From Auanema rhodensis (lineage: Eukaryota > Animalia > Nematoda): a stretch of 64,000 nt of DNA. This document shows, one piece after another, positions 1-64,000 of this stretch. Every line of letters starts with the position of its first letter. The first letter of the stretch is position 1. Under the pieces are notes generated by a model. The model was not told the origin of the DNA. It did no database searches and saw nothing but the letters and a program-made list of their open reading frames with translations. Both the position numbers and the translations under genes were made by a program. The DNA is taken from assembly GCA_964057225.1 (NCBI GenBank), contig OZ059896.1:18166001-18230000 (forward strand). The letters are read 5' to 3'.

Positions 1-27
1 TGGATAAAAGAAATACAAAAGACAGAC

Positions 28-374
28 CGACGAATGTGAATGGTCATTCATTTGACTAGGCCTAGTGGTCTGGAAGAGATGAACCGAAAGAAATACAAGA
101 CGAGATACCTCAACAAGCTGTGAAAACAAGATGAAATATTACGAAGCAATGAAAAAATTAAGAAATCAAAGAGAAGAACTGTCTATGAGGGGTTGTAAGA
201 AGAAAAATGAAAAATTCTGGAACTATTGATGAACTCATTGCCACTAAATGCACTACAAGCAAGAGAAGAAGAGACAACACACAACAGATACACACGGACA
301 CAGACTCCTTGATGATGCTGTTGCTTGTGATGATGATGGTGATGACGATGATGATGACGGTGCGCATATAACAT
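28..374 (-). CDS. 5' part of an unknown gene with a poly-His N-terminus; continues off the left edge
   Basis: Three phase-0 exons join in frame through GT..AG introns: 374-306 (MLYAHRHHHRHHHHHHKQQHHQG), 117-109 (LVE) and 69-28 (TTRPSQMNDHSHSS). Two of the donors are the same hexamer, GTCTGT. Confidence 0.45.
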
Positions 375-1093
375 GCCCTTAATAGGTAAAAGCACAAAAC
401 ACTTTCGACCAATGTCCTCCTGCGTTTTCTGTATGTCCTGTATTCTGTCTTCTCTCTTAACCTCCTACTATTACTCTTCATTTCTTTTCTGTCACTTTTT
501 GAATAGCGTAACTTACATTTCGAAAAACAAAAACAGAAACAAACGGCGAATGTGTCTCTTCTTTCTCTTCTTCTTCTCCGTGGTTGTCGCTTTGACGATA
601 TACAAGGCCAGCCCAAAACAGGAACCAAGTGTTGTGTTAATTACCAAGAATCCAATGACCGCTTGCCATCTCGAACTAAAACTTTTTCTTGTCATTTTTC
701 TTTTTCTTGAGACTGCTTTTCTTCAAAACATTCTTAATACTTATATGACATATTCATAGAAAACACAAACACAAGAAACATAAGTAGCCATCAAGGAACT
801 ACGAAACAACATTAAAAGTGTCTATAAGGGCATTATAATTGATGACTTGGAATTCAAAAACGTATACTTATACTATTCATCCAATCATTTTTTCTGTATA
901 TATGTTGTTAAAAATGTAATTTCCTTATAATATTTATAGAAAAAACGATTATAAACTACATACAACATCATAGCCCGTTCTCACTGATTTCTTTTACATT
1001 TAGTATCTACAATTGCAAAGAGATCTTACTCTTCACCGGTAAATACAAGCCAACTTTTGAATTTCAGACAATTTAGTAGGTTTGGTAAGAAAA

Positions 1094-2756
1094 TTATTTT
1101 ACAACCAAGTTAGGATGTTCGTTCATAATCAACTCCGAGACCCTGTTTATCTGCTGGCAAAGACCCAAAATCTGTTCGTCCCACTGTCGCAAAGAGTCAC
1201 ACTCTACAAGAAAGGAATTGGAAAAACAAATAATAAGAAAATATTACTAGCGAAATGTAAAAATCCCTCAATTTGATCAATACTACCAGGTAGTCGATTA
1301 GTTGAAATCATCTGAACAGCGATTTCTTCAGCCTGTAAGCTACATTTGAAGAAAACATAGACAATTCTTAGAACGTACTCTTTCTGGAGTGATTCCTAAT
1401 AATTCACCAAGTGTGGTCATTGATATGTTTAGATATAGACGGGAAACAGCAGACATATTATGCTCCAGAATTACTTTACGAACAATAGAATCACCTTTTT
1501 CATCTTCAAGTTGGTGAGATGCAAGGCTTCTTTCTAATTCTTCTAACTAAATAATAAAAACGTACAAATGAATATACTTGTTACAGTTTACCTCTACATT
1601 TTTGATCAATCGGTCCAGAAATAATTTTCTCAGCAATTCAAATTGGGGAAGAGCAGCAGAACGTTCATCTTTATACAAAGTGCTTAGCATACGTGTTCTT
1701 TGAGCACCTCAAGTTCAATAATAAAAAACATCAATAATAATAATAAATACCTGGACTTGCAAGTATTGTGCAAGTGATTGCCTTTCCTAGAGACTCAATA
1801 CAGTCACTTGTACCAATAGAAGTAATTAGGGAACACTCAAAGTAACGTTGAGCGGCTTCAACAAACTTTCTCTTCATATCTAACAATTGCGCATAGATGA
1901 CCTTAAATAGCAAATTTAGAAAGAAAAAAAATAATCACAAATTAAATTAGAGCTTATCTGTAAATGAAAGCATTATATATTTTATTTTTAAAGCTATTTT
2001 TATGAAGAAAAGGAAAATACTAGCCTTCAAATGTACACATGTTCCCTCTGATTTATCATCTTGCATCATACTAGCTTTATTGATGTATGTTTCAGCTTCA
2101 TTTACTTGTCCAACAGTTAGAAGAAATCTTCCGATACGGAGTAACAAATTCATTCGGTCAGCCGGTGACAAAAGTCTTAAAAACTATATTTCTTATACAA
2201 TTTTTATTTCTAACCTGTTACTGGCTTCCGTGGAAATTCCTATTAAAGCATGAGCAGCACCTAATAGATCGTTCTCCTTTTCCAATATATCAGCCAATTT
2301 CATACGAAGAATACATGTCTAGAGATTTAATATTATAATATATTTAATGTTAATATCACCTGCTCTTCATAAGAGATAGATCTGCTTTGGAGAATTTCCA
2401 ACAGCTGTTGCACAATGCCTTTTGTAACTGACCAATCAAGAGCAGATGAGTCGAGACGACTATTAACAGCAGATATAAATTGACGAGATACAACCATACT
2501 ACCAGCTTCCAAATTCACAACTATATATGAATAATTAATTAAAGAATGCATGAATATCAAATACCAGCTTGAACCAGCTTAAGCAAATTCATACTATTTA
2601 CTTCATTAGAAGTAGGAAATGCATTGTCAAGAAGAACGGACAAGCTAAACATATAACTATTCTTTATTCAAAAATAAAATCAAACCTCTCTAGCTGAGCC
2701 TTATGATCGGATTCTCGTTTGAATATACCAGCCACTTCCTCATCAAATTTTTGCAT
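1094..2756 (-). CDS. csn-4: COP9 signalosome subunit 4
   Basis: Spliced product includes SRSISYEEQV, VIYAQLLDMKRKFVEAAQRY, CTILASPG, RMLSTLYKDERS and a PCI-domain end (RQWDEQILGLCQQINRVSELI). ATG 2756, TAA 1094. Confidence 0.93.
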
Positions 2757-3024
2757 TCTGTTTAGTAATTTGTGTGTTAACTATTCCAACAATTAGCAGT
2801 TTACCAGATAATCACTGATTTCAACAACTTATTTCACTTTCGATGTTACGCAAAAAAAAATTTATGTAAAACAATAACAAGCGAGAAAACAAGCAACAAT
2901 GACTTGAATATAAAGTAAAACACGCGAGATACTAATGATTTTGCCAGAAAAAAACTTGGCTGAGAGCAATACAGCAAAGCTATAAACTTCAAACACGGTA
3001 ATATAGTGTACAAAATCAAAATGC

Positions 3025-5292
3025 TTAGGCCATTCCGTCGTCATCAATATCGTCTTGTCCCTTAGGAGCTCTTGGTTTAGGTCCTCCGGTTGCTTGCTTA
3101 GCCATAATGATCTTAAAGACAATGTATCTCCTGATAACATATATGAAAACATACCTGATCAACCTTCAAAATAGTAGATGCGGCATCAGTAGCCAACTTT
3201 ATGGCAAGATTCTTTCCAGCGAATAGATCGAAAATGTTGTTACTAGCAGCATCCATGACCTCTGGACAGTGAACAATAAGACATCAATATATGGGTATTC
3301 AACGAACCGTGCTTCCAGATATCAATACCAGCATTAGATTGACCATTCTCATGAGCAGCGTAGAGCTTAGTAAGAATATCAGTAGCATTCATACCAGCAT
3401 TCTCAGCCAAGCACTTTGGTAATGTTTCAAGAGCATAAGCAAACTTCTTGATGGCATACTGCTCCAGTCCTGAGCATTTTCCTCCCCATGATTCAATTTG
3501 ACGAGCGAGCTCGACTTCAACAGCGCCAGCGCCAGCAAGGAGCTAGAAACACTTGGAATATTGGCAAAATAACAAGAACAAATATTACTCTTCCTTCCTT
3601 AGTAAGAGCCTTGTAGGTGTTAATAGCGTCATCGACAGCTCTCTCAACATCATCAATACGAGATTGAGAAGAACCACGGATAACAATTGTGGCAACATTT
3701 CCCTTCTCACCCTAGAAATGTCAAATAGCATTAAAGTAGAATAAACGCTTACAGATCTGGTGAAAACAGTAACGTTTTCGTCTCCAATTTCTTTGACAGT
3801 AACAGAATCGCATTGACCAAGAAGGTTAACTGCAGGAGCGCACTAAAAATCAATTTAATTCGTATACTTTATTCATAAATAAACTTACAATTCTGGCTTG
3901 GGCTTGAGCGCCAACGGTACGACAGAGTCTTCTTAAGTCGAATTTAGATGTTAATCTTCAATTACACGTTTAGGAAAGTATACTTGTAAACCTTTATACC
4001 TAACAGCCATAATCTTGTACTTATTTAAGAAATGAAGGTAGAGATCACCGAATTTTCCAGCAGCAACAACTACTTGGACCCCGCTTTCAGCCAAAGCCTT
4101 GACTTGGGCTTCTACTTCACCTTCTTCTCCCTTTGAGAAGTTAAGAAGCTCTGTAGCATTTTCGATGAGAACGGTTCCCTGAAATATAATGCTCGTTAAG
4201 ATTACAAAGAAAAATTAAACCTTGGTTTCGGTCTGAGTAAGATCGAATGGGCAAGTATAAACAGCAATTCTGGCATTGCTAGCGCTCTTAATTTCTCCTT
4301 CAGCTCCTCTCTTGAAAACCATTCCGTTCATAACCTGTATAGCAGTTATATTCCGAAGCAATAATAATACTCAAACCTCTGACTTTCCAACGCCAGATCC
4401 CAAGATCTTACAAATTCTGATGTTATCAACATTGAAGTTAAAATTGTTAGCAGGGACAGTTTGAACTTAATTGAACAATGATAAAAATAATAATGAAATA
4501 ATTCAAAATTACCACAAGCTCGAGCAACAAGATCAGCAATAATCTCTTCATTGTCATATTGCTTAGATGTAATAGCGGAACGGAGCAACCTGCTGACCTG
4601 AGAAATTCATTTTCACAAAAATAACAAACTTTATGATACCTCATTAATATCCTTAAGGTCTTTAGCATCCTTAACAACTAAGGTTGGAAGAATTTCAAGA
4701 GCTTTCTCAGCCGCTTGCTCATATCCGGCAGCAACTTCTTGGGGGGTCAAACCCTTTAATCTTTGCGATAACATTGAAATAAAGACAAAAATTTACCATA
4801 TTGATGAGTTGAGAAGCATGTTCTAACAAAGCAGCAGATAAGATAACTACAGTATTGGTGTTATCTCCAACCTGACAACACAGAAAATCAAAAGCCAATC
4901 CAAAAGGTTATTTACCTGTTTCTCTTGCATTTCACTAGCCATAATGATAATTTTAGCAGCAGGGTGTTGAATATCCAATTCTCTGAGAATAGTAGCAGCA
5001 TCATTAGTAACGAATAATTTCTCAATATGGTTAATAACCATCTTGTTCATGCCTCAAATTACGGATTTCAAGAAAAACTTCTTAGAACAATTTACCATTT
5101 GGTCCATATGCAGATTTAATTTGAGAAGCCAATTCAACACAGGCATCGATGTTTCTAACTACGGCTTCATCAGTTCCCTTGAAGTGCTTAAACAAATCGA
5201 ATAATATAAATCTCTTCAAATAACCTAAAACAAACCTGAGCACCTTCTTTCATAAAGCGATTGTATCCGGATTTGGGTATGTTCATCGCCAT
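3025..5292 (-). CDS. cct-8: T-complex protein 1 subunit theta (CCT8)
   Basis: Starts MAMNIPKSGYNRFMKEGAQ; contains GPNGMNKMVINHIEKLFVTNDAATILREL and GDNTNT; ends IIMAKQATGGPKPRAPKGQDDIDDDGMA*. Confidence 0.97.
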
Positions 5293-5683
5293 TTTGCTAA
5301 AAAATATAACAAATGAATTTAAAAAAAAAAATTAAAATTAATCTATCTACTCTTATTCGAGAACTGGAAGTCTTCGAATATTCCAGCCCTCATTCATTAT
5401 GTTTCACGAAAATGGTCCCACAACGCGCAGTGTAAAATGGCTATTGGTCTTGAGAGGAGCTCTATTGCCAAAAGGCGCCAAAGAACTTTTAAATGAAATT
5501 TTATTCGATCAAAACATATTTTTCAATATATTAATGATATTTGCATTAATTTTGACCTGAAGGTATATTTACTGCTTTGTATTGGGTTTGGATAATATTA
5601 TCATATTTTCACAGCCTAATTAGTTGCCATATACTACTAAGTTAAGCTTTAAATATCGATTTCAGGTTTAAGAAGCTTTCTCG
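5293..5683. promoter_or_regulatory. Bidirectional promoter shared by cct-8 and mes-6
   Basis: 391 bp between divergent ATGs. Contains partial nGAAn/nTTCn arrays (about 5355-5385) resembling an HSF site upstream of the chaperonin. Confidence 0.55.
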
Positions 5684-7715
5684 ATGAGTTCAGAAGGGGA
5701 AAGTGATCTCGTGACTTCAGACGATATTGAGGTACCGGGACCTCGGGGAACAAGTGTTCCTGATTTTGTTGATAATCAACTTGCTAGAAAATGTGTTAGG
5801 AATTTTCCTCTTGGAAAACCTATAAATGATGAGACAGGCCTGGAACTTGATACTGTTGTTTCTGTAGAAATTCAAAATGACCAGCGCGTTGTCACTCTTT
5901 CAGGCGGAGAAAATTTGATTGAACCTAAAAGAACACATACGGAAAATACTGGTTTGCATGAAATATCCAATTTTGCTCAAGTTCTTACTTCAGGCCAGGC
6001 TGAGGTCGATGTACTTTATAATGCTATGTTGGAAAATGATAATTTGAAAACACCCTTTACTGTAACTAACACTATTCATGTAAGCTTACTGAGGAGATAT
6101 AGTTAAATAAATATGTATTTTTTTAGGAAACTGCTCATAAGCAACCTATTTATGCTGCTGCTTTTAATCATTATCAAAGAGGAAACAGAGCTCAGTTAGC
6201 AACTGCCGCTAGAGACATGGTAAACATAATAACATGAAAAAATTTTACTAACAAATTATACAGATAAGTGTATATGATTGTCCTCTAGAAACGAATGATT
6301 TAACATTGGTTCGATGCTTTGTGGATGACAACGTACGTTTTTGGTCACTTAAATTCATTTTTTTTTCATTTATATACTTAGTGTGATGAATCATATTTTA
6401 CTATAACATGGTGTTATGATATAGTTGCTCACCGATGCGTTTTAGTAGCGGCTGGAAATAGTGCATTTATAAAAGTTATAGACCCTGCTAATGGAGAACT
6501 TTTACAGGTACCTTCTTAAAAGTTATTCTTTAATATTTAAATCTAAAGGAGATGTGGGGTCATGGCGATGTTGTTAATGAACTAAGAACTGATCCAAGTA
6601 ACTCTATGCTTTTCGCGTCTGTTTCAAAAGATACTACAATTCGAATTTGGAATATTAGAACATCTCTTTGTCTAGTGGTTTTCGGCGGCATCGAAGGTCA
6701 TCTAGACCAAGTTCTTTCATGTGTTTGTGCTTTCCCCCTCTTCTTTTTTTATCATATATTTTTTCAGGATTGGTCACCTGATAGTAAATTCTTAGTTTCA
6801 TGTGGAATGGACCACTCTGTTCGTATGTGGCACATAAATCCAGAAGCAAGAAAATTAATCGATTATAGTATGACTCCACATGGTGAAGCTGAATTGCTTG
6901 AATTCACTCCTGGGTATAAATTCGAATTTTGAGTGTATCATTGAAGGTGTATTTATAATATAGAACGGGAGAAAATTTACCGACTAAGCATATTCACTAT
7001 CCTAATGCATGGACCACTGATCTTCACTGTGACTATGTAGACTGTGTAAGATTTGTCGGTTGGCACCTAGTTTCGAAGGTAATGAATATCCTTATATCAT
7101 CTTGGAATAATCTTTTAGGGGTCAGAGCGGGCAGCAAATTTGTACAGATTTGGGCATTTTGATGAGCCTTTTGATCAAGTCTTCAGAATAAAAGTAGCCG
7201 GTTAATTCAGATGTTTTTTATTATCAGAATTTTAAGGCTGATAGTGCTTGTACAAGGATAGCACAATTGAATCTTCCCGAATGTGACGTTTGGTTTCTTA
7301 AATTTGACGTAGATCCCGTTGGCAGAGTATGTCGTGCTTCTATTACCAATATGATTATTCTATTTCAGTGGGTCGTTTTTGGTTCAAAGTCTGGAGAGCT
7401 ATACTTCTTTAATATGCGCGACAGAGATTTTCCAGAGGGAGATCCGTAAGTTTTCTATATTAAATATTGCTGCAAACAACTATTCATTTCTAGTGATTTT
7501 TCAATCAAAGTTTCAAGTGCTCCTATACGCCAAGTTTGTTTTGGTGCCAATGGTAGATTACTCGTTGCTGTGACTGATGACTATTCAGTAATTAAACTTG
7601 AAAGAAATTTCAGAGTATGTTAATACCATTTAACTAATTATGTATTTTTGAATTACAGGCTGAACAACGCTCCAAACGATTAAAGCTTCAACAAAATCGA
7701 GATCGTGACGCTTAG
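5684..7715 (+). CDS. mes-6: Polycomb PRC2 WD40 subunit EED/ESC
   Basis: Motifs GHGDVVNELR, ASVSKDTTIRIWNI, FGGIEGHLDQVLS, VSCGMDHSVRMW, DLHCDYVDCVRF and CDVWFLKF match EED/ESC. Stop TAG at 7713-7715. Confidence 0.93.
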
Positions 7716-7838
7716 GTGATTTATGTTTGTGAATATACGTGTAAATAATAATTTATATAACGTTTTTTTGATATGTGGTTATGTTTTTTCCTTTTCTATA
7801 TCTTCATTGTGTTCTTTTTAAATGAATTTTTATTTCAG

Positions 7839-8150
7839 ATGCCCCCTTTTTCGCAGTTGGAAGTTGTAGAATATTGCTTCCTTGGTACGGAATCCATATA
7901 AATATATATATATATAAATAAGGTTGTATCTTAAGTTCGTATTGCAACCAATGATCAATCTGTGCCACCTCTGACATATATGCGTTGTAAGATTAGAAAA
8001 GGGGATGTGGAAGAAATTAAAACTTTCCCTATGATGCGTACTAAATATCCAGAATTCCTCGAGGTATTATTGGCTTCCCATCTATGTTATGTATAAATTG
8101 TTTTCATTAAGGATCCGGCAGGCTACCTCAAAAAGTATAAACTAGTCTAG
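7839..8150 (+). CDS. 70-aa microprotein with possible chromo-shadow-like fold
   Basis: TTTCAG immediately before the ATG. Exons 7839-7884, 7936-8063 and 8112-8150 splice GT-AG in frame to MPPFSQLEVVEYCFLVRIATNDQSVPPLTYMRCKIRKGDVEEIKTFPMMRTKYPEFLEDPAGYLKKYKLV*. Confidence 0.75.
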
Positions 8151-8409
8151 TTCTTAAAAAAAGATCTCCAACACCTACTTATTCATTATGTGCTTTTCTG
8201 TTAATCCGGTACTAATTTCTTCTTTGTTATATTGTAGTTTGGACTTTGTATTTTTTTTTATTTGGGTCCTGTCTGTTGTTTGAATTTTTTAGAATGGTAT
8301 TGATGGAAAGAAGTTACCATGTTGTTTAATTGGTGTTTTCCACTTTTTACCTGCTTTATCTTCTTTTTTTTTGAATATTCAGTTTTGTTGCAATTGTTAA
8401 TCGTTCAAG

Positions 8410-8783
8410 ATGACAACCGGATCCAACGAATTTTACTATTCTGCTAAATATGAAGATGATGAATTTGAGTACCGACATGTTCACGTTACTAAGGTATTTT
8501 ATAATTTGTATTATGTAGTATTCTTATTGCCTTTAAGGATGTTGCTAAGCAAATCCCAAAAAATCGCCTAATGTCAGAGTCAGAGTGGAGAAGCTTGGGA
8601 ATTCAGCAGGTGTTATTCTAATAAGCCTATGTTTTCTTATTCAGTATTCTTCAGTCCCAAGGATGGGTTCATTACATGATTCATGGACCAGAACGCCATA
8701 TTATTCTGTTTCGTCGCCCTCTTCCGAAGAAACCGACGTCTGCTGCTGAAGGAAATTTGAAAACTATTCCACCTTGTGCATAA
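8410..8783 (+). CDS. cks-1: CDK regulatory subunit CKS, copy A
   Basis: [55 protein letters not shown]; three exons. Confidence 0.95.
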
Positions 8784-9002
8784 TCAAAGACGGTATTATG
8801 TATCCGTATTTTACTGTCCGATACTCAATGAATGCTAACTGGTATTTCTGGGATTATTTGTTTCTTAATACTAACTGTGTACATAAAACATGGGCTTAAT
8901 ATGGATTTCTCTTATGCTTGGGTTTCATTCCCCTTTTTGTTTATTATTATTTTGCCTGTCACTTTTGGCTTGACAGATGCGGTTTTAATTGTTCGGTTTA
9001 AG

Positions 9003-9376
9003 ATGAGTGCCAACGACTTTTACTATTCTGCTAAGTACGAAGACGATGAATTTGAGTATCGTCATGTTCATGTTACCAAGGTGATATCTACTCTCATCAC
9101 TACTATATGATGGATCCTTTTAGGAGGTAGCTAAGTTGATCCCAAAGAATAGACTCATGTCAGAGTCAGAGTGGAGAAGTTTGGGTATTCAACAGGTACA
9201 ATAGAAAAAAACCATGAAAAAGCGGGCTATTCACCTAATATTTTTAGTCTCCTGGCTGGATACATTATATGATCCATTCTCCAGAAAGACATGTCCTCCT
9301 GTTTCGACGCCCTCTGCCTAACGCTCAGATTCCCGACAAGAAGAGAGGAAAACAGACAATCTCTAACTGTGCATAG
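9003..9376 (+). CDS. cks-1: CDK regulatory subunit CKS, copy B (tandem paralog)
   Basis: Same three-exon structure and motifs as copy A ([20 protein letters not shown]), with a different C-terminal tail. Confidence 0.95.
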
Positions 9377-9559
9377 GTTATTAATAGCTTTACTCAATTT
9401 TATCCGTTTTACAAGTTATAATTTTATTCATGTACATTTTTCTTACATTTTTGATTATCTTCTGATAACAAATTGAGATATGATTTACTATAAATAAAGT
9501 TTAAGGCTTTCACAAACTCCGTAAAAAAAATCAACGACTAGATTTATGAGCTAGATATT

Positions 9560-12500
9560 TCAATTTTGTTTATTTTGTGATTGACCCTCTGATGGTCCAA
9601 ATATGGTTTTCAGTTGTTCCCATGCACGTTTTTCTTCTTGCCTGTCTCTTCTCATCACCGTTTGCTGATGTTCATCGTCCTCTGAAAGGAGAGACGACCG
9701 ACTGCTTACTCCTTCCGCTCCACTATGAATTGAGTCATTGTGAATTCCAGCCATCAATTCGCTTCTAAAATGTATAAGTTGAGATTTGATTATTATTAAA
9801 TGAACAATTAGAACAGAAAACATAATAACATAAAGTCTATAATCTAGTTTGGCTTAAGATCTTCTGTGTACGTACGTGTTAAGAGCGACTCAGACAATTT
9901 AAAATTTAGTAAGACTGATCTGTCTTTTTATAAATGCTTTTAGTTTAGGACAGTTAGTGACGGAAGTACAAGAGCATGCCATATTAATTGCAACCCTGTT
10001 TCCTACATACAGCCATGCTACACACAGTGTCGGACCTACTGAGCTTCCGATACCTAGACGTATTCCTGTATGAACTTCTGACGCGCACAGTACTAAAGAA
10101 AGCTTAGGCATATCAAACCAAAATAACCAAAAAATAAATCTCAGAACTTAGAAATATCATATGTCATTCATGTAAATCCTACCTTCCGTTAGTACTGGAG
10201 TGTCGACTCAATGATACCGAAGGAGGCTCTAAAAGGTTTTCAGTACTACCCCTACGACTGCTTCCTATGCGGGATTCAGTGCTGTCAGCATCAGATGCAT
10301 CCTCGGCTTGATCGTTGTCATTTTCATTGAAGCATACGGACGGCGCATTTGAAGACTGATCGATATCAATATCACCCTCTGTTTCAACTGAAATAGTAAG
10401 GTATATAAGTTTATACCTACAAAAACAAGCATTGTTTACCAAGATCCATTCCCGATAAGCTTTCCATTAGCCATTTATGATCCGAATTCAGCTCATTTGC
10501 CATAACAACAGATCTTAAATAAAGGTGTGAATTTAAAATGAACTGTAGCTTTCTCACCTCCTCTTTTGCTCAGCTATGTTTGAACTGCAGACCATTGTCG
10601 CTTTAGGCGTTATATCATTCAAGTAATCATTGAGATCGCCGTCTTCGCCTTCTTCATCCTCTTCTTGCAAAGTCATAGCTTTTTTCTAAAAAACAAAAAC
10701 TAAAAAACTAAAGAAATTATTTTTTTGACTTTATCTGTTTTTATTCCTGGTACATTAGCACCAAAAGCTTTGAGGGTTTCAATTAAAAGGCGAATCATTG
10801 TCCAATCTCCAAGGGTGATCTGTGATAATATCCATGAGCACAGTCACATCTTTAAAACAATGAAATACCGCTAAAGCTTCTCTGACATCAGTCAAATTGC
10901 AAGTGGTCAACACAAGCCCGCTAAGGTTTAGTTCATAGAACTTCGAGAGAATCATGTCAAGCCGTCCTTTAGCAATATCTAAAAGTTTTAAAAGGCGGCA
11001 TATATCTTCAACAGACATCTCAACCAATGGTATGGAAACTGTCGACCATGTTTTTTCATCCTCAAAATTTTAAAATATCTATTGAAATAAAAGATAAACA
11101 ACTCTGAAAAGATGTTGGGCATTAGGAGGTAACACTATGAGTCCGAAGCCCATGTCAGCAACAGGATCAATCTGACCTTGTCTTTTATCTAAAGCAATGT
11201 AATACAATCATATTAATTAAAGAGCGTTACCTTTAATAAGCTTTCTTAAATAAGGATCTAAGTTACTTGTACATGGTACAAATTTTTTGATATGTCCAAC
11301 ACTGAGTTGTTCAGAATATGGAATAGCTGACGAGGTAAGGAATGCCTAAATTACAAAAACTATTAGAAATATGTAGAATCCAAATTACTTCAAAGTTGTT
11401 TGAGTTTCTATCAATTTCAATAAGTGGATCCTTCCGAGGAATTGTATCTTTAAGTTGCATATAAATCTATAAACGATTATGTTTTCAAAGGTCGATTAAA
11501 ACTGTAGAACCTCTGCTAAAGTGACATTGTTATTTGATATATCTAAAGCTCTATCAATGAGCCAACACATGCGTGCTGGCCATTGTTCCAACAAAGAAAT
11601 CCAATGACCCAAAGAAAGCCAGGAAAATTCTATTTCGAAAGCTCTCATCAAGCGCCCTGATAAGGTTAAAGAGTTGACAATCCGTCTGATGGATCTTGGA
11701 TTCATATTGGAAAAATAGTCATCAGTCAATGTTTCTCCAATATTTTTAGATGGATTAACAACAGTTTGCTAAAAAAAATTTGTGAGCATTCATTAATATA
11801 AATAAAATATTCACCTTTCTACTTTGTCGGCCATCAGCTTCGCGAAGAGAAAGGTGAGAACCATGAAATGTTTCTTGTCTACGGAATCGTTCTTTCCACT
11901 CAGCCATTGATTCACGTTTATCCTTAACAAGATAATCTGAATAAAGATACTGAGAAATAGTAAAACCTTTAGAGTCCTTTGTAGTTGACGTAATGCCGTA
12001 TTATGTAAGAAAAATGGCATATTGATGATATTCTTTAGATAATCATAACCAGTTAATTCGGTTCCTGGAAAGTAATTATATAGTAAGATACTATATTTAT
12101 ATTTATATTACCAGCAAGGGCGGATTGCATGCTATGATTAATAGCTGAAATAATAATATGTGGATCGACCGCAATAATTGAGATTATTGGTCGATCTTGT
12201 CTAGCCGAGAATAACAGTTCAATCGCATCTAATGTTTGCACCATGCGTTCCTAGTATACAACGTTAAAACTCAAAACGATTCTTATAACAAACCTGTTCA
12301 CAATTATCTAAACCATCTACTATCACAACTAATCTTGTTTGACTCTGAGTGAATGCATCTAAAGAACGAACCATTTCTGCTAACAGATCAACCTAAAACA
12401 CAATTTGATATTTTTGTTATTATATATTGATAAATACCTCATTTTGCAAATTTTGCATCAAACCTTCTAGTTTCAAAGTACTAACAACTTGAGAAGATTT

Positions 12501-15500
12501 ATTTACACGTCTCCGAGGAATGTTGGTCCAACCATATCTTACAACTAATATTAAAGGATATAAGCAAATTGCTCCATATAAAGCAAGAAATGCAACTCCT
12601 AATGTTAAATATCTGAAGTAAAGCTCATAAAGAAAAAATCTGAATGGAAACCTACATTGTATCAGATGGATCTCTAGGGCTGAAAAGCCAATATGAAAGA
12701 AAACTTTCTCCAACTAGTAAAATGATGAAGGCTATCCCAGCCAAAAGAATTACGGGAAATCCTAGAATTCTCCGAACTCCACCATGTTGACCAGCTAAAC
12801 ATAATATTTTTCATAAAAAAGAATTGCACCATATAAGAGATTACGTTTAGTTCTTCTTACAGCAGTAAACATTCTAACAGGCAAAATTCCGTAATGTTGT
12901 TCTGCTGCTTCCATTAATGTAGTGATAATTTTAGTTAAAGCTTGTTCACCACCGATTGAGGAAAGACGATGATAGTCAGCAAAAAGAAAGCTGCAAAGTA
13001 CTTGAACTACTTACGAAGAAATGATAGATACTGACCTAACGGGATTTGAAGACATGTCGGCTTCTTCTTGAAGAGGAGCATGCAAAGTGAAAACATTCCA
13101 AAGAAGACGAACATGACTGAATGCTTTAGCTACTTTAGATGCAATAGACATAGCCGGTGCATATGGTTTATGTTCACTACCATACCATAAAAGTGCTAGA
13201 ACAAAGATGCATTTCAGTTAGTTAAAGTGATAATATTAAATACCATATGTAACGACAATAGTGAGTCCTAGGGTCAGTCCAACAACCCATACAGCGATAT
13301 ACCAAGCTAAACTACCACTAATAGCAACTGTAGTGGCTACAGTTGAGGTTACGATAACACAAGAAAACATGGCATAGAATATGAAAAGAAACGATAGTCT
13401 AGAAAATAAAGAAAATTTATTGTCAATTCCCCTGAGAACTTCTAACCTCAATCTAGCCCCCTCGGTCCATCTGCGAGAGAATGTAATCATAGCATCTTTA
13501 AGCTTAGAAAGCAAAATCGATTTTCCAGATCCCCATTTAGCATAAAGGCCAATAGTCAAGGGAAGTGATAACGAAGGCTCACAAACTAAAAGAAGTAAAA
13601 AACATGCTTAACGATGGTGTACGGTTAGTCGTATTTACCAATGTCTGCTATAACATTACTATATATATCATATCCCATCATACTATCCATTTGCTGATCA
13701 GCTTGTTTAGGACCATACAAAAGAGGCAAAATAGGTTGAGGATTTTCTATATCTATCGAATAAGCAGTTTGACCCAAGTTATTTGGACGATAAAGCAGCC
13801 TCTTATCACTCACAGGTGCATTTTCTAAACATCAAAATCAAAAACAAAAAATAGTGAATGTTAACCAAGCAATGCTTGAGCAAGACGACGACTTCTTGCT
13901 CGTAAGGCTAGATGTAGCGCATTGTCGCCATTATTATCCGTAGGTGATAGTTTAGATCCAGCACGTCGAAGAAGCATTACTAGCGCTACATGCCTAGATT
14001 TAACAGCCCTAATCAAAGGTGTTTCTCCATCCTAAAAGTGACACACCATCATGAATAGTTCGAGCAAGTTGCTTTCAAGTACTTTATTTTTTATTTCCAA
14101 ATTAGGTTTTCTCTCAATAATCATACTGGCCATATCCACAAAAGATTTATCAATTGCTAAATGAAGAGGGGTCCGACTGTCCTAAAAATACATCGTAAAT
14201 TATATGATAATAAGTTCACAACAAACCGAATCTTTACAATTGACATCAGCGAATCTGTCTAATAACATCTTTACAATAGGTATACTTCCAGATCGTACAG
14301 CACTAGTCAAAATCCAGTTTCCAAACCTGGATAAAGCAATGCAATATTCGGAAATTCAGAAACAAATATAGTATTACCTATCGCACTGATTCACAAAAGC
14401 TCCTGCATTAATAAGTGATTCACAAATTGCAACATATCCCTCACGTGCTGCAATACCCAGAGCTGATAACCCATTCTGGATATATTTTAAATTGAAGATT
14501 CTTGTAGAGTAAAATCAATTTTACCTGATCAACTACATTAATATTAGGTTCTCTAGTTAACAGTAAGTCAACAACACCCTGATAATTCCCTCTTGTAGCG
14601 AGCATGAGAGCAGTAGAAGAATACTGAAAACTTTTAACATTTACTTCAGTATTAATTGAACTATTTTAACCATCCCCACAGCATCGACTTCTCCACCAGC
14701 ATTTAATAATAATTGAACAATAGGGTAGTGGCCTTTACGAGAAGCCCAAATAAGTGCTGTACTTCCGAACTTATCGCAGGCATTTACCTAGAAGTGACCA
14801 CCTTCTTATAGAGTTATAGTGAATATATTCATTACTTGAGCATCAAATTGTAATAATTTTTCAACAATATTTGTGAAACCTCTTCCAGACGCAACAATTA
14901 AAGGTGTTAAACCATCTTCCTCGTCAATTAAATTAACATGAGCCTTAAATTGAAACTTGTACTAGTGATATTAATCTGGTTAACCCTGCCCTATATTTCA
15001 ATAGAACAGAAACAACTTCTCCGTGGTTTTTATACACAGCCCACATTAAAGGACTCCATCCCATCTAAATTATAAAAATACTTTCTTTTTTTTTCGAGCA
15101 ATTACCAAATCTGGTAAATCAACAACTGCTCCATTTTCCAGCAAAATGTTAACAACATCAGCATAGCCTTTTTGTGCAGCATTGAGAAGAGCACTCCATC
15201 CTTCCTATATTTTTATACATTGGTTTCATTCACAGGATATTCTTTATAACTCAGAAAATATCTTACATTATCTGTTTCATCTATTATTTCCGTATCTTGA
15301 GCCAACACTTTGACTGCAGGGATATTATTGACTCGAGCAGCAACGATTAATAAGGTCTCCCCAGTCTAAAGAGATGAAATGAGTAAAGTGGATTATGCGG
15401 AAGATAGTCCTTGTCGAGCGAATGAAATGAAATATCCTTTTTAAATTGCGTAAGTAATCACATAATAAGAACAATTATAATTATTTTTGCAATATCTAAC

Positions 15501-15887
15501 TGTTTTTTTTTGATTTTCTTCAAACCCGAAAGTTTATACTCATAACAGCATCAATTTAAACAATGCAAAAAACTGAATTGTTCACAACTTCTCGGAAAGA
15601 TAGATGGAGCAGGTTTCATTTAGCCGACGAACGGAACAAACATTACCGAATTTCGTAGAGAAGTGATTTCAGTATTGAGAGGAAAAGTCTCAAAAAGTCC
15701 ATTTTCTATCTAAAATAGGTTGTTAGAATAAAAAGTTTAATTTTTTTTCGAATTTATATCAAAAGACCTTTTCAAATAAATCTGCAATCTGCATACTATT
15801 CATGGTTACTGGCAGAGCCGAAGCTACAGCAAATGCGCTGCCGGCCGCCTCAATCCAGTGTGGCTTTCGATTGCCGGCTTGGACCAT
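9560..15887 (-). CDS. kdin-1: KIDINS220/ARMS orthologue (ankyrin repeats, KAP NTPase, TM helices, SAM-like domain)
   Basis: Ankyrin-repeat exons at about 13860-15365; Walker [12 protein letters not shown]; [14 protein letters not shown]; [16 protein letters not shown]; [11 protein letters not shown]. First exon [40 protein letters not shown]. Confidence 0.93.
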
Positions 15888-16834
15888 TGTTAGCTTTCCG
15901 GATGAAGCTGCCAGTGCCGCAGGGCTTTCGTTTCAGGACTCCTTTTGCGCGTATGAGCTGGTCCCACGGCTCAGTTTGTCGAGTCGTCCGTCGTTTTTAT
16001 ACAATTTACAATAAATTCGTTTGAAAAACTGTAAATATTACTTAAAGTAAAGCAGTTATAATATATTTTTCTTTTGCTATTATTATAAACGTTAATATAA
16101 AAAATGTCAATTGTTGATTCAACATAAAAAATTATACATACATGATTTTGCTTCATTATATCTGACATAAAACAGAAACTGAGAGAAATGGGAGGAAATG
16201 ATAAAGATGTGATTGAGGTGAACACGAGTTGTGCGGACGGAAAATAGCGTAAATACAAGATCGCAAGCAGATTAATGGAATTTCATTGATGCTCTCTGGC
16301 TAGCATCATTGCGTTCTCTACTCCTATGAATGAGAAAAGATGATGATGATGATTTGAATAAGAAGAGAGGGGAAGAGCCCAATTTTATGAAATTACTGGG
16401 TTATATCGAGTAGTCACAATGCTGCATTTCATCGACAATGGTTGCTTGTCGTATACTGAATTGAGCTAGAAAAATAACATTCAAGGAAATTGATGTTTTT
16501 GAAGTTTTTGTAGTGGCAAATGAATTTGTAAATGATCCCAGTTACTTTTCTTCATCAAAAAGTGCAAAATATTGAAACAGATGGTAAGATAACACAAAGA
16601 AAGCGAGAGAAGACTGCAACATTAAAAGAAACGAAAGAAAAGATAGAATAGTATACATATAGACAACGAGAGAAATTATGAATGAACAGCAATCTTTTCA
16701 TTTCTTCGACGAGTGAACGAGTGTCAGCGTTGATTAGAAAAAAAGTTTAGTTTAGAATAACTGAGCTATTCGGTATTTGAGTAACATTTCAAGAATAAGA
16801 GAAAAGAATCATGATGCGAGAACTAATATGATTT

Positions 16835-17045
16835 CCGCCTCTTGATGTCGCCCTCTTTACTCTTCGTAAACGAACCTATAGGCTCTTGCCCACATAAATG
16901 CATGAACATCATTGCGGTAGCATTAACCTGACTGCTTGTAAGACTACCTATCATTTATGATAGGAACTAATATTGCAGATCAATTTTAATTGATAAGACA
17001 AACTCAACGATTCGCCTGTCTACCTTCTTACTATTGGCAAGTCAG
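16835..17045 (-). ncRNA. Candidate structured RNA of unknown class with two multibranch domains
   Basis: Nested complementary stems found by eye. Several pair fully only on the minus strand through G-U. No known family recognised. Confidence 0.4.
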
Positions 17046-17185
17046 AAAGTTATAATCAAATAAAAATTTACATATAAAACTAGAATAATTTATACTAAAA
17101 AGTTTACTTTAATCACAGTATATCGAGTGTAATAACAATGCAGATTAGGCTAAATAGCGTTAAATACGCAAAACAGTTCAATAAT

Positions 17186-17740
17186 TTAAAGATCAGTGTT
17201 ACGATCAATTTTCATGAGTTCTACATCAAAGCGGAGAACGGAGTTTCCTAAAAAAATGAATAAAAAGCTGTTTCAAAATACAGCAACGCTTATACTCACC
17301 TGGGATCTTGGGAGGAGCTCCACGCTCTCCGTAACCAAGATGGGGAGGGATAGTAAGTATACGACGTTCTCCAACGCACATTCCCATGAGTCCTTGGTCC
17401 CAACCCTTAATCACCTGAAATATTTCTAAGTGAATAATCGTTATTTTGACATTTCCTTCATACTTGACCCATTCCTAAAGTGAAAGTGAATTCTTGATTA
17501 CGAGTGCGGCTAGAATCGAACTCAGTTCCATCAAGGAGAGTTCCTGTGTAGTGCATATGGAGAAGATCACCTTTTCTATAATTTGAACTTTTTGTTAATA
17601 ATAATAATGGCTAATGGTAACCTTGATTTCACATCGCAGTTTTCAGCTCTGGTTTTGATACCAATTTGCAACTTATCTGCCTTCTTTTCAGCAGAAACGA
17701 AACCAATAATAACTACGGCCAATACGAAACCCCACTTCAT
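17186..17740 (-). CDS. fkb-1: ER FKBP-type peptidyl-prolyl isomerase (FKBP2-like)
   Basis: Signal peptide; KLQIGIK; [22 protein letters not shown]; [29 protein letters not shown]; C-terminal NTDL resembling an ER retention signal. Confidence 0.94.
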
Positions 17741-18085
17741 GATTCTTACTGAAAAAAGTGTTATGACTCAGAAATGACGTACTCATAGTATCATATGAAG
17801 AAAAAAAATCATGAAGAGACAAGGATGAATGGTGGTCAACCAGTGGGTGTCAAAAAAATCGATACCTGTAAGGTAAACTGATAGAAAGGGCTTTATTCGG
17901 AAGAGGTTTAAACCAAAAACTATATATATAAGATAAAAGACGAATGAAATAATTATTACACGACATGTAAAGTGAAATGATGATCAAAATATAAGGCACA
18001 AATATGGAGTTTTCGATGAGGTAGATCAAAGTATGTCATTGGCTAAAAAACTAATAATGAAAAACATTTTAATGATAAAGAACTG

Positions 18086-18928
18086 TTATTCGGTTCGATT
18101 GTCTTTAGAGCCCGATTCACTCTGGCGCTGCTTCCACAGTTCAAGTTCTCGTTGATAAGTAGACCTAAGCTCTTCAGACCTTTTGACATACTTCTAAAAA
18201 ACGATACTAAGTTTTTTTTAATGTGGTAGAAACAAATTCACCTCCTTTTCCGGAGTAGATAGAACATCCCATTTCTCTTTGAGGCTCTTAGCAACATCGG
18301 ATACAGGACTGACTTTCTGCCCCGCAGCCTTCAACTTAGCGAACTCATCCTTTACAAAGAGAGAATAGCTATTCAATGGCAAGTCTGGGTGATTTGTCTT
18401 TTGCCAATACTGAATGATCAAGGTTTTGATCAAAGGTTAATCACGATATACTAAACCTCTCGTTTCTCCTTCCTCATTTTGCGCTTAGACTTCTCTTCTT
18501 TTCCCTGCTTTGATGCAGCTATCAACTTTTCTTGCTCCTCTTCCGAAAGCTGCTTGAACTGAGAAACTTTCTCGTCAAAAATACTTCTTGACTTATCGGC
18601 GTAGACCTTGAACACCGCTTACGGTTACATTCGTATCGAGTGACTTCCTACCTTCTTCTCTTGTTCGGTGAGGCTATTCCATTTGGCAGCAAAAAGCTTA
18701 CTAACTTCCCCCACTTTAGTACCCTTTACTGGTGGATTGGTTTGGTACTGCTCCTTGATAAAAACAGCATAAGGACTTACTCGAAAGCCAGTAACCGGAA
18801 GTTTAGTAGAGGCTTTCTCTAGCCTGTAATCCCAATTGAAGTGATTCCAAGTATAAAATTACTTACGTAGATTTGCTAAGAGAAACAGTAAATAACCGCT
18901 TGGAAACGGAATTCAAAACACTATTCAT
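18086..18928 (-). CDS. hmg-5: Mitochondrial transcription factor A (two HMG boxes)
   Basis: Ser/Arg-rich presequence MNSVLNSVSKRLFTVSLSKS; HMG box 1 (SPYAVFIKEQY...AAKWNSL); HMG box 2 (PLNSYSLFVKDEF...KEKWDVL). Confidence 0.85.
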
Positions 18929-21699
18929 CTGAAACATTATAAATTCAAATTAGATTACAACTTCTGGAGTAAATTAAGAATTTCAAAAGTCATGCAATAG
19001 AATGGTAGAACTATGCACCAATAATACACCAGATTTGCGTAAACAGTTTTGTCGTGTTGGTTCACAATGCGAAATATTATCATCATTTAATTAAGAGTAT
19101 TTATAATGAAAATAAAACAAAAACTTCATTTTTATGTTTAATTCTTGGACATTCTAACACATTTATAGATCAATGAACAAAAATCATATATTTTTTTATG
19201 TTTTTTTCTGAACGGCTGTTCAATCAGTATTAGCAATTAGAAAAGTTAAGATTCAGAGAAAAATTGATTCTTTCAAATTAGAAGCTTTAAAGCAATTAAG
19301 TTGAGAACACGTATCGTTTCTATGAGATGATAAAAAGAAATGTCATGAATGGTCTTAATAAAAATAAAATAATGTGGAAAAAGTTCCTTTAGCCTAACAC
19401 GCGATACACCGAGTTGGACGTGTCAAACATTCGTTGGAAAAAATTCTAGGATCAAAGCAATTAAACACAACCGATTTCTGCGTACAATAGAAAAAATATT
19501 GAAGACTTGCTTGGCTAAAATCCAGAAATTCTTCGCGCCTTGTGAACTATTCAAATTCTAATTATTATGTAAACAAACTGTCTTTCCAATTGACTTTTTG
19601 TGAACGTAATATATCATATTTAAATTTTTTAGTTATTAAAATAGTGAATTATGTTGACTTGATGATGTATATTCGATAAGTATTGCTCTTATTTGTTTAT
19701 CTTATCTTTGTTAAATACCAAATGGATAGAATAGACTTTTTTAGTATACAGATTAATAATTTGTAGGTCATCCAATGCTCACTATATAATCTAAATATGT
19801 AAACTTTTTTTCTAATAGGGTTACTTCTGGGAAAATATACAGAAAACAGAGACGAAACTTTTGTTGAAATCTAAGCAGCATTGAGATCATAAACATGACT
19901 ATCAGAGCCATAAATGGGTAACATTCGTACAATTATCTATGAAACAACAATAATTTTTATTTCTTTCTTAACCCGAAAGAAACCAAAATTTGAGATCGTA
20001 ATCCAAATATGCTTCGAAGTATATTCCACTAAGAAAGGATTCCAATAGATTATTTCGTCTTTTCCACTGATTGTTGAGGTGTAGCAGTTTTCTTGTCATT
20101 TTTCTTATTGGAAGGTGTTCTGAATACATTATTATTTTAAGAAAGAAAAGTTGTAACTTACTTCTGCTTTCTCACTGTCATAAATTTTCGCAGGAAAGAT
20201 ATGTGTAAAATCATGCTGATATCATAAAAGTAATCTATCTAAAGAAGTTAATAAAGACTTTTTTTTAAAAACATATGAATAAAAAAGAAGCATATTCTTC
20301 TATGAAGTTTATGTAGCATGAAAAAGTAAAAACGACGAGTAGAAACAAGCTATCTATGGCGAGGAAACGATTCATTCCAGAGGCGGGAAGGAAATTTCGT
20401 CAATATTGAATCAAATGTGAATCTAATTGTCATTTAATGAAATTATGGTTTGTTTTAGAAACGATTCCAACTCTTCTACCTCCTTCATTTCATTTGTTTT
20501 GCCGGAAATTGTGATAGAGATTTTTTGTGAAAAAGCTATTTTTCATAGTTGCATAATGTAGCATTTCTGATTTTGAATAGTTTAGATGAAAATCATTTTT
20601 TGAAGAAGTCTGAAGAGAGATCTAATAATATTTTACGATGTTCTTTGATGTTAACTCAGAATCTTTATACTAGCTGAGTAATCTTAATTGCTAACAATAA
20701 TAGAGAAGATTCTGATTATCTTCCAAGAAACCTCTACCGGATACCGGAAAACATCTTTGCGTATGGGGAAAGCAAAGAAAACATGGACATAAGGCAAATT
20801 CTCAGCTGTTATGTTGAGTTTCTGTCTTGCTGTCTGAAAATTTAAATGGCTGATAGGCTCAGGCAATGAAATCGAATCGACGAGTGTGACTCTGTAATCC
20901 CATCGTTTGAGTAATGACCGGACGTGTTCCATTCCAGGAGTTACAGATCGAAAAATTCAGCACAACGTTTCAAATATGTCAATCTTTTGGACAATGTGCA
21001 TTCTTTTTGCAAAGTTGATAAGTATATCAAAGTTTCTGTTTTGTACAACAGTTCTCTCATACGGGAACAAAATATTGAGAGAAAACCAATTAAGTTGTTC
21101 TGTAGGAATAAAGCTGCATCCGTGCACAGAGTTAAACATGATTAAAGCACATCTGAATCTGATTATCAAAGTCTATTTGTTTTGTTCCAGAATGGTTTTT
21201 TAAATTAGCGTTTCAGAAGTGATTTCTAGTCTGAGAGTTTCACCTTTAACATTTTTAATCTAATTTTTAAGCTTTTTTGCTTCGGTTACTCTCTTAGATC
21301 AAAAGTTCAGTAAATCTAAGAAGTACATTGGTTGTTGCTCAAAGCTTCAATCCACTGCTGAATGTATGAGAGTATTTCTAGTAAACCAAGATGAACAACT
21401 TAGAATGGAATAGAACCAGATGAACATTTCTCTATAACGAGATCTCAGCCACAATGTTGTGTTCTCGTTAAGATTAAACCTTTGCCAACTTGAGCAGCAT
21501 AATATTTGTGAAAGAACGGAATAATTCATACAAAGGTCGAAATCAATAAAGCTAAATTCCTTATATGGTGAAAGACGAGACGATTTGATGAATAAGTTAG
21601 ATACAATGTGTGGGAGAACATGAACTGATCATTATATTCTTTAACTTAACCTTCATTCAAACACATTGTGTCAAGTTATGCTGATTATTACACAGAAAT

Positions 21700-23577
21700 A
21701 TGTATAATTTTCATAAAATTGTTCTATTTCAAGCTTTATATTGTAAGTTTCAATTTTTTTTGGTTTTGAAACATTTCACAACACATAACTAATGTTTTAG
21801 ATGTAAATGCATATGATTTCTATCTTAATAGATATATACGAGGGCAAGGATATGACAAAGATATTTCGCCTATTGAAGTCGAAAGAAAAACTTTGGACAT
21901 TTACATTTCTACGCCATTTGTAGCTCTTGTCAATGTGGTATGCTTTCGCTTTCATATATATAGACAGTTAGATAGTACAAATTCAATCGTGAAATTTCAG
22001 GATGAGAGCTCGCAAAAGGTTTCATACCTGGCAGCATTGAATTTGGTAAATTTACTTATTGCCAAGAAATACTTGAAAAATGTTGTAGACATGGAGAGAT
22101 CGACGTTTGTCGTTTGATCCTCGAATTGTCGGCACAGATTTGGTAATTATACCGCACACATACGTTTGGATTCCCCAAATTGTCTCATTCAATAGGTTAG
22201 TACCACTAATTCAATCACGTTGTTTCAACATTACCATTTTGAAGCTTGGATATCATTCATCAAGATAGACAAGCATCGTCTGGTGTTGTACAGGTTAGAA
22301 AGTATAGAATACGACGCGCAATATTATTTAAGATCAAATAAAAATAGAATAGAATTAAAATCATCTAGTAAAAATATAATATTTCAAGATAAAATCGGAC
22401 GGAACAGTTGTATTAAAGTCATATGCTCATTTCGTCACAATGTGTCTCTGTAATGTGGGTAAGTGAGCACGAAATATAAGGATATTTTTTATACGATAAA
22501 CTTAAAATTAATTATTCTCTTTTATATTTTTTATAATTTTAGAAAATTTTCCATATGACATCCTTTATTGTTCGATTAGTTTTGATACATGCGGCTATCC
22601 AATAGAACAGATGCGTCTTCATGGACCGAAGAATTTGGATTATACCCATTATGTGGCAGTGGTGAGAAAGAACAATTCAATTTTAAGACCAAAATTTATT
22701 TTTCCTGTTAAAGGGAACACAAGAATGGTCATTTGAAGATTCTTTCATATTAAATGGGTCGTATCAGATTGCTCCGCACACCTATAACGTTGTCAAGTTA
22801 ATTAATAAGTTTCGAAGGCATTCCAAATTCTATGTGATGTTTCTCATCGTTCCCACGAGCTTGATTGCACTGTCCATATTGGGTGCTCTGCTGTTACCGC
22901 TTGACACGAAAATTGGTGAAAAGGTGTCAAGAAACATTCAAATTTTTGAAAAAAAAACTTATAAAATTCGTAGATTAATGTTGCATTGGCAGGATATTTG
23001 GGATTGATGTTTATGTTAAGCATTGTTGCGACGGAAGTTCCGCGATCTACATCCTTCCCATTATTGGGTTTGTTTCTGTTGAAATTATTCATTATTTAAA
23101 AAAAAAACGCGTTAATTCTTTAATCATGCTTTCACGTGAAGTCACATGCTAATGAGCTGACACAATTAGCGTAAGCTCTTCTTCTCATTTGATGAGCCAG
23201 CAAAACGGTTGCATTCCACAAATAATTAATCCTTCGCAAAAAATGTTTTAAAATATTGTTCCTTTAGGGAAATGGCTCGTAGCTCAAATACTGATCTGTG
23301 CCACTGCTATGGTATCATTATTCCCAATTCAACATGTGAAACTTTATCTAACGAGGTGAGAAAACAGTAAAAAAAACTGAAAACCCATCTGACAACACAA
23401 AGAATATACAATACATTTTACAGATTTCAAAAACCTCCTATTGCCGACCGAATTGATTACTGGTGCGATTTAATTAATTTCACAATATTTTCATGTTTGT
23501 CTGTGCTGACATCAGTTTATCAGTTTGGCACTGTGCCATCCAATCTTGAATTTAACGCTGAAGGTCATATCTATTGA
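21700..23577 (+). CDS. Divergent Cys-loop ligand-gated ion channel subunit (nAChR-like lgc)
   Basis: WRDRRLSF, VWIPQI, Cys-loop CLCNVENFPYDILYC, RRHSKFYV before M1, GEKINVAL before M2, then M3 and M4. All exons join GT-AG in frame. Confidence 0.88.
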
Positions 23578-24050
23578 AAATAAGGAAATGGGAGACCTTA
23601 GACATCTGAAAAATAAATGTTCTTGTTAATTCATAAATATTTTGTTTTTTTGGCTATTTTCAAGCTATTATCCGATATAATTGTAATTTATATTAATATA
23701 CATATATCGTATATGATAAAAAGCTATAATTTAAACGTATTTATTATATTTTAATAGAATAGTAAAGCTAATTAAAATGAGAAATTGAATATTAATTATT
23801 CTATTAGTTTTACGTAAATGGTCTGTCACGAAATATTGAAAATGGTGTTTACAACTTAAGTAAATATTTAGTTAATTGCGAGAGGTTCATAACCACTTCA
23901 AAGGATAACTTGTTTGAACTATCCTAAAAGTGCAAATTCTGATTAGATCATGTGTAGGTAAAGCTGTTGCTCATTAGCATGAGGCAGGAGCACCAGGTCC
24001 ATATAAATATGGATGAGACTGTCTGTTCTGTTCATTTGACAAGATAAACG

Positions 24051-24874
24051 ATGTTCTTACCTATTTTATTCCAAATATTCGGTATTTCTGCAGCTATATG
24101 GCATCAGCCTTTTATTGGTTAGTTACAAATAAATCATATTTGATTTTCTTTTTAATATTATTGAAAAGCTTTAATTTTTAGATGAGTCTGAAACGAATTA
24201 CCTATGTAGTTGCTTATCTAAAGATATACCAATTGTGGATTTGGAAAAAGCTTCAATAGGTTCGTTTTTTGTCTTATACTATCTGAACAAAGTATTTTCG
24301 AATTCCATTCTGCAAAAAACATTGGAATTTTTTTCCAGAAATAAGTGAAATTACAGTTCCTCCTTTACCTACTCGACCACCTACTACTGCTGAACTGAAC
24401 GAGTATTTCGGGGGAAAAATAAAGTTGGAATCAGTCGAACCCGAAGAGACTTTGCCCTATATTCCAGCATCAAAGTTTTGGCCGATAAGTCGTAGTGCGA
24501 CTATCAGAAATTCCCGTGAAGAAGTAAATTTATTTCTTAAACAAAATGAAAAAAAAACGTTCTTCCAGACACCAAATCAATCATTCATTGACAAGGTCTT
24601 GTATTATTTCCGGAGACGTCACGATCCAGTTACGGAGCCTCAGCAGGATGCTCCTGCAGAAGCTATTACAGGCATTGGAAAACGCATTATGACTAAATAT
24701 TTGGATAAGATTAGTAAGTGAATTACTCCTCTTGCTCTTTTTACCAATAAAATTCCAAATATTTCAGAAAAAGAATGGAATTTATTAGATCGTTTTAATT
24801 GTCAATGTGAAGGAGAATTATTGAATTTATTCAAAGCTAAATCATTTATATCTTTGAAGATAACACACGACTAA
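24051..24874 (+). CDS. Uncharacterised secreted protein with N- and C-terminal CxC motifs
   Basis: TATA-like box near 24001; signal peptide MFLPILFQIFGISAA; five exons in frame; YLCSCL and FNCQCE motifs. Confidence 0.7.
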
Positions 24875-25565
24875 CGACTGCATCTGTGAACCAACGACGA
24901 ACATTCGCCCAACGTTCCTTTTAATGAATAACATATTAACTATAATTATCATTATATGATTGTTTGCTATTGTAATAATAATTAATTTAATAAATTTGTT
25001 TCTCTTTATGTTTTCGTATAAAACGCTTGTTGTCTGTTTCAATTGCTTGTCTCATATTTTCGAAGCACTTTCAATTGTTAGAAGATTGCATTTTCATCAC
25101 AACTTTATATATTTGAAAATCGCGAAAAAGAAAACAAAAAGCATCATAACAGTATTCCTTCTAATAATCTATATTTGGAACGGATTAGTGAGCTATAACA
25201 GTCCACTTTTCAGATAAAATACCTGAGTCTGTATACAACTGAACCAGTTCAATCCTTATCAAATTTTGCGTCAATTTGTTCTTAAGCGAGGATGAGCTTC
25301 TCCAGAATTGAATCAACTACAAACAGAAAAGACTGGAAGAATAGAAAAGGAAATACAAGATAAGACACATTATCATATCATGGAAATGAGAATGGGCATA
25401 ATTATACTTCGTAGGATTAATATACAGAGATTGAGCAAAAAACTTGAGAAAGGACCGTAATCGAGATCATGAATAGTTAATTCGTTTCAATATTCCAGCG
25501 AGGAAACATCTTCTCAGAACAAAAAGATGTTTTCCGTTGTTGCCACTATCACAACTTTGCGACAC

Positions 25566-27434
25566 TTACATAAGCGATTCGTGCATGGTCTCCACATCGG
25601 TGCTATATCTGGCAAGACTGTTTTTCTTTTTGTTTACAATTTTCATAGATTTATGTTGAATGTAAAGAATCAGAAGCAGAGCTGCCACATATATAAACAA
25701 GGGCAGAACCAGGTAGTAAAATGGTGATGAGAGAAGAAAAAGATCTGAAGAAACAGCACGCCAATCTTGTAGTATGATCAGATAAGACTGAATGTCCGCG
25801 TATGATCCCACTATAGTCTGAAATCCAACCATTCTTTATTATTATTTATATTGCAACTTTGAGTAAAATGGAAATGTCTAATAATTTACTAGAAACAGTA
25901 AAACTGATTATATAACTATAATAAACTAGATACCTATATAAAATACAAAACAAAGAGAAAGAAGATCGAAAACAAACCTGTGTGATCATAAAAGGAAAAA
26001 CAAGAACAGCATTATTCCGATAATTTCCCAGTAAAGCGCAGAAACACGGCACCAGCTGAAAATTTCAAAACTTTGTATCAATTGCATCAATATATTTACA
26101 ACAAAATGAGACTAAATAAGCGTATTGGAGCGGTGGAGTTTTGTATTTTTCAATTTTATAACTATAATACCAGTAGGTAACAAACCTGAATCATCCTACA
26201 TGCTGCAAGGAACAACATTTGAATATTACTGTACCACAGTTCATCTCTTGTTGAAAATATGAGGCCTGCAAAGAAAATAAAGAAAATTTCTCGGTTATTT
26301 TCACACAAGCAAATTTATTTCACATTTCGTGGAATGTGAGATGTGCTGGATCCTAGTCGACACAGCAGTGTCGGATGAACGTTATGAAACTGCCGTCCTG
26401 CCCCGTGAACAAGAAAAGCAGAGTGAAAAAGAATGTGGGGGAGAGCTAAGAGCTAATAGAAATAGATCAGGTGTCAAGCCATATGTTGGTTGCAATGAAC
26501 TTAGTTATGTTCTACTTCGAACAAATTGCATTCACTTGAAGTATAAAGTTCAAAACAACATTATTTAGGCCCAGTTTGTATATTATAAAAGAAAAATCAT
26601 AAGTCTTAATCTAAACATGGAATCACACCACTATTCTGAATGAAATGTATCCAATTTACAAGATAATTCCATTTGATAATTTATATATTTGTCAAATGAA
26701 CGCTTTATGCCTCATTGTTTACATGTCTAGACGTGTGGGGGTAAAAGGTTAATGACTAAAGGTGAAGCTAATGTTGGCTCAGCACGCATCATGCGCACAT
26801 TTGAGTAAATTTTTGGCTGATGAGACTGGGGGATGAGGCTTAGTTCAACAATTTAACCAAATAAAGCTAAGCGGAAGCACGTGGTTCATTGCAATCTGAC
26901 ACATCTCAGAAATATCTCCCGAACAATAAACTAAATTCGGTCCTCTTATTTATACGTTTCCCACATTAAACAAAGTAAAATTCGAATCAGTCATGCTTGT
27001 TCTAGAACTTACCACATGTTATTTCTTGAATCAGAGCTATAATTATCATGTTTGATAATGATTTAGCAGAAATGCCTCCACGACAAAAACGATATTCCGA
27101 CAAGTCATCTTTCAAAGAATCAGTCTGTAATTTTTATTATTATTATTATTACCATTTATCGCATGCCACAAATAAATGTGAAAAAGTTTTAACCTGGTGG
27201 CAATCATCACGAGATGTTGAAGCCGTACATGAGCAATCCTTTTCTGATGCACATGATCCCTAAAAAATTAAAAATTAAAATGTGGCGAATAAACAACAAA
27301 AACGTGATAATGAGAAAAAATATTTAAAAAAATAAATAAGCTCAAGATTAGGAAATGTAATTACGTACCTTTGGTCGTATATACCAGTGGAATCGACGAG
27401 GTTTATAGGTTTGCTCAATATCAACTTTATCCAT
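25566..27434 (-). CDS. Uncharacterised four-TM membrane protein
   Basis: Six in-frame exons starting MDKVDIEQTYKPRRFHWYIRPK, with four hydrophobic segments. The 3' end is uncertain because the stop overlaps a GTAAGT donor. Confidence 0.7.
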
Positions 27435-30400
27435 GAAGAAGAACAGAACAGAACAATCAACAATCAGAAGGTTATCAGGCTATATCAATATAAATAGAAA
27501 CCCAGATAGCTATTAGAATCCAGATACTATGACTGAAATATTGAATGTTAATGTGCTTGACGTTTTAAAAAAGTAAAAATAGAAAGAAGAGGACCACAAA
27601 AATATATATTCTGAATGAATGTAAAAAACAACATAAGAAACATAAAGTAAATTGATTATGAAGAACAAATAAACGAGAGAACCGTCCAACTAACTGCATT
27701 GCTTCAAATGCGATTGCTGATTGGTCAGGAATAAGAGTTAACAATCTACATTGTAAACTTGTTACTCATTGTGGGACAGCAACATGACAAGAAAAAGAAG
27801 TAAAACGATTCGGTCATGCTTTTCAACGACATGAATAATAGAACCTTGTTGAGTAGCAATTCATTACTCTTAGTCGGAAAGGAAACTTCTATCTCTCACT
27901 CTCTTTCACTACATCTTGTGATAAGCAAAAAAATAAGATTTACTGGTGATTGATGTTCACTTTAGTTAATCAGCTCAATTATTCATTAAAAATATTTCTA
28001 TTTTAATAAAAAGTTTATAATCAAAGTCATTTTCAACTGAGGGATGGTCAGAAAGCAAAGACAATTTGTTTATTTTGATTGTGTTGATACGTTATATAAA
28101 TTCGAGAGTTAGATGGATAGATAAAGACAGCGTACAACCGGAAACTAGTTGATTAGATAACTAGGCAAGATGTCTTTGCAGAAAACATACGATAACTAAA
28201 AACGAAAAGACAATAGTTCTTCATAGATGAATGAGGTAACGGTTCAAAAAGAAAGAACAAATCTATTACATGAAGGAAATTAAAACTTCGAAAGAAAACA
28301 AGTATATAAACTTTGAGAAGTTGAATGACAACAATCCCTCAAAGACATGGAAATGATAAAATAAAAAGCTTGTCAATCGGAAACATAAGATGGAAAATTA
28401 AAAAAAAAACTGCTAGATTCCAAAACAGGCAAGTTTTTGCAGTCTTTTTTCAATCAATCTGTAAGCTTTAAGGAGATGGCGCAGGTGTTAGGCTATATAT
28501 AACGCTGTTCGGACCTTTAATCTTCAAAAACTCAACTTGAGCCGAGACATATTCAAAGCATCACGTGTTCGATTGCACTGAAAAGAGAAAGAGGAAATAT
28601 GGAAAAGTGGAAGACGTGTAAACAAAGAGAGAGCAAAGACCTGCTGATGAGAATGATTTCGTGCAAAAACTGCGAGGGGGTGGCGGCTAGAGGAAGAGTG
28701 CTCAATAGAAATAGAGAAAAAGGATTAAAGCAAAGGTTATATCATTTTGTTGAAACAGGTGCAATGAGAGTGAAAAAAAGTGTTTCCTAGACTACATGTG
28801 TGAATAGAAAAATAGCACTAATCATAAGGTTTAAATCAAGAAATGATGTATTCAGATCGGGCAGGAAGATTTATCATGCAGCACGGGCGGAAATTGATAG
28901 CTATGCAGGAACACTGTATAATGATAAAAAACAATTATAAAAAAGAGATTTTGCACTTAGGTATTTGCAAAAAATGCATCAATGGAATGAGGAAACAAAA
29001 CAAGAATTGATATTTTAATTACAAAAGTAAAACTTGAATAATATCAATGTGCAGCGAAGAACAGAAAAATAATTCAAAAAATTACGAATAAAAAATTATT
29101 GTCTTGAGTGTTGGTTGGAGATTTTTCGAATATGACAAATCATAGTTAGCTGAATAACAACATGCACCAATAATATGAGCAGGGCGTGGAGGCAAATTAC
29201 TGATTTTTTAATCCGTATTGGAATAAGCACCCGCGAACAACACAATTTAAACTCAGTACTGTGTTAAAAGCTGGTAAAATTTCGATAAAAATACTCTGTC
29301 AACTATTTTTGGAAAACAAAAAAGATAATAGTTAGAAAAATTCAGTAGTGTTTAACGTTTACAAGCGTATACATTAAGTACTAAAGGCGGAGAACACTTA
29401 ATCAAGTGCTTTCTGGAAAGGATTATCAAAATGCTTGAACATTGAAGTGATTAAATTTGAAAATCATGAAGAGTTGGTTTTTGAAAAACCATTTCAACGA
29501 TCAATTAGAAAGAATCATGGCAGAAACAAGCAGATCACGATAACAATGGGATAGATTGTATGCATATAAGTATATAAATGCAGAGAAGAGCTAGTAATAA
29601 GATTGTTTTAGTGCAGAAAATTCTCAAACAGTTATAAATAGATTCAAATATTTTCAAAAATACATTCAAAGCTAACATAAGAAGTGTTCCAAACAAAAGA
29701 GAAAGGTAAACTAAAAGAGCCGTAAATGCAACCGGTATCACAAATACTTATTGCTCTAAATGATAAGTTAGCGTGAGAGTAAAAATGTAATTGAAAATGA
29801 AATCCGTGAAAAGCAGACGTGAATATGCAAATGACATATTCTATATGCTAATCACTTTAATAAGAAAAACACGTCTTGAATATTTGAAATTTTTACGTGA
29901 AACACAAATTCAAATTTTCACGTTGCTCTCTTCAGTTGTCAATAGAGGAATGAAAAAAGGGAGAGAGAACGACGATGAATGAGAAACAGAGTAAGAGAAC
30001 GAGAAAGTGCGTAATAGTTAGAGAGATGCGAGGTGCAGCAAAGACGGAAGGCCGTTGCATGCATTCCAGAAGCATGCGACGTGTGTTTATCATGAAACTT
30101 GGTAAAACAATAAAATCTGAAGCTTTTAACGAACAACGATCACATAACTATCATTACAGCAACACCCGAATCTTCAAAGAGAACGAAAGATAACTTATTA
30201 CGAAAACAATGAATAAATATATTGCTTTGTACTTGGCATTCTATACTTCCCATTCAAATACAATGTTTTCGTCGAAAATTAAACGTATCTAGAGAAATAG
30301 AATAAGCAGTCCAGTACTGGGTAGCCACACCAGTCCCCCGATATTGGGGCTATATCTAAAGACAGCTGAAACCAAGAGCAGTTAGCTTACTAGCTGGTTA

Positions 30401-33400
30401 TCTAGCATTTTCCTTCTCACCCCTTTATTTCGATTTCCATCCTTTTCATTCTTTTTTTTACTTTCATTTTTTCTAGTACTACCTCTTTTCTTTCACCAAT
30501 ATCTTCTTTTACCACACTCTCTCATGACTCTACTTTCTTTATAACAATCTCTCTATGCCTCTTCCAATCGTTCACTCACCCCCTCATCTCTCATTCTCTC
30601 TATTTCTCTGTCGTAATCTACATTTTCACTAATGCTCTCTTTTCAGTCTTTCATTTTCCACAAAGAGGCGGTGCTAGAACTCTGAGCTTTTTGAAATGAA
30701 AATGGTGTCTAAGGGCACAACGTTAAATGATGTAACTTGAACAAGAAGATGGCTATGACATGCTTATTGAGCGCTTAACACTTTAAGGCAAAGCTTAGTA
30801 ACAAATGTTTAATGTAAAATAGCGAAAAAGAAGAGAAATTTAAAAACGAGAAGTTGCAGGTAACGAGGATCGAATGAACAGACATCGAGAAACCTTTTTT
30901 TCATCATCCCAATAGATACACAAAACTTGCAAGAGAAGATGTTACGAGCAAAATGAGAAGTTAGATAAGAAGGGAATTAAAAAAAAGGAAGCGAGCAGTT
31001 TGGAATTGAAGAGGTCAGAGAAATATGAAAGAAATTGACAAAACTGAAAAACGAGTGAAACACGACATCAGGCATTCAATGGCCGAAATATGAAAAGCTC
31101 AAGGGTAGAAGACCAAATAGAATTTCAATAAAAAAACCGCTTGAAATTCAACTTGACACCAAGGAGAGCAGTGTTAGAGAATACTGCAAGCTTCAGGAAA
31201 AGCAACTATGCAAACGAAGGAACAGTTGTTTCTTGTGTTCCTTCACACTTTTGCTTCCTTTTTCTTTCAGAATTAAGCACAACCACGTGAGTTGGGCTCG
31301 AACAACATCCTCTTATATATGCATATAGCAACACAGCATAATCGCCTTGAAAGTATTGAAAGAAGGGATAAAGAGATTGAATTCGTAGGGCGAATTGAAA
31401 AGGCTTCCGTCAACCGTTCCAATACGATCAAAGATTGAGCCATGTCAAAAATGAATAACAAAGACAGGAAGATGATGTTGAAGTCCACGTAATGAATGGT
31501 CACAATCTACTGAAATGTAATGACACTATCCTGCTATTGTGAACGTCTACGTAGGAGGCCAAGACATTTTGAGATATAGAGAGAGCGAGAAAGAGAAAAA
31601 GAAAGTCTCAAAGAGAAAGCAGATATTCGAGAATAAAACAATTGACAGTGAGGAATAGATATTATTCTTATAACACAGAAAAATGGACAATACGAATGGC
31701 ATTTTATGAATACAACAAACAAGTTGGAGGAAATTTGTGGCCAATCCAAATATACAGGAGAGATAGGACACACGATTTTCGAACTTTGCCTTCGAATTAA
31801 AGATGCAGCCTAGACATCGTATTACTTTCGACAATAGGTCTTGAATGGAGGAACGAAGATTCTTTCTCTCAGCTGTTCGAAAGAAAATTTTTTCAAAAAA
31901 AACGGAAATTCTGCTCGAATAGAGGAAAATGAGTATATGAAGAGGGAAAGCAAAAAAAGTCAAAGGATGCAAATGGCAAGACAATATTGAATGACGAATT
32001 CGAGGATTTGGGAAGCATATTTTCCTAATTATGAGTTGAAAAGAAAAAAATGTTGTAGCTTTCACAAGATACAACAAATAGTTTTCGTTATCTCGAGCCG
32101 CTTGCTGAGCATTGAAACTTGTTCTGGCAACAGATCGTCGGTATGGCTTCATAGCTTGTAGAAGCTTCCAGAAATTCTCGGATTGAATGAAGATGGTTTA
32201 TGTTTATGAAGCATTTTGGCAAGGAAGAATACATATATAAATTGTAATGATTATACAGAGATAAATATCTTAAAGAAAATATAAAAACTCAAAACATTAT
32301 GAATATTCGAAGAGAAACAACAAAAGATCTATCGACATATTGTCTTCCACTCCTTTTTTTCTTGCTCCCTCTTCTCTGTCATCTTTCCTCTGTCAATCTC
32401 AATCTCTTCTGAATCAATACATTTTTTTCTCAAGTAACATGGATAGATTTGGATGAAAGAAGAAATATATAAAAAAAGAGAGTGCAGAGAGAGAAAGATG
32501 CTAAATGATTGAGATTACGAATAGAAAATAGTTTCTAGAATATATAGATGAAGAGAGAAAGAGAGAGATAGAGAGAGGGGGAGAGAGAGTGAATGAAATA
32601 ATGAATAGTTCAAAAAAACTAAAAGAATGAAAGTTCAATGAAAGAATATAAAAGCTAAATAAGAGATAAAATATAATATTTAGAACAATAAGTTGATGTT
32701 AAAAATGAAGATGTTATGACTATATTCATTGAAGGTCTTTGATCATTAATCATCCGATGAGCAAGGTACAACGTTACAAATATAACTTTATAGACAATAA
32801 AAAAACTTTTAATATAGCTTAGTTTTGTTAAAAATTAATAATATTTATCAAAAAAATATTTTCTTTCTTTCATTTCTTCTTTATACTTTGTGAGAACTCT
32901 ACTTATTTCATTGAACAAAACATAATTAGAATTTGATGTTTCGATAAAATAATTTCTAATATTAAACTGCAAAATTCTCAAAATCTTTGTTTTAAAAACA
33001 AAAATGAAAGCATGTTTGAAGATAAAAAGCAGGACAAAGAGACTGTTGGTAGAAAGTACATGAAGGTTAGGTTGGCTGGAATATCACTATTGTGATGAGA
33101 AAGTTCAAAATATTGGATTGAGTGAGAAGGATAGTTCATGAGTCGTCTGTTTTATAAAAAACAAAGACAACTAAAAGAAAATAAATGTACAATACATTGA
33201 TCATCTAAAAGGCTTTGTTGTTGCACTTCGATCTGTACAGAACGGTGCAAAATGAATTTGCAAGCATGTAAGTACTATTCGAAATAGAAAGGGAGAGAAA
33301 GATTTCGAGGTTGATTATGAAAATATTATAGTTTGGAAAATAATTAAGAAGTGACGTTAGATAACAATACTCCAATATTGAAATAAGGGGAAAGGAGTTG

Positions 33401-34211
33401 GATAACCAGAAAAGACAGAGATAGTCGCCAGTGAAGACTTTCATTGCCTATCTGACTTCCAAATTGACTCGGGCATTTCCAATAAAAAGATTTGCTCTTT
33501 GTGACGAGACCTTTTTCGAAAAATTTGGATGTCGCAGCTATAGTCTGAAGCCAAAAATAGATGTATGCGAAAACTTGTATATCTAGAAAAAAAAAATATT
33601 CTTAAATAAAAAATAAAAGGAGATGAAAACGGCAAAATATAGTATAAAGCAAAAAGACTTGCAGTGCATATCGTATGATGACGTTTTCTCGGCTACTTTC
33701 AAAAGTCTGCTTGAAAAATAGAAAATACGCCAAATTATATATATCTAAGTGTTCTTTGTTATAGAAATTGATAATTTTATTACTTTTACAACGTTTTTGA
33801 TGTATATATATTTAAAAAGTATTACATTTCTATTAGGGAGAGGTTATGTGAGGGTGGAAAGATGCAGATGTTAAATCATATCCAAGAATTTGATACAATT
33901 GAAAAAAATTGTAAGGAACATTTGTAAAAATAATCAGAAAATGATTTCTGCAGAATTTTTGTAATAGAAATACGAATATACTGGACATTCAAAGGGAACC
34001 TGATTAGAAAGAAGGAAGCATGTGATTAATAGTAATGGTGGAAATGAAAAAAATGTGAATCCAAAAAATAGGACTTCAGATAATCTTCTTAAACAAGTTA
34101 TTGAATATTTTGGTTTAGTCAAGATAAACTAATAAAAACATGATAATAAATGCAAAGATTGTGATATTGAATTGAAACGATAAGCAAATAATTCTAAAAA
34201 AACAATATAGT

Positions 34212-34213
<2 letters not shown>

Positions 34214-34297
<84 letters not shown>
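34214..34297. repeat. (GA)n microsatellite
   Basis: Long GA dinucleotide run with one interruption. Confidence 0.95.
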
Positions 34298-34298
<1 letters not shown>

Positions 34299-35321
34299 AG
34301 ATATAAAAGATATAAAAGAGAAAAAGAAAGTAAATAACAATTATATAAGATGTTTTTTCTTGCTTATCCTTCATCCAAGTTTGTGTGAACGCTTTACCAT
34401 CTACTCTTTTTATATTATACACATAACTATATTAATTATTGGAAATCATGAATGAATATGAAGATATTATAGTTTTAATACAAAAGCAACTTGTCATATA
34501 AACATTCGGGTAATTGCTTCTTGAAATTCTTGAAATGTTTACAACTTTACCAAAGTTTTTGTCGAGAAATTAATAAATGTTGAAACATAAATGTTTATCG
34601 GAAACAACCGTTCAATTCTTAATTAGAGATAGAAATGAAAATATTTCGTTGACAAATTGTCGATGTATGTACATATGTATATGTATGTAAAAGAAAGAAA
34701 TCTGAAAAGGGTATCAGAAGAATCGATGATCTTTATTCCAATTGTTCTTAGATTAAAAGTAATTTTTATTATTAAATAATTATAATTATTATAATTTTTC
34801 ATTATATTATTATTATCATTATGTATATATTAGATTTATACATTTTATATTAATCTTTAGGGACGAAATTATTATTTTGTTTTTAAAAATTCTAGAACAC
34901 ATGATCTCAGAAGATAACTCGCTTTTCAATATTGAAGATTGGAAATGTATAGTTTTATCTGTTATTAAGATATTTTAAATGAAACTCTGATACTTTAAAC
35001 TCATTTTCTAACAAATATTGATGGATAAGTTACATACATATCTTCTCCGTCATCTATATAATGACGTAATTTTTAAAATTAAAATATTCAAAATTTTAGT
35101 GATTTCTAGTGTTTATCTCGTATTTAAGTTTATTATAAATTGAATTCGTATATGTTCTTTCTAATTATAAATAATTTTTCAAAATTTCTTTCTTATCACT
35201 TTTATATATGCGCTATAGTATAGATAATATGACAAAATTTCAATAATTGCTCGAATTTTCATGAAATGATTTTTCTGATTTTCAGATTCTGGAGCAAGTT
35301 CAAGAAAATAACGGTTTTGAT

Positions 35322-35509
35322 ATGCGTGTTATCACGCTTATCGTTATACTTATTTCAATTTGCTTGGCAATATTTTCTTATCCATTATCAGAAGAATTAT
35401 CTGAACCTATTATTTTAGAATTAGAGCCAAATTATAAAGGTAAAGAACAATCATATAGTCAAAATTAAATTTCAAAATATTTTTTTCAGAATTTGAATTT
35501 TTCCCCTGA
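35322..35509 (+). CDS. 45-aa small secreted peptide
   Basis: Upstream TTTCAG acceptor; two exons give MRVITLIVILISICLAIFSYPLSEELSEPIILELEPNYKEFEFFP*; AATAAA downstream. Confidence 0.65.
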
Positions 35510-37285
35510 GATCTACATCATCTTGTTTCTACCCGTAACTTTATTTAATAGTTCAAATGAATGAAGGTCCCCCATTATATTGAATCATTTGTTCAAATCA
35601 TAAATTAGGACAATATTGAATAAAGTTTAAAAGCAAATGTTTAAATTAATTTTCAAACACATACATTAATGTATAAAACTATAGTTTAAAACTTTTTTTT
35701 CTTGCACAAATTGAACTATGAATAAACTTTATGAATTGTTTTTAAAGTTTAACTTATGATAATCTAATTAAAGGGACATTTTCTACTATATTATCTGAAA
35801 CAATTTCTATTTTTAAATTCTTTCCCTTATATTGAAATGTGAGGCATGGATCATGGTACTTATTTTGTATATGTATATTTGGACAAAGAAAATAATTAAT
35901 GGATAAAGAAATTGCTAAATAAGCTATGTTCTTTTCATTTTGCTTTGAATTAATATTCTTGTTCTTATATTTATTTTTCATCCCAGACTGTTACATCACT
36001 AAATCATACCAGTGTTAAGCTAAGGGATTACTTCTGCAGCCATTTGGGCTCCACTTGGTTTGTATCAAGGGTAAGCATACATGCGTATACATATGTTTGA
36101 AAAAGATAAATGACTTAAAAGACTAGACAGTGACCGTCTTTAGAATTCTTTATATTCTATATTTAAACGTTTCTTTGATGCTTTTTAGTTCAAATCAAGC
36201 AGGAAACTTTGATTGAAAGCAAGAACAATTGGTTGGATGAAGTAGCAAGTTGAAAGATGTTCCCCGAGCACAATACAACTCAGACAAAGAGCTGGTGTGT
36301 TCTCCGCCCTAATAATAGTCTTACCATGACCATATACTTCCAACCCTCAAGGATTCTTTTATTCTTCCTCTAAAGTCCATTTAAAAACTTTGCTTTATTC
36401 ATCTTTTTCTACTTTCTCTTCTTCACAATCAACTATTTAGTCTGTTTCCAACATTAGTTCATCAGAAGTTTATCTTGATGAGGTGCTTCTCATAAAAAAA
36501 TTTATGCTTAACTACCTTCTTCCTTCAAAACTTGTTAGAAAGATTATGGTCATTTTTAACAAAATGGCTGAAAAAACGGCAAAATAGCATAATCAGTATT
36601 TCCTTTTAATCTTTTAAGGAACCCTCTCCATTTTCAACTTTTTTTTTTGAAATATTTCATTTTTAGTCCGCCTTATTTTCTTATTATGCTCCACCTCCTT
36701 TCACATTTTGTATCTAAAGCCATTTTTTTCTTTTGTAAATTTGCAAACATACTTGTTTCTCTCCATTTTTGTTTTGTTTTTATCCTTGTATGCTTACTTA
36801 CGATTTGTCAGCTAGTTTTTTTCAAGTCATGGAGCAAGGGTGTGTCTTTTCCGCATGCCGAATCCTTTTCCTTTTTTTGGTTTGATATGATATTTTCAGC
36901 TTCAAAGAGCAGAAATTCCTCTCTTCTCCTTAGAGTAACCTCATGTATCCTATCTTTTCTTTAAGCGCATTCTTTGGGAAGATTTTGTATTCGCCTTCGG
37001 CATATTGTTGTATCCCAAGCTCTATCCCAACTAACTTACTTAATGATATTTTCTTTCAAATATGTCTAGAATAAATAGTTTCATTGCTTGTAAAAACAAA
37101 ATCATATTCTGAAGGCTAGCTTTATACAATAAAGTTGTCGAAATTCACGTTTGCTCCTAACTAACTTCCGTTCTATCCTCCTTCCCACAACTTTTTCTTT
37201 TAGGTTTTATCGTTTTTCTACTGAGATATTACTTCAAAATATTTTCATTATCATCTATATCCTAGAAACTTATTTTGTGTTTAAG

Positions 37286-37549
37286 ATGAAGAATTTATCA
37301 TTTATTCTCTTGTTATCTGCTATCCTTGTGGCAACTTTGGTATCATCAACAGAACAAGATGATTTCAATCAAGTATACGGAAAGGTAATTGCTTAAGCCT
37401 AAAACATTAGCTCAACTTCTATTTTTCAGATGTTTGGAATGGAGAAACGCTATCGTCATCCTTTCATGATGCTGAACCAATACAGACCATTACCTAAAAC
37501 CAAGCGTAATAGTCTTCTTGAAGACTTGTACAACATAAGATATTTTTAG
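37286..37549 (+). CDS. Neuropeptide-like (NLP) precursor
   Basis: Signal peptide and two KR sites releasing YRHPFMMLNQYRPLPKT and NSLLEDLYNIRYF; one GT-AG intron. Confidence 0.8.
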
Positions 37550-38250
37550 TTTTTTAATCACTAATTCGCTAATGTTTCTTTCCTTTAATATGATCTCTTC
37601 AATTATATACGCTTTTTATATAACAGCTTATAAAACCAGTTAATTGTGAAAATAAATATTGAAAATAGAAATGAACAAATACTTTGATTGATACAATACG
37701 CAAAACCAATAACATTGTAAGTCCGTTAGAAAAATTTAAAATATCCAGGGTAATGCTATTTTTTATTTTAAATCTACGTTGTTGATTTTATCTTCGTATT
37801 TTTCATTGGAATTAAAAATAAATGACCTGCTAAATGAAGAAAAAATGATGTAGGGCTAACTTTCTATTACAATAACATTCAGGATATAGTATACCGGAAA
37901 TAAAAACTTTTTATAAAATGAGTTGTTTATGTTTATTAAACATAGCATGTATATCAGAAATGGCGCGAAATTGGCAAATCTTTGTGACCCTCTCCACGCC
38001 TACTCATACTGAGATAATAATGATTAGACATAAAAGCACATTGTTTTTTCCATATTGTTTTGCCAAAGTTTACAATTTTTTGTTTAGAAAGAATTTTATT
38101 TATTTTCATTCATGAAAACTACTATTTGTTTATATACCTTAAGTTTATAAATGATTAATTCTGTTTCATTTTTTGTATTCACTATCTGTTTTTATAGCCA
38201 ATATTCTTTTGTCCATTTTTAACATAATTAATTCATTTTATGTTCAGAAA

Positions 38251-38777
38251 ATGAAAGCTTTCCTCATTCCCTTTTATTGCTTCGCGATTTGCCTAACATT
38301 TGGCATAGTCGATATTCCGGTCAAAAATGACAAATCAGTTATGATTGAAGTTAGTTTACTAAAGATTTCATTTATTTCATGAACCTAAATTTGTTACTTT
38401 ATTTGTTTAGACGAATAAAATCGGTTTTCGTAATGAGACAGCTTCTCAAGGAACCGCTACTTGCCCCGACAGGGACCTGGCACGTTTCCTCAATACTGCT
38501 CTGGTTAATTATATTCATGACATGGATGGATTAAGCCGTTACGTACTAAATCAAGTGAAAACAAATAAAAATAATATTTTTCTGAACCTTTACTTTAAAG
38601 ATAGTTTCATCTCGCAAGCCCGGCAAGTGGTTGGTACATGCTCAAGTCCTCAGTGGTACACGTCAGGGAAGAGATTGGCAGACTTCAACCAATTCTGATA
38701 TATTTTCTCAAAAAGATCAATATGCTTGTTTCTATCACGATAATTTTACTTATGTGCTTGTATTGCGTGTTTATTGA
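38251..38777 (+). CDS. Secreted ground-like (hedgehog-related) domain protein
   Basis: Signal peptide; three exons; CPDRDLARFLNTAL...KWLVHAQ...ACFYHDNFTYVLVLRVY fits the ground-like pattern. Confidence 0.65.
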
Positions 38778-39550
38778 ACATGATAAAATCATGAAATTAT
38801 TCAAAAATAAATTGTATATATAGTCCTGTGCGAAATAGTTGGGACACTCACTTGAATCCCTTATACCTTATCAGACAAACTACAAAAAATCAGAAAAAAT
38901 ATATTTTGAGTGTTAAAACACCATAATGAATTCAGAAAAAATCTTAAAAATTTTAAAAATCATGTTTAAAAGTAATTTCTGAAGTCTCCGAAATTTTCAT
39001 AAACTACTTGAAGTATTCTTTCTTGAATTTCAGAAGTTTCATCAAGACTTCAGAAATAATTTTTTGATAGAATGTTAGGAGTACACTAAACGTCTATTTT
39101 TCTTTTAAACGGGAGAATTTGGTTGTATGTTAACCAAGTTTTCTTCATAGATATTCAGTAAGATTCAGATGCTGAAGCTTACTTGTTTGAAGCTATGCCA
39201 TAGGAAAAACTTAGTTATTGATGGAGCTTTGTGCTCAGAATCATTTAAAAATATTTTTAATGAATTAATATGTTCCTAATCTCAAATTTTGTTATATTAA
39301 GATGAATTATTCAAAATAGTCAAAAAACACTAAATTTCCTTATAAATTTAGAAATATTATTGAAATCAGTTTTAATTATATTAACATATATTTTGACTGA
39401 ATATAAACTAGGCACTTCGCACAGGACTGTACATACACACAACCGTCTTAAAAGTCTTGAAGGGATTATTCTTCCGTGAGGTCCGGTGTTTGAAAACAAT
39501 ATATAAATCTTTTGTTGTGTTGTTATTCAGGCCAGATATTTAGATTCACG

Positions 39551-41827
<2,277 letters not shown>

Positions 41828-41973
41828 ATGTTATAATATGAATTAAAGTTATTTCTATTACTCTGAAGTTAGAATTCTGGGAATTGCGAAAAAAAAGTCA
41901 TCTGTAACGAAAAAACCAATATATACTATCGACATAACAAAATAACAGGCACTACGACACGCAAGAAAAATGA

Positions 41974-44900
41974 TTAAACATGGGGACTAGTGAGTGCATC
42001 TGGGAACCCGCTGAATAAAGTTTGTGGTGAAACGATCTGAATACCCATTTTGAATAAGCTTTGTCCAAGTGACGATGAAGGGTGCTGATCTGAATGATTT
42101 GTTAGTTACACCGGATATAAAGAGATTTAAAGTTACTTGACATGTAAATCAACCTCGTTTTCGGATGATGTTTGCGACAATTAAACATAGAAAGTTTTAA
42201 ACATTCAGAGATTTCCTGTAAATTAAAATTAGTATCCAGCTAACTGTAAGCAAGGTGAGCTCCAGCTAACTGTAAGCTAACTGTAAGCCTACATAATTGT
42301 TTTCATAGCGTTGGTTAAACTGCAAAAATTACCTTTTGTGTACGAACATGATTAACATCACAATCGTGTTCCACCATTACCCGCACTAATCCATTTCTTT
42401 CAAATTCCTTCAGCACTTCAAAATAGCCATTATAAGCATTTCTATTATTTTCATCAACCACTGATTTTCTAAAATTCACCATTTGCCAAATATTGCTGCT
42501 CATAACTACCAAACCTTTTGTGGTCTAATTGCTTATAACAATGTACGTGGAGGTGAATAAAATTTTTTTTATATTCATTATCTTTATGAGCATTAGACAG
42601 TTCCAATTTGGCACAGAACGATCGAAGATCTTCGGGATTTCTATAAAGACATATAACATGCTTGCGGTATTTCTGAACTTACAAGCAATGGGGATCAAAA
42701 CTTAAAATATCTGGAATAATTATATTTGCCCATTCAGCAGAATTCTGTACAGGAGAACCCCAAGATCGATTTGGAGAAGTTGGAATTGAGGACCAGTAGC
42801 GATTCGATTTGGAACTAACTACTGGGGATCCCACTGATCTCAAAGGGCTTGGACTAGTACTAAAACTTGTAGGCATAGGTTTTTCAGTTGTTTCCATATT
42901 GATCTAATCAGAAGAATTTGCAACTATTTTTATATTATATCAAACTTGAGAGGAAGGTATATTAATCGGTTGATCTCCTTCATCTTCACTAACAATTTCC
43001 CCATCTTCTTCTTCGTCTATAATATCAGGGGAAACTGAATTACTTTTTTCTGAATGCATGCACTTATTGAAGCAAAACAGATAGTTTCGATACCTGATAG
43101 CGGGATTGCTCTAGTACTAATAGTTGAAGATTCTTCAGCAAGGGGTGAAGCAGCTTGATCAGGTGAAGCTGGTCCAAAATCAGGAGATGCGGGAGATGGC
43201 AAAGTATCTATAGCAGAATCTATAGGAATAGATTTCCCCATGTGATGCTGACAACTTCCAGATGCTCGATTATCTCCAGCACATAAATCAGGTTCAGGCG
43301 ATGCAGGGGGAGGGCATTCAGTATAAGATGATGAATAGGAAGTATGCGGGATATCTTTCGAAAATCTTGAAGATGCGGGCGCCCCTATTTTGTTTTTATA
43401 TCCATATTTAGAAAATTGATTATGAATTCCCGAATTACTATATTTATGAAGAGTCTGAGTAACAGTATTTCCTGGGAAGTAAGATACTGCAGGCTGAAAC
43501 AAGATAAAACTAAAAAAAACTCGATTAATACAGCCGTACCATAGGTGGTGATGGTTGACTATGAGCTACAACATGATTATTATCATCGACTAACTTATTA
43601 CGTTGCTTATTCATAACTGAAAACAATGATAAAAAGTGTATGAAAACGAACAAAAAAAACGCACGGAGAGCCATCATCCTTTGACGAGCTTCTGCAGCAC
43701 CTCCGCCTATAGGAGTTCTACGAAGAGTTGAACTTTCAGGAGGTAAAGGATTTCGATCGGCCCCATTGAACTTGGGCTGATTAATATTCTTAATTATTAC
43801 AATTAGATACGTACGAACAAAATTATACCTGATCTTTCTTAATATTTGTTTCTAAACTTGGCTTTTTTTTTATTTCAAAAGAGATGAGCTTTTTCTTTGT
43901 TGGACATTTTTCAATTTTTAGGGGTGAATTTTCTTTTTGGGGTGAATTAGTTTCAATAGAATCAATGTTCTAAACACAAATTTGACAAAAATTAAGAAAT
44001 TATTTCTCGAATAAATAAAAATAGTACAGTACACTTACAGTCTGAACTTTCGGTCGAATATCAACATCCGCGACTGCTGGATTAGCAGGACTTACAGCAA
44101 CTGAAACATTTGTTGATGTGAAGAACAAAAACATTCGAATACCTGGAACAGGGGGAACATCGAAACGAGACTTTCTCTTAGATAAATCAATCGGTGTTGA
44201 TGTTGTTACTTGTGTAGGCTCTTCCCCAATTGTAGGAGGAACGGAATTGGCCAGAGATTCAAGTAAACTTGAAACGCTGTTATTCAATTCCATGGTGTCA
44301 TTGGATTGAATCTACAAATCAGATAGGGTTCAGATTATCACAACATAATAATAAACCTCAGAATCACGTTGATTGTTGTCTTTCTTAGCACCACCAAGAA
44401 TGTTTCTTAATAGTTCATCTACCTGACTCTCTTCTTCTTGATGTTGTGGCTTCAAAATGAAAAAAAATTGACAATAAATAAGGGGTTTTATTACCAATTC
44501 AACGATGCTCGGGTCAGAACTTTCAGATGACTCTTTACTTTCAGATTCATCCACTGAAAAAAAAGAATAGAAGAATATAATATTAAAATAATTACATTTT
44601 TCCTCAATTTCTTTAATAGGCTCCGGGTCAGGCTCAGGATCAACAATAGCTATATTAAATCTGCTGTCGTAATCTATATCATTCGGATCAACTACATCCT
44701 AGAAAAAAAAATAAGAATAGAAATTGTACTTTTCCGACTTTGTCTGTTACTGGAGAGAAACTGCGATTCTCTTCAGAATCGGATTCAATGTCCATATCCT
44801 CATCCTTTAATATTTTGGTACATTATCATAGGGTTATCTGAACAAACCTGTGGAGTACCGACGGAAGCTGCTTCTCGCGTGGAACAAGCATCCATCGGTT

Positions 44901-47498
44901 CAACAGGAACAATATTCTATAAATGAACAAAGTAATTGAAAAAGAGTCGTAATGTTATATTACCTCTTTAGAGGTACTAGGCAATTGGAAAGGTGTTAAT
45001 TCAGTAGGCGCTATTGCTGAAATAAGTACAGCTCGAAACCATAAAAGAACTAATAATCACCTCCATTTTGGGAATGAAGAGAACTTAAGGCATCCTGGAA
45101 AATACTGTTTATCTTCTGTGGAGGTTCATTAGAAGCAGAAGGACTGTTTACGCCATTAGCACTAGAAGGTGGTTGTGACAAAGTCTGTTAAATAACCTAT
45201 ATTTCTGGAGAATTGTATCAAAGCTAACTTGTTTATCATGCTCGAGCTCTTTCTTCAGTAATGCTTTTACAGAAATTTGATCAGCTGATCGTTCCTTGTC
45301 GAATTGGGAAATATTAGAAAGAGGAAGTCCACAATAATCAGCCCAACGTATTCTTCTCTTTACCGGCTTTTCAATTTGAATCAAACTTCCTTTATTTTTT
45401 CCTTTACGAGCAGCTTCTTCGTCTTTCTTGGATAAAATGCCTAAATCACAATGCTATTTCATTTGGACTAAAGTAACTTACTCTTAACTCCTGCAGGGAT
45501 AACGTAAGGTTTGAACGCTGGTGTTTCAACTCGAGAAGGTGCTTAAATATTAAGTATAAAACAGAAAAGCTATAAACGTTTACCTCTAATTGGTCCTACT
45601 GAAGAGGGTAAAGTTTGCATAGCGTTTCGCAGCCTAATACTATATGAAGCAGCAAACTCATGACAATGCTTTATGAAGACCTCTGTATTACCATCGACTA
45701 ATACAGCATTTTCAATATTTGCTTGAGAAAGCTCCCTTAATAATGAAAATTCAGATAAGGAGAAACAGTTATAATTTTACTTTTCATTTTGCCATGCTTT
45801 ATACATATCATCTTTGGAGCCTACTAAACTCAAATTTTTCCTTAGAAATACAGCATGCAACAGATTATCAGTTGAATAGTATGGAAAACCCATACGGGAA
45901 CTCAATTCCCCTTGTGGAATGAGAAATACTAAATAACTTGATTCAGCATATCCAACAGCACACTGAAAATGTCATAAAAAATGAATTTATAGAATAAAAT
46001 GGAATACCAAACGCTTTTCGACCATATTTTCGACTTTTTTAACAAAATCGATGTTAGTTGATTTATACAAGTAATGAGCAGCAAACCAACAATCATTATC
46101 ATCAAGCTGAAGTAATATTTATTTCATGAACATATTCCTTTCCGAAGAAGTTTAAAATACCTGGATGGATATTTCTTTCGTTAATAAAACATGTCCCCAA
46201 TATTTATTTTCAAGAAGCATTTTAAACGCGGGATGGGTGAGTGCATCTTTCCAAAAACAGAACTGCTTGATTTTGAAATCATTCCTTAAATTTTAAAATT
46301 ATAGATTTGTATTTGTAAAAAGCAATTCTTACAGTAATACTGGTCTCACAGCATATAAATTATCACATATGGAGCTAAGCTCGAACTTTTCTTTAAAGAT
46401 ACCGTTGTTCCAAGTGCTTTTACATACTTCTTCACAACCACTATACCCGCTAAAACCAAACAAGATGCTAAAGCAAAATTGTTTCTTATGCTAACCTGAT
46501 ATGATATCGATGACATGGAAGACTTTTAAAAGAAGATGATAAAATGAGATCAAACACCGCATAAGGCCATGTACCAGAAGGAATTTGTTCCGAAATTCCA
46601 TTACCGTTTAGCTCGTAGTAAAAAACCTAAAGTTGCTATCAAAATAGTTTCATTTAATATTCACTTACAAGACTATTCCTAAACTTAACATATCTGTTAC
46701 TACGATTGCTCCGTCCTGGAGCTGAATCAGATACCAAACAGTTAAAATCAGGAGATAACACGTTTTTAGCACCAAGTGAAATTTTTTTCTGCCGTCCTCT
46801 GCAAAAGGATAGCATTACTTTCATTAAAAAAAACCTTTTAACTTACTTTACAGTTTTAAAAAGAACAATTCGAAGCGGAATGTCTTTATAAAATAGAGCA
46901 GGGGTAACGAGATCAGGATTAGTAGAAAGATAAACTCCTTTAAGAAAACGCAAAATAAATATCATTATGTTAAGTTTATACCATGCTCCGCTTTTCCTAA
47001 TTCGCTAAAATATGAAGAATTTGTATGATATCCATTCCTTAATATATCATCAACCTGAAAACAATTGTTATATGTTATTGAACAAGCAGTTCACTTGTTG
47101 AGTTGCAACTGGTGCATGAAGGAATCCCCAAGATTCCAAATCCGAATAGCCATTCGCTTTTATTTTCGATTTATGATTCAGGAACTAAAGAGAACATGTT
47201 TTAGTATGTTCTTAAATTATTATACTAGCCTTCCGTTCTAGCTTTTTGTTAATAACTTTTCGGACATTCTGAAGTGATAAAGCCGAACGCAATCTGGTTT
47301 CAGATAAACATTTGAAAACCACAGATTCTATTTCTTTAAAGGTGGAGCTATTCGGTGCAGTATCAATGAAGCGAACGTCATCCCCTGTTAAATATAATTT
47401 AGATTGAATAAAGTATAACAAAACAACTCACCACTGAGATCAGAAGAATTATCTAAGGCTCTTTTCTTTTTTGGAATGGTAAATGGAAGATTCGACAT
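41974..47498 (-). CDS. TASOR: TASOR/FAM208-like protein: DUF3715 pseudo-PARP, SPOC, low-complexity linker, PIN-like domain
   Basis: N-terminus FTIPKKK...RKVINKKLERKF...ESWGFL...ELGKAEHGVYLSTNPDL...IVLFKTVKGR...VFYYE...WPYAV; SPOC end LVFLIP...LLHAVFL; C-terminus EFERNGLVRVMVEHDCD...RLIYMS...MGIQIVSPQTLF. Motif order is colinear with vertebrate TASOR as recalled. Confidence 0.8.
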
Positions 47499-48646
47499 CT
47501 AAAGAAAATACTTTTTTTTTTTTTTTTTTCTTGAATTACTTTTTGATATCAATAAAATCCTATATTCTGATATTGAAAATATTATTATAAGGGTAGGATT
47601 ATAAAAACATCCCTACTGATCAGCAGGATAGTAGCCTGAAATAGAAAAATCTACTTTAAATGTCCCATTGCATTTTTGACAAGCAATCAAAAACTCTGCT
47701 AGGCGCACATGCCATGCCTATGGCTCGACAAGAAAATGTCTCGAGTACGCAAAGAGCGTTACATTTCACGAAAAGACTTTGCCGTTTACCAAACTATGAT
47801 CAATTGGTCAAAAACTTGACAAATTGTTGAGATGCCATAAATTTTTTTCTAAGAACAATCACACTATTTTCTACGGACAGATGATATGTGAATTTTGACA
47901 AATTGCTCATTATAATGAAATATTAAACAACGATTTCATAATACTATATAACAAATAAATTAGCATATAACGAAGAAATACAAATTCAATAACTAACAGT
48001 TCTTAAATTCATTTGAAAAATCTGCAAAATTGTTCTTCAAACAATTAAACGCAGTCTTATCGAGGTTAGCGTTTCAATTTTTTTTCGTATGACGAAGAGA
48101 AGAGCATGGCCGATGAATCACCTTATGTGTGGATATTGGTAGCAATCATGTTACATTATTTCGATAAAAGTCGATAATAAAAGATTTCTTGTCAGAGAAA
48201 TGTTTTGATTTGTATTATGTATAGCTTTTAAACTGTGGTATTTTCTATAAGAATTTTGAAAAATGTGATGTAATTAAAGTTTCGATCGTCTTTTGCTCTT
48301 TCATAAAATGCAACTAGTCTTTGAATCACGTGGTATTGACTGGAAAGTTCACGTATGCAAAAAGGTCACGTCAACAATGAACATGTTCGAACTCATTTTC
48401 ATTATATAATATTACCAGTATTTTTGAGCTATACATAAGATTTGCATATGATCCGTTTCTGTCTAATATCATGCAACTTTGTCATATATGTACTACTGAA
48501 TTAAGAAACGTTTTGAATATATAGGTTTTATAAATCATGAAAAAGTAAAAGACAAAGAGTTGTAAGAGAGAGCAACAGTCTAGATCTTCATTTGGTGACA
48601 GTTCAATGTATACAACAGGTACAAATTGCTACTTCATTCTGCCAAA

Positions 48647-48931
48647 TCATCGCCGTCGTCCTATCCTCATTAGATTTCCAAGGTGGCAGTCTGCACATTC
48701 TTTCTTTTCAGCACGCTTTCCCAGTCGCATCATATTCGACAAACTGGCTCTCTTCCAATAACGATATTCCGGATCGGTTCTTAAATAATACATCATTAAA
48801 TCAGCTAAAACAATTTTAGAAGTAAGTCTGGAAGATTTAACTCACTCATAATCCGATGACGTAGGAACAAAAAGTTGTGATTGGACCGAAGCGAAAATAA
48901 CGGCGAAAATAATCATGAGAATGAACTTCAT
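48647..48931 (-). CDS. nlp-17: Neuropeptide precursor NLP-17 (MRxamide)
   Basis: Signal peptide followed by KR-ASLSNMMRLG-KR and ECADCHLGNLMRIG-RRR, matching the NLP-17 peptides GSLSNMMRIG and CESCNLGTLMRIG. Confidence 0.9.
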
Positions 48932-50621
48932 ACCGCTAGTTCTGTAACAATTTCACTTTTGAATTTGAGTTCATCAATATAATGAACTTCTATGTAGATT
49001 ATATAAACAATTATAGAGTTTAATTTCATAATTATATTTCACATATTAGATATTAGGGGGAGATAATTATTATTAGCTAATAAAAAACTTTTCTCGTCAT
49101 TCTGGAATATTTAATGCCACCAAATGATCCATAATCGTTGGCACAAATATTCTCGGTACTAAAGATGTTTAAAATAGATCTGGAGTTTCTAGTAACAGGG
49201 AGAGAGAGAGAGATATTTCTTCTATAGATATGACAACAGAAAGTTTTAAATTAAATTTTTATGAATTATAGCAATTTAACTTTTGAAATATATATCGAGT
49301 TTGAAATAATGATGTACAGCTAGGAAATCTTGAAAACATGTTCATAAAAGCTTATGTCTGAATTAAAAAAGTAGAAAATACAAGAATATTTCGCATACGA
49401 GTGTTGGGAGCAAGAATTTTGTTGCAAAATATAAATATAAGTAAAGTTTAAGAAAAGAAGCTTGCAAAAAATTTCCACATTTTTGTAAAAAATTGTAAAG
49501 TCTTCTCCATAATAAGATATTGGTAAAATTATTTCTTTTCGAAAAGAAAAGAATTATAAGTTTAAAAAATATGCTTAGATGGGTGGAGAAGCGGTAACTA
49601 CTGGAAAATGCCTCTGTTTCTGTATGATAGAAAAAGTACCGCCTCTCCCAGTGTGAATAATTGCTGAAGCTCATTTGGAGAAGGCAGAGCACACACGTTT
49701 ATTAGATAATGAGACAGTTTTCGCATTACTAATGCTTTGACTGCAGAACAGATGAGTTTGGGTATAACAGTGAGAAAAAAAAGCTATGGCGGTTGAAGTA
49801 TTTGATATAAAGAGAAAACTAACAAGATTTAGTTTTTCCAAGTTCAGGTGTTCTGAGCTACTGACGTATTACCAAGGATAAATTAAATAGGAGACAGGTC
49901 CGATTTGATGTATATGTAGTACCCGAAATATCAGCAGTACCTCCTTGAGATAATTGGTTCACGAAGGTTGCTTGAATATTTCATGCGATACTAAAATAAA
50001 TAATAAAAAAATTAATCATATAAATCAGAGTATATCAAAGACCTTCTTATAAATGCAGATTAACTTTTACGTTCATGTGCATATTTTTGATTTTTTATCA
50101 TCTTCACAATGAATTACTATTACAGCCAGACTACTATACCGCATTTCTATAGATAACCTTTTTCAAGATGTCGTTGATATCAATTGTCCAAAAATAGCAT
50201 TTTGGTATCCTTATTGACTCGTAAGTATTTTCATTAACACTCAGATTTGCAACCTATGTAGATCAGGTACTAATTTTATCAGTTTCACTTCCTTCTCCAG
50301 CAATAAAAGTTTTTACATCTACAGCTTAACAGTGCACAGCATCCTCGCGACCAGACGTCAGAACAAAAATATTAACGCACAATAATTTATTTTAAGCATT
50401 TGATGTATCTATTTTTGCCTAGTTTAGAAGTCAATTAGGAAGTATGCATTTCAAATAATATTTTTGTGTCATTGAATAGCTTTATATAAAATTTAAGTAT
50501 GGTTCCTTTTATCATCTATCAGCTATTTTAATGTTACAACATATGCATTGCATGCGTTAGTAGTGCTGTATGAGCCGGCCTTTTCAAGCATTCTTTTGTT
50601 TTGTTTTTTTTTGTTTTCAGA

Positions 50622-52381
50622 ATGTCAACAGCTTTATCTTCTACACGAACTTCACAGCGAAGGTCTCTTTCCTCTTTTTCAAGCTCAACATCATTTTCTC
50701 ATGCTATGAGTAGCATTGATAATAGTAAGCCTGCTGTTGTCATTGAAATAGGAACAAATTTAACCAAGTGAGCTCATATATTGTCAGAACACAACAACAA
50801 TACTTTTACAGATGTGGTTTTGCTGGTGAGAAAGTTCCTCGAATTGTTCGAACACAATTCAGAGATGAGCTACTAAAAGTTCAAAAGAGCTTGTTCAATG
50901 AAAACAAAACAACAGTTGAGCCAAATATTAAAAGTATTTTCAAATTTTTCAAATATTTATTCTATAAGTATGTTTGAATGAATATACATGTAGCTTAATT
51001 TATTAATTAATATTCAGTGTTTTGATCACAATGCCTCGTGAGCGTAGAGTAATAATTGTTGAAAGTGTGTTTTCTCCCATTGAAGTGCGTCAAGCTATAT
51101 GCAAGGTAATTGGACTTTTAGATGATTTCAGTACTTTGATTGATTTAAAAATGTTTGTGTTCAACTAAATCAATTTAGGTTTTACTTGATATTTTGCATG
51201 TTCCTTCCGTGTTGTTCATGCCTAGTCATTTGTGTGCAACATTTCCTTTCAATACGAAAAATGCTTTGGTGTTAGATATTGGAGTTAATGAATCTTCGGT
51301 CATTCCTGTAAGCTTCACTTTGCATCTTTTCTCAGGCACTACGAATAATTCTTTTTGAAGATTGCTGAAGGCGTAACAATGCTAAATAATTGGTATATCT
51401 CCCCAGTAGGATACAAGATGCTAGCGGAGAATGTTAAAAATTTAATGTACGAGCATGGAGCAATTATTGAAATTGATGGAGGTGAAAGGAAGTTAACGGA
51501 TGAAGATTGGCTTTATGTTGTCGTTAGTATTTATTTTTTTTGTTTTTGATCTAATTTCATTAACATAGGAGAACGACATTCTCGAACAAATCATATGTCG
51601 GACCTTGTTTTGTACTACGAAAGAAAGAAGCTTGTTGATACAAAAGGCAATTACCAATATTTAAATTTCCAGTTATGTATGCTGTTCAGGGAGAAGAATC
51701 CTTGTTAAGTCCGATTCCTGCTGCTTATGAAATTCCAATTCGAACTGAAAAGCTTAAAGTGCCCGGAATCGTCAGGTACTCAGCGCAAAAAGTTTCAAAT
51801 ACTTTTAATTCATTCAGAGAGTCAGCTTGTGAAATATTTTTCGAATTCAAAGCTAATGATGACCCACCAATCCACATACTCATAAATCGTGTAATTGACA
51901 CTGTAATTTTTAAAAATTCAATATTTTTTATACTTACAAATTATATCAGGTCCCGATAGATTTGAGAAAATCTATGTATTCTGGAATTCTCATAACGGGA
52001 GGGATATCCTTGATTCCCGGCTTTATGAGTCGGTTGAAAGTAAAACTTTCTTTTTTTCATGTATTCATAAATATACTTTTAGGAAGAATTATTATTATGT
52101 ACCAGTAACAAAGAAAACAAGGCGAATAGTGAAGTCAAGTTTTACTTATTCAGTGATCAACCAACACCACTTTATCAAAATTGGCTAGGAGGTTAGTCAT
52201 TCAGACTTCTATTCTTTATTATGATTTTGTCTCTTAAGGTAGTTTGTTTGGTGGACTACAAGATGCTGTTCAATTACGGTCATTAACACGAGATCAATGG
52301 TTATGTAAGCCTGTAGTTCCTGATTGGACTGATTATGTTGAACATAATATTAAATGTGGAAAAGTTGATATGAATAGTTAA
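50622..52381 (+). CDS. arp-11: Dynactin actin-related protein ACTR10/Arp11
   Basis: AVVIEIGTNLTKCGFAGE, PRERRVIIVESVF, LFMPSHLCA, ALVLDIG, PIDLRK, WLGGSLFG, VPDW. Confidence 0.9.
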
Positions 52382-52587
52382 AAAGATTTATTTCACTGTT
52401 TAATGTATGTATGCTGTATTTATATAATAGTAATTATTACAGATAATTGACCTGTGAAAGTTTTACTTGTAATTTTCAAAGATACTACACGCATTGTGTT
52501 TCTATGGGTATCACAGTGTAATAAATAAGTTATTACTTACAAAAAGAATAAAAAATTGTTGTTCACATAGTAGTAGGGTAGTAATAA

Positions 52588-53630
52588 TTAGTTTGAGGAG
52601 GGATTTTCAGCCTTTTCATTCCTATTTTGGCTCCTAACGTTTTTAATGCTTGAATAAATCCTCCGAAGAAAACTGGGCAAAAAAGCATGCTGAGAGTCCC
52701 CATAGATCGTGAAATGTAGATAAGATAACGGAACATTTGCCAAGATTGAAGAAACGGTATCTGAAAAATTATACATAAAGATTGAAGATTGAGCTACACA
52801 GCTAATTGTAACCTGTAACATTATAATGCCAACAATAGCTAGATAATGAATTTCGCCAAGTAATCCTAAGAAGTGAAAGATATTTTGCGAGTCGGAAAAC
52901 ATATCCGATGATTTGATATTTAAAAGCTTCTTTAAGTAAAAATTTTCAATACTAATATACAAGTTTTCATATAAATATACCTGATAAGAAAGTCGACAGG
53001 GTGGTAGTAGCTTCATTCGTAGAGCAACTATTGTAACCGTTGTTAGAGCTAATAAGGTTATTAATGATATTTCCATGAACGATCTTTCTATACAATATAA
53101 AAATGTAACATCCAACAAAAGCAGAATTACTAGTAAGCTTATTAATTCCGATCGGGGCAAAATATACTCTGAAATGTGTAGCACTTGTCTTCTAATTTAA
53201 ATTAATCATATCATCTTCATGGTGTACTTTTAAATAGCAAAATCCATCAAAGTTAAACATCAGAATTACAATATGTTTTTTGAATAAAAGGCCTGGAAGA
53301 TTTAACTAACCCTGTTTATTCCCTGACCAAGTAAATTCCAGTATTATCAAAGCAGTGCATATTGATAACAACACAGCATGCGCATCATTTGAAGTGCTTG
53401 TAAAATCTGAAGGTTTTGCATGACGAATAGCTTCTGTTTTGATATTTGAATTTGACTGACAACTACAATGACAGTTACAAAGTGATATTACCTGTTCCGG
53501 ATGTTGCATAGTTAACAAGAACCCAATGTAAAGCTAAAATTCCTCTAACGGTGGTTGTAAAAAATGGACAAGCAAGCGAGCTAGCCGTCGCAACAAAAAG
53601 CAATAATCCAGCACACCAACTTGATACCAT
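52588..53630 (-). CDS. Uncharacterised multi-pass membrane protein
   Basis: Several hydrophobic exons flanked by GT/AG; exact exon joins not resolved. Confidence 0.5.
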
Positions 53631-54975
53631 TACATATTATCTTTAATTAATTTATGTTTATACAATTTATATAATATGTAAAGACATCTACGATTAGCAA
53701 TAGAATGACAAAAAATTAAAAAACAATTTTAAAATTTTAAATATTTATACTGAAATGACCTTGGAGAGTATAGGTTAAACGTAATTTGTAAATGTGCCAA
53801 CATCAGTACAGAGATAGATTTTCACAATAACGATACTTTAAAATCCGAAAATCAAAACTTTTCCTTTTGAAATAACATATGTTAATGAAACTCAAATGAT
53901 ATGTCAAGTAGTAACACGCAGAGAAGATCAATTACTCGCTGAATTGGAGAGCTTCAAAATCAATTTCCCCTTTGCCAAACTCCAATGCAAACACCAAAAA
54001 AGAACAAATTTCAAGCATTTTCGCATTTGAAATGAACGAAATGGCTATAATACAGTTCAAATGAACATTGTATGAATCAGAAGAATCATTTCATCTGCAC
54101 TCTGATAGATTCTCTCTCCATTTCTCTTTTTCTCTCATGTCCTAAGAGTATAGAGCGTAGTCATATTGATCCTTCTCTTATCCTCTCGTTTTCTCTCCCC
54201 TCTATGTAGTCTAACTAACAAAAGGTTTGTATAAAATATAACTGACACTAGTCAATAACTCAAGAGTCAATATCATGGTTATAATGAAGTTAAGCAGTTG
54301 TATACAATCAAATCTAATTTACTTCAAAATATTTAAACTGCAAAAGAAGTTTTAATGATTTTTGAATCTTTCTGTTTTCAAATGTCATAAACTTTACCGT
54401 ATTGTGTACTTTAACCAATTCTTAGCAGATATTGATCATTCTACGAAAATTGATACAAAGAGTAGAATATTTGTTGTTTATGACAATAATTCTACTATTT
54501 CGAGTTATAAAGACTGAGATCAGTGAATAAGCTGTCTTGTTAACTTTTGAAACATGTTCTTAGCTTCCACTAAATACAGCATTGTTAAAGTTTTTGAAGG
54601 AACATACGCAACTAAACAAAAAAAGGATTGTTTAACAGAAAAAAACTTAGTTCCAGAACAAAAATTTATTTGCAAATAGCCGGAAAAAAGAGTGAGGTTC
54701 AAGCATAATTGCTAATCACAAGGTAATAGTTACTACCCCTATGCAGAAAGAGAATGAAACGTTTGGGAGAGAGCAAGAGAAATACTCAGATATTCAAACA
54801 TAGTTTACAGAAAATAATATAATATATTACAAGGTAAGGTTAAAAAGTTAAAATGAAGGAAAGTAAGGGAAAAGCATGGTGAGTTGTATGTATATTTGAG
54901 CTGATTCTGCTGAGCAAATATCTAACAAAATATCATTATATATATGTATAGTATAAGTATTTGTAATATAAGCAT

Positions 54976-55621
54976 TTATTGGGGCTTGTTTTCTGGCTCA
55001 GGAGCTGGTGCAGCTGCAGAACTTGGTTGAGCAGAACTTGCAGACGTAGTAATAACCTTGATAGGAATAGTCCGAAGTGGAGAAGCTTCCTGGAAGAAAC
55101 AGATTATCGATTGATACTATTGAAGGTATAACAAACATACCCTTTTGGGTGGTAATGCGACAACTGTTAAAACTCCATCAGACGTTAAGTTGGAATTGAC
55201 TGCTTCAGGTTGAACACCTTTGGGGAGAGCGAATTTGCGGCAAAAACTTTTGGAAATCAATCCCAAGTCGTCCTTCTTATCAGAGAATGATCCTTCGATG
55301 ACAATTTGATCCCCAATGACAGAAACTTTCAGGTCTTCAGGAGAATAATCGCGTACATCGATAGTAGCATGGAAAGAGTCGTCAGCAACTCTGACGGATT
55401 CAGAAGCAGCATAGTTTTGGGTTGATGGGAAAGTTAATCCTTGAAGAAGATCACTCTAGAAGAAGAAAGCAAAGAAATACAGAATAGTATGTATTTAAAT
55501 TTACTGGTAAATTAGTGAAGTGAGAAGCCATTGGATGAGAAATACGAATTCGTGGTGTTTCCTCAATAATTTTCTTCTCATAAGTACGGTTGTAAGATGA
55601 AGAATGATTGAAAGTAGACAT
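54976..55621 (-). CDS. Small heat-shock protein (alpha-crystallin domain)
   Basis: FHATIDVRDYSPEDLKVSV...FCRKFALPKGVQPEAVNSNLTSDGVLTV and the IxI motif RTIPIK; three exons. Confidence 0.93.
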
Positions 55622-55881
55622 CTTTTATAAAACTGAAATAATGTGAAAAATGAAAAAGAGAATAATCTATAAAGCTTATTGCAAAAGAAAAAAAGTGAAG
55701 GTTATTGATAGAATATAGATGGAGTTATGACTAAATCTATTTTTGTGAAGAAAAAAAAACACAAAGCTAATATGACAAGAACTGATAAGAAAAAAAAACG
55801 TCTAAAGTGTAGAAATATCTATAAATCTAATGGAATATTAAAGAAATAGAAACAAACTCAAAATACATTTCCATGACTCTT

Positions 55882-55896
55882 CGAACGTTCTCGAAC
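55882..55896. promoter_or_regulatory. Heat-shock element (HSF-1 site)
   Basis: Perfect three-unit array cGAAc gTTCt cGAAc about 260 bp upstream of the sHSP ATG. Confidence 0.85.
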
Positions 55897-58499
55897 ATCT
55901 TTTTGAATATGAAGCTTACTAAAGATATATGCTAATGCTTAAAGTTGAAAAATATCTGAAGAAGATGCGTATGAGAAGCATTGACTCATCTTATTGGCGT
56001 TTTATACATGCCTCTGTGAGAACGAGAGAGTTAGAGTTGGTACATTCTAGACGAAGATATAGAGAGAAGGTATCGTCCTCAGATCCACCTACTCTACTGT
56101 TTTTTGACGTTTCTATCGCCCACGTCGATATTTACTATGAAAAACGAGAATGAACAGCTGTTTAGCTTATTGCGGATGATCAGGAGGAGGATGATGATGA
56201 AGATGTTCCTGATGATCAGTCGTGTCGAAACATCGAAACGAAGGCGGAGGCGCAGAAAAAGACATATTCCTCGTCCTATTTACGAAGACGATATGATTCA
56301 CGTTTTCGAGTTGCAAACATCTGTCAGCCATATCAACAATGGTGCAATATTTTCTTTTTTAATTCGAAATTTTTTTATTTTTTCTCGAAAAGATTTGAGA
56401 AACACATACTGATAGCTCGTCAATAACTGTGTTTTAGACTGAGTGACAGGAATTTCGGATACAAATAATTTTTTTTTTTTAAATTTTCAGTAAAAAATGC
56501 AGAATTGAAGCTCTTGAAGTCTTAAAAAAAGAGAATTTTTTTCATTTATGTATAATATTATATAAATCAAAGTTGTATATTAGAATATATATATATAGAA
56601 ATAAATACATACGTATATGATATTTGAATAAAATATACATAAATTTCAGATTTAAAAAGAATATTTTAGATTAAATTCTATTTTAATAAATAAAATAAAG
56701 GTCAACAAATTATCTAGAATATTCAAAATTATTCATTTATTCGCTAATTTTATTAAATAAATTAAATAATTTATAAAGTATATTAAAAAATTTAAAAAAA
56801 AAAAATTTATCTGTCTATTTTATAAAAATTAATTAAATTTTGAATTTAAAAAAAAATTCTTTTTTTTTTTAAAATTGACTTTGATAATAAAAAAATATAT
56901 TAATTAATAATATAAAAATAAAATTATGTGAGAAGACGAGAGCTTATTTGCCTTTGATCCATAGTTTTGGATAAGAAATTCTATTTCAATAATATCTGAA
57001 CACGCATAATCGAAATTTCAGGATAATTATCTCGGCGGGGGTGTCTGAGTGTGGTGCTGGAGGATACAGGGGTGTCTGAGTTGGAGGGAGTTGAAGACTA
57101 CGTTAGCTAGCGGTGATGGAATTGGTGGAGTTGTACTGAGAGAGAATTTGTAGGATGATGATGCTCAGAAGCAAGATATATGGAATAAAGGATGACGTTT
57201 ATATTTATTTTCTCTTTAGGTTCGAAGCTTTTCTTTTGTATCCTATTATAAGCTTATTCTACTAATTATAAGAATAAAAAGGGAAAAATAATTTAATTTA
57301 TTGATTATAAGTAAAAATATATTAAAAGGACAGCAGACGAAAATAATAATTGAGTTAAGGGATAACAAAAATAGATTTAATTGCTTTAAAAATTGTAATA
57401 AATTTGAAAAAAAATGAACAAAATTTAATTTGACGATGATCACATATCCGAATTTTCAGTAAGATTTATATAAAGTTTAATTAATAAATTTTTCTTCTAT
57501 AAAATAAGAAAATGAAAAAATAAAATTGATAAGATGATGTTGGAGTTAAAACATTTTTAACAGTTAATATCTTTGTGTTAAAGCTATTGAACATCATTCT
57601 GAAGTGCTTCTCAAACATATGTATATGATGAAGTGGTGACGTCGATTACGATCTGACGAAATTCTCACCCCTATTAGACTGAATTTTCTTTTCTTTCTTT
57701 AATCCCTACAACAGTAGTCTATCTTAACTACATACAACTATAGTAACTGTATAGAAAAGGAGGATGGGGAAGTAGTGTGAGGTAGTTTTAACACAGGTTT
57801 TAAGAAGCCGGTAAAACTTGAACATACACAACTGTATGTAGGCTTGTAAGGTGCAAAAAAGCTTTTCGGCTTGCTTGAAAAAACTTTTTTTTTTATTAAA
57901 TTTCAAGATGATGAAGTATTTATTGTATTATAACTTTGATAGAATTGTTTATTATTACATTATGAAAAAGACTTTTTTTTTGTGTTGAAACCTCTTGAAA
58001 ATCTTGACCAGCATGACTTAGAATAAGTGTTTTCTATATTTTCTATTCAATCGAATGTACTGAAAGTCGTCTCGTAAGCATCAAAAAATGGTTTTTTTAT
58101 ATTTCAATCAAAAATATCTGAATTCAAAACTAATTTTATTCAAATTCTTATTATATTCTTTCATAGTAGCAATGTATTTTTTAATTTTTGCTATATATTG
58201 AAGAGATTGCCAATAAAATCAAATTGGCTATGACACACATCAGTTTTCTTGACCGTTTTTGTTGATTTATTTTGATTTTTCCATTAAAATAATTTACTTT
58301 ATGTCTTCAAATTAATTTTTTTTCGTATATCATAGTGAATGGCTTGCAACTGTTGCTACAGAATCAACGTTTCTGGTTGTTTTCCATTAAGAAAGTCAAG
58401 ACGTCGTCTAGTTTTTTCTTTCGTTTTTTACGTCCACAGGAACTTAGCCTCTGCTTCATCTTTCAAGAACAGTTTGACATAACTTTGCTTAACTTTGTT

Positions 58500-58525
58500 C
58501 TCTCTTTCTTCCTATCTCTCTCTCC

Positions 58526-58567
<42 letters not shown>
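58500..58567. repeat. (CT)n microsatellite
   Basis: CT dinucleotide run, imperfect at its 5' end. Confidence 0.9.
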
Positions 58568-58570
<3 letters not shown>

Positions 58571-59188
58571 TATTTCTCTCTTGATTATAAGCATATACTT
58601 TCTCCTGAAAAGTCTGTCTTACCATTTCCTATTTCTCTCCAATATTGCCTTTTAACACTTAACAGTCTTAATACGGTAATTGTTTTTCCTCAATGCTATT
58701 GTCCTTTCATCACTCCTAACCTTCGTCATAGATTCAAGTCCTTCTTCTCTTAACAAGTCTATCAACTTTTCCTTTTCAACCCCAACATCTTTCGCTGTCA
58801 ACTCCCGTCTAAACTCAAAAAAACTATTCACATGTGCATTTTGGTAATTTGTCCAGCATTTCGATCTCCTTTCCTTCATAATACATCTATAAATCCATTT
58901 AATTTAAAATATTTCCATATCCTCATGTTATTACACCATTTTCCTTCATCATACCGTCATTATATTTTCTTCACCAGATTTGGTGGAGTCCCTGTGTCTT
59001 ATTACCTCCGTGCCCACCCCCAAGCCAGCAATCTGTTCTGTTCTCACTTCATTTCGCTTCGGTTACCTCCTGTATACATATATAGTTTATTGAAATTCAT
59101 CGTCATCATCTCACTGCAATTCATTTTGGCTTTCCGCTCAACACAGATTCTCTTGTTCTACTTCTTTACTACCTATCCTTCTCATCAT

Positions 59189-59191
<3 letters not shown>

Positions 59192-59237
<46 letters not shown>
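59192..59237. repeat. (TC)n microsatellite
   Basis: Perfect TC run. Confidence 0.95.
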
Positions 59238-59242
<5 letters not shown>

Positions 59243-60431
59243 ATCTAACTCAATCTCACAGTTTCACAGCTCTCTAACAACCTTCACATATTTTCCTTTC
59301 ACTTACTCATCTCTTTACAGTCAATTCTTCATCTAATTCATCCCTCAACGAATCATTTTCAATCAGGCATTCGCCTCACTGAGCTTTAATCACATCCGAC
59401 CAACCAACAGAACAACATCACAAATCGACGACATAATGTACACAAATTTCGAAACAAATTATGTTCTGGACATCCATTTATAACTTTACGTCAAAAATCT
59501 TTCAATATCTTCCTCTAATTGTAATTTTCTCATCGTTATTCAACCTTGTAATCAGTTAGGTCTTGTTTTCTAAAAAGGAATCCCTTATTCCAGTCATCGC
59601 CGTCTCTCATCTATGAAGCAAAAGATTATTTTTTAAGTCAAAAGATACCTGCAATTGGCTGGATACTTTCTTAAATACCTTTCTATAATAAACTAGATTC
59701 TATAATACTCTCAGCTTTATGAATTCTTAGAAGTAAGAGTAAAGTTTTTTTCATTTTCATTCTCAAACCATTGTCTTCAATATTACGAGAAGCTTCTTAT
59801 TTATTTATTTTAATTTTATTTTTTAATTTGAATAATCATATAAACTGTCTATTAAACAACATGAGTAAGGATGGGTTGAGACAAGTTTTTCATATGTTTG
59901 ACACATATTGTGGCAAAATGGAGGACAGCTCTTGAGACCCTTCTTGTTCTATTGACTTATAACATGACAACGAACTTTTTCCAAAAACGAAGTGCAGCTT
60001 GCCGTTGTCGTCCTAGGAGCATCTTTTCCATGTTTCATCCAAAAGTTTCCTCCTCATATTCGAATGAAAAGAGAATGTTATAGAGAATTCAAAGAAAATA
60101 TATTTACTTAAGTCAGTATTGTGAATTAATAAAACTTGTTTTATATTTAGTAAGATCTATAGTTTTCTTTCAAAAAAACGATATTCGCATCTTTCTTACG
60201 TCATCATTCATGAATTCAAATTATAATGATTCATCCATCTTAGTTTCTTTTTTGTTTTTCTTCTAATTTTGAAATTTCTTTATCAGATTTTCTCTCTTCT
60301 ATAGTTTATATATTGTGAATTACAATTATTTATTTATAATTTTCTTATTTGTTTTTTTAGAAATCTATTTGAACGAATTATGCAAAGGAGATGAATAGCT
60401 ATGAAATATATACAAAAATTTCTGATTTTAG

Positions 60432-62245
60432 GCTGTATTTTGCCCTCTATCTGGTATAAATTGTATTTTATTATATTTTTTTATAATTAAAACTTTAGCT
60501 TGAATCAAAATGAAAGAAATGATTTATCAAGAAAATTTAAATATTATTTCTCTTCTGTTCGTCCTACATCTCCAGACAACTTCATAAGTGGTCAAAATGG
60601 AACATTCTTCAACATTAAAACTGAAATTCACTTACTTTTAGCTTCAACTCGAACAGTAAATTTTCGTTTTTTTCCTTTTTTTTTCATTTTCCTTAAAATT
60701 CTTTTTTTCTTCAAATTTTAGAATGCCATCATTGTTGATGTTTTAATATCATTAACATGGATTGATGATCGACTACTATTACGTGAATTACCGGATCGTT
60801 TAGAACTTCCGGTTGAGTTCCAACCATGGACTCCTCGTATTCAAACATTTCCAACATCGCATAGTCAATCTGTATTCTTAACTCCTAATACAGGAAGTTT
60901 AACATGGTATCACAGGTTGCTGATGCTTTCCAAAGTTGAAGTAAATGTTTTTTTCATTAAATTATAGAATTAAATCAGAAGTTTTGTGCGAGAGTGCAGC
61001 TTGGAAACGACCATTTCATAGCTACAAATGTGAGCTTATTCTGGAAAATATTGGAAGTAAGAAATCTAATATGATATTCATAGGTATATAATTACTTTAG
61101 ATGAAGTTCTAACTATTGAACGATTACGAGATTTTCGTCAAGATGTCCAAACATCAAGGGTTGTTGCACAGTTGGGTATGTTCTTCTCACTTTCAATATA
61201 GATTATCAAATGAAATAATTCTTCAGATCGTTTTCCAAATACTAACCTTATTTTGAGGTTTAATGGAGAATGGCAATCCAGCTTATTAGCTGTATTTCTT
61301 CCATCTATTCTTGTCATATTTCTTGTATTTTTTGCCCAATGGAAGCGACGGAAAGTCCAAGTTTTAGTTTCAACAGCTTGCCTTGTTTGCTTACTAGTAA
61401 TGGTATATATTCTTCAGCTTTTATGTTATTTGAATGAATTATCCAACTTTTCAAATAATATTATAAGAATTTCTTTTTAAGTTGACTGGTAATCGTGATA
61501 GTTCTGGCGCGACTTTACTGGATTTGTGGCTAAGTGGATGCTTTCTGCATTCAGTCTTTCTATTAGCTATTGATTTGATTCTACCAGCACGTCGAGTAAG
61601 TTCTACCTTCAACTTCATTGTTTTCTAATACAATAGTTCTTTTTATATTCTTCTTAATGTGCTCTTGCTGGTTATTTTAGGTCCGTTATTCTTTGATTGT
61701 CCCTGTTGAACGGAATCAACAGCGTGGACCGGTCCAGATAGTAGCGAAAAGTAAGTTAGCTGCACAACATCCTGTCAACACCTAAATCATGAAAAAACTA
61801 TCTGAAACTTAATTTGTTTCTTACGTCATCTTCCCCACTTGAAAAGTTTCTTTTAGCCGAACGAGAATCCACCGGATTCCAATCAACCTTGGAACGTTTC
61901 GTGGACAAAACCTTTGGGCGAACACGCGAGCCATCGGGAACAAAGACAGAATTGGTAGCAGCTTGTCCTGAAGAGGTTAGATCATCATCTTTGAATTGTA
62001 TTTGACAAACTCAACTATATTGACGTCACATGGTTGTCTATTAGCATCTTTAAAGAAATCAACATCAAATCTTTGGAATTTAAGATATGAAGTCATTTAA
62101 TTTTCTTTTTTTATAGACTCCAGTTCAAAGACAAGTTACATCAGCAACATTAGGGGAACGTAAACGTCTGGCTCTACTAGCAGTTGCTTCCAGCTTCTTA
62201 GCTTTCATGTTAATATACTTATTACTTGCTTTATCAATTAATTGA
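60432..62245 (+). CDS. Highly divergent Cys-loop channel (lgc-32/33-like); first exon not located
   Basis: WIDDRL, PWTPRI, Cys-loop CESAAWKRPFHSYKC, M1 (AVFLPSILVIFLVFFAQW), M2, M3 (TLLDLWL) and a C-terminal M4. Confidence 0.8.
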
Positions 62246-62889
62246 AATATAAGCAACAACAACAACCAAACCTTGGTATGATGTAAAAACAAAAGCTGCG
62301 AAATATCGAGCTTAGAGATTTCATATATGAACTTCTTCTCTCTCATCATCATGCTTCTTTAATCGTTTATAGTTGAATTTTAAAATTAATACAAATAATA
62401 TTGAAATCATTATCATATCTTTTCATTTTCTTTCAAAGTTTAAATAAAATTATTTCAATTTAGAAACTATCATACATAGTTTCGATGTATTCTACTATTC
62501 TAGCAAATCTCATTTACTTTATCAATCAATTTTTCTATTTTACTTATTAAACGTCTTGAACGGTTTTCAACAAAAATTCTCGTGATATATCCTTTAATTT
62601 TCTTTTTTATTCAAAATTATACTTCAACTTTTCACTAGAATATTATTCAAATCTAATTGCCAATTTTCCATCTAAAACTCAGGAATATTTGCATTTTTTT
62701 TTCATATTAACATTATTATGTTTCAACTTTTTTTTTTGTAAATAAATCATTCATTACATTTTTTTTGTTATTAGAGTTTTTATTAAATTATAAAATATTA
62801 ATTATAAAACTAGAATTCAAAAATTTATGAAAATACTGTACGTATATAACTATTACTCAATGTATGCATAATATGTAAGCTGGTGTTCC

Positions 62890-64000
62890 AGCTCAGTCTT
62901 CATCATCTTCTCTATGTTTTTCCATTCAGAATTGGAAATAAGCGAAGCGTGGATCAAAAAAAGTAGCTTTTTTTAAGAATTCGTCATTTGCAATCGTTTT
63001 TTAGAAAAAGCTGTTAGTGGTAACGATGACATCACGAACAAAATTCTTGCAAACCGCGACGTTTGTGACTGAGTTGATCCTGAGCACTTTTAGTCAATTG
63101 TTATTACGAAAGAAAACAACGTTACTTTTCTAATTTTTTTTTATTAACTGGCAGCTTCCGTATGTGAACGCAACTGTTTTATTCGATTTCCAAGATATCA
63201 ATGTAGCTTCATGATAGAGCTTGAGTACGTCAACAACGAATTTGAGAAAATCGAGCTCAGACTGATTGAACAATGATTCACCTTCTTGAAATGCAATTCT
63301 ATCGTAAACTGAATGCTATAAAGTAACTCACCGTTATCTTGAAAAGACAGAAAACGTACCATTTTTAAAAAATGATTTATCATTTTATAAGTACTGCTCC
63401 ACCTTGCATGATTAAATTCAAAACGTGAGGAAAACAGTGAATACTAAACTATATTTCAATGAAAATCTTCCAAGAGTAACTAAGTTTTGTTTTCCTAGCA
63501 TTTCACAAGTTTTCTTGACATTAGTGGCACCATCAGTTATGCAAGCTATCATCTCGTTCATCAAGTTTGGATTGAGCGAATCATTCAGATTGTTCTTCAT
63601 CATTTGGGCCGAATGTGAGATAGATCAATAACATCCCATATGAAGTTCAACCGTTTCTGACTATCATAATTGATTGTGTGAGCTGTCACAGCCAACAAGG
63701 AAACAACTAGAATAAGAGTTACAACATATCAATGAAACATACTTTTCAAACGATAAAAAACTAACCTGTGTTCTCGGAACTCCATGCGTCAAATGTTATA
63801 GCAAACGTTTTTGCTTTCTCAAGAGTGAGTTTGTTAGTATTAGCAACTTCTGCAACAAATTGATTCATGAAAAAAAAAATAGTTACCTTTGGAAATCAGC
63901 TTCACGACTTTCATCGCTGTTGTTCTTGATGAAACGTAATACGCAGGATTCAGTTTTTTAAAGTAACTCTTTCAAAAAATAGTTATCCAGACAATTGACA
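62890..64000 (-). mobile_element. Degenerate hAT-family (ZBED-like) transposase fragment; continues off the right edge
   Basis: Catalytic-region motifs FAITFDAWSS, CITDGATNVKK and ATFFDPRF, in order but interrupted by stops and frameshifts. Confidence 0.75.

Follow-up and report, generated by a model that had tools for sequence, protein, structure and literature searches.

A full-length nematode TASOR-like protein, with a predicted DUF3715 pseudo-PARP domain at its N-terminus and a TASOR-type PIN domain at its C-terminus, both in one gene, is supported in Auanema rhodensis by our analysis of a window of 64,000 nucleotides, as the initial annotation had proposed. Family membership, judged from sequence, is close to certain, since it follows both by transitivity through an orthologue in Auanema sp. 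JU1783 and from a mixed profile test. The broader reading, in which TASOR homology is joined to a general role as a chromatin or RNA-silencing scaffold, is probable but held with distinctly less confidence. The novelty of the finding is limited: TASOR-like proteins have been reported throughout metazoa (Schopp 2023), and both Pfam domains are already public for the Auanema sp. JU1783 orthologue. No paper linking TASOR or DUF3715 with nematodes was found in the literature searched.

Gene model and orthologue in Auanema sp. JU1783

Hand splicing of the minus-strand gene, from 47498 to 41974, gives 33 exons and an intact 1,333-aa ORF that ends in a TAA stop codon (41976-41974, minus strand). The start ATG (47498) lies immediately 3' of TTTCTTTAG, an acceptor at which trans-splicing probably occurs. 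Introns range from 31 to 117 nt, with most at 40-50 nt. Their boundaries are GT-AG throughout apart from a GC donor in intron 2 (47229); the equivalent intron in Auanema sp. JU1783 sits at the same position with a GT donor, and the junction LERK/FLNH aligns without a gap to LEQK/FLNY in the pairwise alignment. The reading frame is kept across 32 of 32 introns with consistent splice phases and zero internal stops, and the end-to-end colinear alignment with the annotated Auanema sp. JU1783 protein backs every splice junction, including that of the GC-AG intron 2 and that of the final 47-nt intron (leading to ...RLIYMSNQH...GIQIVS...). Models A and B, in which the last intron at the 3' end was 20-22 nt, were dropped for the 47-nt intron because its length is typical and the resulting C-terminus matches Auanema sp. 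JU1783. All of the spliced motifs quoted in the initial annotation are present in this model (Table 1).

The Auanema sp. JU1783 protein (P0001; unnamed, 1,300 aa, GCA_943334845.2, contig CALQYR020007199.1) aligns end to end with the Auanema rhodensis protein at 40% identity (BLASTP, E=0); as annotated, it begins with 14 additional residues encoded by an upstream exon. We regard it as the orthologue, with intron-rich structure, flanking genes and linker motifs in common. Inverted microsynteny between the two species extends over at least 18 kb and takes in HSP20, a 244-aa gene, Arp, a neuropeptide gene, the TASOR-like gene and a DEAD helicase. In both species the TASOR-like gene sits directly between the neuropeptide gene, which is nlp-17-like, and the DEAD-box helicase. 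While the neighbors are ~70-97% identical per exon, the TASOR-like protein reaches ~45% (40% by BLASTP); it has diverged much more rapidly than they have, which fits a role in genome defense. An exhaustive HMMER search with exon 11, covering 1.84 billion representative proteins, returned the Auanema sp. JU1783 protein as the sole relative. Word-indexed homologue searches with P0001 (whole, PIN region and N-terminal 466 aa) returned nothing besides the query, and scans of metagenomes for the conserved exon-2 and exon-8 patterns gave zero matches.

Table 1. Features of the TASOR-like gene and its surroundings, in window coordinates
Feature	Residues (exons)	Coordinates	Strand	Basis or remark
TASOR-like coding region, whole	1,333 codons + stop	41974..47498	(-)	hand splicing, colinear with Auanema sp. 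JU1783 protein
FTIPKKKRAL, basic, NLS-like	6-15	47454..47483	(-)	near-identical in Auanema sp. JU1783 (FTIPKKRRAL)
Pseudo-PARP (DUF3715)	~25-245 (exons 2-7)	46498..47379	(-)	orthologue Pfam match, 6TL1 profile match
Intron 2, 45 nt, AAG/GCTAGT...TTTAG		47185..47229	(-)	non-canonical GC donor
Second globular block, contains LLHAVFL	246-470 (exons 8-12)	45585..46497	(-)	position of TASOR SPOC + DomI
Linker, ~690 aa	471-1160 (exons 13-29)	42748..45584	(-)	composition, conserved-island scan
KRRIRWAD, RVxF-type PP1-docking-like motif	518-525	45337..45360	(-)	identical in Auanema sp. JU1783
C-terminal TASOR-type PIN domain	~1161-1333 (exons 29 (3' end)-33)	41977..42747	(-)	orthologue PIN_TASOR
hmg-5-like gene, two HMG boxes		18236-18819	(-)	several genes between it and the TASOR-like gene
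FTIPKKK	6-12			motif of the initial annotation
RKVINKKLERKF	64-75			motif of the initial annotation, across intron 2
ESWGFL	91-96			motif of the initial annotation
LGKAEHGVYLSTNPDL	123-138			motif of the initial annotation
VLFKTVKGR	153-161			motif of the initial annotation
VFYYE	203-207			motif of the initial annotation
WPYAV	222-226			motif of the initial annotation
LLHAVFL	393-399			motif of the initial annotation
FERNGLVRVMVEHDCD	1246-1261			motif of the initial annotation
ECL	1273			motif of the initial annotation
RLIYMS	1290-1295			motif of the initial annotation
GIQIVS	1311-1316			motif of the initial annotation

Domain architecture and comparison with human TASOR

P0001 matches PF12509 (33-36.9 bits, cut-off 28.5) and PF24630 PIN_TASOR (43.1-48.7 bits, cut-off 27, profile positions 2-134 of 141), which are also its precomputed public Pfam matches, and the orthologue thus passes the gathering thresholds of both the DUF3715 and the TASOR PIN families. 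In a search of the PDB, P0001 matched 6tl1_A, the crystal structure of the human TASOR pseudo-PARP domain (E=1.5e-8, 198/214 residues), as its sole significant match. When window exons 2, 3, 5, 6 and 7 were added to the profile, the 6TL1 score rose from 41.3 to 43.5 bits (E from 1.3e-9 to 2.6e-10) and 6TL1 was again the sole PDB match. With TASOR as the sole significant PDB match at E values of 1.5e-8 to 2.6e-10, the resemblance is far beyond chance. The only alignments used were small ones that put the fragments where the pairwise alignment does (A4 and A6, with A3 and A5 as checks); MAFFT alignments that joined large numbers of exon fragments to the Auanema sp. JU1783 protein (A1, A2) were badly misaligned and thrown out. 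Single exons of the gene gave no informative match to Pfam or the PDB, being too short.

The pseudo-PARP domain is 59% identical between the two Auanema species and aligns with that of human TASOR over nearly its whole length. The parallels that the initial annotation had drawn to human TASOR in this domain are paired as claimed in the HMM alignment: LERKF/LEKEF, ESWGFL/ESYAFL, LFKTVKG/IFKIMKG, YYE/FYE, WPYAV/CPYAV and an identical GVYLS, such that GVYLS, FK..KG and PYAV are common to both proteins. The position of the PARP catalytic His is Leu in both, with ESW(G/A)FL opposite human ESYAFL in the HMM alignment (human TASOR L184; human residue numbers are derived from construct 110-332 delta261-269). 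An FLH motif was considered as a restored catalytic His and ruled out because its His aligns one position past the catalytic site. N-terminal to the domain, FTIPKKKRAL may serve in nuclear localization, to judge from its composition. A beta8-beta9 loop of similar length to that of human TASOR is present. Y305 in the extended beta8-beta9 loop of human TASOR is essential for HUSH repression (Douse 2020); the residue opposite it is a non-Tyr, Leu in Auanema rhodensis and Phe in Auanema sp. JU1783, in an alignment that is unreliable within the loop.

The second globular block is 44% identical between the two Auanema species. Searched with the orthologue, it matched zero Pfam families at E<=10, SPOC included, and AlphaFold2 models of Auanema sp. 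JU1783 residues 1-480 (single sequence, pLDDT 32) and 255-445 (with window exons, pLDDT 40) were too low in confidence for a fold search. At 225 aa the block is shorter than SPOC plus DomI of human TASOR (~285 aa). DomI is the MPP8-binding domain, and SPOC and DomI are essential for HUSH assembly.

The long S/P/E-rich linker described by the initial annotation was recovered (S 14%, P 11%, E 8%). Hydrophobic residues make up 23% of it versus 35-37% of the flanking blocks, and the linker is probably disordered. Its identity to Auanema sp. JU1783 is 38% overall, with conservation confined to short islands: KRRIRWAD, NSIFQDA, PTELTPF, DSDSEENRSFSPV, DPNDIDYDSRFNIA, VDELLRNILG, SRFD.PP, FEIKKKP and EEGEIVS. 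KRRIRWAD is a putative PP1-docking motif. A low-complexity stretch of such low identity could be where two or more separate genes, one with the N-terminal and one with the C-terminal block, had been misjoined across non-coding sequence, the more so as our gene model rests on genomic sequence rather than transcripts and that of Auanema sp. JU1783 is likewise a prediction. We consider this very improbable, however, given that all 32 introns are in frame with standard splice sites and without an internal stop, that at least 10 coding islands in the linker are conserved in identical order in both species, that the stretch is without plausible internal start or terminator context, and that the order of PARP, linker and PIN is common to human TASOR.

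The PIN domains of Auanema rhodensis and Auanema sp. JU1783 are colinear and 48% identical. The C-terminal block measures ~175 aa here versus ~234 aa for DomII plus PIN of human TASOR, and DomII may be absent from the Auanema rhodensis protein. As the PIN domain of human TASOR was dispensable in a reporter assay (Douse 2020), its conservation says little on mechanism. Taken as a whole, human TASOR (FAM208A, a HUSH core subunit) is longer (1,670 versus 1,333 aa) and has the same order of parts, with DUF3715, a globular region, a disordered linker and a C-terminal PIN. TEX15, a vertebrate piRNA-pathway factor, also shares the DUF3715/RDTS pseudo-PARP domain but is vertebrate-specific and has TEX15 domains in place of PIN (Schopp 2023); the presence of a TASOR-type PIN domain thus places the nematode protein on the TASOR side.

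Candidate roles and the question of NRDE-4

A HUSH-type function for the Auanema rhodensis protein is what we infer from the established roles of TASOR in HUSH and of Chp1 in the RITS complex of fission yeast. Chp1 of S. pombe and TASOR both have a PIN-type C-terminal domain, and both are scaffolds through which recognition of nascent RNA is tied to methylation of H3K9 (Douse 2020). By description, Chp1 differs in having a chromodomain and lacking a pseudo-PARP domain. Fission yeast, like nematodes, has Argonaute and RdRP, and nematodes possess RdRP-amplified small RNAs and nuclear Argonautes. The Auanema rhodensis protein would most likely be a nuclear scaffold that engages transcribed targets, with its parts running from a basic, NLS-like N-terminus through a catalytically dead PARP fold (DUF3715, equal to RDTS), a globular region and the linker to the PIN domain. 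It would bridge partners by way of binding surfaces on its N-terminal globular half and on the motifs of the linker, with the outcome that H3K9 is methylated and transposons or foreign genes are repressed co-transcriptionally.

It is also conceivable, though rather unlikely, that this is a genuine TASOR-family protein repurposed outside heterochromatin silencing, for example as a PP1-regulatory or RNA-processing scaffold acting through RVxF-type and other linker motifs. Such a role would suit the conservation of some ten short linker motifs besides KRRIRWAD, which is itself conserved, the non-Tyr residue at the HUSH-critical Y305 position (subject to the uncertain loop alignment) and the SPOC/DomI region undetected in Pfam at E<=10. 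We know of no MPP8 or Periphilin counterpart, or other HUSH partner, in nematodes. HUSH itself "first appears in cartilaginous fish" according to a 2025 review. Against repurposing, both TASOR-defining domains have been kept across the divergence of the two nematodes, a DUF3715 as distant as that of zebrafish TEX15 supports silencing when placed inside TASOR (Schopp 2023), and fast evolution suits defense more than housekeeping. A silencing scaffold remains our preferred reading.

As a special case of this reading, the initial annotation had raised the possibility that the TASOR-like protein corresponds to NRDE-4 of C. elegans, which would then be a shortened and very diverged TASOR. NRDE-4 (F45E4.10, 788 aa) is a nuclear, nematode-restricted protein without recognized domains. 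It loads NRDE-1 onto chromatin, and the coupling of nascent-RNA recognition to H3K9me depends on it. This step is the one that TASOR performs in HUSH, and three globular blocks with a short linker could fit within ~790 aa. The genomic argument was that hmg-5, which we take to be F45E4.9 adjoining nrde-4 in C. elegans, also lies in the window. An hmg-5-like gene is indeed present, but it lies 23 kb from the TASOR-like gene and is not adjacent to it. Other genes named in the window by the initial annotation (mes-6, cks-1, fkb-1 and kdin-1), as well as nlp-17, are presumably on chromosome IV of C. elegans, with gene order apparently scrambled between the two species. The same exon 11 search recovered the Auanema sp. 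JU1783 protein alone, the word-indexed searches with P0001 gave zero matches although the 788-aa length class was covered, and we found no paper tying nrde-4 to TASOR, HUSH or DUF3715. The likeness to NRDE-4 would be a functional analogy alone, with the loose hmg-5 synteny adding weak evidence, and we consider the correspondence doubtful. A wider scenario, to which we likewise give little credence, is that an ancestral TASOR-type scaffold was kept in nematodes and works with the nuclear Argonaute/NRDE machinery as a living intermediate between RITS and HUSH, with NRDE-4 as its shortened, highly diverged orthologue.

Implications for nematode silencing

HUSH is usually called a vertebrate invention, and here a TASOR-like scaffold is found, in a fast-evolving form, in worms that silence by small RNAs. 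Free-living rhabditid nematodes with a TASOR-like gene are small, culturable animals with RdRP-amplified small RNAs. They could be used to address the role of the pseudo-PARP domain, whether the ancestral TASOR scaffold worked downstream of Argonautes, and which partners stand in for MPP8 and Periphilin. RITS of fission yeast is Argonaute-guided whereas vertebrate HUSH is independent of small RNAs, and the nematode scaffold, if it does work with the nuclear Argonaute/NRDE machinery, would stand between both. Should the link to NRDE-4 prove true, a protein that has long been an orphan within C. elegans nuclear RNAi would acquire a structural identity, and the co-transcriptional silencing systems of worm, yeast and vertebrate would be unified.

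Gene model and the Auanema sp. JU1783 orthologue

Across the TASOR-like locus a long bacterial-type ORF is absent, and the minus strand consists of a chain of short open segments split by 40–50-nt stretches bounded by GT at the start and (T)nAG at the end. Hand splicing joins these segments into 33 exons with 4,002 nt of coding sequence including the stop codon, giving a protein of 1,333 residues in which all the motifs quoted by the initial annotation are found. Every intron follows the GT-AG rule bar intron 2, whose donor is GC (AAG/GCTAGT). Its counterpart in Auanema sp. JU1783 (hereafter JU1783) falls at the same codon with a canonical GT donor, and intron 2 could be either a genuine GC-AG intron or an assembly base error. 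For the last intron, two models with 20–22-nt introns were dropped and a 47-nt intron was retained, which reproduces the C-terminus originally proposed.

An exhaustive HMMER search of 1.84 billion representative proteins with exon 11 (60 aa) returned a single match, P0001, a 1,300-aa protein labeled at source only as an "unnamed protein product" of JU1783. Word-indexed searches with P0001 and metagenome scans yielded no further relatives. The spliced model and P0001 form one BLASTP alignment (residues 1–1333 against 15–1300, 40% identity, E=0), and in a MAFFT pairwise alignment all exon junctions are gap-free or nearly so, including that at the GC-AG intron, and so is the C-terminus retained above. 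The loci are colinear but inverted over at least 18 kb (window 37424–55621 against 3183–19590 of the JU1783 locus on contig CALQYR020007199.1), with a shared gene order of HSP20, a 244-aa gene, an actin-related protein (Arp), a neuropeptide, the TASOR-like gene and a convergent DEAD-box helicase. The end-to-end alignment and the inverted colinearity identify the two genes as orthologues and, together with the supported junctions, indicate that the gene model is sound and that the source is a rhabditid nematode fairly close to JU1783.

The start ATG at 47498 lies immediately 3′ of a TTTCTTTAG acceptor, and likewise in JU1783. An acceptor directly before the ATG is the typical appearance of a nematode trans-splice site. 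The JU1783 annotation carries 14 extra N-terminal residues from an exon ~550 nt upstream (10001–10612 of the JU1783 locus), while the conserved ATG directly follows a TTTAG acceptor in both species. It is possible that the extra residues are an annotation artefact, or that trans-splicing uses the TTTAG acceptor.

Features of the TASOR-like gene, its protein and nearby loci (identities are to JU1783)
Feature	Position	Strand	Description
HMG-box gene	18236-18819	-	two exons, one HMG-box-like segment each; adjoins fkb-1
GA-rich simple repeat	34198-34452	+	(RE)n in one frame; microsatellite, no coding signs
DEAD-box helicase gene	37424-41700	+	JU1783 counterpart 769 aa, Pfam DEAD and Helicase_C
TASOR-like gene	41974-47498	-	33 exons
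Intron 2	47185-47229	-	GC donor
KRRIRWAD	45337-45360	-	linker island; RVxF-type PP1-docking-like motif
Neuropeptide precursor	48608-48952	-	two exons; directly upstream of TASOR-like gene; 75-82% identical
N-terminus			FTIPKKKRAL; basic, resembles nuclear localisation signal
Pseudo-PARP domain			59% identical
Second globular block	aa 246-470		44% identical
Linker			690 aa; S/P/E-rich; 38% identical
PIN domain			48% identical

Relationship to TASOR

The claim that this is a full-length TASOR-like protein is supported. In the orthologue P0001, Pfam PIN_TASOR scores 43.1 bits (48.7 on the isolated domain; curated cut-off 27) and DUF3715 scores 33 bits (36.9 on the isolated domain; curated cut-off 28.5). 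Among all PDB sequences, the sole significant match to P0001 is the human TASOR pseudo-PARP structure 6TL1 (E=1.5e-8, chain residues 9–208 of 214). The window's own residues were tested against PDB in a mixed profile aligning residues 36–262 of P0001 with window exons 2, 3, 5 and 6 plus the final part of exon 7. This profile, too, had TASOR as its single real match, with the score up from 41.3 to 43.5 bits (E from 1.3e-9 to 2.6e-10), so the window residues strengthen rather than weaken the match. The HMM alignment exactly reproduces the pairing of pseudo-PARP motifs with human TASOR made in the initial annotation, and it places a Leu at the PARP catalytic His position, like L184 of human TASOR. 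The position of human Y305, which is essential to HUSH repression (Douse et al., 2020), holds Phe in JU1783 and Leu in the window, though this is a loop residue at which the alignment is unreliable. The protein is almost certainly homologous to TASOR.

The second globular block is clearly conserved with JU1783 and occupies the position that the SPOC and DomI domains have in TASOR. At a cut-off as loose as E<=10, it still has no match among Pfam families. The AlphaFold2 models covering it are unusable (pLDDT 32 and 40) because alignment depth was insufficient. With no further relatives to draw on, its assignment as SPOC is thus a positional guess. In the linker, about eleven short islands are near-identical between the two species amid fast-evolving sequence, including KRRIRWAD, which is identical in JU1783 and followed by a conserved GLPL. 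Scaffolds that bind multiple partners through short linear motifs typically look like this, and the linker here may bind partners in that way.

Gene neighborhood and NRDE-4

It had been speculated that this gene is the counterpart of C. elegans nrde-4, on the grounds that nrde-4 lies beside hmg-5. The window does contain an HMG-box gene, with segments ...YSLFVKDEFAKLK...KWDVLSTPEKE and ...SPYAVFIKEQYQ...KWNSLTEQEKK, which is probably the hmg-5/TFAM-like gene in question, but it lies 23 kb from the TASOR-like gene and is not adjacent. The immediate neighbors are the DEAD-box helicase gene, which is convergent, the two 3′ ends lying only ~270 nt apart, and the neuropeptide precursor. The signal peptide of this precursor is MKFILMIIFAVIFASVQS, and its two peptides, which terminate in ...SLSNMMRLG-KR and ...CADCHLGNLMRIG-RRR, resemble C. 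elegans NLP-17. Compared with C. elegans, the genes thus seem to have been shuffled within a single chromosome, and the argument from synteny carries little weight.

NRDE-4 (F45E4.10, 788 aa) is found in nematodes only, has no recognised domains except a nuclear localisation signal, and is needed for NRDE-1 recruitment to chromatin and for H3K9 methylation (Burkhart et al., 2011). Functionally, NRDE-4 and TASOR serve the same step. NRDE-4 was absent from the results of the exon 11 HMMER search and the P0001 word-indexed searches, which could have reached it, and the literature searched contained no paper with both nrde-4 and TASOR and none tying Caenorhabditis to TASOR or DUF3715. We consider it unlikely that the TASOR-like gene is the NRDE-4 counterpart.

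Proposed silencing function and significance

In human TASOR, Periphilin is bound by the linker and MPP8 by SPOC-DomI, and the pseudo-PARP is required for H3K9me3 deposition and dispensable for complex assembly (Douse et al., 2020). From homology, we infer that the nematode protein may have a HUSH-type function, and on our favored reading it would be a scaffold in the nucleus for silencing that is co-transcriptional and linked to H3K9 methylation. TASOR homology and this scaffold function, taken jointly, are moderately probable. The flanking genes are ~70–97% identical to JU1783 per exon at the amino-acid level, compared with ~45% over aligned positions (40% by BLASTP) for the TASOR-like protein. 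It diverges unusually fast relative to its neighbors, which fits a genome-defence factor.

HUSH has been termed vertebrate-specific (Douse et al., 2020) and is described as first appearing in cartilaginous fish (2025 Annual Review), while TASOR-like proteins (DUF3715-SPOC-DomI) occur throughout metazoa, with nematodes unnamed in the text (Schopp et al., 2023). The novelty first attached to a nematode TASOR gene is reduced, as PF12509 and PF24630 are already precomputed on the JU1783 orthologue in public data. Given the known metazoan family and these annotations, the gene is an unstudied new family member and not a new kind of system.

This full-length TASOR-like gene belongs to nematodes that can be cultured and that possess nuclear Argonautes and small RNAs amplified by RdRP. 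It is an entry point through which both what the TASOR scaffold did ancestrally and how it relates to Argonaute-guided silencing like that of RITS, the fission-yeast silencing complex, become directly testable.
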